From assembly GCA_016839605.1 (NCBI GenBank), contig JAEOTX010000039.1, positions 53,541-117,540 on the forward strand: DNA of 64,000 nt, given 5' to 3'. Shown here piece after piece: positions 1 to 64,000 of the stretch; within the stretch, counting starts at the first letter, position 1, and the number at the start of each line of letters is the position of its first letter. The position numbers were made by a program, and so were the translations under genes. A model generated the notes under the pieces. That model saw only the letters and a program-made list of their open reading frames with translations. It was not told the origin of the DNA and ran no database searches. The DNA comes from Candidatus Thorarchaeota archaeon. GTDB lineage: Archaea; Asgardarchaeota; Thorarchaeia; Thorarchaeales; Thorarchaeaceae.

Positions 1-1095
1 ATTGGAAAACTGGAAGCTGGGATTGCAATTCTGATTGTCTTTGCATTCTTCTGGTCCGAATTCACACATTTCGATCCACTAGTTATAATACTTCTAGGAA
101 TCATAGGTGGAATTTGGCTTGCCTTCAGGCCCTCGGAGTGGGCTGTAGAAGGCATTGAAAGCGTTTCGGGGCACATGGGATATACAACCTACATTGCTGG
201 ACTGCTATCAAGTCTGGCCAGCAACATGCCAGAAGCAGTAATCAGCGGCTTGACGGCTTTCAATGGTTTCACGCAGAATCGACCAGAGCTTCTGACAATC
301 GCCATACTCTCAGTCCTAATAGCAGGCGGTTTCAACATGCTCTTGCTTGGGATCACTATAGTAATCGCAACTCGCAAGAAAGACGACTTGCCAGTACCCG
401 AGGAAGCTATCAAGAAGGACTCGGTCCTCATTCGTTGGACTATTGTAGCCCTTGCCAGTATGTTTGCACTTGGAATTGTTGATGTGACGTTCTCTGGAGG
501 AACTGGCAATCCGCTCTTTCCATGGGAGGCGTCTCTCATCCTGTTCCTTTCGTATATCCTCTATTCTATTGACCTCATGAGAGGAGAAGAAGTAGAAAAT
601 GCAGAGCGCTCACATCCGCACCATTCAAAGCGATCTGCATCAATCCTCTGTGCAGCAGGTTTCCTGGGAATTTTCCTTGCAGGTGATCTTCTCACTACTT
701 CGGTTGATATTTTGCTAACAACATATGATACGCAAATTAGCAGTGTGGCCAATCCCATCACAATAGCTGCATTGATTCTTGGTGCTGCAGGTGCATTGCC
801 CGAACATGGAATTGCAATTGTTGCTGCTTTGAAAGGAAAAGTTGGCATTGCTGTAGGGAATCTTGTTGGAGGGATTCTTCAGATTCTGCTTCTTGTTATG
901 GGTGGAATTGGGATTTTCGTACCGATACCTATGAACCGCTATGTACTGTTCCAGATAGTGGTTATTGCAGGCAGCCTATGGTTCCTCGCGCGTGCCATAT
1001 CTGATGATCATAAACTGGACACGTTCGAGGGTATGATGATAATATTGTTACAAGCCTATGTGTTTGCGCTCCTTATCTGGGGCACGCCTATATGA
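1..1095 (+). CDS. Na+/Ca2+ (CaCA-family) cation exchanger, 5'-partial
   Basis: Frame is open from base 1; about 10 TM helices; two alpha-repeat-like motifs (SLASNMPE, AAGALPE followed by GNLVGG). Confidence 0.85.
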   Translation: MGKLEAGIAILIVFAFFWSEFTHFDPLVIILLGIIGGIWLAFRPSEWAVEGIESVSGHMGYTTYIAGLLSSLASNMPEAVISGLTAFNGFTQNRPELLTIAILSVLIAGGFNMLLLGITIVIATRKKDDLPVPEEAIKKDSVLIRWTIVALASMFALGIVDVTFSGGTGNPLFPWEASLILFLSYILYSIDLMRGEEVENAERSHPHHSKRSASILCAAGFLGIFLAGDLLTTSVDILLTTYDTQISSVANPITIAALILGAAGALPEHGIAIVAALKGKVGIAVGNLVGGILQILLLVMGGIGIFVPIPMNRYVLFQIVVIAGSLWFLARAISDDHKLDTFEGMMIILLQAYVFALLIWGTPI

Positions 1096-1720
1096 CGTGC
1101 GGGAGAATTGACCGCAGGTCGTTCTCCTTGATTGTCAGCATCGCGGAATCAGCAACTTCTTCATCCTCGGGTCTGAACGCAATCGAGAGACCCACCACTC
1201 CAAAAGCCGAGATATCATTTCTGCCGTCGCCCACAAATGCCGTTTCAGACAGTGGGACCTTGAAATGATTACAGATGTGTTTCAGTTCTTGCACTTTCTC
1301 GCCCCATCCAACACGGACCTCAACTTCTCCGGTCAGCAGCCCATTCTTGTGAATCAAGCGATTAGTAAGAACGTATTCAATTCCAAGACGTCTGGCGATG
1401 TTCTCTGCTAGAACATCCAAACCTCCTGAGAGGATTGCCACATTGATCCCGTGCTCCCTAAGACTGGTCACTGTTTCAGCCGCTCCTGGCACCAACTCAG
1501 TCGCTTCGACTAGCTTGACAACTTCATCAAGGGGTTGACCCTTCCAAAGACCGGCATCAAAGTCAGCCCAATCGTTGTATGAAATCTGACCTGAGAAGTA
1601 CTGGTCAAAGAAATTCTTTCCTTCCTTCTCCGTATTGAAATGCTCATGTAGCCTCCACCAAATGGATGAATGGCTAGTCAATGTTCCATCGACATCGAAG
1701 ACAACAAGTTTGACAACCAT
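1088..1720 (-). CDS. HAD-IB phosphatase, phosphoserine phosphatase (SerB)-like
   Basis: FDVDGTL motif I, ILSGG motif II, conserved K, VGDGRND motif IV. Confidence 0.85.
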   Translation of the reverse strand: MVVKLVVFDVDGTLTSHSSIWWRLHEHFNTEKEGKNFFDQYFSGQISYNDWADFDAGLWKGQPLDEVVKLVEATELVPGAAETVTSLREHGINVAILSGGLDVLAENIARRLGIEYVLTNRLIHKNGLLTGEVEVRVGWGEKVQELKHICNHFKVPLSETAFVGDGRNDISAFGVVGLSIAFRPEDEEVADSAMLTIKENDLRSILPHVI

Positions 1721-1754
1721 CTATAGATATCTCCGGTGAAAAGAATGAATTAGC

Positions 1755-2414
1755 TTAGCTTTGTGCCTCACGCTCTCGTTCTTCCTGAGCTTCCTTCTCA
1801 AGGTCAGCAAGAAGCTCATCAATGCGCTTCTCTTCGGTCTTGACTTGCTCCACGGGTTTTTTGCCAATAGGAGTCTCCAATGATGGAAGAACTCCCTCCT
1901 TTTCTAGAAGGACTTCAGCCTCCATGGACTCCAACTGTCGCTCAATCCGCTCATCTGATTCTACAGTCGAGTCACCTGTGGAGAGATCTTCAGAAAGAAG
2001 CTCCCCTGCAATGGTGATATGTTCAAAGGACTCAGAGAGCTTGTCTAGTTGCATTTGTATCTCAGCCGGTCTAAGCATAGCACGAGCATCTGTAAGTGCA
2101 TCATTAGCGATTGTAAATGCCCTCAGGACTTCAGCCTGGTCCTTTGCTTCCTCTATGTTCAGTAAGGCGGTCTCAAGAGTCAGGTATTGCTGCTGATATC
2201 GACCGCGTCTGCTCTCCAATTCAACAACGATTGAGAGATGCGAGCGTGCCACGTCGCGATCCCCTTGCGACATGGCCTCCTTGGCTTTCTTCTGCTCCTC
2301 CGATCTTCGAGTATCCAATCTTCGAATTCGTAGAGTCAGAGCATTCATAGTACCCTTGATCTCAAGCATGCCCCGTTCGGCATCAACCTTTTTCTTTCCG
2401 CTCAGGAAGCCCAT
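1755..2414 (-). CDS. ESCRT-III / Snf7-family protein
   Basis: MGFLSGKKK N-terminus; helical hairpin with AKEAMSQGDRDVARSHL (Snf7 'A..G....A...L' pattern); LETALLNIEEA..AEVLRAF; acidic tail with LPSLETP. ORF track starts at GTG 2423; ATG 2414 is more likely. Confidence 0.8.
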   Translation of the reverse strand: MGFLSGKKKVDAERGMLEIKGTMNALTLRIRRLDTRRSEEQKKAKEAMSQGDRDVARSHLSIVVELESRRGRYQQQYLTLETALLNIEEAKDQAEVLRAFTIANDALTDARAMLRPAEIQMQLDKLSESFEHITIAGELLSEDLSTGDSTVESDERIERQLESMEAEVLLEKEGVLPSLETPIGKKPVEQVKTEEKRIDELLADLEKEAQEEREREAQS

Positions 2415-2569
2415 AACGTCCACCGAGGATAGACCTTGTTCTGTTGTGATGTCATCACTTTGCCCATTTAAACGATTTGAATACAGTTTGAAGCTTATGT
2501 GATGAGATACCGCAGGAGGACCATAGGGTTTTAGAGCTGTTCACCGGAGATGAAGATGAGGCCCGGATC

Positions 2570-3379
2570 ATGTCATTGACAAAAGACCTAACCAAAGCTG
2601 TGGATTGTGCAAGAACAGCCATTTTGAATAATCTCGCAGAAGCTGCGGAGCTGACTGGTGAAACCAATCAGTATGGAGATAAGACGCTCCTTCTTGACAA
2701 AAAAGCCGAAGATGCAATCATCGAAATAATACTCCAACTAGACACACCTATGATTATTCTAAGTGAAGAAAGCGGCCTCATTGTACCTGAGAGTAGACCT
2801 GAATACGTTGCAGTTATAGATCCAATAGACGGCTCAGCCAACCTTGAGAGAGGGATTCCACTTTGTTCGACTGGCATATCTGCGGTCAGGCACTCGGAGA
2901 TTATGACAACTGATGATGCGGAAATCAGCATAATTGAATCCGTTTTTTCGGAAGAGACCTTCATCGCTGAGAAGGGACAAGGAGTCCGAAGAAATGGAAA
3001 GACCATCAGAGTCGCAGATCCAATACCTTTGGAGAAATCCATAATCTCCTATGACACTAAGAAATCTGGAGATGATGCGTTTCTGACGAGCTCCATGAGG
3101 GTGTTAGAGGGAGTCCATGACATTCGCCGATCTGCGAGCAATCTGTTGGACCTGTGTTGGGTAGCCTCTGGTGCACTAAATGCGATGGTAGATTTGAGGG
3201 GGATGCTCCCAATCGTCCATGTATCAGGAACACACATGGTTTTCGAGGCGGGAGGTTATGTGATAGGGAAAGATGGAATGAGGCTAAATCTGCCCATTGT
3301 TGCAGAACAGATGATGAGCTTTGTAGCTGCATCAGATGAAACTACAGCTAATAGGATACTGGCGCTCTTTAGGGGCTAA
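2570..3379 (+). CDS. Inositol monophosphatase / FBPase (FIG family)
   Basis: ILSEESG and IDPIDGSAN motifs; LDLCWVASG. Confidence 0.9.
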   Translation: MSLTKDLTKAVDCARTAILNNLAEAAELTGETNQYGDKTLLLDKKAEDAIIEIILQLDTPMIILSEESGLIVPESRPEYVAVIDPIDGSANLERGIPLCSTGISAVRHSEIMTTDDAEISIIESVFSEETFIAEKGQGVRRNGKTIRVADPIPLEKSIISYDTKKSGDDAFLTSSMRVLEGVHDIRRSASNLLDLCWVASGALNAMVDLRGMLPIVHVSGTHMVFEAGGYVIGKDGMRLNLPIVAEQMMSFVAASDETTANRILALFRG

Positions 3380-3441
3380 TAAGGGGAGTGTCATTGTAAC
3401 GGAGGAATCGCTAAGCAACTGGGTCTGAAGATAGGGCTCAG

Positions 3442-3879
3442 CTAATCAGACTCATCCTCCGAAGTATCAGCGACGACTTCATCTTCGGGTTCTTCAGTCT
3501 CTTCGTCTTCCTCTGTTTCTTCCTCGCCGGCTTCCTCCTCATCCTCCTGTTCTGCTACTTCTTCCTCTTCCTCTTCTTCCTCCTCATCAGAAACGGCAGA
3601 AGGAACAAGTCTGTAGACATAGAAATAGCCAATGAAGACGCTCACTAAGGAGAGTAGAAGTGTTATCCAGAAAGCACCACCTGTGCCAAACCATGTCACA
3701 GGATTGATTACGAGTTCACTTCTTGCTGCTCCGAAGACAACAGTCTGGAACCATATTGGAACTCCAAAAGCAAAAGGTATGCAAATCACAACCAGTAGGA
3801 TAATCGACATGATAATCTCAGCTGTGTAAATCAGGATTTTTCGTAGTGTGCTATCTACCGCTTTCTTTGCAGCCGACAT
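3442..3879 (-). CDS. Small membrane protein with long acidic C-terminal tail
   Basis: Two hydrophobic segments followed by about 45 aa of Glu/Asp-rich low complexity. Confidence 0.7.
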   Translation of the reverse strand: MSAAKKAVDSTLRKILIYTAEIIMSIILLVVICIPFAFGVPIWFQTVVFGAARSELVINPVTWFGTGGAFWITLLLSLVSVFIGYFYVYRLVPSAVSDEEEEEEEEEVAEQEDEEEAGEEETEEDEETEEPEDEVVADTSEDESD

Positions 3880-3961
3880 TTCGTTCGCCTTGGATTGCCG
3901 ACTTGGGCTTGCCTTTAAAACCTGCCGTCAATGGGATTGCCTGGAGAAGAAAGGGATTCGT

Positions 3962-4250
3962 ACAGGGAGTCCGAGAAAGAGTTGTGATTGAGAGGAGGGA
4001 GAGGGAGGAGAGGAGATTTGTTCGGACTCCCTGTTCAATATTAAGTAGGGTAAGATTACTATATAAAAGTATATCATATATCATATTAGCATCTATGAGG
4101 GGACTGCAGCCTCTCAGGTAATCTAGATGATCATGTTTCTTGCCAGCAGCTTTAGTCCTGAGAGAATAAGAAGAAGGGAAAAGCGGGGCCGGAGAACGCT
4201 TGAAGGAGGAGAGAGAGAGAGATATGAGAGAGAACGGCCCCTAGCCCTTC
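3962..4250. other. Structured intergenic element: two inverted repeats with GA-rich loops flanking an AT-rich core
   Basis: Perfect 13-bp IR acagggagtccga (3962-3974) / tcggactccctgt (4022-4034); second IR ggggccg (4185-4191) / cggcccc (4235-4241) extended by gaaggg/cccttc; AT-rich centre at about 4036-4090. Confidence 0.6.
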
Positions 4251-4368
4251 ACCATTTACTAGCCATTAATACATATTTAAGCAAATCTTGTTTGAGGATA
4301 AATTTACCAGATATTTGGCGCTGTATAGCGAAGGAATTCATAATGCAGAATCGATATGCGTATGCAAT

Positions 4369-5043
4369 TTATGCAAGTCTTGATTTGACTACGTCTAGTA
4401 TTTGTAGTAAAGAGTCGAAGACTTGAGAAGCACCCGCTTTGATCAAGTCATCCCTGGTGGTTTCTCCGGTGGTCACTCCCCAAAACTCAATCCCAGCTCT
4501 AGTTGCGGCTGCTCCATCGATTCTTGCATCACCGATGTACACGACCTCATTGGGTTGCACGCCTATATGAGCCACCAGTTGCCTGAGGCCATCGGGATAA
4601 GGTTTGGGACTAGGAGACTCATTTCGAGTCTGGATCACATCGAATAATTCCTCCAATGGAAGCTGCTCGAGTATGACATCAACAGCAGTTCTACCATTGT
4701 TTGTGAGAATTGCAGTCTTCAGGCCAAGAATCTTCAGCTCTCGCACAACATCCATCGAACCATCGATAAGCTCTGCATCAGTGGCAGCCCATCCTTCGTG
4801 TCCACTGAGCGTTTTGTCGACATCGTGTTCCATTCGCTTCCATTCACTAGATGAAATCCCTTTAGAGTGGAAGTATTCCCTAGCCTTCACTCTGGTGCTC
4901 GAGATACCATCAGCTGAATCGAAGAGGTCAGCAGGTGCACCTTGACTCTTAAAATATTCCTTCGTGTCTCGTCTCATGGCATCTAGAGGGAGAGCCAGAA
5001 CAGTGAGGGTACCATCAAGATCAAAGAGGACCGCCTTCAACAT
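4369..5043 (-). CDS. HAD-IA hydrolase (phosphoglycolate phosphatase-like)
   Basis: FDLDGTL, LTNN, KPYPD and IGDARID motifs. Confidence 0.85.
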   Translation of the reverse strand: MLKAVLFDLDGTLTVLALPLDAMRRDTKEYFKSQGAPADLFDSADGISSTRVKAREYFHSKGISSSEWKRMEHDVDKTLSGHEGWAATDAELIDGSMDVVRELKILGLKTAILTNNGRTAVDVILEQLPLEELFDVIQTRNESPSPKPYPDGLRQLVAHIGVQPNEVVYIGDARIDGAAATRAGIEFWGVTTGETTRDDLIKAGASQVFDSLLQILDVVKSRLA

Positions 5044-5085
5044 TCTCGACCGCCAGTTTTCACGCTCCGTGTCAGCCTCTTAAGG

Positions 5086-5730
5086 TTAGCCATCTGCCAT
5101 TTGCTCTAGGAATTCGGACAGATGGGACTCGGCTGAACTCAGGTGGTTCATATAGAAATGACCTTCTCCCTCGAGTGCTATAGTTCGAACTTTTTTGCTG
5201 CCCAGCCTCTTTGCCAAAACCTGCATGTCATTGAAAGAGACCATGGTATCGTGGCTTCCATGGAACATCAACGTTGGACAGTGAACATCAGCTAGAGAAT
5301 CAAGGCGCTCATCCTCCTCTTGAGCCAAGTCAAACGACGCGCTGAATGTGACCAAGAAGGCTGCTTCAGTCTCTGATGCGAGATGAAGAGCCACAGAACC
5401 GCCAAATGAGTAACCCAAAATTCCTATGCGCTTCTGTTGTGTTTCACCAAGAAGCGTACGAGCTGCTGCTCGAGCATCTTGGATGGCACCTGGAATGCCC
5501 TGATAATCATGTGGTGATTTGGCACCACGGAAGTCAAATCGCATTGTAACATAGTCACGGTCCAGTAGAATTCGATCAATGTGCCTAACGACGCGGTCCT
5601 CTCTACTACCCCCGTATAGAGGGTGAGGATGAAGGATGAGAGCTGCTTTATGAGATTCCGGAGTAGGTGTGCTTAAAATTCCGACAAGTCGATCATCATC
5701 TACGGCAAATTCTATCTCATCATAGCGCAT
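5086..5730 (-). CDS. Alpha/beta hydrolase
   Basis: HPHPLYGG, nucleophile elbow GYSFG, HGSHD, C-terminal GHF. Confidence 0.9.
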   Translation of the reverse strand: MRYDEIEFAVDDDRLVGILSTPTPESHKAALILHPHPLYGGSREDRVVRHIDRILLDRDYVTMRFDFRGAKSPHDYQGIPGAIQDARAAARTLLGETQQKRIGILGYSFGGSVALHLASETEAAFLVTFSASFDLAQEEDERLDSLADVHCPTLMFHGSHDTMVSFNDMQVLAKRLGSKKVRTIALEGEGHFYMNHLSSAESHLSEFLEQMADG

Positions 5731-5936
5731 TCTGATTTCTCCGCATATTAGAAGTGCTAGGCTTCAAAGACGAAACGGGTCGCGTTATATATTGCTTGGG
5801 AGCAATGAGATTTGCGATACTTGTCGTAGCTTTGCTGAGCCAAAAACTGACTGAACTTGAGAGTCGAATCTTTTGAAATACCTACGTAGGTCAAGTTTAA
5901 GACTCACATAAATCAACCATTCACCGGCGATTTGGA

Positions 5937-6953
5937 ATGAAGACTCTTGACAGTATCGACAAAACAAGCATGCGTGACATGACAGCTAAATTCCCATCCA
6001 TGCTCAGACTCGATGTATTTCCTGAGTCCATACGTTACGAAGCTGAGAAAGTCAAGCTCAAAGGTGTTGGAGGCATCTGCATAACCGGAATGGGAGGGAG
6101 CGGGATTGCTGGGGAGATATGCAAAGCCCTAATGGCAGATGTATCGGAAATTCCAATCGTCAGTAATCGAGAGTACTCGCTGCCTCGCCACGTCACCAAG
6201 GAGTGGGTAGTGATTGCCGTTAGCTACTCTGGTGAAACTGAAGAAACACTCTCCGCATTTGACGTAGCTAGACATCGGGGTTGCAGGACCTTTGCACTGA
6301 CAACAGGAGGCAGACTTGCAGTTAAGGCAGATGTGAAGAAGACAACAACGCTTCCAGCTGGTCTACAGCCTCGTGCAGCACTTCCTGTGATCTTTTCAGG
6401 TCTGCTCCCTCTTCTGGAACTCCTGATTGGAACTGAAAGGTCGGACTTGATTAGCATTGCAGATGCACTCGAACGACTTCAACCAGACTGGAATGGAGCG
6501 TCTTTGATGCCAGAGGAGTTGGCGGCCGAGCTCCAGAACAAGATTCCATGGTTCATAGGATGGAAACATCTAGTTCCAGTTGCCTATCGGGCAAAATGTC
6601 AATTCAATGAGAACTCAAAGATTTTTGCGTCAAGCTCTGAGATTCCAGAGATTTATCATAATGAAATCGAAGGTACGCTCTCCTGCAGAAATCATCCCGT
6701 TTCACCAGTTTTCCTGAGAAGCAGAGAAGAGGATGAGAAAACGAGAAATGGGTTCGAATCCGCAGCCGCAATCTTCGAGGAGAATGGCTGCCATCCGGAA
6801 CATCTGAATTTCAGATTTGACTCAAGAATCGAGGAGGCCCTTGGATTCACCATGTACTTGGACAGGGTATCAGTGATGTTAGCAGAAATCCTTGGAGTTG
6901 ATCCATTATCTGTTGAGAGAATTGCACAGCTGAAGAGAAGGCTTAGGGACTGA
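5937..6953 (+). CDS. Bifunctional phosphoglucose/phosphomannose isomerase (SIS)
   Basis: GMGGSG, SYSGETEET, QPRAA, QFNENSK, PEIYHNEIE motifs. Confidence 0.9.
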   Translation: MKTLDSIDKTSMRDMTAKFPSMLRLDVFPESIRYEAEKVKLKGVGGICITGMGGSGIAGEICKALMADVSEIPIVSNREYSLPRHVTKEWVVIAVSYSGETEETLSAFDVARHRGCRTFALTTGGRLAVKADVKKTTTLPAGLQPRAALPVIFSGLLPLLELLIGTERSDLISIADALERLQPDWNGASLMPEELAAELQNKIPWFIGWKHLVPVAYRAKCQFNENSKIFASSSEIPEIYHNEIEGTLSCRNHPVSPVFLRSREEDEKTRNGFESAAAIFEENGCHPEHLNFRFDSRIEEALGFTMYLDRVSVMLAEILGVDPLSVERIAQLKRRLRD

Positions 6954-7061
6954 CTTGCTGTACATTCTGAAGAAGAGGCACAACAGAGTGGGAGAATCCC
7001 AGAGTTACCCAGCGATTTAATATAACTGCAGAAATATCCGAAATGAAGGCAAAACTGAGAG

Positions 7062-7601
7062 TTAGAGAAGAGTAACTCCTTCATAGACGAAACCGATTGT
7101 GCGTCTATACGTGGATGATGAACTCATCACAGAATAGGTGTAGCGTACTGTAAGACTCCAAGTCCAGTTTGCTGAATTGTACGCACCAAATAATACGTCT
7201 TTGTCATTATCATTTGTGATATCACTTCTTATTGTGTGATTCTTATCGTAGCCTGCGTCCAAAGGCTCTTGTTCAAAACGAAATTCCCTTAGGAATGTGC
7301 CGTATGTTATTGATTGTTGGTTCAATAGCACTAAGATCCGAATAGAAGCAAGATGTGCGTCCCCATTTACATTATCTGGAGCTTTGAAATTAAGGACAAA
7401 TGAGATGCGGGGATTCATGCTATAATTAGTCGGATCAAAATTGGAAACACTAGTATCAGCAACATCGACTTCCAGGAATTCTGCAAGTGCGACGCTGTCG
7501 CCGTAATATCTTGCATTGCCTGCCAGAAGAGCTGCGCTGAACAGACCTGCAGCTATGACTGTAATTATAATCAAGTCTTGGATTCTTCGACTCTTAAGCA
7601 T
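7062..7601 (-). CDS. Single-pass (type II-like) membrane protein with a beta-rich ectodomain
   Basis: Basic N-terminus (KSRR), one TM helix, beta-strand-rich remainder with N-x-S/T sequons. ORF track extends to 7664. Confidence 0.65.
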   Translation of the reverse strand: MLKSRRIQDLIIITVIAAGLFSAALLAGNARYYGDSVALAEFLEVDVADTSVSNFDPTNYSMNPRISFVLNFKAPDNVNGDAHLASIRILVLLNQQSITYGTFLREFRFEQEPLDAGYDKNHTIRSDITNDNDKDVLFGAYNSANWTWSLTVRYTYSVMSSSSTYRRTIGFVYEGVTLL

Positions 7602-7670
7602 CTGGCTGCACCGTTCCTCCCGAGCGTTCAGCTCAATATCTCCCTTGCGCTTCAGGCATATCAAATCTAC

Positions 7671-8546
7671 CTATCCAACAGATGGAAGATAGGCCAATAT
7701 ATGAATCAACCAAGGATAGATAGCCAACAGCGCAGGAATAGTAATGCCAGGGAGTGGCTCATGCTCATTTAGAAATACTGTTACATTAATAATCACGACT
7801 AAAACAGCAAGAGCAACGGACGCTGCCCAAACATATAACGGAAAATATAGCAAGGCGTGAGTAGATATCATGGAGAAAGCAACAAAGTCACCTGCTCCGA
7901 CTGCAATGCTTTGAGATTGGATTCTGGTATAGTCGAAAGGATCTGAACCTACCCTCTCACTCATCTGGTTGGCCTTTGCGGCAGGTGAGAACCTTATGAG
8001 CAAGTAGTCCTCGACTACGAGAGATAAAATCAATACCATCATGCTTGAGGTGACAAAAGCGACTCCGAGAAAGGTTCCAAAGGTACTTCCATAGAATGCA
8101 GCAAAAAGATTCCTCATGAGTGGCGGTATTGCATCTATCAGAATGAACACAATGGAAAACATGAACACGGCGAGTGAGCCTAATGAAATGATGCTTGGTA
8201 AGATTGTGTTTGATGTACCCTTGAAAAGGATGAGAAGCAGAGACTGCCCCAAGACGAAGAACACTAGCGAGAGAATGGGGGAAACAATGAAGGCAACCAT
8301 GAGTCTCCGGCCTCGAGCTGATCTTCTCTCTAGCATCCAGAAAAGTGATAGAACTATTAAAGACCCTAGGCAAATGGAGATGAGTGCCTGAATAACCAGC
8401 TCAGCTGCTGTGTAGCTTCTGGCAGCGCTCGAGATAACATCACTGAAGAGGGAGTTCCCAAGAATAGTAAATCCCATGATTGACCCGATTAAAAGAGGCA
8501 AAATCGAAACTACTATGAGCATTCCTCGAGATCTATCAAGCTTCAT
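7671..8546 (-). CDS. Presenilin/signal-peptide-peptidase-like GxGD intramembrane aspartyl protease
   Basis: About 9 TM helices; Asp in a TM (VVEDY); GAGDF in the next TM; late LPG..PAL motif. Confidence 0.75.
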   Translation of the reverse strand: MKLDRSRGMLIVVSILPLLIGSIMGFTILGNSLFSDVISSAARSYTAAELVIQALISICLGSLIVLSLFWMLERRSARGRRLMVAFIVSPILSLVFFVLGQSLLLILFKGTSNTILPSIISLGSLAVFMFSIVFILIDAIPPLMRNLFAAFYGSTFGTFLGVAFVTSSMMVLILSLVVEDYLLIRFSPAAKANQMSERVGSDPFDYTRIQSQSIAVGAGDFVAFSMISTHALLYFPLYVWAASVALAVLVVIINVTVFLNEHEPLPGITIPALLAIYPWLIHILAYLPSVG

Positions 8547-8633
8547 CAGAGATTCTGGTCAAGCAAGGAGTCCTCTTTTAAATGGAGTCTGATTCGCGCA
8601 AATCCAAATCGGACTTGAGTATCGAGTCATGTC

Positions 8634-8666
8634 AAAAAAAGAGGGGGGTGGGGACAGTTGTCCCCA
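8634..8666 (-). terminator. Putative terminator downstream of the ABC substrate-binding gene
   Basis: Hairpin ggggacagttgtcccc followed on the minus strand by a pyrimidine run ending in T7. Confidence 0.55.
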
Positions 8667-8676
8667 ATTGATTAGA

Positions 8677-10575
8677 TTACTTCTGCCTGAGAAGCACGAA
8701 GCCACCGACTAGGATGACCACTGCAGCACCAACAGCGCCTCCAACAATCGCCAGTGTAGGATCGAATGGCGGCGGGGGTGGAGGTGCAGTTGTGGTAGTA
8801 GTAGGCTCTGTCGTTGTGGTAGGCTCTGGATGATCAATCCCATATGCCCAATCCCTGCGGGTCAGCTCGGTGAACTCAGCGTCGATGTATTCCGTCACAG
8901 TGAACGGACCTGGTACGACGTACGGATCACCACCCTTGATTGGGTCCCATTCATTCCATCCTTCCAAGCCATAGGGCTCAATGACATGCTGTGGCAGTGG
9001 GAATGTCCTAAATGCTACATTCTCAAAGTTCCAGAATGACTCAGTGTCCAACTCAACTACGAACTGGAATGGTGCGGCTGCGTATGCAGCTGTCATGGAC
9101 TGAATAGTGGCGCTAGCGCCATTGGGATTGCCGTATGCTAGACCGTCCTTGAAGTAGTTGAAAGTAAAGGCGAAGTCTTCAGCAGTGATTAGATGGCCGT
9201 CACTAAAGGTTGCATTCTGTATTAAGTTGAATACAAACCTGTGGTTGCCCACTGGTACTACGTCAGGATGGGTATCGTGGGTTTGAATCTCCCAAGACTC
9301 TGCCCAAACTCCGACATACTCGGCGTTCTCATCCTTTTCAACCAGACCTGGCCACATCTCGAAGAGAATGGCCCAGGTGTAGTAACCAACACCCGACATT
9401 GTGTTGAAGCTGTCAATGTCTATGGAGGAACTCACATAGAAGGTACCGCCATAAGGTCCGCCCTGGGATTCCTTCAGGTGTACTTTCATGCTGGTCCAGA
9501 AGTTTGGAACGTTTGCACCTAGCTGTGCAACGTGGCCCTCCCACTTGTCTGTTCTGATGGCAGAAAAGGCCTTGTTGTTGTAGGCAGTGACTCTAGGACA
9601 TTCGTAATGGAGAATCTCCTGCATCTGATGAGCTGTGGAAAGCACCGTTGCCTCATCTTTGGCAGTAAGGAAAGTGTCCATTAGAGCGTCGAAAGTGGCG
9701 TTTCTGAAATTCGGTGAGTTGTAATAGTCTACACCATAATACCCACCGTAGAAGTCGCCGTACAGGTGATACACAGCGTTGAAGAAGTCCTCTCTAAAGC
9801 TGTATCCATAGAAGGTCACCCACCAATCTGGATCATGGAAGTTCAGACGACTCACATACTGATAGAAGTCGGTCATTAAGGGTTCAGCCTCAATGCCGAT
9901 AGCACTGAAAGCACCGGCACCGATTATTGCAGCCTGACTTGACTGGAAATCTGCGCCGTGACCAGCAACCTGGACAATACCGATTTCTGAACCATCAGGA
10001 TTCTCACGCCAACCATCAGCATCGACATCAAGAAGTCCCGCTGCATCTAGTAGGTCGTTAGCAATGTCTAGATTCTCTTCATAGTAGTAATATGTGAATT
10101 CTTCTTCAGCAGTCCAAGGTCCTGGGGGAACATTAGCGTCCCATGGCCGCGACTCACCGGCCCAGAGCACCTCAGAAATCTCGTACTTATCCAATGCATA
10201 TGCATAGGCCCTTCGTACACTGGTTATATTGAGGGGGTACCTGTCACAGTTGAATTCATAGAAGCCAAAACCATTTCTCCAGTCGCCAAATGCTTCCACG
10301 TCTTCCGCCGCTGTGAGCTGAGGCAAATAGGTTGTATCAATTGATGACTCCCAGATCATATCTACCTCACCATTGATAAGCGCCAACATCTGTTGCTCGG
10401 TATTTGGTTGTACCTTGAACACCATTTTATCAATATATGGACCATTCTTGGCTTCGCTTGGAAGTCCAGAATATGGTAATGTTTGCGCTGTAGCAAAAAT
10501 CGGCGAAATAGACATGAAAAGAAAGGATCCAACAAAGAAAATAGCAAAAGCTACTCTTATTCGATTACTTAACAT
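8677..10575 (-). CDS. oppA: Peptide/oligopeptide ABC transporter substrate-binding protein (family 5), C-terminally anchored
   Basis: Signal peptide; GPYIDK; VRRAYAYALDK; ATFSDGHLITAEDFAFTF; PTTTT/PPPP linker plus TM anchor and basic end. ORF track extends to 10623. Confidence 0.85.
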   Translation of the reverse strand: MLSNRIRVAFAIFFVGSFLFMSISPIFATAQTLPYSGLPSEAKNGPYIDKMVFKVQPNTEQQMLALINGEVDMIWESSIDTTYLPQLTAAEDVEAFGDWRNGFGFYEFNCDRYPLNITSVRRAYAYALDKYEISEVLWAGESRPWDANVPPGPWTAEEEFTYYYYEENLDIANDLLDAAGLLDVDADGWRENPDGSEIGIVQVAGHGADFQSSQAAIIGAGAFSAIGIEAEPLMTDFYQYVSRLNFHDPDWWVTFYGYSFREDFFNAVYHLYGDFYGGYYGVDYYNSPNFRNATFDALMDTFLTAKDEATVLSTAHQMQEILHYECPRVTAYNNKAFSAIRTDKWEGHVAQLGANVPNFWTSMKVHLKESQGGPYGGTFYVSSSIDIDSFNTMSGVGYYTWAILFEMWPGLVEKDENAEYVGVWAESWEIQTHDTHPDVVPVGNHRFVFNLIQNATFSDGHLITAEDFAFTFNYFKDGLAYGNPNGASATIQSMTAAYAAAPFQFVVELDTESFWNFENVAFRTFPLPQHVIEPYGLEGWNEWDPIKGGDPYVVPGPFTVTEYIDAEFTELTRRDWAYGIDHPEPTTTTEPTTTTTAPPPPPPFDPTLAIVGGAVGAAVVILVGGFVLLRQK

Positions 10576-10763
10576 GTTATCTCTATCTCCTATCTCCGAG
10601 TCGAAATCGGATGGCTCTGGCACTCAAAATGCTGATAAAAGTGTTATGATGTGATGAGTAACACTATTAACCTGCAACAGAAATATCAACTAGAATTGTC
10701 AAGAGTAATAAAGGATGACACTGCATATCATCCATCCAACTTCTTGATTCGCAGGTCATGACC

Positions 10764-11825
10764 CTAGCCGTATTTAATGCGCGGGTCTAGGAACCCATAC
10801 AAGAGGTCAGCAATAAAGTTCGCCAACACCGCCGTAATTGCGACTATCATGAAGATGGCCTGAACGACGGGATAGTCCAATAATAATAGGCTGTCGAAGA
10901 TATACCGTCCAAGGCCAAACCAGTTGAAGACGGTTTCCGTCAGTGTTGCTCCATTAATTAGGAATCCGAAAGTAATTGCAATTGCTGTTACCATAGGAAG
11001 CATTGCGTTCTTCATACCATGCTTGTACAGGACTTGGTTCTCGTCAAGTCCCTTTGCCCTTGCCGTCAGTATGTAGTCTTCAGTCATTACGTCTATCAGG
11101 TTATTTCTCATGTAGAGGAAATATCCACCATAACCGCCTATTCCCAAGGCAATCATCGGGAGTAGCAGATGGAGAAGGATATCGCCAGCGATTGCTAGAG
11201 CACCAAACGGCTGGTCCTTAAAGGCAATCCAGACCTCGTAGCTTATCGTTCCTCCCGAAGGAAGTCCAATGCCGCCATCGATTAATGTCGAGGTCAAGGC
11301 TGGCAGCATATACGCGAAGAAGAATAGTAGTATCATTCCCAGCCAGAAGACGGGAAGGGAAAAGGTGAACAAGGCCATTGTGACAGCCCCGACGTCCTTC
11401 CGTGAGCCAGGATCTCCCGCTGCTTTGACACCAGTCCAAATCCCTAGAATAATTGCAACTATCGAGGACGTACCCATTAGAAGTAGTGTATTGGGCAAAC
11501 GAGCCATAATCTCATCTATCACAGGCCTCTGACTTTGAAATGAAAAACCGAAGTCTCCGCTGAACATGTTCACAATATACCGCCAGAACATGTAGATCCA
11601 ATCAAAGATGTCTGGATCTGGAACTAGTCCATAGTTCTGATAGAGCAATTGAAGCGATTCATATGGCATTGTAGCCCTTTGCTCCGGGGCTATCATGAGG
11701 TCCAGCGGGCTAACACCAAACAGAAAGGTTGGAAGTCTGAATATGAAGAAATTGAAGCAGATAACAGCTACTATGAGAAGAAACACGTAGATAGTTCTTC
11801 TAATCACGTACTCTCGTAGGCCCAT
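10764..11825 (-). CDS. oppB: Peptide ABC transporter permease
   Basis: GDFGFSF, RLPNTLLL, EDYILTARAKGL (EAA loop), TETVFNWFGLG, LDPRI. Confidence 0.92.
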   Translation of the reverse strand: MGLREYVIRRTIYVFLLIVAVICFNFFIFRLPTFLFGVSPLDLMIAPEQRATMPYESLQLLYQNYGLVPDPDIFDWIYMFWRYIVNMFSGDFGFSFQSQRPVIDEIMARLPNTLLLMGTSSIVAIILGIWTGVKAAGDPGSRKDVGAVTMALFTFSLPVFWLGMILLFFFAYMLPALTSTLIDGGIGLPSGGTISYEVWIAFKDQPFGALAIAGDILLHLLLPMIALGIGGYGGYFLYMRNNLIDVMTEDYILTARAKGLDENQVLYKHGMKNAMLPMVTAIAITFGFLINGATLTETVFNWFGLGRYIFDSLLLLDYPVVQAIFMIVAITAVLANFIADLLYGFLDPRIKYG

Positions 11826-11980
11826 CGGTAGACTCTCCACAGTCCTGTTTGGTAGTACCTAGCTTCACTAAGTACTAGGCTGCTTGGTAGTACAGAACTC
11901 GCTTCCTAATAAAGATGATGTTCAAAGAGTTCTGAAAAGGATGAGAGAAAGAGGCTTAGGTGCCTCTTCCTCAATATTGT

Positions 11981-13561
11981 TTATCTCTCTCGTAATCTTG
12001 GATTTAACACCTGATCCAATGTGTGGCCAATGAAGGTGAATGCTAGACTAATTGCGGTTATCATCAGTCCCGGAAATATCACCACCCACCATGCACCATT
12101 TCCGAAGGCACCGCCGATCTGAGCATCTGCCAACATCCGACCCCAGCTTGGTTCACTAGGATCAGTCAGGCCAAGGAACGAAAGCGCAGACTCGGACAGA
12201 ATAGCTGCTACTACGCCCAAAGTAACATCAGCGAATAGGAGCGGTGTCACATTAGGCAGAATGTGCTTGAAGATGATATACGTGTCTGTGGCTCCAATCG
12301 CACGTGCAGCCTCCACGTAGCTCTTGTTCTTCTCGGCCAATACTTGAGACCGGATTAGTCGCGAGGTTCCTGTCCATCCTAGAATCACTATCACTATAAT
12401 TATGGTGTCTACTGATGGACCCAAGAACGCCGCGAGGACCATAAGAAGTGGTAAGCGCGGTATGACCAAAAGGAAGTCCACTACACGCATGGTGACTTCG
12501 TCAACCTTCCCACCAAAGTAACCTGATATCATCCCAACGGCAACGCCTACTGCAGTGGACAGGGAAGCGGCAACAAGACCAATGTACAATGAGATTCTTG
12601 AACCAAATAGCAACTGACTCCAAGCGTCAGCCCCTTTGTCTGTTGTGCCAAGTATTCCAAAGTAATCGCCGAAAGCTACACACTCCATATGTGTGATGGT
12701 CGCCGTCACCGAACCGTTGTAGTATGTCCATGGCTCTGGACCTGATGCGGAGCTTGTAAACAAATATGTAGGTGCGATGCCAACAGCGACTGTAAGGCGG
12801 TCAGTTGGATCCTCCTGCCCATCACCTTCATCTATCATGCCGTCCCAGCCCTCCACTATATCAAGGAAACCGAGGTCAACGGGCCTATCAACGTGACTTC
12901 CCGTATAGGGGGGCACAGAGTCGAAGATTCTTGTCCAATTGCCAGAAGAATCAATTACCCAGAGCATTAACTCGAACATCTTGCCACCATACTCGTTAGT
13001 AAGAAAGTCCCCTGTTGTCACTATATTGTAGCTAACAGTAATGTTCACATCTTTTGGAAGACGCTCATATTCCCACGTAAACGTCTGGGCGTAGTAGATA
13101 AAGTCCAGTGTGTCGGGTAAATCCCCGTTGGGATCTGGAGGCGATCGGAATTCAATGCTTGTGTTAGCAATATGTGTCCATTCGAAGGTCACATTGCTAT
13201 TCTCAGCCGGTGAAGCCGCAAAGTTCCGTGCACCAGTGAATTCTCCTGAGCTGCCCTCAACGACTATCTCACCAATTGAATCAGAGTCCAGATTCGGATC
13301 TAGCAGATAGTTCTTAGTGACTACTCCCGTGGGGTCGAAGATTTCCGTCCACTGTGGCGCCATGAATCTTGGGCCAACCTTGATAGACGGGGATGGGTCG
13401 TGAGTGGCAAAGATTGGAGCTCCAACTGCCATGACTACAAATAGGACCAGTGCAAGGACTCCAATTACTCCTATTCTGTGCTTGCGAAATTCCCGCCAAA
13501 ATCCAGTGATGCTAATATACCAGCCTGTACCTCTCAAACGTCCTTCTTTTACATCTGACAA
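11981..13561 (-). CDS. oppC: Peptide ABC transporter permease with large extracellular insertion
   Basis: LGTTDKGAD, GSRISL, YVEAARAIGA, HILPN, PSWGRML, LNPRLR. TTG start at 13561 follows GGAGG; ORF track extends to 13624. Confidence 0.9.
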   Translation of the reverse strand: MSDVKEGRLRGTGWYISITGFWREFRKHRIGVIGVLALVLFVVMAVGAPIFATHDPSPSIKVGPRFMAPQWTEIFDPTGVVTKNYLLDPNLDSDSIGEIVVEGSSGEFTGARNFAASPAENSNVTFEWTHIANTSIEFRSPPDPNGDLPDTLDFIYYAQTFTWEYERLPKDVNITVSYNIVTTGDFLTNEYGGKMFELMLWVIDSSGNWTRIFDSVPPYTGSHVDRPVDLGFLDIVEGWDGMIDEGDGQEDPTDRLTVAVGIAPTYLFTSSASGPEPWTYYNGSVTATITHMECVAFGDYFGILGTTDKGADAWSQLLFGSRISLYIGLVAASLSTAVGVAVGMISGYFGGKVDEVTMRVVDFLLVIPRLPLLMVLAAFLGPSVDTIIIVIVILGWTGTSRLIRSQVLAEKNKSYVEAARAIGATDTYIIFKHILPNVTPLLFADVTLGVVAAILSESALSFLGLTDPSEPSWGRMLADAQIGGAFGNGAWWVVIFPGLMITAISLAFTFIGHTLDQVLNPRLRER

Positions 13562-13737
13562 AGGGCAACCTCCGTTACAGGGGCTCAGGAGATACCAGCA
13601 ATAGAACTGGTGCTCTTGAGTCATTTAATGACTTTGAGGTGCGCTAACGGACCTATAAAAAAGGCTTCGCTTTCTAGTATATGTTATTAGTTTAACGGAA
13701 CCAGCAAGAAATAACTCTGGACAAATGACCATAATCG

Positions 13738-14094
13738 CTAGTTGGTTTCATCAAAGGACTCGCTGAAGGGATCAGGACCAACAATATCATCTTCATCAAT
13801 CCCCTCCTCGGATATTGTGTCGCCTTGGTCATTCAACCTTGCCTCTCGTTCCTTCATGATTTGTTTTGTACGTCTTGCAGAAACCCAGAGATCAGCAAAG
13901 ACCATTCCCACTAGGAACACTGTGAGTGAGCCAGTAAGAGCGATGACTGTCCCTATGAATCTAAAATAGGGATGCGTCAAGTTCAGAAGCAGACCCCCGA
14001 CCATGAGAATTATCGGAATGAGTAGTATTCGCTTTTTTGGCTCCCTTTTAGTTCTTGGAAATGCTTTTACTTCCATAGCGACCATTGACTGCAA
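13738..14094 (-). CDS. Small 2-TM membrane protein with acidic tail
   Basis: Two hydrophobic helices and an acidic C-terminus; start uncertain. Confidence 0.6.
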   Translation of the reverse strand: MQSMVAMEVKAFPRTKREPKKRILLIPIILMVGGLLLNLTHPYFRFIGTVIALTGSLTVFLVGMVFADLWVSARRTKQIMKEREARLNDQGDTISEEGIDEDDIVGPDPFSESFDETN

Positions 14095-14376
14095 TCAATT
14101 TGGCCCCTTTTACGGTTTTCGAACTATCCTCCCTTTTGAATCGTTTAGCTTCGCTAGGCCTTTTCTCATCGTATATGTAATAAAAATAAGAATAGTGAGG
14201 AAATTTAGTTCCCGGATGTGTTATGCTGGATTTGAGCTTGTGAATGTCATGTATTCATTTGTACTCTGGTGCTTTTGCCGTTAGGTATTTAAGATGTACA
14301 CTTGACCCCCCTGATTTAGTAGGGATAGGATTAGATATCCGAGACAAGAATCCGACTCCCAGCGGAGATAGGAATC

Positions 14377-15366
14377 ATGCCGCTCCTTGACATTAGGAAT
14401 CTACGGATGTATTATGAAACACAGCAAGGTCTAGTGAAGGCGGTAGATGACGTCTCTCTTACCATTGAATTGGGCGAGTCTATTGGACTGGCTGGTGAGA
14501 GCGGCTGTGGGAAAAGCAGTCTTGCATACTCCATAATGCAGCTTCTCCCTGTAGCTGCGAATATAGTGGGAGGCAACATCTACTTCAAGGGAGAAGACCT
14601 GTTGAGCAAGAGCGCAAAAGAAATGCGGGATGTCAGGTGGAAGAATGTCGCAATCGTTTTCCAAGGTGCGATGAACGCACTGAACCCAGTGTTTGAGATA
14701 GGTGAACAGATTGCAGAAGCGATTCTGATGCATGAGAACGTGACTGAAGAAGAGGCGCTCGATAGATGTGCCAAATTGTTTGAGATGGTTGGTCTTGATG
14801 CAAGTAGAATTCATAATTATCCTCATGAGTTCTCAGGTGGAATGCGGCAAAGAGCGATGATTGCAATGGCTCTTGCTTGTAATCCGGATTTGGTGATCGC
14901 AGATGAGCCTACCACAGCCCTGGATGTTACGATTCAGGCACAGATTCTGAAATTGATGCAGAAACTGCAGAAAGACCTTGGACTCTCATTAATCCTAATC
15001 ACTCATGATCTCAGTGTCATTGCGGAAACCTGTGATAAGACAGCTATCATGTACGCGGGTCAGATTGCTGAGCTAGCCGATGTCGTTTCTGTGTTTAAGG
15101 AGCCAATCCACCCATACGCCGCAGGCCTTGTGGGTGCAATTCCAAGTATGATTAAAGCTGAGAAGAAGAAACTAACATCTATTCCAGGATCGCCACCTAA
15201 CCTGATAATTCCGCCTACAGGCTGCAGATTCCATCCGCGCTGTCCTTATGCTCAGGACATCTGTTCCAGGGAGCAGCCATCATTTGATGAGATTGACCCT
15301 GGCAGGTTCGTTTCTTGTCACTTCGCTGAGCAGCTGAAGGGTGAGATCAAAGTAGAGTTGGAGTAA
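14377..15366 (+). CDS. oppD: Peptide ABC transporter ATP-binding subunit
   Basis: [29 protein letters not shown]-terminal GCRFHPRC Fe-S motif. Confidence 0.95.
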
Positions 15367-15373
15367 TGCAAAG

Positions 15374-16429
15374 ATGACAGCCGATGAATCAAGCGTGTTT
15401 CAGCAATCAGCCAATGTACGAGAGGGCGAACCTCTAATAGAGGTTAGAAACCTGAGAAAATGGTTTCCAGTGAACACAGGGTTTCTTTCATCTATTCTTT
15501 ACAAGCAAGAGTTGTTTGTAAAGGCAGTAGACGGAATCAACTTTGATATTGTTAAAGGAGAGGTACTAGTACTAGCTGGCGAGTCAGGATGCGGAAAGAC
15601 CACAACAGGGCGATGCATCCTCTATTTGGAGCTACCAAGTGATGGTCAGGTAGTCTATGCCGGTCGCGACTTGGCAACACTGGACAGAAACGAGATCAAG
15701 GAATTGCGCAGGAGAATGCAAATTACTTTCCAAGATCCTTATGAATCGCTCAATCCGAAAAAGAGCATCTACAGCATAGTTTCAGAGCCCTTGACAGTGC
15801 ACAATATTCCACTTTCTCCTAGTCAAAAGAGACAGCGTGTGCTGGAAGCAATGGAGAGCGTTGCACTTGTCCCCGCAGAAGACTACATTGACAGATACCC
15901 ACACGAGCTGTCAGGTGGGCAGCGTCAGAGAATATCTGTGGCACGAGCGCTTATCCTTCATCCAGAGTTCATGGTAGCGGATGAGCCGGTATCAATGCTT
16001 GATGTGTCTATCCGAGCAGAAATCCTGAACCTTCTGCTGAATATTAGGGAGCAATTTTCTCTGACCTATCTATTCATCACCCACGATTTGGCTGTTGCCA
16101 CTTACATTGCGGACAGAATTGGAATCATGTATCTCGGAAAAGTCATGGAGATTGGACCTTCTCACGAGGTCGCTTTCAATCCATTGCACCCATACACCCG
16201 AGCACTCATATCAGCAGTGCCATCTGGTGACCCCACAGTGAAACGGCGAATTGAATCACTGAAGGGCGAACCTCCAAGTCCCATCAATGTTCCGCCCGGC
16301 TGTAGGTTCCATCCTAGATGTCCTTATGCACAGGAGATATGTGTGCGCGAAATACCAGAAGACAGAGATATGGGGGAGGGCCATTTTGTTGCCTGCCACT
16401 TCGCCGGTGAATTGGGCGACGCTCCTTAG
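15374..16429 (+). CDS. oppF: Peptide ABC transporter ATP-binding subunit
   Basis: [48 protein letters not shown]. Confidence 0.95.
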   Translation: MTADESSVFQQSANVREGEPLIEVRNLRKWFPVNTGFLSSILYKQELFVKAVDGINFDIVKGEVLVLAGESGCGKTTTGRCILYLELPSDGQVVYAGRDLATLDRNEIKELRRRMQITFQDPYESLNPKKSIYSIVSEPLTVHNIPLSPSQKRQRVLEAMESVALVPAEDYIDRYPHELSGGQRQRISVARALILHPEFMVADEPVSMLDVSIRAEILNLLLNIREQFSLTYLFITHDLAVATYIADRIGIMYLGKVMEIGPSHEVAFNPLHPYTRALISAVPSGDPTVKRRIESLKGEPPSPINVPPGCRFHPRCPYAQEICVREIPEDRDMGEGHFVACHFAGELGDAP

Positions 16430-16521
16430 TTCTGAGCCACCCAAAGGCCAATTAGCATTCAAGTCTCACTCAATACCTAAAGCACATATGCAACCATGGA
16501 ATTGCTCCTCGAGGAGATGAA

Positions 16522-16959
16522 ATGAGGGATACAACTGATCGATCCAAGTTTCTCAAAGCTATCAAGAAATGTCTCTCAGATGCTCATGGGTTCTTCCTAG
16601 ATACGATGGATGCTCTTGATGACATAGGAAAAGCTTCATCTCGCACAGCTATGACTGGAATCTTTGGGGGATTCGTATTGAAGAGTTCAGAAGAAAACTA
16701 TAGAACTGCTATATTGAAACTAGATGCTGCTGAGAAAGCTCTATACCCCCTAGCAAGAAGGGTCCGTGATGGCAGGGTAAATGAGTCGCATTTCAACAAT
16801 CCCGAAGCCTTGCTCCTGCTAAGAGATATTGTAGACTTCGACTACGGAATTTTAATCCAGTTCCTCTCAGAACGGAAAGGACGTGATTCCGTTTGGTATC
16901 GCCTAAGAGACTTGAGCAAGAAGATTGAGGAAATCTTCGATCTAGTTGTGGATGCATGA
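16522..16959 (+). CDS. Hypothetical helical protein
   Basis: 145-aa ORF with GAGGAG upstream; no recognised motif. Confidence 0.7.
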   Translation: MRDTTDRSKFLKAIKKCLSDAHGFFLDTMDALDDIGKASSRTAMTGIFGGFVLKSSEENYRTAILKLDAAEKALYPLARRVRDGRVNESHFNNPEALLLLRDIVDFDYGILIQFLSERKGRDSVWYRLRDLSKKIEEIFDLVVDA

Positions 16960-17069
16960 TTACTGACTGACTAGACTGTCTAGCCAACAAGAATAATAAC
17001 ATATCATGAACAGTCAGTATTGTAGGGCAAAGACTCGAGAGCTGTCAAAGTTCGGAGAGAGTAGCACAC

Positions 17070-17771
17070 GTGACTATGCAATTATCCGAAGAACTGGAAA
17101 AAACGGTTGAAGTCATTCGAGGAATCTTGAGAAGGCTTTCCGACCTCAACAAGGCATTAGAACCACTTGAGAGTGAGCTCAGTGCAGCGGACTTTGCTCA
17201 GAGTGGGATTTATGTTATTGGGGCGTCAGCAGGAGTGGTCTGCTTTCCAACAGTACTCCTTGAGGGGGACCCATTGAAGCCAATCCTTGAACATGCCAGA
17301 GCACGAGAAGCAAAGATGCCATCAATCGTTGAGGCGGGTGACCCTGAAGAATCGAGGAGCACCTGCGATCGAGTGATTAGGATGCTAAAGAGAGAGATTT
17401 GGAACAAAAGGGAATCTATCCTAAAGCCCAGCTTCTTGATTGTGATCAGATGGGACCATTTGTTTGAAGACTTGGAAATGAACAAGACTGTCATTATTGG
17501 ACGTCGCTATTATTCAGGATCAGAAGATAGCTTAAGGAGACTGATCAAGAATCTGAAGAAAATCGGACTGTCTGTAATTGAAGACTCCGGCCAGTATGGC
17601 GGAGGACCCATGACGTATGAATTCGTGCAAGAATTCTCCAAATCAAGGTCTTTGGTAGTTGTGCAGCTCACATTTTCAAAAAGCGTTGCAACAGATGAGA
17701 CGAAGATTTTGGCAATGCTAGAGATGTTGTCATCTTTCCAGGTGCAATCCCATGACAGATATAGTTCCTGA
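17070..17771 (+). CDS. Hypothetical protein; possible degenerate N-formylglutamate amidohydrolase-like fold
   Basis: N-terminal coiled coil; VIIG..., GLSVIEDSGQYGGG and VVQLTF resemble the FGase C-terminal motifs. Overlaps the start of the next gene. Confidence 0.55.
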   Translation: MTMQLSEELEKTVEVIRGILRRLSDLNKALEPLESELSAADFAQSGIYVIGASAGVVCFPTVLLEGDPLKPILEHARAREAKMPSIVEAGDPEESRSTCDRVIRMLKREIWNKRESILKPSFLIVIRWDHLFEDLEMNKTVIIGRRYYSGSEDSLRRLIKNLKKIGLSVIEDSGQYGGGPMTYEFVQEFSKSRSLVVVQLTFSKSVATDETKILAMLEMLSSFQVQSHDRYSS

Positions 17772-20700
17772 AAAGAATGAGATGCACCTGCCATTTGTGC
17801 ACGGCATAGAGGTAGAGCTTCAAGTCATTAAGAAAGATGGTTCATGGATTAGGGGAGAAGAAATACTTACAATCTTTGACAAGCTCATTTCGAATGCCAA
17901 AGCATTGCTTGACAAGAGAATCCAAACAGCCAGAGTAGAGTCAGTAAAGAGGAAGTATAAACATTCAAGCCAGACAGAGGAAGGTGAACGTGGCTCTAGA
18001 GTTGTAGCTCTCTATGACAATCCTAAGGGAAAACCTACCGAGTTCACACTTCTTGGACATGACCCCAACGTAACGAGTCTAACTTGGATATTAGAAATTG
18101 CGACACCTCCATGCACATCAATTGAAGAGTTGGCATGGTGGATTCAGACGCTCATTGCCATCTCTTATGAGTCGCTTCCTAAAGAGGCCAGAGCAATTCT
18201 CGTCTCAACCGGACTGAATCCCGCTCAGGAGTATCTAAAGAATCTCTCATTTGGAGAACATCATCACATTCTCGGTCCAGACGTTGATGATCATGTCCGC
18301 CTAGCTGTTTACAATATGTTCCGAAACTTCATCCCGCATCTCATTGCTCTTTCTGTTAACTCTCCCTTTGAGAATAAGAAGCCTACTGACACTGTAGAGA
18401 TTGACGAAGAGGGTAGGACCAGAGCACCAAGATGTAAGCGATCAATCAGACTCGTTAGAAACACGACACAGCTGGGGCCAACAAATGAGTTTGAATTCAT
18501 ACCATACATGGTACAGCCTGATAAGGAAGCTTTTGCTAGGCATGTAAACCGCAGCTACGCCAGAATGGTTGACATGTATCCGTTTCATCGATTAGGAACG
18601 GTAGAGCTTAGAGTCTTTGACACGCAATTGTCGATACCCAGGAGAGTGGGCATAGCACTAATACTGCAAGCTCTTGCATTGAAAGCAAAGAGAATGGTCG
18701 AACAAGGAGAGAAGATACCTGATGCGGGGGCAAAGTCACTGGCAGCGAATCGAGCGTCTGCTGTATCGGCTGGTCTCTGGGGCCCTTTTCGATCAGGTAG
18801 TGAAACTGATAATCCCGAGTTCATGCGCCTCTATAACTTCAAGGTCGATGATGACGGCGAAACGGACGACAGAAAAAGAAACAGATTCTTGGGTGACGCA
18901 GTCATATCAATGCTCTACTTGATTCGGGATGAGCTGGAAGAACTGGATGTTGTTGATAATCCGTTTATGCAACCAATCCTTGTTTCGGTGTTTGGGAGTG
19001 AAGTCGTCCCTCCAAGGACCACTGGCGCAGACTTCCAGTTGGATGTATATGCCAAATCGGACATGAATATGGTTGTACTATTGAAAAGCCTCGCTGACAT
19101 CACAAGGGAATGCTGTACCAATTGGGTATATGATCCACTTGAAGGCACGCCGAAACTACCAACATGGTTGTGCTGGTGGACAGGACTTGAGCCAGAGATA
19201 CTGACTGACATAGAACAACTTTTCGCAGGGCAGGAAGCAGAATTCATTGTTTCTCTGAGGAATACTGGTGACCGTCCCCTTTTCAATCTAGGAGTAGATT
19301 TCACCATTGAAGACTCAGCTAGAAATGTTGTACATGAGGGCGTCCGGGGAGTTCCTGAGATTAGTTCCGGGCAGATCCATTCAGAGCGAATAGTATTCCA
19401 GACCAGCAAAGAAGTTACAGCCTATAACATCATAGTAGCAATTGGACTTGCTGGAAAACAAATTCACCTGACAGGGACCTTGAACACCTACTGGATGAAG
19501 GCGAATATCAGACCAGGAACCACAACTCAGTTCTCAGATGGAAAGACACCAGTTCTTTACAAAGGCGACATTGAGACCAACTTCCCTGAATCAACCGATG
19601 TAACTGTTGATATTGCGGTCATCGCTCCAAACAAAGAAAGAGTTCTAGCTATAGTGACAGATAAGCTAAGAGTTGAGAGTCTGGATACGATATTGTTTGA
19701 CCAAACGAGTCTCCCGGCAATCGTAGTTCCTACCGATGCCTCTCATGGCGTTGAACGATGCATTTTACGCCTCAATCTTGTTGATGCTGAAGATGAGCTC
19801 ATAACATCAGTCACATCAAAGCCGTTCTATATTGGATTCGCTAGGAAAGGCCCACAACTTCTTTTCGATGCAGAACTAAAGGGAGTCTACTATCCAGGGG
19901 ATTTGATTGTTGGCGAGATTGAGCTCGCATCAAAGAAGCATTCTATGAGCAAAAATGCATTTCTACTTGTAGAGTTCCGTTCAGACTCAGGGGAACATGT
20001 TGAGATAGCCCGGTTTGGTGTAAAAGAAGTAGTTGAGGCGCCCGTGAGATTTACCTGGCGTGTGCCCCCTATCGAATCTGAAGAGCTCTCTCATCGCGCA
20101 GGTGTGATTGTATCATCGATGGTGGATAAGGGAAAGGAAGTTGCATCTACTGAGACCGTTCGCTTCAGAATAGACCGCCTTGGAGTTCTCCTAAATATTG
20201 ACTCACTTCGTGCACCAGACACAGCGCACATTGGGGGGAAGATTTCGGGATGGTTGAGAGTAAGGCGCAACACCGAACTGGGAGGCCCAGCTGGGTTGAT
20301 TGTGGCCTTGAAGTTCCCGGATGAGGAGGAACAAGTTCTCGTTGAACAAGGCGTCAAGCAAAGCAGGAATCTCTCTTTGGCCTTTGGACCAGTCACCATT
20401 CCTCAACCAAAACAGAAAAAGAAACCGTCTAGTGTGACTCTCACGGCCAAGCTGACATATGAAGGCACAGTTATAGACCAGAGATCTACAGAGATTGCGC
20501 TATCTGATGGACCGGAGGGGCAAATCGCAAGTGTGAGCTTTGCAGGGGTCCCGGCATATGTGTTACCAGATGAAGAAATTAGACCAGTTCTTCAGGTGAC
20601 AAATATCACTGGTAAGAAATTGAAGTATGATATTAGGATAGAATTGGAGTCGGTTGGAGGAACAGACAAACTGGTCAAGAGCTCTCGAACTATGGACCCA

Positions 20701-21192
20701 GGCCAGAGCAAGATTCTGCCGATACAACTGCGTGTGCCCTTGAGTGCAGAAATGAGCACTGCACACCTAAAGGCCATAGTGAAGTGCGGCAGATTAACTA
20801 TGGAAAGGAAGGAACGATTCAAGGTTAAAGCAATTGAAAGCCCCGTGTTTGATGTGGATTTCTGGATTCGAAAGAAGTCAGGTGAAGAAATACCAGGACT
20901 TGTGGCAAGGCTCACAAAAGTGGAGTTAAGAGCGAGGATAGGTGGTCTCAAAGAAGGAATGAGCGACCTGGAAGTGATTCTTAGGGTAATGTCAAGAAGA
21001 GAGATAGTGAAACAGTTTAAAGCTTCACTCTCTGAAGTTGAGGCAGGCGAGAAAGAGATCACTTTCCAGTGGACGACGCCCCCTGTTGACATGGTCACCG
21101 GGTATTATTTGGATGCTGTAATCACTCAGGATGGAAAGACTCTTCCAGATAGAGCCATTCGACAGAATCGGAAGCAATTCACAGTGTACTAG
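17752..21192 (+). CDS. Glutamate-cysteine ligase family 2 (carboxylate-amine ligase) domain fused to about 6 Ig-like beta-sandwich domains
   Basis: HGIEVELQV, LEIATPPC, FGEHHHI, LIALSVNSPF and GTVELRVFD in aa 1-330; after about aa 480, repeated units of about 110 aa with alternating hydrophobic strands. Confidence 0.8.
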   Translation: MTDIVPEKNEMHLPFVHGIEVELQVIKKDGSWIRGEEILTIFDKLISNAKALLDKRIQTARVESVKRKYKHSSQTEEGERGSRVVALYDNPKGKPTEFTLLGHDPNVTSLTWILEIATPPCTSIEELAWWIQTLIAISYESLPKEARAILVSTGLNPAQEYLKNLSFGEHHHILGPDVDDHVRLAVYNMFRNFIPHLIALSVNSPFENKKPTDTVEIDEEGRTRAPRCKRSIRLVRNTTQLGPTNEFEFIPYMVQPDKEAFARHVNRSYARMVDMYPFHRLGTVELRVFDTQLSIPRRVGIALILQALALKAKRMVEQGEKIPDAGAKSLAANRASAVSAGLWGPFRSGSETDNPEFMRLYNFKVDDDGETDDRKRNRFLGDAVISMLYLIRDELEELDVVDNPFMQPILVSVFGSEVVPPRTTGADFQLDVYAKSDMNMVVLLKSLADITRECCTNWVYDPLEGTPKLPTWLCWWTGLEPEILTDIEQLFAGQEAEFIVSLRNTGDRPLFNLGVDFTIEDSARNVVHEGVRGVPEISSGQIHSERIVFQTSKEVTAYNIIVAIGLAGKQIHLTGTLNTYWMKANIRPGTTTQFSDGKTPVLYKGDIETNFPESTDVTVDIAVIAPNKERVLAIVTDKLRVESLDTILFDQTSLPAIVVPTDASHGVERCILRLNLVDAEDELITSVTSKPFYIGFARKGPQLLFDAELKGVYYPGDLIVGEIELASKKHSMSKNAFLLVEFRSDSGEHVEIARFGVKEVVEAPVRFTWRVPPIESEELSHRAGVIVSSMVDKGKEVASTETVRFRIDRLGVLLNIDSLRAPDTAHIGGKISGWLRVRRNTELGGPAGLIVALKFPDEEEQVLVEQGVKQSRNLSLAFGPVTIPQPKQKKKPSSVTLTAKLTYEGTVIDQRSTEIALSDGPEGQIASVSFAGVPAYVLPDEEIRPVLQVTNITGKKLKYDIRIELESVGGTDKLVKSSRTMDPGQSKILPIQLRVPLSAEMSTAHLKAIVKCGRLTMERKERFKVKAIESPVFDVDFWIRKKSGEEIPGLVARLTKVELRARIGGLKEGMSDLEVILRVMSRREIVKQFKASLSEVEAGEKEITFQWTTPPVDMVTGYYLDAVITQDGKTLPDRAIRQNRKQFTVY

Positions 21193-21441
21193 GTGTGTGG
21201 ATTGGATTACATCATAAAAGTGTCTAACTCTTCTAGGACTATATAATAATCCTCGAAGAAGAACGATGCAGAGTTCGACATTTGACTGTTCAGTTTGCAA
21301 AGGTATAATAGGGACAGCACGGCCGCCGTTTGTTAATCGGATTAGTTTGCTGATAGCAGGTATATGGTCATAGAACTGTATTGATAGTTTATGGATTGGC
21401 GTCTACAATCAACTGAATGACTGATATGACAATTTACGGAT

Positions 21442-22380
21442 GTGAATGTGATGCAGGAACTATTGACCCACCCGGTCGTTTCCGGGCTTCTTGTGATGAC
21501 GCTAGTGGGCGTTCTCGCATACAAGGCAGGATTCCTTGACATCTCAGGAATGATCAGCGCATTCCTAGTAGGATTCGTAGTATGGTATACTGGAGGCCCG
21601 CCTGCTTTTACAATTCTGCTATTCTTCTTCTTTACTTCTGGTTTAGCGACCAAGTTCAAATACAAGGCCAAGGCAAAGCAAGGACTTGCTCAAGAGGGCA
21701 GGGGTAGGCGATCATTCAGGAATGTTCTTGCAAGTGGTATAATTCCACTCTTCTTCTCAGTAGCGTGGTACATTACACGAACCTATCCATCCCTGGGAAT
21801 AGACCCATTCTGGATGTTTGGAGGATTTGTTGGGGCCGTGGCAACAACTGCTGCTGATACATTGGCGTCAGAGATAGGAGTCTTTAGCAAAGCAAAACCC
21901 AGACTCATAACCAATCTAAGGAGGAAAGTTCCAAGAGGCACAATAGGAGCGGTCTCGCTATTGGGTGAGGCCGTGGCTGCTGCAGCTGGTTTGGCTATAG
22001 GAATCATCGCAGTGGTCTTTGCATTATTCTCTTCAGGAACTGAGTGGGGATCGGTCCCAGTTGCGAATGCAGCACAGTTCATGTTCATCATTCCTTTGGC
22101 TATCCTGACAGGATTCATAGGCTGCAATCTTGACAGTCTGATTGGTGCTATTGCACAGAACAGATTCGTTTGCGAGATTTGTGGAGCCATCACAGACAGA
22201 GAATTTCACTGCAGCTATGAAACGAAGTATGTGGGTGGCTTCAAGCGGTTTACAAATGTCCATGTCAATCTTGGATCGTCAACCATGGGTGCAACTTTGG
22301 GCATTGTCTTAGGTGCAGGATTGTTTGTATGGATTTTGGGCGGCTTGTTCTTCTGGATTGCTGCATCATCGAGTAGCTAG
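21442..22380 (+). CDS. DUF92/TMEM19-family membrane protein
   Basis: GRRSFRNVLASG, ADTLASEIG, RLITN..VPRGTIGAVSLLG, DSLIGA, N.HVN motifs. Confidence 0.9.
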   Translation: MNVMQELLTHPVVSGLLVMTLVGVLAYKAGFLDISGMISAFLVGFVVWYTGGPPAFTILLFFFFTSGLATKFKYKAKAKQGLAQEGRGRRSFRNVLASGIIPLFFSVAWYITRTYPSLGIDPFWMFGGFVGAVATTAADTLASEIGVFSKAKPRLITNLRRKVPRGTIGAVSLLGEAVAAAAGLAIGIIAVVFALFSSGTEWGSVPVANAAQFMFIIPLAILTGFIGCNLDSLIGAIAQNRFVCEICGAITDREFHCSYETKYVGGFKRFTNVHVNLGSSTMGATLGIVLGAGLFVWILGGLFFWIAASSSS

Positions 22381-23732
22381 TTCTTGGAGATGTGTTTCTG
22401 CTCATATTTCATTGCTGCTTCGAAAGCTTTTGAAGGTCGGACTCCAGCCGCAAGTGATTGAAGAAATTTAGCCATGAACCATGGTGTGATGTCATCAGTT
22501 GAATATTCACGGATGTGCCAAATGGCTTTAGAAGTCTTATCAGGGAAAACCTTGAAGGCATCCTTACCTTGCATGACGACGAGGGCAGCATCTGTCAAAT
22601 CTTGCAAAGAGGGAATGGGATTCGACCCCAATTGATTCTTGATTTCTTGCCACTCGAGATCTGATACTACAAGTACATCAATCTGACTGAGAATGGGCTC
22701 AAGCTCGTGAACACCTCGCTTCCAGAAATGAGGCGAGCATCTGTATACCAAGGGCACAGCATTCGCCTTGGCATAAGCAGCAATAGAAACTGCGACTTCA
22801 AGGAACACCTCGCCTAGATAGACCACCTTGGCGCTGGCGATGACGTCCCATGGTACTTGAGAGGGAGAAGTAAGAGAGAGAGCAGATACATCTCCAATTC
22901 CTACCAAAGTTCGTGAACCTTCCTCCTCATCCAAGATGATTGTTTCATTCGTATGCTTTTCATCCTCCACCACAAAATGAGAGACATCAACGTTCCTGTT
23001 TACTAGACTTGATATCACAGACCACCCATCTTGATCGTTACCAACAGAGGACACCAATGCAATAGGCAATCCCAAATTAGCAAGAGAGAGAGCCAGCTCC
23101 ACTGTAGAGCCGCCAGGCTCTCTATAGGGAACGCTACAGCCCATCTCGCCTCCAACTGGAGGAATCTCCGTACAACTGATTTTGGTAAAATATGCGCATG
23201 CGCCGAATAGAACATACTCTGGCTTCTCATAGACTTGTGAGCCCTGCAGTATTGCCCTTGCCCGTGTACGTGTAAACACATCGAATATCGTGGATGAATC
23301 AAGGCCTCGCTCACGATACAGAGAAACAAGACTGGAAAGATAATCTTCGAGAAGGGATGCTGTGAGGTCACCAAGGTCCGAAGGAAGTCCTGCTGAAAAC
23401 AGACGCGTGACACCCCATCCGCTTTTCGTAAGCTCATGATAGACAACCCGCTTTCCTCCATCAACAGATGAAGACGTGGTGATGAGCCCAAACTCCTTGA
23501 GCGCTTTTAGATATGCGAGTATACTCTTGTTTGAATGGGGGAGAGTTTTTACAAGATCACGCTGCAAGGCTCGTCCATCTTCTTCGAATGCGCCGAGTAC
23601 TCCAGAAGCAACCTTCGACGCAAGCACCGTCTTGATGAACTGACGTTTTCGGTCCAATTCCTCTGGTAGAAACATGACATAAGGCCAGAGATTATCCTGC
23701 GGGTCCATTCTTCTTGTCTCCAACATGTTCAT
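22377..23732 (-). CDS. Winged-helix transcription regulator fused to a degenerate PfkB/ribokinase domain
   Basis: N-terminal wHTH (SNKSILAYLKALKEFGLI..YHELTKSG); PfkB motifs PGGS and VGNDQDG present; C-terminal DTxGAGD absent. Confidence 0.8.
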   Translation of the reverse strand: MNMLETRRMDPQDNLWPYVMFLPEELDRKRQFIKTVLASKVASGVLGAFEEDGRALQRDLVKTLPHSNKSILAYLKALKEFGLITTSSSVDGGKRVVYHELTKSGWGVTRLFSAGLPSDLGDLTASLLEDYLSSLVSLYRERGLDSSTIFDVFTRTRARAILQGSQVYEKPEYVLFGACAYFTKISCTEIPPVGGEMGCSVPYREPGGSTVELALSLANLGLPIALVSSVGNDQDGWSVISSLVNRNVDVSHFVVEDEKHTNETIILDEEEGSRTLVGIGDVSALSLTSPSQVPWDVIASAKVVYLGEVFLEVAVSIAAYAKANAVPLVYRCSPHFWKRGVHELEPILSQIDVLVVSDLEWQEIKNQLGSNPIPSLQDLTDAALVVMQGKDAFKVFPDKTSKAIWHIREYSTDDITPWFMAKFLQSLAAGVRPSKAFEAAMKYEQKHISKN

Positions 23733-23771
23733 ATAGTGGTTTAGGGCAGCGATTTAGTGTACATAACTGCC

Positions 23772-23794
23772 TATGTAGTTTACTAAACTACATA
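23772..23794. promoter_or_regulatory. Perfect palindromic operator candidate
   Basis: tatgtagttta-c-taaactacata (11-bp arms, 1-bp spacer) in the 83-bp gap between the divergent regulator and S-component genes. Confidence 0.7.
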
Positions 23795-23815
23795 AAATAA
23801 GAGCGAGGTAGTAGT

Positions 23816-24604
23816 ATGTCGAACTTCACAAGATCAGGCGCGTATCCGTGGGCCTTAGTCGGAATCTTTGCAGCGGTTCAACTCGTGATGACTGCCTTTC
23901 CAATCACCTTTTCTATTGGAATCGGAGGAATTCTATCACTGGGATTAGTAGCTGCACCAATCATAGGATATCTATTGGGACCGTTCTTCGGAACTATATC
24001 TGTACTCATTGGATCATTTCTGGGAGTTTCAATCAATGTGGCTCTGCACCCACTTGCAATGTTCACACCGATAGCTCCTGCAGCTAGCGCATTGGTGGCA
24101 GGGTCGCTGAGAGTGAAGAAACCGATTGTTGTTCCACTCGTCTATATCGCATCCATAGGAATATTCCTAGTGAGTCCAATCGCAGGACTCTCGTATGCCT
24201 TCCTATGGTTCCATATCATAGCCCTGATTCTGTCACTCCTGTTCTTGATGCCTCTCTTCAGGGAAAAGCTGTCGAGCGGCCTAGAAATGGATGCAAATGT
24301 TGGATATGGAATTGGTGTCGTGTCAATATGGCTGCTCAGCTTGATCTCAGTGTTAGCTGACCAGTTGGTTGGATCTACTATTGGAGCGTTTTATTTCGTC
24401 ACTCTGGGATTGGATGCCCCCACAGTTGCCGGATTCTATGCTACTGCCATTTTCATATATCCCATTGAAAGGACTCTAGCATCAATCATTGCTGCCTTTG
24501 TAATCGTGGCTCTTGCCAAATTCCTTGCAAAGACATACTTTGACCTTCCAACCACACCACTGGAATCTGGAATCCAAGAACTGCCCGAGGAAGAGATACA
24601 GTAG
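23816..24604 (+). CDS. ECF transporter S-component-like membrane protein
   Basis: ALVGIFAAV (AxxxA-type helix 1); PIIGYLLGPFFG motif; multiple TM helices. Confidence 0.75.
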   Translation: MSNFTRSGAYPWALVGIFAAVQLVMTAFPITFSIGIGGILSLGLVAAPIIGYLLGPFFGTISVLIGSFLGVSINVALHPLAMFTPIAPAASALVAGSLRVKKPIVVPLVYIASIGIFLVSPIAGLSYAFLWFHIIALILSLLFLMPLFREKLSSGLEMDANVGYGIGVVSIWLLSLISVLADQLVGSTIGAFYFVTLGLDAPTVAGFYATAIFIYPIERTLASIIAAFVIVALAKFLAKTYFDLPTTPLESGIQELPEEEIQ

Positions 24605-24748
24605 ACCTTATGGATGAAATCAATCAGAATTGGAGCGGCATCGAGACGAAGCTTCATATGCGTTCCCGTGAATTGACACACAGAACGGGGGATTCACATC
24701 CGTTTCGTCCAACTTGATAGATTGGACTAGGACAGGAGAAATAATAGA

Positions 24749-25582
24749 TTGCAGTTTATTGATCCATATTGGGGAACGATACTCCTCCTTGGATTCGTGT
24801 TCCTCTTCATCTTGATGTTTGTAGCTAGTGGAATCAAGGTCCTCAGAGAATGGGAACGCATTGCGATTCTTCGACTCGGTAAGTTTCAGGGCATCAAGGG
24901 CCCCGGAATAACATGGGTCACACCTATACTTGACAAGATTGCAATGAAGGTCTCTCTTAGGCTGTTGACCTATGCTTTCAAGACAGAGAGGTCTCTGACG
25001 AAAGACAACGTTCCAGTGGTTGTAGACGCGGTCATGTATTTCAGGGTGATTGACCCTGAGAAAGCGATTCTGAGTGTAGAAAGATACACAATTGCCGTAG
25101 AACTCGCTGCCCAGACCACGCTGCGTGAGACCACAGGTAAAGTCACTCTTGACGAGCTTCTCGCAGAACGTGATAAGATTGCGGAACATCTCCAGGAGCT
25201 TATTGACGAGAAGACAGAGCACTGGGGTGTTAAGGTCACATCAGTCGAGATCAGAGACGTCGTGATTCCTGCTGCACTTCAGGACGCCATGAGCAGAGAG
25301 GCTCAGGCTGAGAGAGAGCGTCGTGCTAGAATCACTCTGGCTACAGCAGAACTTGAAGCAGCAGAGAACATGATGAAGGCTGCAAGGATGTATGAGGAAT
25401 CTCAAGTAGGGTATAACTTGCGAACCTGGAACATCATGCAGGAGATATCTAAGAATGCGAACCTCATCATCATGATACCAACAAATCTGCCAGAAGTAGG
25501 TACAGTCGTTGGAACAGCAGCCGCTCTATCTGCAGGAACAGGTGGATTGCGGATGCCCAAGGATAAGGGGACCCAGGAGTAA
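24749..25582 (+). CDS. SPFH/band 7 (stomatin-like) protein
   Basis: LRLGK..GPG, LTKDNVPV.VDAV, AQTTLR, WGVKVTSVEIRDV, QAERERRA. Confidence 0.95.
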   Translation: MQFIDPYWGTILLLGFVFLFILMFVASGIKVLREWERIAILRLGKFQGIKGPGITWVTPILDKIAMKVSLRLLTYAFKTERSLTKDNVPVVVDAVMYFRVIDPEKAILSVERYTIAVELAAQTTLRETTGKVTLDELLAERDKIAEHLQELIDEKTEHWGVKVTSVEIRDVVIPAALQDAMSREAQAERERRARITLATAELEAAENMMKAARMYEESQVGYNLRTWNIMQEISKNANLIIMIPTNLPEVGTVVGTAAALSAGTGGLRMPKDKGTQE

Positions 25583-25611
25583 ATTTCGTGTGACATTGGG
25601 AGGTTGACATA

Positions 25612-26310
25612 ATGGATGCTTGGATTAAGATCTTCGTCGTGCTTATGCTGATGTCATTGCTCAGTGTCCTCATAGGCTACGTGCTCTTTGATCCATTCGT
25701 CGGATTAATCCTAGTAGCAATTGTACTCACTTTAATGGTAGTAGCGGTGGAACCTGCTAGCGGAAAAGCAATGGCCCAGGTCGTGGTGCCCATTGTTCTC
25801 ATTCTCTTCGCAATGCAGGTCTTCTTCACGCCTGGTTTCTCTTTTGATGTTGTCCAACTCATCATCATTGCAGGGATGCTCTTCCTGATGCTCGCCATAT
25901 TCACAGGTGGCGGGGGATTCGTTGATGGAGGGTTCATAGATGCGAAGGTTACATGCAAGCTCTTCCCATTCTACGGAGTGGCAATTCTGATATCAGTACT
26001 CATCGATCCGACGAGGACAATCACCGTCTACCTCATGGTTGGAACTGTCATGGGATTAATGGTGCTCTATGGCATATTCCTTAGAGGCTATGATAAATGG
26101 CCTGAATACTCAAAATATGGGAAAATGCGTAACGTCATCGCCATGTCAGACATCAATCCAACCGGGAAGGTGAAGGCAGGTGCAGCTATTTGGAGAGCCA
26201 GAACTGACGGCCCCCCTATCCGCGAGGGAGAAAGAGTGTCTGTTCGAGGAATCTCTGGCTTGACAATGATTGTAGGCCATGAGGTCAGTGGGGAAACTGA
26301 CCAGCAATAG
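25612..26310 (+). CDS. NfeD-like membrane protein (C-terminal OB fold)
   Basis: Multi-TM N-terminus; PTGKVKAGAAIWRA..I.EGERV.V.GI.GLTMIV; canonical partner of stomatin. Confidence 0.85.
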   Translation: MDAWIKIFVVLMLMSLLSVLIGYVLFDPFVGLILVAIVLTLMVVAVEPASGKAMAQVVVPIVLILFAMQVFFTPGFSFDVVQLIIIAGMLFLMLAIFTGGGGFVDGGFIDAKVTCKLFPFYGVAILISVLIDPTRTITVYLMVGTVMGLMVLYGIFLRGYDKWPEYSKYGKMRNVIAMSDINPTGKVKAGAAIWRARTDGPPIREGERVSVRGISGLTMIVGHEVSGETDQQ

Positions 26311-26343
26311 TATTTTCTAGAAAGGGTCGGTTCCATCCGACCC

Positions 26344-27195
26344 TCACTTATTCTTCAGTACCTCTTTCAGAAGCACCCAGACAAGGGACAATCCAAATAG
26401 GAAGCCAAATACCGTTGTAATGCCCCATTCAATCTGGAATATCTCCACCATATTCACAGGTTCTATGGGATAGACTGGAAACATGACGAATGCTACTATA
26501 TTCCAGGCATAATGGAACGCGATTGGAACCCAGAGTCGCTTCCCCGACCAATAATAGCTATAGCTCAGAACCACTCCTCCAAGAAAGAGGTTGAAATTAA
26601 ATATCAGAATCAAATGAAATGGAATAGAGCCCAGTGGAAGCCACCAGCTAAAGTGGAGCAAAGCAAACAGGGTCGATGTTCCAAGAATTGCGAAAGTTCG
26701 TCCTATAACCTTCTCCATTCTAGTGGTGAGATAGCCACGGTATACAATCTCCTCAAAGAGCGCCACAGGGATGGTGAATATGATCTGATTTGCAATCAAA
26801 TCGCCGGTTACTTCACTCGCAGGACGGATGTCACCTCCAAATAACAGTGCAACTATATAGACTAGAGCTGCAGCCACTGTGCCAGCTACCAAACCAATAA
26901 TGAGATGATGTATTGTTTTGTCATCAGTCTGGAGACCCAGACTTGTTACATCACCACTACGCTCCCAACGCATGAACAGAATCACAGCCAAATACATCAA
27001 GAGGTAAAGACCAAAGAATTGGACTGTGCCAATGAGACTTCTTGTCATAGCATCCATCGAAGATGTCATAATCGATATTGTTTCATGAAGGAGGTGGATT
27101 AGTAAGAGCGCCAAGGAAAAAAGCAGAACTCGTATTGGACCCAGATTATTCGTTTGTATACTATTGGCTCCCATATGTCGCCCAACGCTTTTCAC
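26344..27195 (-). CDS. CPBP (Abi/Rce1-like) intramembrane metalloprotease
   Basis: EEIVYRG, FALLH and H...N motifs. Confidence 0.9.
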   Translation of the reverse strand: MKSVGRHMGANSIQTNNLGPIRVLLFSLALLLIHLLHETISIMTSSMDAMTRSLIGTVQFFGLYLLMYLAVILFMRWERSGDVTSLGLQTDDKTIHHLIIGLVAGTVAAALVYIVALLFGGDIRPASEVTGDLIANQIIFTIPVALFEEIVYRGYLTTRMEKVIGRTFAILGTSTLFALLHFSWWLPLGSIPFHLILIFNFNLFLGGVVLSYSYYWSGKRLWVPIAFHYAWNIVAFVMFPVYPIEPVNMVEIFQIEWGITTVFGFLFGLSLVWVLLKEVLKNK

Positions 27196-27351
27196 ACCTA
27201 AATCTCATCCGGTAAGACCCGGTAGGACACACAAGAAGGGTATACATATTGCGAAATTTAATAACTAGGCGTGGCTCTTCGAACTTAATGGTGGAAACTA
27301 GGCATTGCAAATGACTAGTGCTCATCCTATGATGATTCGCGCCACGGAGGA

Positions 27352-28650
27352 TTGCTCTTGTCAGAAACAAGACGTCTGTTGCTGGAGTTTGAAACGGAAG
27401 AAGTTGGAATCCGTGCTTCAAAGGACAAAAGAGTGAAAAAAGCACTCGTAGGTGCTTTTTCCGATGCCTCAGACGTCGTGAGAGAACGGGCGCTGTTGGC
27501 GGCTATTGATGTTGGCGACCCAACTATTGTCATAGACATAATCAAAGCCATGACGGACGAGGAGGAGAGTGTGAGAATCGCCGCCGCCCAAGCCCTAGCA
27601 TTCTACCACCAGCCAAGAACAATTCCGGACTTGCTGAAGGGACTGCAAGATATCAATACATGGGTTAGATCTCATTGTGCAGCAGGACTCTCGAAACTTC
27701 TGAATGGACCAATATGGGCAAGAATTGAGTCAAGTGATATCGAGGAACTTGTTGCAGGCTTTCCAGAAATGGATGATGGCGCCATTCGATCAAAGCTGAA
27801 GAAGATAAGCGTGGACTCTGACGCAGTTGACAGATACATGAATTGGCGATCAAAGGACTTCGACATAGAGATTGATGTTACTGATTTCGTCAGGGAATTG
27901 GAGGAAACAGCAATAGTAATGGAAGGCGTCGCTGAAGCCTCAGCAATAGCACCACCAGATGAGGCTGCGAGAAAAACTACAGGCCTCTCAGCTGAGGTCG
28001 AAGAGATTCTGAGTGAACTGCCGGAGGACCTCCGTGAAACCCTTCCTGAAGAGGACCTTAGAAGACTTACTCCTGAAACTGCAAGAGAACTCGTCACATC
28101 ATTGACGACCGCTGTGCCTTCGAAGAAGCCCGATGAGAAGCCGAAGAAGAAAGCAGTAAAGGTCAGGAAAGTGAAAAAGGTTCGAAGGAAGAAGAAAGGA
28201 CCAAGCAGACAAGAACTTATCGAGAAGATTCCAGACGAGGTCAGGGAATCAGTTTCCGATGATGTTCTAAAGACACTGACCTATGAAGAGCTTGAAGCTC
28301 TGATAGCATCCACAACTGAGGCCGCAGCTCCTGATGTCGAGGAGCCGCCCAAGAAGCTGACGAAGAAGGAAGAGATAATTGAAACGCTTCCGCCAGAAGT
28401 GCGAGAATCAGTTGGCGATGGAAAATTAAAGAGGATGACTATCAAAGAGATTGAGGAGCTTGCCACTACAGCTAGTATGAGTGATAAGGAACGCCGACTT
28501 CAGGAGTTCACTGAAAAATACGGCGAAGAGAAAGCAAATGTTCTCGCGGGTGTACCTGATGAAATGCTGACAGGCATCCCCGAAGAACAGATCCATGAAA
28601 TGGACCTTGATACCCTAAAGGCGCTTGTACAGGCTCTGGAACACACCTAG
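27352..28650 (+). CDS. HEAT-repeat protein with four C-terminal LP-helical repeats
   Basis: HEAT/PBS repeats (D...VRERA, DEEESVRIAAAQAL, D.NTWVRSHCAAGL); Lys-rich linker; four repeats of about 29 aa. Confidence 0.8.
   Translation: MLLSETRRLLLEFETEEVGIRASKDKRVKKALVGAFSDASDVVRERALLAAIDVGDPTIVIDIIKAMTDEEESVRIAAAQALAFYHQPRTIPDLLKGLQDINTWVRSHCAAGLSKLLNGPIWARIESSDIEELVAGFPEMDDGAIRSKLKKISVDSDAVDRYMNWRSKDFDIEIDVTDFVRELEETAIVMEGVAEASAIAPPDEAARKTTGLSAEVEEILSELPEDLRETLPEEDLRRLTPETARELVTSLTTAVPSKKPDEKPKKKAVKVRKVKKVRRKKKGPSRQELIEKIPDEVRESVSDDVLKTLTYEELEALIASTTEAAAPDVEEPPKKLTKKEEIIETLPPEVRESVGDGKLKRMTIKEIEELATTASMSDKERRLQEFTEKYGEEKANVLAGVPDEMLTGIPEEQIHEMDLDTLKALVQALEHT
28000..28635 (+). repeat. Four protein-level repeats, (I/L)xxLPxExRExxxxxxLxxxTxxxxxxL
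   Basis: ILSELPEDLRETLPEEDLRRLTPETAREL; LIEKIPDEVRESVSDDVLKTLTYEELEAL; IIETLPPEVRESVGDGKLKRMTIKEIEEL; VLAGVPDEMLTGIPEEQIHEMDLDTLKAL. Confidence 0.85.
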
Positions 28651-28657
28651 TCTATAG

Positions 28658-29938
28658 CTACTCCGACCCTCGAATGACAATCGCAAACTCACTAGCCAGC
28701 TTGCCATACCATTCCAAAAGATCTCTCATATTGTCTACATGACGATAGGTTCCATTTCCGTACTGTGCCATAGCAAGCATTAATTCTTCGTCTATCTCGC
28801 TTCGCTCTCCTAGACCGATAGTGTATATCACTAGACTGGCGGTGTTCTTGAATCGCTCTTTCAAAATCTTGAGTGGAGCAGGTCCGGATGTGGTCATACC
28901 ATCGGTCATCATAATGAGCATCGTCGGCTTAGTCGGGTCTCCAAATGCATCAATGATGTCCGCAGCTCGAATGAGAGCAGTACCCATGTCAGTAAGAGTA
29001 CCTCCTTCTTCGATTTTGTCCACTACATGTGTGCTAATGATTTGAAGACCAAGAGCCTTTTCTCTTCCTGTACACTCAACGAATGGCTGGACTTCACCGG
29101 TTTCCGAACTCAAGAAAGTCATCTCAGTAACTTCCTTCTCGAAAGTCACGACACCAACTTTCTCACCATAACCTCTGCCAACCTTTTCAGCTAGGTAAAG
29201 AAGAACAGCCATGGCTGCAGCCTCACCTCTACTTACGTTTGTCCCTTCCTTGAAACGATCTAGAAATGCTTGGACCTCGGGATTATCTCCGGCAAGGTCT
29301 TTGAGTCCCTCACGTGCATGAGCTATGTCCTGAACGGGGACATCAGTCGTTTTCATAGATCCGCTTGTGTCAATGCATAATACAGCATTAAAAGGAGTGG
29401 CAATGCCTATAGTTTTGAATTGATATCCAGTCCTTTCCTTGAGTGCCTCAAACGCTAGCTTGGCAAACCTCTTTCCTGAGAGAGCAGGACGAGTTGTCAT
29501 AATCTCGACTTTCACATTCAACTCTGGCCAGATGAATGACATGCCCGGATATACGAGACGTCCACCAATGAGCTTCTCCAAAGACTCGACTTGTTCAGCA
29601 GCCCGCGTGACAAGATCTTCGGTACTTGCATCCTCAGTCAGTGGTTTAAGGCCAAATTCCACATACTCGAGCGCAGTCATGTCCTCATCATACAGTGTCA
29701 CTTCTATGCCGGAGTCGCCTTCCATTAGTAGTGAAGCCTCAAGGACCAATGTATCAATCCTAATTCTATCATCTGGAACTCCATCGTTGATTCTTATTTG
29801 AGCCGCACCCCAAAACGAAGAGGCAGGGTCCTCAAACACAACAATCGATCCCAGTTCAGCATTCAGCTTTTTAGCAGTCTTGGGATTGAGTACTGCGTAG
29901 CCTCGGAGGTCTCCGCCATCATCAATCTCCAGTTTCAC
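28658..29938 (-). CDS. Cdc48-N-like domain plus vWA domain protein (intact MIDAS)
   Basis: N-terminus RGYAVLNPKTAKKLNAELGSIV..IRID..EGD matches the Cdc48 double-psi barrel pattern; vWA motifs DTSGS, TDMG and MTDG. Confidence 0.8.
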   Translation of the reverse strand: MKLEIDDGGDLRGYAVLNPKTAKKLNAELGSIVVFEDPASSFWGAAQIRINDGVPDDRIRIDTLVLEASLLMEGDSGIEVTLYDEDMTALEYVEFGLKPLTEDASTEDLVTRAAEQVESLEKLIGGRLVYPGMSFIWPELNVKVEIMTTRPALSGKRFAKLAFEALKERTGYQFKTIGIATPFNAVLCIDTSGSMKTTDVPVQDIAHAREGLKDLAGDNPEVQAFLDRFKEGTNVSRGEAAAMAVLLYLAEKVGRGYGEKVGVVTFEKEVTEMTFLSSETGEVQPFVECTGREKALGLQIISTHVVDKIEEGGTLTDMGTALIRAADIIDAFGDPTKPTMLIMMTDGMTTSGPAPLKILKERFKNTASLVIYTIGLGERSEIDEELMLAMAQYGNGTYRHVDNMRDLLEWYGKLASEFAIVIRGSE

Positions 29939-30023
29939 CGTCTTGGTGATATCATTCTCCTCCTATTGTAAGATGTTTAACTCTTCTTCAGATTCATTAT
30001 AAAGAATTGTGCCGGATGGTTTG

Positions 30024-31532
30024 CTACGCTAGTAGCTTCAATACCTCTCTAGTTAGGTCTAGCGCCGTCTTGCTCTTAATAGGATTTGTATTGATTGCTT
30101 TAGAGAACGTGGAGTTAATCTTTTGAGTCCCAAACTCAAGGCTATCTAGAGCATCTTCACCCTTTGTACCAAGCACTGTACAACTCGTTATGGTCCCAGG
30201 TCCCCTTTTGACCCAAAGGTGTACTTCTGTGACACCTCTCCGAACACCAAGAGAAATAATGTACGAGTCAAAGTAAATGCCGTTGTGTCCACCAGAACTC
30301 ATAGATTCCATTTTTGGCCAAGTATGCTTTGGTGGTATCATATAGTCAACAGAAGTGATATCCCATCCTTCGCCGGCAATCAATTTCATTAAAGTATCCT
30401 CAAGCGTAGCAATAGCGTCGCTCTCGCAACCTATACATACTACTGCTTGTGGAGCACGCTCTGTAGCCCTTTTTGTCCCAAAAGGACGATTCACCAGGGA
30501 TAGCGCATTTCCACCGAGTATTCTTTGAGCATCCTCTAGTCCTCCAGGAAAATCGCGTGATAGAAGATGGAGAATTAGTTCTGCAGCTTGCACTGAAAGA
30601 AAGGTGTAGTCAGATCCGAAGAGCAGGTTTTCTGACCAACTCCCCAGAGTTGTCTTCAACCGATCGCTCGACATCTTCAAGAGAACCGGCACATCCTTGT
30701 CATGGAGAGTAGAGGTTTCTCCGTAGATAGCAGGGTCTCTCAAGATGTCATAGAGCTTTGTACTTCCTGGACTCATGGCGCAGTGTGCAAGGATCACACT
30801 CAATCCCCGCATGGCATTCTCGTATTTTTCATCTTGCCTCATAGAGACCACGAGGTCTCTGATCCTCTCAGCTGTCCGAATGTTCCTAGTATCCAATATC
30901 ACTGGAATGCCTAGTTCTCCTGCTCTAGCAACGACATCCTTCACATAATCGGCCTCGATATCCTCCAAAAACAGTTGGGCAAGAGGGTGGAGCTTCAGCC
31001 CTCTAAGTCCTAGCTCTCCTATTGCTCGATCTAGTTCCCGAATTGGCCGGTTCGGCGATCCCTCGAGGGCATCCTTTGGATCTACCCTCGCGAAACCAAT
31101 AAGTCTAGAGGAATGCGGCGCGCGAGATGTCCATGCCGCTATCTTGTCATTTGAAACGTAGAACGAAGGTTCATCAGGAGACCTACTCTTCGAGTAGTCA
31201 TCAGTATAAGGAAACACGATCGTTCGGTCCACAAGCCATCCGTGATTCATTCGCGACCACTTATCTTTGGTCGTGAATATTCTCTCAGGCAATTCGGGCG
31301 CAACAATCCTGATAGGCTCATAGAGCAGGCTGTCTTCATTCATCATTTTTTCAGTCATTCGCTGCATCTCAAACCACAGCAGCGCGTAGAATTCGTAGGC
31401 TCCAGAAGGGGTGTTCCGATGGCTCTTCTCTTTGCCCATGTGGTGATGAGCATCAACAATGTAAAGCCTGAACTCCTCTCCCTTAGCAATTCCTTTCTCC
31501 GGAATGTCTTGAAGTGCACGAACAACCAACAT
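30024..31532 (-). CDS. Amidohydrolase-superfamily (Amidohydro_2-like) metalloenzyme with C-terminal extension
   Basis: VDAHHH, GLKLHP, ILAH and LFGSDY motifs; RILGGNA. Confidence 0.85.
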   Translation of the reverse strand: MLVVRALQDIPEKGIAKGEEFRLYIVDAHHHMGKEKSHRNTPSGAYEFYALLWFEMQRMTEKMMNEDSLLYEPIRIVAPELPERIFTTKDKWSRMNHGWLVDRTIVFPYTDDYSKSRSPDEPSFYVSNDKIAAWTSRAPHSSRLIGFARVDPKDALEGSPNRPIRELDRAIGELGLRGLKLHPLAQLFLEDIEADYVKDVVARAGELGIPVILDTRNIRTAERIRDLVVSMRQDEKYENAMRGLSVILAHCAMSPGSTKLYDILRDPAIYGETSTLHDKDVPVLLKMSSDRLKTTLGSWSENLLFGSDYTFLSVQAAELILHLLSRDFPGGLEDAQRILGGNALSLVNRPFGTKRATERAPQAVVCIGCESDAIATLEDTLMKLIAGEGWDITSVDYMIPPKHTWPKMESMSSGGHNGIYFDSYIISLGVRRGVTEVHLWVKRGPGTITSCTVLGTKGEDALDSLEFGTQKINSTFSKAINTNPIKSKTALDLTREVLKLLA

Positions 31533-31596
31533 CTAAATGCGGCCTCGGATAATGGAGCCTACTGCCTTGTGAGAGATAAAGTATTCCTTCATAGAC

Positions 31597-31615
31597 AGAG
31601 GCAACAAGTGCCTCT
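31597..31615. promoter_or_regulatory. Inverted repeat in divergent promoter region
   Basis: agaggca-N5-tgcctct between the two divergent amidohydrolase-fold genes. Confidence 0.35.
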
Positions 31616-31676
31616 ACGTCAGGCATATATCCTAACATGAGATGAAGGAGAATAGAGTCGCTGGGAGCATGAATCA

Positions 31677-34337
31677 ATGCTAGTTGTCGAAGACACTGCA
31701 GAGGGCGAAGTGAAGCGCTTTCTATTGGTAGATGCGCTCATACAGCTAGGTGAGGTTCAAGCAGGTTCACAAAGCAGAGTCTTTGATCCAAACAGGGTTC
31801 TCTCGTTCTATAACATGGTTGAGAATCAGCTACACGACTACTCAAGCAAATATCCTGAAGCTTTCAAATATATCCCAAGAAGAGCCTATGTATACCTCAA
31901 GAGACCTCCTATTCTTAGTGAGCTATATCATGATGTCTCTTCTTCAGACACAGGCTGGTTTGTAGATCTTTTTGCAGTTAGGCCACTCTTAGGTGTGGGA
32001 GAAACGAAACTGCCTCTCGACCAGCGTAAGAACAACATCATTCGCACAGAGAACTGGAGTGTCACACCACCCTTCAGCTCAAGGCTATATCGACTTCAGG
32101 ATATGAGATATGGGAGTCGAGCTCGGAAAGGGTGGGGCGCTGTAATGAGTGCATTGGATCTTAAAGAGACTTTGAGAAACGATAATCGACCAGATCTCTT
32201 GAGGTATTTTAAATCTCAATTGCCGCTGCTAATCGAGATGGAGCAGAAAGAAGATCTTGACTTATTGATGGAATGGCTGGTTTTTCTAAAAGATGCGGGA
32301 CTTGAGGCGCCTCCCACACTTTTCTCTGTCCGGAATCATAAGTCTTGGAACTCGGAGATTATGCGGCTTCTACAAATTCCCAACTCCAGATTGCTACTTG
32401 CTGGTGCTACAATCACATCATTATCAGCATTAGTGAAGCACTTTCGAAACTCATCGGGCGGTCCTGAGTGGTCCAAGAAGTTTGTCTTTGGAAGTGCATA
32501 TCCTGAAACCCAAAAAGGAGATAGCATATCGGAGATTCTCAGCTATCTTTTGAGTAATAACCTTGGAGCAACTCCTGAAGAAGTGCAAAGGATTCTTGGA
32601 GGTAATCTTCTCAACATGTTTCCTCCTAGACCGCCATACTACGAGTATGTGGACAACACCTCCAGCGTAATTGCAGAAGGACTGATTGGAAAGGCAGCAC
32701 TAAGTGAGCTGTCAAGAATCTTCAGAATCCTGGCAGCACGAAAACTCCAGATAATTGAGTCCTTTGATTATATGATAACCAACGAAGGTGGTGAAGTTCA
32801 CCTTAATGATTCGATTTTGACTGTCCGAAATCCAATATCAACGACTGCTAACACTATCGTGCTGCTAAACGATCCGGATGAATCACTTGTTGTTACCGGT
32901 TGGAGAAAATCTCTCACTAAGAAATCAATGGGGAGAAGAGCAGATCCGCTCACATCTCTAGCTCAAGCCGCCGCTAGATCAGATGGCTCGATACTGGACT
33001 CGCCATCAGACATAAACCGATTCAACTACGCCCTCTTAGACTGTCTCAAAGTAAAGAACATCCAGGAGATTCTTTCAGCTCTTCATTTCAAGCTTAATAT
33101 GTCGGGCACAAAGAACGGAGTCCTGTTGATGTCAGAAGATGACATGAAAGCTGTGGGTGTAGCAAATGGCGATTTAGTATTGGGTATGGATGCTAAGGAG
33201 GGGCAATGGTGGGCAGGGCATTCAGAACTAGATGCCGATTGCCCTCAACGAACAGTCTGCGTTTCACAGGATGATGCCCACTTTCTTGGACTCTCTGAAG
33301 AATCAGTAGTGGACATTGTCAAGAGTGAAGGCAAAATCAAGAATTTGGATAGAGCGGTCTTTGCACTGGAATCAACAGGGGGATTCTCAAGGGCGGAACT
33401 TCTATCATATGCATACCTGCATGCGGACAGACTGCAAGAAACTCTAGATGGTCAAATCCTAGGCAAGGGAACCTCTATCTGGATCAATGGCCGGGATGCA
33501 GGCGCTTGCATGACACTCACACATTCAGTCCCATCCCTAGAATCGGGTGAACTAGCGAGGCTCCCAGGCGACTCATTGGAGTTCAGACCCTCTCAGATGT
33601 TCAGACCATTTAACATGATTTTAGCCATATCAACAGATAGTGGGATGCGTGTGCAAGACATTGAACTCAAGACTATCCAGTCTTTGAAGCGCAGGCTAAG
33701 TACACTTGTTTCAGTAGTTCCGGAGATTGATGAGCTGCTATCTGGTCTGGGAACTTCGATAACTAGAATGGATATGGCAACGCTTGCCGCTTTGCTATTG
33801 ATTCAGAGTCTGTCTGGAAATCGGTCTGAGGGATCACTAGGCATTGTCACAGTTTCCGAGTCGCCCACTAAGTTTTCAATTCAAAAAGGAGAGATTATTC
33901 AGACTAGCATGCGGTTCTCTAATGACTTTGCGTCTGAAGATGTGCTAGTGTCAATCCTCTATTCATTGTTGGATAGCTCTCGTGATTTTGGAGGTTCAGC
34001 TAGACTATCTGGGGCATTCAGGGTCATAGCTGAATTCCTAGAAGACTTTGGATCCGAAATGCCAACTCTAGTTGTGTTGATGGCCAATCTAGGCAACGAA
34101 ACCTTTGAAGATGTGAAACCTTTCCTCCAAGCAATAGGGCCCAGAGATAGATACCAAATAGAAATCCTCAACCTTGGACAAGAAGCTCATAAGCTTGGTC
34201 CTGAATTTAAAGACATCAATGTCAAAGTTCACCAAATGACTAGTTTTGCGGCCGATGTTTTTGAGGGATACTTGGCTAATGTCATTGAAAATCTAGTACC
34301 CGGAAATCTTGACCGTTCTACTTCTGACGAATTCTGA
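31677..34337 (+). CDS. Fusion of inactive amidohydrolase, Cdc48-N-like and degenerate vWA domains
   Basis: Colinear similarity to ORF 30024-31532 (metal ligands lost: VDALIQ, FGSAYP) and then to ORF 28658-29938 (MIDAS lost: ISTDSGM). Confidence 0.75.
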   Translation: MLVVEDTAEGEVKRFLLVDALIQLGEVQAGSQSRVFDPNRVLSFYNMVENQLHDYSSKYPEAFKYIPRRAYVYLKRPPILSELYHDVSSSDTGWFVDLFAVRPLLGVGETKLPLDQRKNNIIRTENWSVTPPFSSRLYRLQDMRYGSRARKGWGAVMSALDLKETLRNDNRPDLLRYFKSQLPLLIEMEQKEDLDLLMEWLVFLKDAGLEAPPTLFSVRNHKSWNSEIMRLLQIPNSRLLLAGATITSLSALVKHFRNSSGGPEWSKKFVFGSAYPETQKGDSISEILSYLLSNNLGATPEEVQRILGGNLLNMFPPRPPYYEYVDNTSSVIAEGLIGKAALSELSRIFRILAARKLQIIESFDYMITNEGGEVHLNDSILTVRNPISTTANTIVLLNDPDESLVVTGWRKSLTKKSMGRRADPLTSLAQAAARSDGSILDSPSDINRFNYALLDCLKVKNIQEILSALHFKLNMSGTKNGVLLMSEDDMKAVGVANGDLVLGMDAKEGQWWAGHSELDADCPQRTVCVSQDDAHFLGLSEESVVDIVKSEGKIKNLDRAVFALESTGGFSRAELLSYAYLHADRLQETLDGQILGKGTSIWINGRDAGACMTLTHSVPSLESGELARLPGDSLEFRPSQMFRPFNMILAISTDSGMRVQDIELKTIQSLKRRLSTLVSVVPEIDELLSGLGTSITRMDMATLAALLLIQSLSGNRSEGSLGIVTVSESPTKFSIQKGEIIQTSMRFSNDFASEDVLVSILYSLLDSSRDFGGSARLSGAFRVIAEFLEDFGSEMPTLVVLMANLGNETFEDVKPFLQAIGPRDRYQIEILNLGQEAHKLGPEFKDINVKVHQMTSFAADVFEGYLANVIENLVPGNLDRSTSDEF

Positions 34338-34608
34338 TAGACTCTATTGTGGAGATTCGTGTTTCTAAGACATCAACCTCCACTTCAGCTGCGTCTATCA
34401 CATGGCCGATTTCTTCTATCGCATTAAAGAGATCACGAATACTTGAGCCGTCTATCCGTTCTGCCTCAGCAGCTGCAATAGACAGAGCCTCTTTAACTCC
34501 CCGTAGCCGTGTATCAATCTCCTCGATGATACACAGTGCTTCCTCCAATCTACCTATTGCAGGGGGAGTTTTTAGACCCTCTGACATTAACCCCACATCC
34601 AAATTCAT
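34318..34608 (-). CDS. Small coiled-coil protein
   Basis: Heptad pattern throughout; start overlaps the upstream stop (ATGA). Confidence 0.65.
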   Translation of the reverse strand: MNLDVGLMSEGLKTPPAIGRLEEALCIIEEIDTRLRGVKEALSIAAAEAERIDGSSIRDLFNAIEEIGHVIDAAEVEVDVLETRISTIESIRIRQK

Positions 34609-35849
34609 TCAAGTAGCTGAGTAGCACGTTCCTCAATCTTTCCGAGTCGCGAAGATAGTTCTTCAAGTCTGTCAAGCATATGACCAAGCTTGTTGCGCAG
34701 CATCCCAACAGCTGCGCCCTCATCTCCACCAAAATCACCTGTCATCATTTCTGACTTCTGCTGTTCTGCTAGAATTTGAGCTTGGTTCTCAACCAACTCA
34801 AGTCTCTCGATAATATCCTCAACTGGAAATTTCTCCATACGAATTCTAAGATCATCAACCAATTTAGTAAGAGCCTCGGCCGCTATTCGCTCTTCCTCGC
34901 TCACAATCGGTCTGACTGGTTCTGTGAGAGAGAAGGATTGCTTCACTCCCTCCATTATGCCTCCACGGGGTTTGCTCACAATTACCTCGCGCGTTCTTGC
35001 TGGAGGGTGAATTCTATCACCTCTCTCGAACCAAGCTGGCACTATGAACTTCCGAGTGATATCTTCTAGGTCTGTGTCCAAGAGTATCGCGAAAGTAGCT
35101 AATTCTCGCGAATTATCCCATATTGCTAGTTCAACCAAATCTTCTTTCCTGAAAATCGCTGTGGCTACTCCTAGATTCAAATCCTCGAACACAGGTAGGT
35201 CAATCAACCAACGACTGAATAAAAGAGCAAAAGCTGGAATCTGCCTTAGCTTGCCACAGCGAAGGGCAATTTGGTATTCATCTTCCGGCTGCTGAACAGC
35301 CTGCTTTATCCATATCGATGTGTTGAATTTTCTACCTGGAATGCTCAGACTGAGAACCTCCGCGGCCTCCCATTCAATGGCATCAATTCTCAGTTGCTCA
35401 ATGTAATCCAGATTGGGCTCCTCGAATTCGGGAGAGAGTTTCTCTCCAAGGAGATACTTCAGCACAAGACGAATGATATCCTGTGGAGTGTAGTCACGCA
35501 GCCAAATCGTTGTTGCAAGCTTAGCTCGGCCCGGAGCACGTGCATCATCTGAGAGTACAACAACTAGCTTCGATGATTCCAAGCCCGGCTCTCCAAGAAT
35601 GAAAATGCCTGTTCTCCCAGGAGCATCCATGGCACGGTCAGCCATCAAATGTACAGCTTCATGGGTGGGTTCAATGTAATTCTCCTGATTGAATTTCGAA
35701 CTTGATGACTCTTGGAGCCCCTTAACCAATAGCCCCTCCTCAACCCAGCCTGATTTCAGGCCCTTCTCTGGCAGCTGAGAAATTAGATATCCTAGGACCT
35801 CGCTGCTGCTATACATTGCCTGAAGTCTGGTTATTGCTTCTTCGTTCAC
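34605..35849 (-). CDS. Hypothetical protein with C-terminal coiled coil
   Basis: 414-aa ORF with 4-nt overlaps on both sides; alpha/beta N-terminal part and heptad-rich C-terminus. Confidence 0.75.
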   Translation of the reverse strand: MNEEAITRLQAMYSSSEVLGYLISQLPEKGLKSGWVEEGLLVKGLQESSSSKFNQENYIEPTHEAVHLMADRAMDAPGRTGIFILGEPGLESSKLVVVLSDDARAPGRAKLATTIWLRDYTPQDIIRLVLKYLLGEKLSPEFEEPNLDYIEQLRIDAIEWEAAEVLSLSIPGRKFNTSIWIKQAVQQPEDEYQIALRCGKLRQIPAFALLFSRWLIDLPVFEDLNLGVATAIFRKEDLVELAIWDNSRELATFAILLDTDLEDITRKFIVPAWFERGDRIHPPARTREVIVSKPRGGIMEGVKQSFSLTEPVRPIVSEEERIAAEALTKLVDDLRIRMEKFPVEDIIERLELVENQAQILAEQQKSEMMTGDFGGDEGAAVGMLRNKLGHMLDRLEELSSRLGKIEERATQLLE

Positions 35850-36973
35850 TTGCCAACAGCCTCGCTACGAATCCTTTCGAAAATACGCTCAATCACTAGT
35901 TTAACATCTTTGTATTGGCCTATATGAATCAGACTCCCAGACCCTGCATCGGCTGTTGCCTGCATCAAAACCAAATCTGATTCGGTCCCCAATGCCACGC
36001 ATGAAACTGAAACTCCATCAGTTGCACCAATTGTCCGTGCCACACTCACTGGATTGCGACCTGATGTAAAAGCCCCTCCAGATATGAGCAAAACAACAGT
36101 GGGAAGATGATTCTGCGATCTTAATTCGTTTGCAATTTGAAGAGACATCTCCAAGGCTTTTCCGGGATTTGATGGTTCATCTTTTCGGTCATCATTTTGT
36201 GCGGAGAGCCATTCATGGATCTGGTTAAATGATTTTGAATTAAGCTCCAGTGCCATGTCCTCAACACTCTCTATTTGCTGGGGAGACTCACCAAAAGCGA
36301 TGGCTGAAACCAAGGCGTTTGGACACGCACGAGCTGAGGATAATGTGGATTGAATTACGCTTAAGCCAGCTTCTAATCGAGTCTTTCTATGAGATTCATC
36401 ATCCACTTCAACATCATCAATCTCAGATGACGCTCCGACATCGATTGCATAGCATATATTGAAGCAACTGGGCACATCTGCAAGAGCGGTGAGATTGACC
36501 TTCAGCAGCTGGTTCCATATGATTCTCGAAGCCTGCAATCCCTTAGCGACAGGGTTTGATTTGTCAACTACCAGTCTTAGGCCAAGGCCAGCAATATCAA
36601 TCCGTTGCCCAAGTTTAACAATCAGACCGTCAAGATGTTCCTTGAGATCTTCAACTTTCTTAGACACTTCATCTACAACTTTCTTGTTATCCAATCCTTT
36701 CAATGAATCCACAAGAAGAGCAAGTTCATTGCAATCGGGAATCTCCTCTGGAACTGCAGCCAAAGAAATCTCACAGTGTTCTTCGCATGCTAATTCATCG
36801 AATATTCGAGAATCGATTATTAAGGAGCCAGAATCTACTTGTTCTGATGTACGAATATCCGTATAGACTTCTACTCCTTGATAACTTAATAGTGCCGTTC
36901 TTACAGCAGTCACAGATGGATGCACAAATGATATGCCTCTCTGGTTTCGTCCTTTGACAGCTTCAAGCTCCAA
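35846..36973 (-). CDS. Cdc48-N-like domain plus degenerate vWA domain protein
   Basis: RGISFVHP..SLIIDS N-domain; FNICYAIDVGAS, SNPGKAL, LLISGG, VALG..L...A..G.G; paralog of 28658-29938. Confidence 0.7.
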   Translation of the reverse strand: MELEAVKGRNQRGISFVHPSVTAVRTALLSYQGVEVYTDIRTSEQVDSGSLIIDSRIFDELACEEHCEISLAAVPEEIPDCNELALLVDSLKGLDNKKVVDEVSKKVEDLKEHLDGLIVKLGQRIDIAGLGLRLVVDKSNPVAKGLQASRIIWNQLLKVNLTALADVPSCFNICYAIDVGASSEIDDVEVDDESHRKTRLEAGLSVIQSTLSSARACPNALVSAIAFGESPQQIESVEDMALELNSKSFNQIHEWLSAQNDDRKDEPSNPGKALEMSLQIANELRSQNHLPTVVLLISGGAFTSGRNPVSVARTIGATDGVSVSCVALGTESDLVLMQATADAGSGSLIHIGQYKDVKLVIERIFERIRSEAVGK

Positions 36974-36987
36974 AGCCTGCCACTCAC

Positions 36988-38130
36988 CTAATATAGACGC
37001 GTATTGTATATCGCAGTTGCGAGGGATTTGGAACCGTACATGACCTCAACACGCATGCTCGCTTTGCCCTTTTCATCTGACATTGGTGTGAGCTGCGATT
37101 CAATGTGTCGTTCAGAGTTGGGTCCAATTTCATGCTTCTCATTAGTAACCTCTGATACTCCTTCAGGAGTAATCAAGGTAACAACAAGCCTGATTCCAAT
37201 AACGGCACGACTTGGATTCTTCACCCTCAAGTCAAACATGAATGGCCTTCCTGCAATTAGAGCATCAGGAACGTCTCCAAGTTCAACACTCATACCCATT
37301 TTTGATGCTGCAAGTGGACGTCCCTTTGGCCATCTAGCAATCTTACTAAGCTCAAGAAGCCGCGAGAGTGATGTCTTCACATCCCTGAGTTCCAATTCAA
37401 GCTGCACAGCTGCTTCCCCAATATCAAATGTCCCATCATTTGCCTCATAATATGCGAGGACTCTGCGATCTGATTCAATTAGATCACTCACTCCCTCGAG
37501 GATTTGAAGAATAGCCTCTGGCAATTCGTGTGCCTCCTGAAGGGAATAGTATCGCCCTCCATCAACTGAATCAGCGATGCCCTTGAATGACTCCCGAACA
37601 AGGGGGTTGCATCCGCAGATGAATATGAAGACGGTCTCTCCGTAGCGGCTCTTGAGGGCTTGCACTTCTCTACGAGGATCGTGTCCCTTTGGACACCCAT
37701 CAGGGAAATAGTCATCGCCCAAGGTATTGTACGCTCTGCCATGAGGCGGCGCATCACCTACAAGAAGCAGTGCTTTGTAGGCCTGCTCATCCCAGGAGAG
37801 CTTGGTCCGTGCATCATATAATCCATCAGCGACAGCCTCAGGTGTGTCACCACCCTGAGAAGGATTAAGATTTGATATCTCTCTGTGTACGTTCTTGAGA
37901 CGATCCGAGAAATCGAATATGCGTGTCACATAGGAATGGTCCTGAGGCGGATGATCACGATATGACACTATTGCGAAACGTATACTGAGACTCTTTGTTC
38001 GTGTAGTGATTTTGTCTACGATATCAAATAGACTATCTTTCACTGCACGAATGTCATCTTTCATTGAACCAGTCGTATCTACAACAAAGGCAACGTCAAG
38101 TTTGGCTCTATGCAGCCCAATCCTCTCCAT
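36988..38130 (-). CDS. vWA domain protein with wHTH-like segment and C-terminal Ig-like domain
   Basis: DVAFVVDTTGSM, YRDH, GGDTPEA, GDAPPHG; FDIGEAAVQLELELRDVKTSLSRL (HTH-like); beta-sandwich tail. Confidence 0.85.
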   Translation of the reverse strand: MERIGLHRAKLDVAFVVDTTGSMKDDIRAVKDSLFDIVDKITTRTKSLSIRFAIVSYRDHPPQDHSYVTRIFDFSDRLKNVHREISNLNPSQGGDTPEAVADGLYDARTKLSWDEQAYKALLLVGDAPPHGRAYNTLGDDYFPDGCPKGHDPRREVQALKSRYGETVFIFICGCNPLVRESFKGIADSVDGGRYYSLQEAHELPEAILQILEGVSDLIESDRRVLAYYEANDGTFDIGEAAVQLELELRDVKTSLSRLLELSKIARWPKGRPLAASKMGMSVELGDVPDALIAGRPFMFDLRVKNPSRAVIGIRLVVTLITPEGVSEVTNEKHEIGPNSERHIESQLTPMSDEKGKASMRVEVMYGSKSLATAIYNTRLY

Positions 38131-38204
38131 ATGAACCTAGAATATGCCACAATTAAGCCTTTGCTGACAGAGCAGACGTAGGAGATTTTAGTTGGTAAGG
38201 TTGG

Positions 38205-38603
38205 ATGAATGACAGTGTGTTTCGCATGAGTGAGAGCAACCTACTATTGGATTTGGAATTCGAAGGAGAACTCGTTCTGAATGTGGTTCTAGAGAGGATC
38301 AAGGCGCCCCTCATTGTCGAGGACATCAAATCAATGCTCCCTCTTGAAGGAAGAGCCGCGTTAATGCGAGATGAGATGCAAATAACTCTCGGCATCAGAA
38401 GAGGAAATATTAAACCAACCAAGGAAGTCAAGCGCGGAGACATAGCATACATGCCTTTAGGAGGAAACCTTTGCATCTACGTCACTGACAAAACCACGTT
38501 TAGCCCAGTTACAATCATTGGACATGTAGAATCCAAAGGTGATGAGCTGGATGGATTGAAGAACATCAGACGAGGAAGCAAAGCGGTACTCAAGACTAAT
38601 TGA
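38205..38603 (+). CDS. Cyclophilin-like fold protein
   Basis: AP.IV..I...LP and VKRGDIAYMPLGGNLCIY..SPVTIIG. Confidence 0.8.
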   Translation: MNDSVFRMSESNLLLDLEFEGELVLNVVLERIKAPLIVEDIKSMLPLEGRAALMRDEMQITLGIRRGNIKPTKEVKRGDIAYMPLGGNLCIYVTDKTTFSPVTIIGHVESKGDELDGLKNIRRGSKAVLKTN

Positions 38604-38609
38604 CTTGCT

Positions 38610-39164
38610 CTAAAGACCCTGCTGCAAGTTGCGAAGAAGAAGCTCATTTTCATCAGGCTCTATCACGGTGGGATCTACGACTATACCTGGCTCATTAGCC
38701 TCAATGACTACATCAATACCAGATTGACTGACTTTCTTTATTCCTGAGTGCGATAGTGCTCTTACGCGTAGTTGTGTGGTGTCAAACTCGGTTCTATCTG
38801 CCGCTTCAACCGCCTTTACATCTCTGCGCAGTTTCGTCTTTGTTATTCTGAGCTGTTCCTTTAATTGAACCAGTTGGAGCTGAAGATCGATTCGCTCCCG
38901 ATCTGCCTCTTCGAATTTTGCTACCACATCATCATACTGGGTCTTTGAAACCAATTTCTGACTCTGATCAATCCAAGTTATGGTGGTGCCATCAAACCGA
39001 CGTTTTGTCGACACTTGTCCTAAAGCTTTGAGTACAGCAATCACATCATAGATTCGACGCTTAGGAGTGGCGAGCTGTTCAGCTAAAACATCGCTTCTAA
39101 CGCCTTCCTCCCCACATTCCTGAATTATTCTAACCGCAGTCTTCGCCAAATCTACAAGTTTCAA
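38610..39164 (-). CDS. E2F/DP-like winged-helix transcription factor
   Basis: KRRIYDVIAVLKALG..ITW matches the E2F/DP RRxYD signature; followed by a coiled coil and a beta-rich tail. Confidence 0.75.
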   Translation of the reverse strand: MKLVDLAKTAVRIIQECGEEGVRSDVLAEQLATPKRRIYDVIAVLKALGQVSTKRRFDGTTITWIDQSQKLVSKTQYDDVVAKFEEADRERIDLQLQLVQLKEQLRITKTKLRRDVKAVEAADRTEFDTTQLRVRALSHSGIKKVSQSGIDVVIEANEPGIVVDPTVIEPDENELLLRNLQQGL

Positions 39165-39421
39165 AGTCGCACCCCACTGACAAGCCGGCGAGAGTCTCCA
39201 CAGAGCACTCTTCCTCTATAGGATTCATCTACTCTATTTAAAGGTAGGTGTTATCTCTGCGATTTTCCGAACTAATTAACTGATAACCTTAATTATAATT
39301 ATCGGACGGGTTCGTCGAAAAATCGACGGTTTCGTATTACTTACACCTACCGCTAATTACTTAACTCGCGTCTTTGGCAAAAGAACGCAGGTTTCATACA
39401 AGTTTCTGCGGAGAGATTGCT

Positions 39422-40756
39422 ATGACCAGAAAAAAAGTTATCATCATGGGTGCAGCAGGCCGGGACTTCCACAACTTCAATGTGTTCTTTCGAAACAACG
39501 AAGACTATGAGGTTGTTGCGTTCACTGCTGAGCAAATACCGGGTATTGGGGATAGATTGTATCCTCCAGAGCTATCTGGAGATCTCTATCCTGACGGCAT
39601 CAAAATCTACCCAGAAGAGAAGCTACCAGAACTAGTCGAGAAATTTGAAGCTGAACAGTGCATTCTGGCATATTCTGACCTGTCCTATGATACGGTGGGT
39701 CACAAGATTGCTTGGGTGAATAGTATTGGTGCAGACATTAGACTCATGGGCACTAACACTACGATGTTGAAAAGCAAGAAGCCACTTGTAGCAATCTGTG
39801 CCGTAAGAACTGGATGCGGAAAGAGCCAGACCTCTCGACGAGTGAATCAGATTCTTGTTGATATGGGACTTAAGCCTGTTAACATACGCCATCCGATGCC
39901 ATACGACCCCGACCTTACGACCCAGATAGCACAGCGCTACGAGGTTCTGGGAGACTTGGACAAGTATAATTGCACGATTGAAGAACGTGAAGAGTACGAA
40001 CCCATGATCAACATGGGCGTGATCCTCTATGCTGGGGTTGACTACGGTGAAATTCTGAGCCAAGCTGAGGAGGAAGCAGATGTAATAACTTGGGATGGAG
40101 GGAACAATGACTTTTCCTTCTATCGCCCAGACCTGTTCATCGTAATCGCAGATCCACACAGACCAGGGCATGAAGTGTCCTACTATCCAGGAGAAACCAA
40201 CCTCATAATGGCGGATGTTGTCATCATCAATAAGGTTGAAACTGCGGACTATGATTTCGTGGAAGAAGTTAGGGATAACATCATGCGTGTCAATCCAGGT
40301 GCGGTCATCATAGAAGCTGCCTCACCTGTCACTGTAGAAGACATGAGTGTGATTCGTGGAAAGAGAGTGCTTATTGTGGAGGATGGACCCACAGTCACAC
40401 ATGGAGATATGCCATATGGAGCGGGATACATCGCAGCAAGAAAGGCAGGGGCTGAAATTGTAGACCCAAGGCCATTCGCGGTAGGCTCTATTAAGGACAC
40501 TTTTGAGAAGTACTATCATCTTGAGGATGTCCTACCAGCAATGGGATACGGTAAGACGCAGATGAAAGAGCTTGAAGATACAATCAACAAAGCAGACGTG
40601 GATGCTGTAGTAATTGGCACTCCGATTGATCTGGGGCGACTCATCAAGATCAATAAACCAAGTGTTAGAATCAGATATGACCTACAGGAGATTGGTAGGC
40701 CTAATCTCGAAGACATTCTTGCTGAGTTTGTTGAGAAAAAGGGCTTGAAGAAATAG
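39422..40756 (+). CDS. Cyclic 2,3-diphosphoglycerate synthase-like predicted GTPase (COG2403-type)
   Basis: GAAGRDFHNFN, RTGCGKSQT, RHPMPY, WDGGNND, EDGPT.THG motifs. ORF track extends to 39374. Confidence 0.85.
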   Translation: MTRKKVIIMGAAGRDFHNFNVFFRNNEDYEVVAFTAEQIPGIGDRLYPPELSGDLYPDGIKIYPEEKLPELVEKFEAEQCILAYSDLSYDTVGHKIAWVNSIGADIRLMGTNTTMLKSKKPLVAICAVRTGCGKSQTSRRVNQILVDMGLKPVNIRHPMPYDPDLTTQIAQRYEVLGDLDKYNCTIEEREEYEPMINMGVILYAGVDYGEILSQAEEEADVITWDGGNNDFSFYRPDLFIVIADPHRPGHEVSYYPGETNLIMADVVIINKVETADYDFVEEVRDNIMRVNPGAVIIEAASPVTVEDMSVIRGKRVLIVEDGPTVTHGDMPYGAGYIAARKAGAEIVDPRPFAVGSIKDTFEKYYHLEDVLPAMGYGKTQMKELEDTINKADVDAVVIGTPIDLGRLIKINKPSVRIRYDLQEIGRPNLEDILAEFVEKKGLKK

Positions 40757-40763
40757 AGAATTA

Positions 40764-40785
40764 CACCCGGGAAGCTTCCCGGGTG
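40764..40785. terminator. Perfect 22-bp palindrome between convergent genes
   Basis: cacccgggaagcttcccgggtg. Confidence 0.6.
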
Positions 40786-40794
40786 AGAAGCTCT

Positions 40795-41721
40795 TTACCA
40801 ATACTCCTGCTCTGTCTGAACAGTTCTTGCCGCTAGGTCCTTGTACAAAACAGCTTGGTAAATGTAAGTCAGGGGAGTTATTAGCAACGTAGCTGTAAAA
40901 GGAGTAATGAGCAAAGTAAGATCGCTTCCTAGGAACATTATAAGCCCAAACTCAATTGCCAGTGTGATAACCATCAAGATGATGTGGAAAAGAACGATTC
41001 CTCCTAGAGTATGCATGAAGTTGCTCTTTGTTAGACTCACTGTTCTACTGATCGACCCACCGACACTCTTGTCTTCTTCCATTACTACAGCTGCATTCGG
41101 ATAGAATATTGTCACGACAAGGATGTACACAATTGCCATTACCAGAAGCATTCCAGATGCTTGCGTCATCGCATCAAGGTCCATGATCAGCATTGCATCC
41201 AGCATCGCAAGAAGCGATTGCTGAATCGGTATCATAATCACGGCATATATCGAGCCAATAATCAGAATGACAGATAGGAGAGTTGGGAATCGTTCCAGTG
41301 CAGAGGAAACTCCGGATCCCATAGCGGAATCCTGGCCAGTATATGTTCTCAGCGCAATGTTGATTGCCGCACCGAGTATGAGTATATTCAGGACGAAACC
41401 AATCAGCATCAAGACGCCGCCTACACCCACAAAAGGACCATAGACTCCAGGAGGAATTGGTTCATCTAGGAGTAAGAATGTGCCCCAAATGAAAGAAACC
41501 GGTTCTGAGCCTAGATATCCAATGTATAGAAGCATCGTAGGGAAAATAAAGTACATAATTGAGCTGAACACGAAGCTATAGATTACAGGTATTATCATGA
41601 GGCCTACGTAAGCAGAGATTCTCTTTCCATACAGGCTTAAGACTGTTGAAATCTGAGTGCTCACTCCAATTGCATATTGGTCCTCGGTAGAAATCGGTTT
41701 CTGATCATCCTCGATTGCCAA
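40795..41721 (-). CDS. Polytopic membrane protein
   Basis: About 6 TM helices; AVVMEE.KSV..SISR..LTK and LYKDL pattern typical of a widespread uncharacterised family. Confidence 0.75.
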   Translation of the reverse strand: MAIEDDQKPISTEDQYAIGVSTQISTVLSLYGKRISAYVGLMIIPVIYSFVFSSIMYFIFPTMLLYIGYLGSEPVSFIWGTFLLLDEPIPPGVYGPFVGVGGVLMLIGFVLNILILGAAINIALRTYTGQDSAMGSGVSSALERFPTLLSVILIIGSIYAVIMIPIQQSLLAMLDAMLIMDLDAMTQASGMLLVMAIVYILVVTIFYPNAAVVMEEDKSVGGSISRTVSLTKSNFMHTLGGIVLFHIILMVITLAIEFGLIMFLGSDLTLLITPFTATLLITPLTYIYQAVLYKDLAARTVQTEQEYW

Positions 41722-41780
41722 TTAATCCACCTTTACGGCGGAGCACTTCCTGTCTCTTATAATATCTCCGGACATGACAT

Positions 41781-43376
41781 CTATGCTGGCTTCGGACGAG
41801 CATCAAAAATCTCCATGAACTTCATCCCGCCTGCTCTCTCAAGTAATTCCTCAAATGACACAATGAATACAGTTGGTGTTACTTCCGTGCTAGTTTTCGT
41901 AACCTTCTGAATCTCAAGGATGAGCGATTCATAGTTACCTTTTGGTCCTGATTTTGGAGCCACATAGAGGTTCAGTACGTCCATACTGTATGGGTCACTC
42001 ATATCTTCCTTAGCAACTTCAATCTGCATCTCCTCAATCTCTGCAAGCTTGAGCAGATCTGTCCTCAACGCAGTGAGATTAACTGTAGCACCCTTAATCT
42101 TCTTCTCAGCTAGACCCATTACTTCAATCTGAGCCTGCGCATCATTTGTGCGTCCAATGTCCCAGAAGAAGGGACCATCTATTCCGCAGCATGGGCATTT
42201 TCCACGTTCATGCTTTGAAGCCACATCTCCCAATAGAAAGCCTTCAAAGACAGTGCCAGTACTGTCCAGATGAAAGAGCAATGTATGACCTGGCTCATCC
42301 TCTCCTACAAACTCGTAACTACCATCGTCATTCAGTCTGACAAATTCCCAAGACATCATGAGAGGTGATAGGTTGTGATAAGGCCCATTGTATTCACACT
42401 GAACTGCAAACGAAATCTTGCTCTCTGAGGATGCATACCCGCCTACAATTCGTACTTCTTTCGCTCCTTTCTCAATGAGGGTCTGAGTAATGTCATCTGC
42501 AACACGCGGGTAGATTTTTTCTCCTGCAAGCAAGACAACAACCTTCTCAGGCGCTTCATATTCAGAATCTTCAGCCATTGCTCGGAAGAACCTGTTTCGT
42601 AGGTAACTGGGCATTCCCGCAAAGGCATTTGATTTGAAAGACTTAGCAAGCTCGACCAGCTTCTCACTAGGTATTGCTCCGCCCGCACTTGTAGCGTTGT
42701 AGAATTTGCTTATCTGCTTCAGACCAACATTTACCGCATGCCAGCCTAAATGTGGTGCATACGGAAAGAGATTCATACTGGAGACCTCCCACCCGCTTTC
42801 GATGAAAGGATCAATGGCAAGCTGACCGCACTTCGCGCTATTGCTTGAAAGCAGTTCATTGTCATATCGCGTAAGAAATACTGGCGAGGGCAAACCAGAT
42901 GCTCTGCCGGAACTCAACCAGTATTGAAGTGGAGAATAGTTGTAAGTCAAACGTTCCTTGAGCCTATCCATGGCTGCTGAAGCCCCGAGTTTTAGCTTCA
43001 CACGTGCCCCGTTATTACGTAAGAACTTGTATTGTTCGCTGTTACCTGCTTCCTTTGAGTAATTCATCATGTTCCCAATGATTTCTGCTGGGGCTCTTTC
43101 CTTTCCATCCACCTCAGAAGGATTGAGTACAAATTGCCGGAGGCTTTCTTTGTAGTCTGTTTTTCTAACAAGAGGAATTTGGTACTTTTCCCAATCCTCA
43201 ATGCAAGTTATGTTGAAAGGATCCACGTTATTCTCTTTGAACAGTCGTCTATAGTAAGGATGATTGGGCCATATTTGATAGCGGATGAAAGCTCGGAATT
43301 TCTGGTCCTGCATCCGTTTGATTTCGCGATGGTTAGTTCTCTTCAATTCTTGGAACGTAAAAGTGGTCTTTGTCAT
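41781..43376 (-). CDS. Phenylacetate-CoA ligase-like adenylate-forming enzyme
   Basis: HPYYRRLF, IPLVRK, LSSGRASG (A3-like), LAGE, GYASSE, LLGD, CPCCG, IGR, IKGATV. Confidence 0.75.
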   Translation of the reverse strand: MTKTTFTFQELKRTNHREIKRMQDQKFRAFIRYQIWPNHPYYRRLFKENNVDPFNITCIEDWEKYQIPLVRKTDYKESLRQFVLNPSEVDGKERAPAEIIGNMMNYSKEAGNSEQYKFLRNNGARVKLKLGASAAMDRLKERLTYNYSPLQYWLSSGRASGLPSPVFLTRYDNELLSSNSAKCGQLAIDPFIESGWEVSSMNLFPYAPHLGWHAVNVGLKQISKFYNATSAGGAIPSEKLVELAKSFKSNAFAGMPSYLRNRFFRAMAEDSEYEAPEKVVVLLAGEKIYPRVADDITQTLIEKGAKEVRIVGGYASSESKISFAVQCEYNGPYHNLSPLMMSWEFVRLNDDGSYEFVGEDEPGHTLLFHLDSTGTVFEGFLLGDVASKHERGKCPCCGIDGPFFWDIGRTNDAQAQIEVMGLAEKKIKGATVNLTALRTDLLKLAEIEEMQIEVAKEDMSDPYSMDVLNLYVAPKSGPKGNYESLILEIQKVTKTSTEVTPTVFIVSFEELLERAGGMKFMEIFDARPKPA

Positions 43377-43559
43377 GATTCAGTCTCCGCTGGGATCACG
43401 CTCAAGAAGCGGAGCATTTCGTCCATAAGATAAAAGTTCCGAGTTGCAGTTTTAAAGAGTAATACACTAACTGAATAAGGGAACAAAGGAGAAACCCATA
43501 ATAGTGCGGGTTTCTTCAAGCAATCGGCCAAAACCCTATGGCAACGGAGTGTTCAAGCA

Positions 43560-43991
43560 TTGTCTGAGTCTGATGAGAAACTTCAGAGAGGAATCATAGA
43601 ACTGGAGAAGGGGAACCACAAGAAGGCTTTCAGTGTATTCAAGGATGTCTTCGAAGAACGAAAAGAAAGATTTCTGCAGAGAGTTCAAGACAACCCGAAG
43701 TCACCTACTCTAATGCTTGAGTCTTTGCACATGATTCATGCTCTTGTGTGGCTCAGAGTTGCAGAGGCTGGAATGGATAAGCAAAACGCCTTGGAGCTCT
43801 ACGGCAAAGCTGTGGGAACAGTCGAAGCTGCTAGAACGGCACTCGGACCGCTAGTCGGAGGACTGGCTCAATGGGCAAAAGAGCAAAACATCAAAGTCGT
43901 CTACAACAAAGCGCGTGGCCTCTTGGCTGCAACAACAGATCTCGAAGAAATGGCGAAGAAAGAGCTTGAAGCACATCGTAGGATGAAATAG
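43560..43991 (+). CDS. Hypothetical all-helical (TPR-like) protein
   Basis: 143-aa helical ORF. Confidence 0.65.
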   Translation: MSESDEKLQRGIIELEKGNHKKAFSVFKDVFEERKERFLQRVQDNPKSPTLMLESLHMIHALVWLRVAEAGMDKQNALELYGKAVGTVEAARTALGPLVGGLAQWAKEQNIKVVYNKARGLLAATTDLEEMAKKELEAHRRMK

Positions 43992-44086
43992 AAGGCTAGG
44001 AAAGAGTGTTCCATTCCACACGATACAGAGAATGGGTCTTGGGCAATTGAAAGAAAGGTCAATCGAAAAATAGGAGGGAGAGTGCA

Positions 44087-44335
44087 TTGATTACTGCTTT
44101 TGTCAGTATGTCAGTTACACCTGGCGAGGATGAGAAAATCGTCAAGGAACTGGTAAGAGACAAGATTATCCAAGAAGCGTGGCTGACAACTGGCGAGTAC
44201 GATGTGCTCCTAGTAATGAAGGGCAAAGATACTGAGGAGATCAATCACTACGTCAATGACAAGATTCGCGGCATGGAAGGGGTGGTACGAGCTGTTGTCA
44301 CCTTTGGTATTCAATCAATCACACATGATGCATGA
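44087..44335 (+). CDS. Stand-alone Lrp/AsnC ligand-binding (RAM) domain protein
   Basis: TTGEYDVLL and IRGMEGV motifs. Confidence 0.85.
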   Translation: MITAFVSMSVTPGEDEKIVKELVRDKIIQEAWLTTGEYDVLLVMKGKDTEEINHYVNDKIRGMEGVVRAVVTFGIQSITHDA

Positions 44336-44674
44336 CTAGCGATCCTTCATATGCTCTGACCATTTATCAGCTGGAAACCTATCTTTCATGATTTCAAGTT
44401 CAGAAAGGATGCTTTTCTCGAGGTCTACTTCAAAGAAATTTGCGAGCTGAATAAGAAGTGCCATAACTTGGGCGAATTCTCGGGCCAGTTCAGCACGTGA
44501 CGGAGCATCATGACCCAGTCCGATGACCTTGTACCCCTCTTCGACAGTGATATGGCGGGATATCTCTCCAAGCTCTTCGATGAGATGAGCAAATACTAGA
44601 GACGGATTGAATTTATCCCACCCTCGCTCTTTCTCAAATGCCGCTGTGATTTTCTGAATCTCGCTAAGGTCCAT
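44336..44674 (-). CDS. MazG-like nucleotide pyrophosphohydrolase
   Basis: ERGW..F; HLIEELGEI; EFAQ; LAN..EVDLE. Confidence 0.8.
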   Translation of the reverse strand: MDLSEIQKITAAFEKERGWDKFNPSLVFAHLIEELGEISRHITVEEGYKVIGLGHDAPSRAELAREFAQVMALLIQLANFFEVDLEKSILSELEIMKDRFPADKWSEHMKDR

Positions 44675-45373
44675 TTATGTCATCCTCTTTGTGATTTGTA
44701 ATACTTGAGCTCGTGCTTGATCCAAAGCATGACTTGGTGGATTATTGAGGGGCCCAAGCTCAGTGTTCTCAGAGAGAGGTGCTCCACTCAGGAACATAGC
44801 CTCACTGACTTTGCCCATCATTTCAGCTGGGGGAAGGACAGCACAAGGCAGTTTTACTCCAGCTTCAACATCAGCAATATTTGTCACTATAGTCCAGATG
44901 CGACTACCATCAGTACATCTGCACTCTGTAAGTTTAGCGGAGCCCTCTACAGCTTTTGTCTGACTGATTTCAACAGCTAGAATGTCGATAGCTTGTGCAG
45001 GATCATCATCCGCACGCAGAAGTCGCCTCTCAAATCCCTTCACTATGGCAAGAGAATATTGGGCTTCTGTGAATGCCATCTCTTCATTGACAGATTGTGG
45101 TTTGTATGCTTGCGATTCGACTGCATCACTAAGCAAATCTGCAAACTCAACAATGGCACCGACAAGATTCCTTGTCGCTTCAAGTTCAACTAATGCCTTG
45201 GCATCAACATAGGAATACTTCACTTCGTACAGTAGCGTGCCTGCAATCTTCAATGCGTCTGCCAATTTTGAATACTCTATGTGCATGCGAAGCTTCCGAT
45301 TACCGACAATTTCATTGAGACGCCTTAATGCATCTTCGAGGACAAGAACTCTAGCGTCCTTTGCTGTATCCAA
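44675..45373 (-). CDS. tRNA-binding (EMAP/Trbp OB-fold) domain protein
   Basis: DTAKDARV N-terminus; IVTN, LPPAEMMGKVSEAMF. Confidence 0.85.
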   Translation of the reverse strand: MDTAKDARVLVLEDALRRLNEIVGNRKLRMHIEYSKLADALKIAGTLLYEVKYSYVDAKALVELEATRNLVGAIVEFADLLSDAVESQAYKPQSVNEEMAFTEAQYSLAIVKGFERRLLRADDDPAQAIDILAVEISQTKAVEGSAKLTECRCTDGSRIWTIVTNIADVEAGVKLPCAVLPPAEMMGKVSEAMFLSGAPLSENTELGPLNNPPSHALDQARAQVLQITKRMT

Positions 45374-45511
45374 GGCGGTTCACCAGGAAAATTCGTGGAG
45401 GTGGCCTTGATAAAGGCCGCGCCTTACTAGATTAGGAGACCACGAATAGTGATATAAGACTAGGTGGGTATCGCGTTCACGCTAAACACATACGCCACAC
45501 GAGGTGCTTTC

Positions 45512-46129
45512 ATGATCCAAGCGTTATTCATAATCGCTGAGAGCGGGCTTTGCCTAATCAGTAAGACATACGGTGCTGCTGAGGAAGGAGGCATAGATGA
45601 CAACTTGGTGGGAGGATTTCTTCAGGCAGTTGGATCATTTGGAGAGGAGCTACGTGGTGGCGGAGTTCTTGAGGACATGAGTTTCAAGGGTTTCAAGATA
45701 GTTCTCTCAAGGCACACAGGTTTCATGGTAGCCGGAATGATAGACCAGATTGATGATAGAATATCGGCAAAGGCAGTCCTATCAGATATAGGTAATGAAT
45801 TCCTTGACGGCTATCAGGGCATTATTGATGATTTCGACGGTAGCTTAGACCACTTCACAGGCTTTTACCCGAGGATTGACGAAATCACAAAGCATGGCAA
45901 AGCAGCCGAGAAACGGGTGATTGTGCCTGTTCTAAAAGGAAAGGTCTCTCCGATGCTAGTCAGGCTTGGTCAGATGTCCCAGACAGTCTTTGATGTCGCC
46001 AAGAAATGTCAGGGCAAATTGACTACCAATGATATCGCCTATGAACTCAAAATGTCGCTTAAAGAAGTTGTAAAATCCTTACATACTCTAGAGGACATGG
46101 ACATGCTTGAGTGGAAAGAGGTTGGGTAA
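45512..46129 (+). CDS. Longin-like domain plus C-terminal winged helix
   Basis: IQALFIIAESGLCLISKTY, LVGGFLQAV..F, EFLDGY longin pattern; TTNDIAYELKM..VVKSLHTLE wHTH. ORF track extends to 45464. Confidence 0.7.
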   Translation: MIQALFIIAESGLCLISKTYGAAEEGGIDDNLVGGFLQAVGSFGEELRGGGVLEDMSFKGFKIVLSRHTGFMVAGMIDQIDDRISAKAVLSDIGNEFLDGYQGIIDDFDGSLDHFTGFYPRIDEITKHGKAAEKRVIVPVLKGKVSPMLVRLGQMSQTVFDVAKKCQGKLTTNDIAYELKMSLKEVVKSLHTLEDMDMLEWKEVG

Positions 46130-46170
46130 TACCTCTGGGCTGTTTCTAGAACAACTTCTTAGCGTTCTAT

Positions 46171-46890
46171 CTATTGCGTCTGCCCCCATTCATTCCCTGT
46201 TGCAATCAATATGAGACCAATTATGATTAGTCCCGGAGCCAAGATGCCTGGAATAGTGTAGGATCCCAAGAAGACCATATCAGCCAAAACATGACGAGCT
46301 GCATGAATCACTCTGCCTGCAAACAAGACAAAGAAGCCTAAGCCTAGCATTAAGTTAGACCGTCTTAGGATACCACCTGATTGCCATGCCAAATACCAGA
46401 ATAGAAGGGGAATGAATAATGCATATAGAGCACCTGCACCACCTGATAGAATCTGACGATCTAGTTCAGCAAGTGGGACTAGTGCCAGTACAATGCCGAT
46501 TAAAACGGCAGGGATAGCAAAGAGAATTTCAGCCCACCGCTTCCCAAATATCATGAAAGCAGCTGTAGCAGAGAGAATGGCAAGTGCCATCCATTGGAAG
46601 AAAGCTCCTGCACTAAGCCAAACAGCTGGGTCGGATAGCAAAACTGAGAATTGCGTTTCTAATCCGCCATAGAGAGAGGATATGTCCGCATAGAAGTCGC
46701 CAACGAAATAGAAACATCTTCCAATAGCAAGCAAGAGGAAGAAGAGAGCCATAGCAAGCTGGAAAGGATTCCTTGTCTTCTTGTATCTAAAGAAGAGGAA
46801 GAATATGAAGATGAAGAAATAATACCCAACCACAAGGAACCATAGCCCTATGTGTGCTTCTCTAATTGCCATATCGATGGTCTGTAACAT
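46171..46890 (-). CDS. Seven-TM membrane protein
   Basis: About 7 hydrophobic helices; RYKKTRN after TM1. Confidence 0.75.
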   Translation of the reverse strand: MLQTIDMAIREAHIGLWFLVVGYYFFIFIFFLFFRYKKTRNPFQLAMALFFLLLAIGRCFYFVGDFYADISSLYGGLETQFSVLLSDPAVWLSAGAFFQWMALAILSATAAFMIFGKRWAEILFAIPAVLIGIVLALVPLAELDRQILSGGAGALYALFIPLLFWYLAWQSGGILRRSNLMLGLGFFVLFAGRVIHAARHVLADMVFLGSYTIPGILAPGLIIIGLILIATGNEWGQTQ

Positions 46891-47077
46891 CTTGCTAGCT
46901 CCTTTGGCTTCTGGTTTACACTAGTACGGTTCTGTTCGCTTCCTGACAAATAAGTGTATTCTGCTCCATAAATGAGCTAATGAGGACAATACGTCTGCAA
47001 TATGCCAAAAACACACTCTACACATACACAAAGACAACCTCTATATTTGGCGCGTGTGAACTCTTGTTGGTGGTCCT

Positions 47078-47491
47078 TTGAGTTCCGGGCGAACGTGGAA
47101 GCTGAAAACTGCAGACGGCACGCTCACAGAGTTCAAAGACATCCGTCGAAAAGTGGGTAACCAGATCATCCGTGCGTATCTGCTTGAGAATGCTTTGTCT
47201 GCGAACCGTCTTGAGCGAATTAAGGCAACTCTCAGGGGACCCAAGAACGAGTTCAAGGATTTCGATGACTTTTTTGTATTGAGTGCATCAGTTAACGGCA
47301 AACTTAGGATTCTCGTTGAAGCCAATGTCTATGATAATCTGAGAATTGTTGGAACTGATAGTGAGAAAATAACAAGCATGAATCCAAAACAAATCTTATC
47401 ATTGTTCACTAAGATCCTTGATGAGCTCGAAAATCATGCAACAACATTGATTCTAAGCGAAAACTCAAAGGTGAGTGCAAAACAAGGATGA
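47078..47491 (+). CDS. Hypothetical protein
   Basis: 137-aa ORF with a 4-nt overlap with the next gene. Confidence 0.7.
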   Translation: MSSGRTWKLKTADGTLTEFKDIRRKVGNQIIRAYLLENALSANRLERIKATLRGPKNEFKDFDDFFVLSASVNGKLRILVEANVYDNLRIVGTDSEKITSMNPKQILSLFTKILDELENHATTLILSENSKVSAKQG

Positions 47492-47685
47492 GCGAATTCA
47501 AGCGATATGCAAAGTGTCCTGTCTGTGGTGAGAGAACCGTGCTCTCCGTACCTCAAGACATAGTGAAGAAAGCAAAGAGATTCCCCTTCACACTCAAAGT
47601 TGTCCACGAGGATCATCATTTCTACATCAATATTGATTCTCGGGCATCTATTACAGATATCCTGAAACCAGAGCTCGTGGAGTGA
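47488..47685 (+). CDS. Small CPxCG zinc-ribbon-like protein
   Basis: CPVCG plus H.DHH potential ligands; translationally coupled. Confidence 0.65.
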   Translation: MSEFKRYAKCPVCGERTVLSVPQDIVKKAKRFPFTLKVVHEDHHFYINIDSRASITDILKPELVE

Positions 47686-48507
47686 TCATCCGATATAGCG
47701 GTCACTTGGCCGGTCGCCTTCATCTTCAGGTGTACCACGCTGAGAGATCTCATTTTTAGCCCATTCGATGAAATCAATCACCTTTGTAACATCATCTTCT
47801 AGAATGTCGAAAGATGCTTTGATCTTGAGGAAAGAACTAATCTTCTCAAGCACAGTTCTTGCTGCACGATAGTCCATTTTGATCATGCCAAGTGTTTCTC
47901 CAAGTAGGCAAGCTCCTTTCATATCATACATTGAAGCAGCCCACGCAGGAATGAATCCATTTGCTCCATTCACAACGCCCTCTTCAGTTGCCACAGTACC
48001 CCCCACAGTGGATATTTCACCTAGCAATTCCGATGAGCTTGCAGAAATAAAGACGCGAGGCGGCATTGGATATGACTCGAAGAACTCCTGATAGCTAGTT
48101 TCATAGGCAGCTAACGCGTAGACCTCTTTCACTCCGAGCCCAGTGAACTCCTGAACTACAAAATCAGCGTACTCGAAAACACCACGTCCAGATGCAGGCT
48201 GGAAGTCAGCCGATAGCAGAATGATGTCGTGCGGTTCATCGGGGGCTGCACGATACAGCATTATCGAGCTCTTGGGGAAGTTGGCGATACCATCTTTTAC
48301 AAATACGCGAGGCGGAAAGTCATCTGAGAAGAAATCCATAACAGGCTGCGCATTAAGAACAGCTGCTAGTGTGTCAACAGCTATACGTCCTACGTTGGCT
48401 ATACCTGGAAGTCCTAGAACTGCTACAGGACTCTTGAGGGCAGTTTCATCAAGGTCAATAAAGCGCCTTGTATACATGTTCATCCTTCCTATGGTGTATT
48501 GCTTCAT
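47686..48507 (-). CDS. PAC2 (proteasome assembly chaperone) family protein
   Basis: GLPGIANVGRIA, FPP.V, ADFQP, GACLLGET, D..AA, C-terminal YIG. Confidence 0.9.
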   Translation of the reverse strand: MKQYTIGRMNMYTRRFIDLDETALKSPVAVLGLPGIANVGRIAVDTLAAVLNAQPVMDFFSDDFPPRVFVKDGIANFPKSSIMLYRAAPDEPHDIILLSADFQPASGRGVFEYADFVVQEFTGLGVKEVYALAAYETSYQEFFESYPMPPRVFISASSSELLGEISTVGGTVATEEGVVNGANGFIPAWAASMYDMKGACLLGETLGMIKMDYRAARTVLEKISSFLKIKASFDILEDDVTKVIDFIEWAKNEISQRGTPEDEGDRPSDRYIG

Positions 48508-48539
48508 GTCAAACGCATTAAGTCCTATCGGTATTGGAA

Positions 48540-49292
48540 TTACAGCCTATAGAAAGCCAAAGCATTCTTCGTTGTTGCTTCAGCAACATCTTCCATGGGC
48601 AATTCCAGCAAATCAGCTAATGACTTGCAGCCCAATGCTAGATTTGCTGGTTCGTTCCTCTTCTCTGTGGGTGAGAGATATGGACCATCCGTTTCCAGGA
48701 GGATTTGATCCAATGGCATAATTTTCGCCGCTTCAGACCTACTCCTATATCTTGCAAAGTTGGCTGGGAGAGTTATGCTCCAACCGTTGTCAGCTATTCT
48801 TTTCGTAGTTTCTCTAGGACCATCATAGCAATGCATTAACACTCCATTCACTGCGTTCTTCTCCAGGATCTCGGTTGCCCGAGGTTCAGCTTTCCGCGAA
48901 TGAATGACCAGTGGTAATTCGAGTTCATTTGCGAGATTTATGAAGAGTCTAAATAGCGGTTCCTGAGCCTTCCTTTGATTCGCATCCGTCACCCAATGAT
49001 AGTCAAGACCCACTTCGCCAACAGCAACTATGCCCTCAGAATACTTACGGATTAGTGAGATTATCTTCTGCGCCTCATCTTCTGTCAGTCTTGATGCTTG
49101 ACATCCAGCAGTATGGTGAATGAATCCTTGATGTTTTTCTACAATGCCGAGTGTCCTTCTGAATGATCCGGGTCCTATGGAGGAAGTCACCATTCCAATA
49201 AGGCCGGCTTTCTTCGCTCTTTCTATGACTTGCTCACGGTCATTCTTGAAGTGTTTCATGTCAATGTGAGTATGTGCATCGAATAGGCGCAT
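48540..49292 (-). CDS. tatD: TatD family nuclease
   Basis: DAHTH, VGEVGLDY, IHSR, MHCY, LETDGP, NEP. Confidence 0.93.
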   Translation of the reverse strand: MRLFDAHTHIDMKHFKNDREQVIERAKKAGLIGMVTSSIGPGSFRRTLGIVEKHQGFIHHTAGCQASRLTEDEAQKIISLIRKYSEGIVAVGEVGLDYHWVTDANQRKAQEPLFRLFINLANELELPLVIHSRKAEPRATEILEKNAVNGVLMHCYDGPRETTKRIADNGWSITLPANFARYRSRSEAAKIMPLDQILLETDGPYLSPTEKRNEPANLALGCKSLADLLELPMEDVAEATTKNALAFYRL

Positions 49293-49375
49293 TTTCCCAA
49301 GTTTGCTCCTTTCTTTCAGGCCTGTACTAGATTCTTTTTAATCGTAGCCATAAGTCCTGGCATTGGGGACAACCG

Positions 49376-50278
49376 ATGTCTGATGATGTCCACAAGCGAC
49401 TAAAGGAGAAAACTCTACAGATTGCACAGCTCCAGCACCAACTAGGAGTTTTGCAAGCTCAGCTTGAAGGAACACAGCGTCGAGCTGGAGAAACAGGCAC
49501 GAAGATTATCGCTCTGGAGAGTCTAATTGCTGAGAAGGACTCCGAAAACCACATGCTTCGCTCTGAACTGGGTCGCACAAAGGGTGCCTTGGATACCATG
49601 GGGAAGGAAATCCAAGGAATTCGAGCTGAACAGACTCAGCAATTGGCTCGGGCGAAGCCGATGAGTGATGACTATTCTCTTAAACAACAGCTATCTGACG
49701 CATTGAAGCAGAATGAACTGCTTAAGGAAGACATCAAGTCACTATCAGAGGCCGCTTCTGCCGTGCTCAAAGATGAGCCTGGTGCGCGAGACCACCTTCG
49801 AGATGCAATAATGCATGTTGGAGACCCCAGATTCAAGATACTCAACACTGTACTGGAGAAGAGATCAATAAGGATAGAAGAAATTGCTTCCAGTCTGCTC
49901 ATAGATATGAATGAGGCTCTAGCCCTGGTTGACGAACTCCAGGCAGCAGGAGAAATTGAGCTTGGAGATGGTATCACTGTTATTCCTGGTGAAAAGTATC
50001 GAGTTGCTAAGATTCCAGTAGAAGAATGGAAGACTTGGAACCCTCCAGACATCTTCGATTCACTTGAGGATATTGTTGGACGAACAGAGGGACATGAGTC
50101 TATTTCAAAGGCGATTGAGGCGGCAGTAGACATACTAGAGCAAAAAATCGCTCGTGGTGGTGCGTTAGTCTTTCAAATGAGGAAGACTGCAGACCAATGG
50201 AAAAAGGGTGATGCCAACGTTCAGGAACTTCAGTATACAATACGAGAATGGAAAGCACGTGCACTGTCTCTCAGCTAG
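49376..50278 (+). CDS. Long coiled coil plus winged-helix protein
   Basis: About 140 aa of heptads, then FKILNTV..IRIEEIASSL..LVDELQAAGEI (wHTH) and a helical tail. Confidence 0.7.
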   Translation: MSDDVHKRLKEKTLQIAQLQHQLGVLQAQLEGTQRRAGETGTKIIALESLIAEKDSENHMLRSELGRTKGALDTMGKEIQGIRAEQTQQLARAKPMSDDYSLKQQLSDALKQNELLKEDIKSLSEAASAVLKDEPGARDHLRDAIMHVGDPRFKILNTVLEKRSIRIEEIASSLLIDMNEALALVDELQAAGEIELGDGITVIPGEKYRVAKIPVEEWKTWNPPDIFDSLEDIVGRTEGHESISKAIEAAVDILEQKIARGGALVFQMRKTADQWKKGDANVQELQYTIREWKARALSLS

Positions 50279-50670
50279 TCCTCAGAGCCCTTCTTAATAG
50301 CCTCCTTGACATAAGCTCCAAAATCAGATGTTTCGCCGTCACGTTGAATTCTGATTTTCGTTTCCTCTCCTTTGACTTGACGCTCAATGTACCTTACATC
50401 CAACTGGCTCATAAGTTGGCGATATCCTCTGTAGACAATTAGATACAGGATGACTTCTTCCACTTGTCTACCAACGCCTTGATTGCTTGTCTTCAGTTCG
50501 CTAAGATATGATAATGCATCCGGTGCAAGAAACCTCTGAAGGAGCTTTGCACGTTCAGCGCCAACCTTCTCTTCCTGTTCACGCGCAGCTTGCATTTGCT
50601 TCTCGCGTTTAATCATCCTAGCCATCTTCTTTCGTCGGATGATTGCTAGGTCGGGGTCGTCGTCAGTCAG
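50275..50670 (-). CDS. PDCD5-like dsDNA-binding protein
   Basis: Upstream extension TDDDPDLAIIRRKKM matches the family N-terminus; LLQRFLAPDA..L..LK; KIRIQR. Probable CTG start; ORF track starts at 50625. Confidence 0.8.
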   Translation of the reverse strand: MTDDDPDLAIIRRKKMARMIKREKQMQAAREQEEKVGAERAKLLQRFLAPDALSYLSELKTSNQGVGRQVEEVILYLIVYRGYRQLMSQLDVRYIERQVKGEETKIRIQRDGETSDFGAYVKEAIKKGSED

Positions 50671-50801
50671 AGTATAAACCTCAACTCCAGAGCCGTAATG
50701 AAGAGCAGTTAAGCCTAACGATACAACTAGAAGTGCTTTTTAGGCTTGATTCTGAATAGACGGTAGGCTAGAAGCATATGAAATTGCGAGGTTTGCACTA
50801 A

Positions 50802-51749
50802 TTGACAGCACAAGAAGTATGCAAATGGCTTGCTGATTCAAAGACAGGCAACACGTGTAGATTGAGGAATGTGTCACTTCCCAGGGGGGAAGTGGCTGCC
50901 AAATGCACAAAATCAGATCTAGCAGTGATATGTGTTGACGCCTATTCTGCCCTGTCTAAGGGTCTTGAAACATTGAAGGCCAGCAGTACTGATTCATTCC
51001 TTTGGCTGATAGAATCAGCAAATCAATTCGAGAACCTCGGAGAAACTGACAATGCAATTATGGCAACGGTCAAAGCTATTGACTTTGCGACAAAGATGAA
51101 TCTGTTTGAGAGAGGATACGAGATCTTTAGGTATGCAAGAAATATGCTCGAAAATGGCCTAGCTAAGCAAGATCCATCTCTTGCAAGTCCAATGATTAAG
51201 CAAACCCTTGTAAAGAGTGGCGAGAAGCTTATTGAGGAATTAAGGAAAATTGCCATAGGCTCTCCAGTGGCGGATGTACAGGCTGAACTGAAAGCCAGCA
51301 TACTTAGTGGTGTGAGTCTGAAAAAGACCGAGGAAGCTATGCAGGAGGAAGAGAAAGACAAGCTTGTGATCAGCCATGGCAGGTCTCTCTATGAGAAGAA
51401 GGCTTCAGAATATAGGGAAGGAGCTGACACCTATTTGGCCTCTGGAATGACACAGAATGCTATCACATTCTCGTGTTTGGGAGCTCTTTCGGATCTAATG
51501 CTAGGCAAACCCAAGGACGGCTTATTGTACCTAACAGAGTTCACTGAGCAATCGGGGATAAAGGACGAGTTCAACAACCACCCCTGTTTTCAGTGGACTA
51601 GATTGGTCTTCAAGGGGCTGATTAGCAGAGACGCTGACGCGCTTTTGGAGGCTACCAAAGTATTCCTTAGCATTCCTTGGAGCTTCAAGGATGACCACGA
51701 GTTCGCTCGAAGGGCAATGGAATCTGTCGAACGAAGAATTACTCAGTGA
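50802..51749 (+). CDS. TPR/SNAP-like helical protein with N-terminal Cys cluster
   Basis: Four Cys in the first 45 aa; ESANQFENLG..NAI..KA and LGALSDL..G helical repeats. Confidence 0.55.
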   Translation: MTAQEVCKWLADSKTGNTCRLRNVSLPRGEVAAKCTKSDLAVICVDAYSALSKGLETLKASSTDSFLWLIESANQFENLGETDNAIMATVKAIDFATKMNLFERGYEIFRYARNMLENGLAKQDPSLASPMIKQTLVKSGEKLIEELRKIAIGSPVADVQAELKASILSGVSLKKTEEAMQEEEKDKLVISHGRSLYEKKASEYREGADTYLASGMTQNAITFSCLGALSDLMLGKPKDGLLYLTEFTEQSGIKDEFNNHPCFQWTRLVFKGLISRDADALLEATKVFLSIPWSFKDDHEFARRAMESVERRITQ

Positions 51750-53115
51750 TCCGCATTCTGGCAATGAAGAATCCGTTTGAGTTTTGTCTGTGAGGAAAGA
51801 GTCGAATCACTTCGTCAGAGCATTCAAATCCAGAATAGCCTGGAGACCCCTTGTATGGAATCTCCAGTAGCTCGAATTGATGACGAGTCATTGCAGAGTC
51901 AATTTGTGATTCGCCTTCATGAGGCAGAAGAGAACACGTCGCAAAAACCACTTCCGTACCTGGCTTATCAGAGTAGGCACATAGGATCCCATCAAGAATC
52001 TTATTCTGAATGGACATATTACTCATGAGCGTGTCCTTATTGAGCCGCCATTTGAAGGATGGATGACTGCGAAGAATCCCTGTAGATGTGCATGGAGCGT
52101 CGATGAGAATCTTATCTGCATCAGACACAGGTGCAGTCATGGCATCAGCCTCTACAAATGATACACCATCACAACCCAAAGATGACCAACGTTGTTTTGT
52201 CTGTTCTAGTCGATCTGCATTGATATCGGTGGCTATGAGCTGTCCTTCTGTATTCATGAGCTCCCAGATGAGATGAGTCTTCATCCCTGGAGCAGCACAC
52301 GCATCCCATATCTTCAATCCAGGCCGGGGTGTCAGAGCATGTCCAACAGCAACACTACCCTTATCCTGAATGATCACTCTACCTTCATTGAATTCATCGG
52401 AACTGAAGAGAGAAGGAATACCTCCAACGACTCTGAAGAGGTCAAGGTATTTGCCCTCCTCCTCTAATACAACACCGCGTTTCTTCAGGTGAGGAATGAC
52501 CTCATCATGCCTATCTAGTAGCCTGTTCACTCTCAGAAAGTAGTCTCTGGGCCCATTGTTTCGTCGCATCAGTTCTATTGCTTCATCCCGTCCAAGATGT
52601 TCAGAAAGAGTTTCAACCAAGAATGTAGGGTGCGACTCCTTGATTCCTATTGCATTGGAATATTCTAGATTCCTAGTCCTCTTATCCAAGTCAAGTTTCA
52701 TAGCTTGGTTTACATTGTCTGAAAGACCAGATGAATCGAGACTATTGACAATTGAACTACTCAGGGGAGTCTTTGCCCAGCGCAGCTCATAGATAGCAAG
52801 TCGGAGAAGACTCTGGTCAGGGACACTAAGATCAGATAGGCTCCTCTTGCCTAAGGCACGAACAGCAATGTAGTTGATGGTGTTCAGATATCGGATAACT
52901 CCAAGAACGCGGGATTGAATATAGCCTCGGACCTCCACATCCAATGAATTATCCAAATCATTCAATCGCAGCAGCTCTCGCATTGTTTTGGATGTGGTAC
53001 CGTATTGTGTCAATAGAGCGAGAATCTGTTTTGCTGCGACTGCACTTACCGACTCTGTGTTGATTTCTAAGCACATCTCCTTCTTAGGGATAATATCAAG
53101 GCGGCTTCTATCCAA
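51739..53115 (-). CDS. RsmB/NOP2/Sun RNA m5C methyltransferase with NusB-like N-terminus
   Basis: IQDKGS, DACAAPGMKT, IDAPCTSTG, ATCS..P.EGE, GFFIA. Confidence 0.92.
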   Translation of the reverse strand: MDRSRLDIIPKKEMCLEINTESVSAVAAKQILALLTQYGTTSKTMRELLRLNDLDNSLDVEVRGYIQSRVLGVIRYLNTINYIAVRALGKRSLSDLSVPDQSLLRLAIYELRWAKTPLSSSIVNSLDSSGLSDNVNQAMKLDLDKRTRNLEYSNAIGIKESHPTFLVETLSEHLGRDEAIELMRRNNGPRDYFLRVNRLLDRHDEVIPHLKKRGVVLEEEGKYLDLFRVVGGIPSLFSSDEFNEGRVIIQDKGSVAVGHALTPRPGLKIWDACAAPGMKTHLIWELMNTEGQLIATDINADRLEQTKQRWSSLGCDGVSFVEADAMTAPVSDADKILIDAPCTSTGILRSHPSFKWRLNKDTLMSNMSIQNKILDGILCAYSDKPGTEVVFATCSLLPHEGESQIDSAMTRHQFELLEIPYKGSPGYSGFECSDEVIRLFPHRQNSNGFFIARMRITE

Positions 53116-53249
53116 AAGATGGAGATTAGGATTCCTATAGCCCTAGAAACAGAGCACGCTCAGAGGAGAAGCGCTTAAATCTGCCTAGTCTTGGCCAGAA
53201 CAATAACTGGGACCTATGTGCTCCATTTAGATATAGGACGGCAATCGAC

Positions 53250-54908
53250 ATGCAGATGTTTGGTCATCTTATCAAGGGTGAGATTGTACAATCAGACAAC
53301 GGAAGGACTGCAATCTTTCCGGATATGAACCGAGTTATAGCAGACCCACGGATTCTCTATGCAATGGCCATGAAGGAACAAGGGTCTCTAGGACGCTTTG
53401 CAGCTCGATACTTCAGTGGAGTACTTCCAGAAAAGACACCAGAGATAAGACTCCTAAAAGACTACATCCGAACGCATGGGCATCCTTCTGCAACAAAGGA
53501 TGAGATAGAAGAGATACAGTTTGCAAAATATACTATTGGAGGGGAGCGTGAGACTGCTAGAGCATGTGATGAGGCGCATAGGATTCGAAGATTGATGCAT
53601 AGAGAAGTCGACAGCCAAGGAGAGGGGATTTCTCTACAGGAAAGAGCAGAGAGCCTCATCCATATAGGTGAAGCGCTCTGGAAGAACTATGATTCATTCA
53701 AAAGGATCGGAATCGCAGAGGGAACTCCTGTCACACTATTTGATTGGCAGACAAAAGGCGTGTTCAACACCCTGAATAAGGAGCACATCGATTACGCAAC
53801 AAGCAGGATTTCTCCTGAAGAGATCCCATGTGCAACTAAGGGAGAAAGGACTATTCTGAGTAGGTTCCCCTATGGTGCTGTAGGAGTCTTTCCACCCTAC
53901 AATGCCGCAATCGGGCTCGGAGGAATGTCCATCATCTCAAGTTTCTGGGCAGGAAACGCCACTGTCACAAGAACACCATCAAAGATGCCTCTCACGAATA
54001 TGCAGCTTGCCTATGTTCTTGCAGATGCGATGAGAGACTTAGACTTCCCTGTAAGCGCATTCCAGTCAGTGATTGGACCAGCCCGTGAGATTGCGAACTA
54101 TATGATCAATAAGTCGCCACTCAATGCCATGGTCTATTATGGAGACTCAGATGTGGGACTAGGACTCATGGCTAAAGCAGTAAAACGTGGACTGCATTTT
54201 GTACCCGAGCTTGCAGGTAGTGGTGCAAGTCTAGTCTGGAAAGACGTCGACATCGATAAGGTCTCAAGCTATGTGACTAATGCAAGATTCTTCGGATCTG
54301 GACAAACGTGTTTTGCAGCAAAACGCTTGTTCCTGCATGAATCCATCTTTGACGATTTCATTGCGGCACTGGTAGAGAAGAGTGAACAGCTGAGAGTAGG
54401 ATTGCCAGAGGATTCAAAGACTGATTTACCGATTGTTGGAACTCGTGCACTCTATCAAGTCATCGACATGGTTGACGAAGCATTAAAGAGGGGGGCTAAA
54501 TTAGAAACAGGAGGGTATCGGCTAAACGCTCAAGGGGAGCCAGATGAAGCAGGACTATTCTATAAACCGACCATTCTGAGCAACGTCCCGCTTGATTGCA
54601 AGATGTGGTATCGAGAAACATTCGGCCCAGTCTTCCCAGTAATGAAGGTCAGCTCATTCCAGCAGGCAATCACTCAGGCTAACAACTCACAATATGGACT
54701 CCGCACATCTGTGTATAGCGATGATCCCAGAATCTGGGCTCGCTTCTTCGATGAGATAGATGCGCCAGGTATCGCAGTCAACACCAGCCATATCCACTTT
54801 GACAATTACTATCCTCATCTGGGTGGACTAAAGGCGAGTGGAATCAATGGTGGGAAGTATTTCTATGAGATTCTAACCTATATGAAATATCGACACTTTC
54901 CTGCATAG
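53250..54908 (+). CDS. Aldehyde dehydrogenase family protein
   Basis: PYGAVGVFPPYN, PELAG (general-base Glu), GQTC (catalytic Cys), ETFGPV, ANNSQYGL. Confidence 0.9.
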   Translation: MQMFGHLIKGEIVQSDNGRTAIFPDMNRVIADPRILYAMAMKEQGSLGRFAARYFSGVLPEKTPEIRLLKDYIRTHGHPSATKDEIEEIQFAKYTIGGERETARACDEAHRIRRLMHREVDSQGEGISLQERAESLIHIGEALWKNYDSFKRIGIAEGTPVTLFDWQTKGVFNTLNKEHIDYATSRISPEEIPCATKGERTILSRFPYGAVGVFPPYNAAIGLGGMSIISSFWAGNATVTRTPSKMPLTNMQLAYVLADAMRDLDFPVSAFQSVIGPAREIANYMINKSPLNAMVYYGDSDVGLGLMAKAVKRGLHFVPELAGSGASLVWKDVDIDKVSSYVTNARFFGSGQTCFAAKRLFLHESIFDDFIAALVEKSEQLRVGLPEDSKTDLPIVGTRALYQVIDMVDEALKRGAKLETGGYRLNAQGEPDEAGLFYKPTILSNVPLDCKMWYRETFGPVFPVMKVSSFQQAITQANNSQYGLRTSVYSDDPRIWARFFDEIDAPGIAVNTSHIHFDNYYPHLGGLKASGINGGKYFYEILTYMKYRHFPA

Positions 54909-54913
54909 TGGAT

Positions 54914-55399
54914 CTAGAGAGGCCTCTCGTACATCTGAACCAACATGCCCTCAATTTGCTCGTACGGCTCACCCCATGGTCGAAACCCGAATCGCTCCAT
55001 AAGCCGCTCGCTTGCTTCTTGGCCTACCAGAATATTGCAGTAATTACGCTCACATCCATGAGCTCTACCATACTCGGCGAATTGAATGTACATTGCAGAA
55101 GCTAGTCCACTGGTCCGACATGCAGGCACAACGGTTTGATGCTCACCGAAGAGACCCTTGTCAGTGATTTTCGCCTTGTAGAGGCCAACTATCTGACCTT
55201 GGAGTCTGCTGCCGAAGTAATGATATCCATTTTTCATGTCCTCGAGAACCTGCTCCCGATTATACATTCGCGTCTTTCGCCAAATTTCGGGATAGTCCTC
55301 TGCCATGGGCCATACATGCCTGAAGAGAGTTGAGATCTCTTCAGCATCCTCCTCTGTTAGTTCAACAATACGTATCTCTTCTTCAGGTATCTCTGTCAT
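54914..55399 (-). CDS. GNAT acetyltransferase
   Basis: VVPACRTSGLAS (motif A) and ERFGF. Confidence 0.85.
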   Translation of the reverse strand: MTEIPEEEIRIVELTEEDAEEISTLFRHVWPMAEDYPEIWRKTRMYNREQVLEDMKNGYHYFGSRLQGQIVGLYKAKITDKGLFGEHQTVVPACRTSGLASAMYIQFAEYGRAHGCERNYCNILVGQEASERLMERFGFRPWGEPYEQIEGMLVQMYERPL

Positions 55400-55459
55400 G
55401 AATAGCCATCTTCAGGATGGTTCTGTCCGAAATAAATCTCTGCGTATGTAGTCATTGAA

Positions 55460-56590
55460 TCAAGCTCTACTCGCAGTCCAATCATAAGCTTCTTGAATTG
55501 GTGAACATCCTCCGCAGCGGTGGCAACCAGCTAGTGTTTCACTTGGATTAATGTTCCACTTATGGAGGGCGTTGCCTACTTCCTGATAGAGTTTCAGTGA
55601 TTCTTCGAGCTTGCCCACATATGTAGGTGTGAAGTCAGATAGCTGACTTCCCGGAGCTGGACGAAAAGGAGCCACAATCGGAACTACACCAGCTTCTGCA
55701 AGTTCTTGAGCCAAACTGATTGTCTTGCGCACCTTTTCCCCAAGACCATGCAGGATGAAAGTACTCACGTTCCCCCGGTCAAAGTAGTCCAAAGCATATA
55801 ACCAGCTCTTGCGATAGAGGTCTAGTGAACCATATTCATACTTGCCGGGACACATTTCTTTTCGAATTGCGCCATCAGCACTTTCAATGTGCATGCCAAT
55901 CGCATTCGCTCCAGCTCTGGAAAGCTCTCTGATTATCTCCCTATTCATGGGAGGTTCAATTTGAACACCGATTGGCAAGTCACTAACTTCACGAATCTCC
56001 TTGATTATCGCCACCAGTCGTTCCCCGCCCATGTCTGGAGTATCAGGAGTTCCTGTTGTGAGAAGAATATCCGTGATGATACCATCCTTTTCTGCCGCCT
56101 GCACAACTTCTGCCATTTGATCTGGCGACTTATCAAGCACAGTATCGCCTCGTAGATGCGATGTAGGTACAGTGCAGAATTTACATTGAGTCCCACATTC
56201 CCAGTATTTGCATGCCTGGTAGGCTGTTGTGGCTAGTGTACTATGACAGTGAAGTAATGCAATCTGTTGATACGGAATACCATCAGCTGTCATTCCATTC
56301 AGAAATTTGGGACGAGCGACAGCTTTGATCTCTATTCCACCGTCGTATATCCATTTTGCAGGATCTTCTGTTGGCTCGAGCAATGCAGAACCGAATCGTT
56401 TAGCAATCTCACCCCTGCGGATAGGAATTCCACAATGACGGCCATTTGGCAAGACAAAGTATCTTCCACCCACAGGACCAGCGCCTCCTTTCCTTCCAGA
56501 GTATTCACTCTCAGGAAGTGTAGCACCCTCTGTAAGAAGGCGAACTTTGAGGCGTAGGATGTCTTTGGCGTCCATTGTGCTCTTCTCCAC
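55460..56590 (-). CDS. Radical SAM protein, MSMEG_0568-like
   Basis: RKGGAGP, IALLH, Cx8Cx2C (CKYWECGTQCKFC), LLTTGT, C-terminal AGCHRCGGCS. Confidence 0.85.
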   Translation of the reverse strand: MEKSTMDAKDILRLKVRLLTEGATLPESEYSGRKGGAGPVGGRYFVLPNGRHCGIPIRRGEIAKRFGSALLEPTEDPAKWIYDGGIEIKAVARPKFLNGMTADGIPYQQIALLHCHSTLATTAYQACKYWECGTQCKFCTVPTSHLRGDTVLDKSPDQMAEVVQAAEKDGIITDILLTTGTPDTPDMGGERLVAIIKEIREVSDLPIGVQIEPPMNREIIRELSRAGANAIGMHIESADGAIRKEMCPGKYEYGSLDLYRKSWLYALDYFDRGNVSTFILHGLGEKVRKTISLAQELAEAGVVPIVAPFRPAPGSQLSDFTPTYVGKLEESLKLYQEVGNALHKWNINPSETLAGCHRCGGCSPIQEAYDWTASRA

Positions 56591-56626
56591 GGTAACTCGC
56601 GCCTTAATCTGTCTTCACCTGTGTAC

Positions 56627-57733
56627 CTACTCATCCTCTAAAGTCAGCGAAACAAGCTCTGGTAAGTCTAGGACTCTTATCTCATCTCCAGACTGAGAAG
56701 CCAGCATATTCCTGCAAAATGGACATGCTGTTACAACCATATCTGCACCCACATCCATAGCTTGGCGAATTCGCTCATTCCCTATGGCCTTAGCCTTTTC
56801 CGGGAATAAGAGACGCATTCCAGCACCATTGCCACAGCACATGGCATTATCCGCATGACGCTCCATTTCGACGACTTTCCTACCCGTGACTTTTTGAATC
56901 ACATTGCGGGGAGCATCGTAGACGTCCATATGTCTGCCCAAATGACATGGGTCATGGTATGTAACCTTTCCTTCAATCCTCGCTGTTTTCAGGTCCTTGA
57001 TTTTCGTTTCTAGAAACTCACTGAGGTGGCTCACCTGTGAGTTCAGTTTTAATCCATGCGACGCATAGTCCTGCTTCAACACTCTATAACAGCCGGGGCA
57101 GGTTGTGACTATCTCTTCAACGTCAAGTGAGTTTAGGACTTCTACATTATGACGAGCTTGCTCAAGAGCCTCGTCAATAAATCCCGTTCTTAGTAAGGGG
57201 GATCCACAACACCACTCATCAGGGATGACTATATCGAAACCTAAGGAATCTAGAAGTTTGACAGTGCTCTCCACAATCTCCTTTTCTCGATAAGCAGAGG
57301 TGCAACCAGTGAAGTAGGCAATTCTTTTACCCTTTTTCGGAGAAACCTCAATCCAATCGCTCCTCGCGTTATGAGCTTCGCCAAAGGGATTGTGATGTTC
57401 AACAACGTTGGCAACAAGAGAAGTCAGGCCAGCAGGGTGTCTACCCTCCTTAACAAGCTCAGTTCTGCGGTGTTCCACTATCTCAGCGATATCAATCTCA
57501 GGCAGACACCAAGTCAAACAATGTGCGCATTCAAGACACTGATAGAGGACCTCAATTCCTCTTTCATCCAATTGCCTTGTTCCCTTGATTTCCTGATGGA
57601 TGAGGAGTGCTCTCCCATGAGGTGTGGGAGAGTCAGACCGCCAGGCAAAGAATGTTGGACAAACGTGTCTGCACATTTTGGGGCAGGCACTGCACATCCG
57701 AACTTGACTTGGAATCTTTTCCGGGTCGATCAA
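56627..57733 (-). CDS. (Fe-S)-binding CCG-domain protein (GlpC/HdrD-like)
   Basis: CSACPKMCRHVCP, CLECAHC...C, CCG motifs, YHDPCHLGR. Confidence 0.9.
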   Translation of the reverse strand: MIDPEKIPSQVRMCSACPKMCRHVCPTFFAWRSDSPTPHGRALLIHQEIKGTRQLDERGIEVLYQCLECAHCLTWCLPEIDIAEIVEHRRTELVKEGRHPAGLTSLVANVVEHHNPFGEAHNARSDWIEVSPKKGKRIAYFTGCTSAYREKEIVESTVKLLDSLGFDIVIPDEWCCGSPLLRTGFIDEALEQARHNVEVLNSLDVEEIVTTCPGCYRVLKQDYASHGLKLNSQVSHLSEFLETKIKDLKTARIEGKVTYHDPCHLGRHMDVYDAPRNVIQKVTGRKVVEMERHADNAMCCGNGAGMRLLFPEKAKAIGNERIRQAMDVGADMVVTACPFCRNMLASQSGDEIRVLDLPELVSLTLEDE

Positions 57734-59151
57734 TCTCGCACCCCCAATCCAAGCTTTCCCGGATTCATTATTCCTTTTGGATCTAACACCTTCTTAATTC
57801 GCCTGAGTACATCAAAGGCTGAACCCATATCGCCTTCAGTATATGTTGTACGCGAAAGCCCGACACCATGCTGATGGCTCATGGTACCACCTTCTCTAAG
57901 ACACGCAGCCACTCCATCATCCCAAATCCTACGATATGTAGCCCAAGCGGTTTCTGCATCAGGTTGGTTTGTGAAGAAAATCATGTAGATGCTTCCGCCA
58001 TTTTGGTACATGTGAGAGAAATGGGACATGACAATCGCATCATGTTCCTCCATTGCTTTTTTCATCGCATAGTAGACATTCTCAAGCTTGTCATATGTTG
58101 CAACTATGTCAATTGTGTCCCCTATCGCATAGCCTGATGTCGTTAGGCGATTTGGATAGTACATATCATAGCGATGTTCCCACCATCTCTTTGAAGGACC
58201 CTCCCCGAAATCTTTGCCCCCTTTAGAGAGACAGACTTCCACAGACTTTGACTCTGAGAGGTCATTCTCAGCAGGAGTGCCATCAAATCCCAGCATCAAC
58301 ATGCAATCGCCTTCGTCAACATCGAAATGATTAGCAACGAACATGGCCGTATCTTCAGGATCGTAGAGGCGAACTAGCGATGGAGTCACGTGTCGGAAAA
58401 TCTCTCTGATTGCGGTTAGACCGCTATGTACATCCGGAAAAGCCATACTTCGAAACCGGCGCTCATCTGGAATCGGAAACATTCGAAGTGTAGCTTCAGT
58501 AATGACGCCTAGAGTGCCCTCGGAACCGATGAAGAGTTGCTTCAAATCAGGACCAACTGAGTGTCTAGGAACAGCTTTGGTCCGAATCACGCTGCCATCA
58601 GCCAGAACAGTCTCGAGTCCCAGCGTCAAGTCCTCTATTTTTCCGTAAAGGGAGGAAAGAGACCCTCCAGACCGTGTTGCTATGAAGCCTCCAACATTTG
58701 AGGCTCTGAGAGATGTGGGAGTATGGCCCATTGTATAGCCATGCCGGTTTACAGCCTCTTCCAGGTCAATCCCAACAATGCCAGACTGGACTGTGATTAG
58801 CATTGACTCATGGTCAATATTGAGTATCTTATCCATCCGCTTCAAGTCGAGCTGTATCCCGCCATAAATCGGGAGAGTTCCACCGCATGTACCTGCTCCG
58901 CCTCCCACTGGAGTGACTGGAATCTCCATCTCATTTGCTACCTTTAGGACTTCAGCAACTTCTCCTGTGGATGCGGGAAAGACGACTAGGTCTGCAAGTG
59001 GAAGAGATTCACCAGCCCTAATCTTGGCTTCACTAAGGGGCCATGCGTCATGTGCATTTAGCACTGTGTCGGTCTCGTGAACTGTAACATTCTCAGGTCC
59101 GACAATGGATTCTATCCGCTTCATAAGCCTAGTCTTTATCTTAGAGTCCAA
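57730..59151 (-). CDS. FAD-linked oxidoreductase, alkyl-dihydroxyacetonephosphate synthase-like
   Basis: GGFIATRSGG..YGKIED, GSEGTLGVIT, SHFSHMY..G.SIY, SHQHGVG, DPKGIMNPGK. Confidence 0.8.
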   Translation of the reverse strand: MDSKIKTRLMKRIESIVGPENVTVHETDTVLNAHDAWPLSEAKIRAGESLPLADLVVFPASTGEVAEVLKVANEMEIPVTPVGGGAGTCGGTLPIYGGIQLDLKRMDKILNIDHESMLITVQSGIVGIDLEEAVNRHGYTMGHTPTSLRASNVGGFIATRSGGSLSSLYGKIEDLTLGLETVLADGSVIRTKAVPRHSVGPDLKQLFIGSEGTLGVITEATLRMFPIPDERRFRSMAFPDVHSGLTAIREIFRHVTPSLVRLYDPEDTAMFVANHFDVDEGDCMLMLGFDGTPAENDLSESKSVEVCLSKGGKDFGEGPSKRWWEHRYDMYYPNRLTTSGYAIGDTIDIVATYDKLENVYYAMKKAMEEHDAIVMSHFSHMYQNGGSIYMIFFTNQPDAETAWATYRRIWDDGVAACLREGGTMSHQHGVGLSRTTYTEGDMGSAFDVLRRIKKVLDPKGIMNPGKLGLGVRD

Positions 59152-59161
59152 TATTCACCCC

Positions 59162-60397
59162 TCACTTCTTAGGTAGTCGCTGAGCAATGAAGACCATGAG
59201 GTCATCCACCTCAACTGAACTGCCACTCTTGAACAGATTAGCCTCAATCTGTGCAGTACAGAGAGGGCAAGGTGCTACCAATCGCTCTGCTCCAGTCTTG
59301 TCAATAGATATCAGGTTCTCTTGGACGACTGAATCTGCAACGTCCTTTGAATGATATGCAACTAGACCCCCACCTCCACAGCAGGAGTCTTCAGCTTCGG
59401 ATATGGCAACCTTGACTCCGCTAATCACTTTCAGAATTTCGATTGCATCCTGCATAGTTCGCCGAGAAGTGTGCCTTATGAGATGACATGGATCATGTAC
59501 AGTCACCGTGACTTCACTGAATTCCTTAGAAGAACCAAGAGCTTGTTTCAGTCTGTCCAGACCAACCTCTTCAGCGAGATACTCCACCATGTGGTAGACA
59601 GGGATGCTCCATTGGTCTTGCAGGCTGATATCGGAAATATTGGATGTGCAGCCAGCACACGTTGTAACAACCTTCTTGACTCCTAGTCCTGCGACCTTTT
59701 CCTTTAGCAATCCAGCCAATCGCTGAGAGGTCTCATCATCACCCATAAGCGCTGAGGGTAGCCCGCAACAGCTCATATCATCAAGTAGAGTGTAGTCTAC
59801 ATCAAAGTAGTTGAGAACTACTTTCGCTGCCTCTCGGACCTCTTGAGCTCGTTCCTCAGCTTGGCAACCGGGATAGAACAGGACTTCGGCGTTTTTCTTG
59901 ATGATGTCTTCAGTATAGGGAATATCTAGGCGTTCAAGCCGCACGTCGCGACTCTCGACCTTCTCTTCAGGATCTTCCCAAGGCTCGAACGCTAGATTGT
60001 GTTCCACGATGATTTCTCTAACCATATGAAGGCCTTTTGGAACCAAATCGGGACGATGTTCGAAGATTCGCGCCCGTACAAGGTTGACAACTTCTGGAAC
60101 ATTGACATTCTTTGGACATACTTCTCTGCAAGTTCCACACCCCGTGCAGAGGTAGATCTTGTCAGCGGTGGACCAAAACTCAGGAGGAGAACGGCTGAGT
60201 TCCACAGCTATGCTTCTTGGACCTGTAAATCGGTCCACTCCAACCGCTGCGACAACAGGACAATGGTTGATGCAAAGACCGCAGTTGATACAACCTTCGA
60301 CTGAATGAACAATCTCAATCTCATTCTTGTGGTAAGGTGTGATTCGTTCTTCCTTCAGGGTGTTCTTCACAAACTCGAAGGCTTCCTCTTCGGTCAC
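59162..60397 (-). CDS. glpC: Anaerobic glycerol-3-phosphate dehydrogenase subunit C-like
   Basis: Two CxxCxxCxxxCP ferredoxin motifs plus CCG domains; directly downstream of glpAB. Confidence 0.8.
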   Translation of the reverse strand: MTEEEAFEFVKNTLKEERITPYHKNEIEIVHSVEGCINCGLCINHCPVVAAVGVDRFTGPRSIAVELSRSPPEFWSTADKIYLCTGCGTCREVCPKNVNVPEVVNLVRARIFEHRPDLVPKGLHMVREIIVEHNLAFEPWEDPEEKVESRDVRLERLDIPYTEDIIKKNAEVLFYPGCQAEERAQEVREAAKVVLNYFDVDYTLLDDMSCCGLPSALMGDDETSQRLAGLLKEKVAGLGVKKVVTTCAGCTSNISDISLQDQWSIPVYHMVEYLAEEVGLDRLKQALGSSKEFSEVTVTVHDPCHLIRHTSRRTMQDAIEILKVISGVKVAISEAEDSCCGGGGLVAYHSKDVADSVVQENLISIDKTGAERLVAPCPLCTAQIEANLFKSGSSVEVDDLMVFIAQRLPKK

Positions 60398-61795
60398 CTA
60401 GCTCACCTCCTTCGCCATTCTAGCCGCATTGCGCCCTGCAGCAAGTCCTGTACTCAAGGCGACACCTAGCCCACTCTTTTCCAAAGAGTAGTTGTACTTT
60501 GCCAGAATCGATCCTGCGCAGAAGAGATTCTTGGCTCTTTCAACACCATCTGCATCAATTGGTCGAAAGTCCATGTCAACTGCTAGACCAGCACCAAGTA
60601 CAGCATGACCATCGGGACTGAGCGAGAAAACGTTGGTATGATACACTGGACGGACTTCCTCAGCTGGATGTAGATTTGTAGTCACAGGCATAAGATCAAG
60701 CACGGTCTCTCTGATACCATTCTCGTCGGCCTCTAGTCCGCCTCCTATGAATTTCCCAGATGCAAGAATAACGGTTTTGGGAGAAATAGTCACCTCTCGG
60801 CGTGGGCTCTGAGCGACGACACTCTCAATCATGTCGTTCTTGAAAATTGCTGATCTCGCTTGATGTCCGATGAGAAGTGTTCCTCCAGCATTCTTGAACG
60901 TTCGATCCATTGCTCTCTGGAGCCTGAAACCTGGTACAGAAGGAGGAAGTGCTACCAGCTCAAACACCTCTACGCCTAATTCCTTCTGAAGCTCAGCTTT
61001 ATTCTGTAATGCCTGTTCAATTCCAAGAACTGGCGGAATTGCAACATGAGTGGCTCCCAGTTGGTCCACATGCTTCTTGATTGCCGCAGCAAGGTCAACC
61101 ATAGACCCGTCATGGTCGAAATGTCTGGCAAGCTCAATCGAGGAGATATTGTAGGGTTTGCCAAATGGGGAAATTTCTAGTACACAGTGCCCTACTTTGT
61201 GGGGGGGCTTACCAGTGCGAAGTTGATTCTCAAGGTATGCTCTCGTGGTAGATAGTGCGTTAAATTCCGCGTGCCCACGAAAACCAGCAAAGATAAGCAC
61301 ATTGTCAGGATTAGCGTTTAGGGTCTCAGACCACATAGTCTCCTGAATCAGGCATGTTGGCTTAGTAGTTCCAAGGACAGTTATTGGATAGATGTTCCTC
61401 TCAAATCCACCAATGAGAGCAGCGCAGGATCCAGCCAATCGCTCCTTCAGCCAAGAAATCGATTCCTTCACATGTGCTATCACGGATTCCACTACTTTGT
61501 CGTCATCCGCCCCAAATCCGATTATTCCATACGGGTGAAACGGAAACAGAGTTAGGATTGCCCGTAGTCCATCAGAGGGGGTCTTGAATGGCACTTCCGT
61601 ATCTGGTAGGTACTCCTTTAGAGCCAGACCTTCAGGAGGATATCCTATGATGTCTATGGCACCAGATGAATACGCAGTGGCGCTCTGACCAGTTCTCAGC
61701 ATTAAGGTCTCTAAGCCGTTCTCTGCTGCAATGGTACCAGCCGCCAAACCAGCCATGCCACCGCCAATAACTAGGACATCTGGTGTAGTGTTCAG
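60398..61795 (-). CDS. glpB: Anaerobic glycerol-3-phosphate dehydrogenase subunit B
   Basis: DVLVIGGGMAGL (requires extension to CTG at 61795), SSGAID, PPSVPGFRL, LASGKFIGGGL, GLGVAL.TG. Confidence 0.9.
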   Translation of the reverse strand: MNTTPDVLVIGGGMAGLAAGTIAAENGLETLMLRTGQSATAYSSGAIDIIGYPPEGLALKEYLPDTEVPFKTPSDGLRAILTLFPFHPYGIIGFGADDDKVVESVIAHVKESISWLKERLAGSCAALIGGFERNIYPITVLGTTKPTCLIQETMWSETLNANPDNVLIFAGFRGHAEFNALSTTRAYLENQLRTGKPPHKVGHCVLEISPFGKPYNISSIELARHFDHDGSMVDLAAAIKKHVDQLGATHVAIPPVLGIEQALQNKAELQKELGVEVFELVALPPSVPGFRLQRAMDRTFKNAGGTLLIGHQARSAIFKNDMIESVVAQSPRREVTISPKTVILASGKFIGGGLEADENGIRETVLDLMPVTTNLHPAEEVRPVYHTNVFSLSPDGHAVLGAGLAVDMDFRPIDADGVERAKNLFCAGSILAKYNYSLEKSGLGVALSTGLAAGRNAARMAKEVS

Positions 61796-63454
61796 CTAGC
61801 CCACCTCCTCCCAAGGCTTTGGATCATATTCTGTTTCTATCTGGTCAAGATTTCCAACGCATGCGTAGAGGCCTTGCGCCACTTCCTCCTGTGCCAGCTG
61901 GGGACCTCTCATTGGAGGTCTGATTCCTTTCCAACGCTCAGCTCGGAAGTCAAGAATATCCACTAGATAGTCTTCCCCAGTTAAATCGAGTTCATCAGCT
62001 AGGATTGCTGCAGCTTTGTAAGTGCAAAAAGTGCCCTGACACGGCCCAGTTCCGAGCCGAACACGTCGTCGCAAATCATTCAAAGTTTGAGGAAACTCGT
62101 TCCTTATCGAGTACCGAATCTCAGCCTCAATCACAGGCTCGCATGTGCATATTGTAGTTCTCCAATTGGAGTGCTCCTTAACAAGGTCAAGAATCTCCAT
62201 GATCTGGGTTCCCCGACGAGCCCTCAGACGCTCCAAAGCGTGTTGGGAAATATCATATTCCTTTGCTATAGAAAGGACATCTACATCTGATTCCATGCCT
62301 GGGAGAGGCAGCTCATGAGTGGTACATTTGGATTCAACACCCAGTTTCTGACTGATTAGATCTGTAGCTGCTTCAGCCATATGTCGGCACGTGACTAGCT
62401 TGCCGCCTGTGAAACTTACTAGACCAGAAACGCCTTCAGACTCATGATCAATCACTTCATAGCCTCTTGTCACTTCGCCCTCAGGCACCTTCCAAGTAGG
62501 TACAAGGGGCCTAACTCCCTCCATTGTTCTGATTATTCGAGCCTCACGTATTGAGGGAATGATCCATTCTATGCTTTTCAGGAGGTACTCGATTTCATCG
62601 TGTGTCGCAACAAGTGTGTCTGGATCTTCCCAGGTATCGAGAGCAGTTGTTCCAAGGAGTGTGGTGTTCTCATGTGGGAACAGGTAAATCATGCGACCAT
62701 CCACAGCCTTCGTGATAACTCCCACATTCACAACTCGTCTGTCTAAGATTACGTGAGCCCCCTTGTTTAGACGTAGGTCAAGGGTAGCTCCGGCTTGAGC
62801 TGCGATTTTGTGGGCCCAAGGGCCTCCAGCGTTAATTATTGTCTTGGTGGTCGCGCTTTCAATCTCACCCGTGACTCGATTGTAGAATGTGACACTCTCA
62901 ACTGTACTATCACGCACGACAATATCTATGACTTCACAGTAAGTCTTGACGACAGCACCATTCTCTTGTGCATCGAGTGCCTGAAGAAGACACAATCTGA
63001 AGGGGTCGATGAAGTACTCCTCGAAGTACAGGCTTGATATCAAATCTGGATTCAGCAGCGGTTCTATCTCGAGGGCAGCTTCAGGCTCAAGGAACATGAC
63101 CGGTGGTACATCCCTAGATTCAGCTCGTTTGGAATATTCAGCTGCGAAATTGCCACCTGTTGATAGATCGCTCAGTTCGAGGATAGGAGTCAGAATTGGA
63201 TTCTTCATGATGATGTGTCGTGCGATGCGATTGAGATGGACAACTTCTTCCGAACACATGTCCACGATTTCTGGCTCATCCATATACTTGAGACCTGAAG
63301 ATATCATTCCTGCACAGGTTCCTACTGTCGCAGAAGCGATGTCATCACGTTCGAGGAGTAGGGTCTTGAAACCTCTCAGAGCACAATCTCTGGCCACTGC
63401 TGTACCAGTGCTACCTCCGCCAATCACGACCACATCAAAGTCTGATTCACTCAT
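61796..63454 (-). CDS. glpA: Anaerobic glycerol-3-phosphate dehydrogenase subunit A
   Basis: IGGGSTG..ARD.ALRG, GVRPL, TGGKL, C-terminal ICTCE..RLGTGPCQGTFC. ORF track extends to 63469. Confidence 0.92.
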   Translation of the reverse strand: MSESDFDVVVIGGGSTGTAVARDCALRGFKTLLLERDDIASATVGTCAGMISSGLKYMDEPEIVDMCSEEVVHLNRIARHIIMKNPILTPILELSDLSTGGNFAAEYSKRAESRDVPPVMFLEPEAALEIEPLLNPDLISSLYFEEYFIDPFRLCLLQALDAQENGAVVKTYCEVIDIVVRDSTVESVTFYNRVTGEIESATTKTIINAGGPWAHKIAAQAGATLDLRLNKGAHVILDRRVVNVGVITKAVDGRMIYLFPHENTTLLGTTALDTWEDPDTLVATHDEIEYLLKSIEWIIPSIREARIIRTMEGVRPLVPTWKVPEGEVTRGYEVIDHESEGVSGLVSFTGGKLVTCRHMAEAATDLISQKLGVESKCTTHELPLPGMESDVDVLSIAKEYDISQHALERLRARRGTQIMEILDLVKEHSNWRTTICTCEPVIEAEIRYSIRNEFPQTLNDLRRRVRLGTGPCQGTFCTYKAAAILADELDLTGEDYLVDILDFRAERWKGIRPPMRGPQLAQEEVAQGLYACVGNLDQIETEYDPKPWEEVG

Positions 63455-63508
63455 CGTACTCACGACCACTGTGAACTATTCCTGGTTTGACCATTGAAAT
63501 CTCAGCCT

Positions 63509-64000
63509 TCAATAGTGCGCGAGTAGCGTAGAGAGCTCTGCCAGAATAAGCTTGTTGAACACCTCAAATCGCTCTGCATAGACCTTTACGTTCTCAGGAA
63601 TTGGTTTCCTTTTCTCCTCGATATGATACATATTATCAAACGCTTCACCAAATGCGCCATACACACCAGAACCTACTGCTGCAATCATAGCGGCACCAAT
63701 TACCGTGGAGTCACGAGCCCGAGGTAGGATTACCGTTTTGTTGGTACAATCAGCCATAATCTGTCGCCAGAGAGGAGAGTTTGATCCACCTCCATCGATT
63801 CTGAGCTCGTTGAAATTCTGATCGAGCATGACCTCCATTGTCTGTGCATAGAACTGGATTCCATATCCATTGCCCTCCATTATTGCTCGAGCAAAATGAG
63901 CCTTAGTGTGGTCAAAGCCCAGATTATAGAAAATCCCTTTTGTAAATGCCATGAATGGAAAGAACACAAGCCCATCACTGCCAGCAGACACATCCTTTGC
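63509..64000 (-). CDS. FGGY carbohydrate kinase C-terminus (probably glycerol kinase or xylulokinase-like), 5'-partial
   Basis: RAIMEG, LRIDGGGS.S.LW.QI.AD, GAAMIA; frame is open to the window edge. Confidence 0.85.
   Translation of the reverse strand, partial: AKDVSAGSDGLVFFPFMAFTKGIFYNLGFDHTKAHFARAIMEGNGYGIQFYAQTMEVMLDQNFNELRIDGGGSNSPLWRQIMADCTNKTVILPRARDSTVIGAAMIAAVGSGVYGAFGEAFDNMYHIEEKRKPIPENVKVYAERFEVFNKLILAELSTLLAHY

Follow-up and report, generated by a model that had tools for sequence, protein, structure and literature searches.

A co-inherited carboxylate-amine ligase, amidohydrolase and Cdc48 N-domain-vWA protein in Thorarchaeota and other Asgard archaea

Three genes in a 64,000-nucleotide stretch of a Candidatus Thorarchaeota genome (the window), encoding a Cdc48-type N-domain-vWA protein (B), a metal-dependent hydrolase (C) and an ATP-dependent ligase, form an inherited unit (Table 1). 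Among 301 Asgard genomes these genes share a single presence pattern, occurring in the same ten of 30 families and being absent from the other 20, and the same pattern was obtained with a profile query. B was found in 176 genomes and C and the ligase in 172 each, counts that comprise related, non-independent genomes. The novelty lies in the gene composition; the folds of all parts are known, and the function is proposed only. We suggest that the unit may constitute a reversible γ-glutamyl-type amide-modification module acting on a protein target, a reading for which we consider the balance to be even. No description of such a module was found in the literature that could be searched, mostly outside subscription journals.

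Table 1. Location and predicted products of genes in and near the module loci of the window.
Gene	Position	Strand	Predicted product	Status	Further support
U	17070..17771	+	233-aa protein of no known family	Conserved partner upstream of ligase	Overlaps ligase start by 20 nt
Ligase	17752..21192	+	GCS2/YbdK-type ATP-dependent carboxylate-amine ligase (about 1-450) with Ig-like C-terminal arm	Core member	
A	27352..28650	+	HEAT-repeat protein	Neighbour, not a module member	
B	28658..29938	-	Cdc48-type N-domain (1-180) and vWA with intact MIDAS (181-424)	Core member	Predicted ligase docking
C	30024..31532	-	Intact Amidohydro_2 TIM-barrel metal enzyme with 150-aa C-terminal domain	Core member	PF04909 (E 4e-13)
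D	31677..34337	+	Catalytically dead fusion of C-like and B-like units	Accessory	Transcribed away from C-B
E	34318..34608	-	96-aa helical protein	Lineage accessory	
F	34605..35849	-	414-aa protein with coiled-coil tail	Fast-evolving accessory	
G	35846..36973	-	Divergent B paralog with dead MIDAS	Patchy accessory	Homology to B
H	36988..38130	-	vWA from another subfamily (intact DxTxS), C-terminal Ig-like domain		PF25106 (E 1.5e-13)

The B, C and ligase genes are adjacent in several gene orders and orientations, and their trees are congruent, including the paralog pairs (distance correlation 0.89-0.92). Natural fusions furthermore join C to B (D in the window), B to the ligase (P0187) and B to H (P0159). 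The module is not restricted to Asgard archaea, as all three genes are clustered on one contig of a Thermoplasmata genome (L067), while P0142 is also labelled Thermoplasmatota. Module loss takes the form of two separate deletions, one comprising the ligase and U and the other B and C (with E-H), and the intervening genes remain. Where partners have been lost, the remaining MIDAS or ligase site has decayed: the ligase and hydrolase are undetectable in G224, the B protein of which lacks the MIDAS, while G019 has lost B, C and H and its ligase lacks every catalytic motif tested.

A sequence-only reading of this region had drawn the eight genes A to H as one complex, with A as its scaffold. All eight open reading frames are present and their domains are genuine, but the system was drawn wrongly. 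The strands (A +, C-B -, D +, H-G-F-E -) show that the block is not a single operon; a promoter and terminator scan with bacterial consensus sequences gave chance-level results. A co-conserved set that includes a Cdc48N-vWA adaptor together with a metal hydrolase, which is intact, does exist, but its membership is not that of the eight genes. HEAT repeats are present in A, confined to its N-terminus, and A occurs in 82 of 87 Thorarchaeales genomes, including six of the seven near-complete Thorarchaeia genomes from which B, C and H are missing; an A gene beside B was not seen outside Thorarchaeales. As module-losing Thorarchaeia deleted both loci yet retained the HEAT gene at its place beside the deletion, A is not a member of the module and its proposed role as scaffold falls away. 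The ligase gene is located 6 kb outside the flagged block. With this overlooked gene included, the presumed adaptor complex is better read as a ligase/hydrolase module.

The structure model of B (pLDDT 90) bears out the proposed joining of a Cdc48-type N-domain to a vWA domain. Residues 1-180 model as the expected double-psi barrel together with a second (α/β) subdomain, and align with the whole two-subdomain N-domain of CDC48A (Z 15.2; 161 aligned residues; rmsd 2.9; Foldseek E 1.7e-10), as well as with those of NSF (Z 14.3) and PEX1 (Z 13.9) and with Ufd1 (Z 11.0). Residues 181-424 align as a vWA domain (Z about 21; rmsd 2.0), straight after which the protein ends at residue 426. The MIDAS residues D190, S192 and D346 are invariant in 76 sequences, while S194 and T316 are conserved in 75 and 74 of these, respectively. 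As the sequence-only reading had noted, the block contains no AAA ATPase: the vWA takes the place of an AAA+ module after the N-domain, with no Walker A motif in any of the block's reading frames.

The claim that no system of this architecture had been described does not hold, as DEPDC5/Iml1 (Sea1) of GATOR1/SEACIT has the same tandem, in which a vWA-like domain comes immediately after a Cdc48/NSF-type N-domain, without an ATPase (PMC8534245). The NTD-SABA region of these proteins (PDB 9xzy, 9o5e, 7t3a, 8ae6) is the best full-length structural match to B, with DEPDC5/Sea1 occupying Foldseek ranks 1 to 9 over 420-460 columns (best E 2.8e-14), at 10-14% identity and a TM-score of about 0.4; a weak match to a DEPDC5 NTD profile (E 0.0014) was also obtained. 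On a rival reading, B would be a DEPDC5/Iml1 ortholog serving as scaffold for longin or roadblock proteins at a small GTPase, and the enzymes would supply nutrient-sensing inputs. In f9 and f24, B is preceded by a roadblock gene, the first gene of the f22 cluster is small GTPase-like, and NPRL2-like proteins have been reported from Thor genomes (10.1101/2020.10.19.343400). However, these neighbours are lineage-limited, the relative placement of the domains differs in the B model, and, taken singly, the N-domain is nearer to p97-N (Z 15.2 for CDC48-N versus 11.8, rmsd 5.1, for the DEPDC5 NTD) and the vWA nearer to the ordinary vWAs that lead the rigid alignments. The IML1 and IML1_N models (PF12257, PF23013) do not match B in five genomes, and DEPDC5 falls outside the best 50 rigid alignments of the whole model, an absence that is in itself inconclusive. 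Moreover, B lacks the SHEN, DEP and CTD regions, retains an intact MIDAS and is inherited alongside the ligase and hydrolase. We do not favour orthology and consider a GATOR1-like regulator quite unlikely. Positions 45464-46129 of the window, considered as a possible NPRL2 gene, gave just a weak helix-turn-helix match in Pfam. An Asgard survey named no homolog of the GATOR1 subunit DEPDC5 (10.1101/2020.10.19.343400), NPRL2 but not DEPDC5 was seen in the portion of a second study's supplement that was covered (10.1101/2024.07.03.601958), and no description of an Asgard DEPDC5 homolog was found in the literature searched, mostly outside subscription journals. Apart from B, no prokaryotic candidate for the front half of DEPDC5 was encountered.

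[quoted passage not shown] Its profile matches YbdK (PDB 1r8g; E 2e-13). In contrast to YbdK/GCS2 proteins proper (PF04107, TIGR02050; PDB 1r8g, 1tt4), it scores marginally against PF04107 (E 2e-4; 21.3 versus 21) and below the curated cut-offs of TIGR02050 (E 2e-15; 57 versus 176 bits) and the YbdK equivalogs (44-48 versus 371-425), carries large insertions and an Ig-like arm that can reach about 900 aa and weakly matches CARDB, and has obligate-looking partners in B and C. Homologs of U, which has no Pfam match, are located immediately upstream of the ligase in f2, f7 and f19, while the U domain forms the C-terminal part of a 380-700 aa upstream gene in f9, f24 and f28 (profile probabilities 86-98%). 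Where the module has been lost, U was deleted along with the ligase.

Complex prediction places the N-domain of B in contact with the ligase, with a score of 0.77 against 0.01 for the best of three controls; the score mark for such predictions is attained by 58 of 80 solved pairs and two of 110 mismatched pairs. Agreement between runs extends to at least 67% of contacts, with a partner pLDDT of at least 80. Conservation at the predicted interface, however, does not exceed the average (B: 0.37 versus 0.40). A stand-alone Cdc48 N-domain thereby gains a concrete predicted partner.

The amidohydrolase noted in the block is the putative second enzyme of the module. Residues D27, H29, H31, K180, H182, H250 and D308 of C, which include the HxH, H, H and D metal ligands of Amidohydro_2 proteins, are invariant in 27 diverse homologs, and its closest solved proteins are small-molecule decarboxylases, with weak scores (E 0.003-0.015).

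Genes D to G of the block are accessory. Three N-domain-vWA paralogs (B, D and G) exist, as had been proposed, but represent a lineage elaboration, with G found in just 52 of 87 Thorarchaeales genomes and mostly showing 27-45% identity beyond its closest relatives. Profile homology argues for this architecture in D and G: residues 471-634 of D and 36-158 of G score against the profile of the B N-domain with E values of 2e-21 and 1e-11, respectively, and both proteins align to B over the two subdomains and the vWA (probability 92-99.7%). Both have lost the MIDAS (DxSxS...T...D), which is intact only in B and, as DxTxS, in H. Over its N-terminal half, D represents a degenerate C paralog; it is as such a C+B fusion, from which every metal ligand has also disappeared. 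D is present in families f1, f2, f6, f7 and f19, was retained in G019, G041 and G042 after core loss, and was lost in genus g25. H, correctly recognized as a fourth vWA protein, tracks the core within Thorarchaeales, being present in 74 of 87 genomes, and the seven near-complete genomes without it are those that have neither B nor C; its Ig domain weakly resembles the ligase arm. Of the two proteins described as coiled coils, F has such a tail near residue 336 in a crude heptad scan, while E fails that scan. E has no Pfam match, with a small reading frame at its position in Thorarchaeales loci. F has no family match, including over its first 300 residues, and is absent from some module-bearing genomes (L022, L025). 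A hidden P-loop ATPase in F was rejected, as its Atlas look-alikes to NTPases are weak (0.78 or less) and its Walker-A-like string is not conserved.

In the proposed mechanism, the ligase would use ATP to phosphorylate a carboxylate, most likely the γ-carboxyl of glutamate, and join it to an amine, while C would remove the amide, or else prepare the carboxylate. B would dock on the ligase through its N-domain, with its MIDAS holding an acidic side chain provided by the substrate, tag or a partner. Further docking surfaces may come from U, H and the Ig arm as well as from the dead copies, D and G. A protein target is favoured because the non-enzymatic parts all have protein-binding folds, and because of ubiquitin-fold fusions and neighbours together with the attachment of Pup to proteins by a ligase of this same fold (PMC2588565). 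B carries fused ubiquitin-fold domains in P0134 and P0137, and probably in P0142 and P0153, two such domains lie between the ligase and hydrolase in L067, and one B gene adjoins a ubiquitin-E1-E2-JAB cluster. Against a protein tag, no conserved substrate or tag gene was found, the closest solved ligase is YbdK and the nearest, weakly matching hydrolase-fold structures are the above decarboxylases. Canonical ubiquitin, considered as an obligate tag, was not found in three module-bearing Thorarchaeia genomes (G000, G018, G024).

These latter points fit a small-molecule module, in which the ligase would make a γ-glutamyl amide or short peptide serving as metabolite or signal, C would hydrolyse or decarboxylate it, and B would be a regulatory subunit or receptor. 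The superfamily mostly makes small molecules (PMC2588565), the nearest characterized relatives of both enzymes act on such molecules, and the co-inheritance evidence is equally compatible with this alternative. However, no metabolic, transport or tailoring gene recurs with the triad across lineages among the partly annotated neighbours, and the long Ig arm, the vWA domains and the repeated ubiquitin-fold fusions would be left unexplained. We regard it as somewhat unlikely.

A protein-modifying module would share with pupylation (PafA, Dop, Pup, Mpa and the 20S proteasome) the ligase superfamily and possibly a writer/eraser logic. In contrast to pupylation, however, the presumed eraser C is not a ligase paralog but a metal enzyme with a TIM barrel, there being one ligase per module copy and thus no Dop counterpart, and pupylation has no Cdc48N-vWA subunit. 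No conserved small gene that might correspond to Pup, which ends in G[EQ], recurs beside the ligase among reading frames above the survey limit of 80-90 aa, and no proteasomal genes were found among the annotated recurring neighbours.

The initial proposal of a HEAT-scaffolded adaptor and de-modifying complex of eight genes, feeding Cdc48 or the proteasome in trans, was right in its Cdc48-N and vWA folds. The genome also has two full Cdc48 genes, both on other contigs, ubiquitin-fold associations occur in other lineages, and a mark may have a downstream role in degradation. Nevertheless, the HEAT gene is inherited independently, E to G are patchy, and the proposal leaves out the ligase, with which the N-domain is modelled to interact. 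No link of the module to Cdc48 or the proteasome was found: no AAA or proteasome neighbour is conserved, no AAA gene turns up repeatedly next to B in different lineages (a PAN/Cdc48-type Walker A lies only beside an orphan B copy in f7), and Cdc48 is retained in G052 despite module loss. B resembles p97/Cdc48, NSF, PEX1 and Ufd1 in its double-psi barrel and second subdomain (Z 11-15), but lacks AAA rings. It likewise recalls the MIDAS-bearing vWA adaptors of MoxR-vWA chaperone pairs, but, as first observed, no MoxR gene lies beside B, the AAA_3 matches of five genomes are located elsewhere, and its partners are enzymes of other folds. We consider the initial proposal very unlikely.

The ligase-hydrolase-adaptor set behaves as a unit in over half of the sampled Asgard genomes, being kept, duplicated, fused and lost together. 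The module might, although this is unlikely, be an archaeal writer/eraser/reader for a glutamate-type protein mark with a Cdc48N-vWA subunit ancestral to the NTD-SABA scaffold of DEPDC5/Iml1; part of eukaryotic amino-acid signalling to TORC1 would then have been recruited from it. If proteins are marked, the closest archaeal relatives of eukaryotes would possess a tagging chemistry distinct from ubiquitin, SAMP and Pup, a question made directly testable by three soluble proteins with defined active-site residues.

The core of the system comprises three genes: B, encoding a Cdc48-type N-domain joined to a vWA domain, C, encoding an Amidohydro_2 metal enzyme, and a gene for a GCS2/YbdK-type carboxylate-amine ligase, which lies outside the block (genes A to H, 27352-38130) delimited by the sequence-only reading. 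All ORFs of that block are present in the sequence; their mixed strands imply at least four transcription units, and no Walker A motif was found in any of them. Close homologs of B carry the label Thorarchaeota, and the block is syntenic within the Thorarchaeales. In other Asgard families, B and C adjoin a homolog of the ligase, for instance as C-ligase-B on one strand in f22 and with C-B placed against the ligase in f6, f7 and f19, and none of A, E, F, G and H was seen beside B in those families. Among 301 genomes, B occurs in 176 and the ligase and C in 172 each, with an identical ten families positive and the other twenty negative for all three; an N-domain profile query recovered the same families as the B search. 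The trees of the three genes agree across 17 module copies, including the pairing of duplicates in f7 and f19. B also occurs naturally fused with each of three partners: the ligase in P0187, an H-type vWA in P0159 and a C-like unit in D. On a Thermoplasmata contig (L067), B is followed by the ligase, a pair of ubiquitin-fold genes and then C.

Coordinates and strands of the genes considered in the window
Gene	Position	Strand	Description
U	17070-17771	+	
ligase	17752-21192	+	carboxylate-amine ligase, 1146 aa
A	27352-28650	+	HEAT gene
B	28658-29938	-	Cdc48-type N-domain + vWA
C	30024-31532	-	metal ligands kept
D	31677-34337	+	dead C+B fusion
E	34318-34608	-	
F	34605-35849	-	
G	35846-36973	-	B paralog, MIDAS lost
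H	36988-38130	-	vWA
	38610-39164	-	E2F/DP-family winged helix + coiled coil
	39374-40756	+	460-aa protein
	45464-46129	+	221-aa protein

Further B copies without adjoining enzymes are found in f7, f19 and f27 (L033, L035, L043, L048, L051), with the MIDAS metal site intact in those aligned. The genome of the window also encodes two tandem H-type vWA paralogs elsewhere (contig C88:17355-19234). In a metagenome contig of 99.8 kb, the fusion P0187 (L061:6143-12889) lies at one end, adjoining TGT, QueC, QueF, Ogg-HhH, TIR and SLATT genes.

Natural deletions further delimit the module. B, C and H are absent from 7/24 near-complete Thorarchaeales genomes. In G062 and G052, A abuts a cyclophilin-like gene with B to H gone, and the ligase and U are separately missing 6 kb away, the genes between being kept; the losses in G041 and G042 are identical except that D is kept. 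Drawn from genomes that are non-independent samples, this pattern points to A as a bystander and D as semi-independent; H and U follow the core, and the occurrence of G and F is patchy. The partners decay together. In G224, a single-contig genome that is 93% complete, B no longer has its MIDAS, and profile searches found neither ligase nor C. G019 is devoid of B, C and H, and its ligase is a relic in which all four catalytic motifs tested are lost. The co-conserved system first proposed holds for B and C; it omitted the ligase, included the patchy F and G, and cast as scaffold the HEAT protein A, which is kept in six of the seven genomes without B, C and H.

Beyond the block, the E2F/DP-family gene (PF02319, E 1e-8, above cut-off) is conserved across Thorarchaeales and retained where the module is lost. 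The 460-aa protein shares 78-82% identity across genera, with a weak cobW-type nucleotide-binding match. The 221-aa protein appears by eye to combine longin-like and winged-helix domains (Pfam: weak HTH only), and may be a member of the NPRL2-like family described from Thor genomes.

The predicted folds bear out the proposed N-domain-vWA architecture, for B by structural match and for D and G by homology to B. The B model has a pLDDT of 90. A separate model of residues 1-180 (pLDDT 94) matches the Cdc48 N-domain in full: it aligns to CDC48A-N with Z 15.2 and rmsd 2.9 over 161 residues, ahead of NSF (Z 14.3), PEX1 (13.9), the DEPDC5 NTD (11.8) and Ufd1 (11.0). The remainder of B is a vWA domain (Z about 21), with MIDAS residues D190, S192, S194, T316 and D346 kept in 74-76/76 sequences. 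D and G are paralogous to B across both N subdomains and the vWA domain, and the MIDAS is gone in both. Homology to C extends over the N-terminal half of D, where every C metal ligand is missing; D is therefore read as a dead fusion of C- and B-like units, separated by 144 nt from the live C-B pair that it faces. In C, D27-x-H29-x-H31, K180, H182, H250 and D308 are retained in 27/27 aligned homologs. A complex feeding Cdc48 in trans, as first envisaged, is very improbable. The Cdc48 genes are located elsewhere and persist after module loss.

Judged by its motifs, the 1146-aa product is a carboxylate-amine ligase: all superfamily motifs listed in PMC2588565 are present, and among solved structures YbdK is the nearest relative (E 2e-13); the ligase scores under the YbdK cut-offs. 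The superfamily phosphorylates a carboxylate, usually of glutamate, in an ATP-dependent manner before amine attack (PMC2588565). Modelled together, B and ligase residues 7-449 reached a complex score of 0.77 (runs 0.80, 0.74, 0.77; best control 0.01), with at least 67% of contacts shared between runs and partner pLDDT of at least 80. The complex-score mark is reached by 58/80 solved and 2/110 mismatched pairs, rates that are only rough for these alignments. B is thus predicted to dock on the ligase, mainly through N-domain residues 40-43, 70-75, 98-105 and 154-155 plus some vWA residues, at an interface no more conserved than average. No comparable solved complex is known to us.

In Foldseek, the full B model retrieved DEPDC5/Sea1 at ranks 1-9 (420-460 columns, E 2.8e-14, TM about 0.4). 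DEPDC5 starts with an NSF-like NTD followed by a Sec23-like SABA domain (PMC8534245), so that the N-domain-vWA tandem, considered without precedent in the sequence-only reading, was already known. B resembles DEPDC5/Sea1 in this layout, whereas its single domains are closer to p97-N and ordinary vWAs, and searches with the IML1 Pfam models fail to retrieve B. The match is one of layout, with common ancestry a possibility, and a GATOR1-like role is improbable. On the features tested, the module falls outside GATOR1, pupylation and MoxR-vWA systems.

At f9/f24 loci (including L055:6924-10645), B has additional copies of the N-terminal barrel as well as a Pro-rich linker, and is preceded by two genes, one roadblock and one weakly gelsolin-like. 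The C-ligase-B run of f22 (L053:133-4997) is led by two genes, one small GTPase-like and one coding for 304 aa, and lies opposite a 1029-aa P-loop protein.

Protein modification is the leading reading of the module, about as likely as not. A protein target is favored because the accessory folds are all protein-binding and ubiquitin-fold links recur. Small-molecule chemistry, the function of the nearest characterised enzymes, is a more doubtful reading; it accords with the finding of no conserved tag, and of no canonical ubiquitin in three module-bearing Thorarchaeia, but sits poorly with those folds and links.

Among the ubiquitin-fold loci, P0137 (L062:4116-10454) is a B homolog whose C-terminal ubiquitin-fold domain resembles an adjoining ubiquitin-fold gene, next to a ubiquitin, E1, E2 and JAB cluster. 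The two tandem genes of L067 (8043-9003), between ligase and hydrolase, share a C-terminal domain behind an N-terminal ubiquitin-fold domain and lack a C-terminal GG. In a MIDAS, the metal mediates binding to an acidic ligand side chain. These proteins are candidate substrates or MIDAS ligands.

A literature search, with most subscription papers outside its coverage, returned no description of the module or of an Asgard DEPDC5 homolog. The folds initially assigned stand, while the membership and likely job do not. The module is real, conserved and apparently undescribed; within it the ligase would act as writer, C as eraser or primer, and B as a ligase-bound adaptor or reader.
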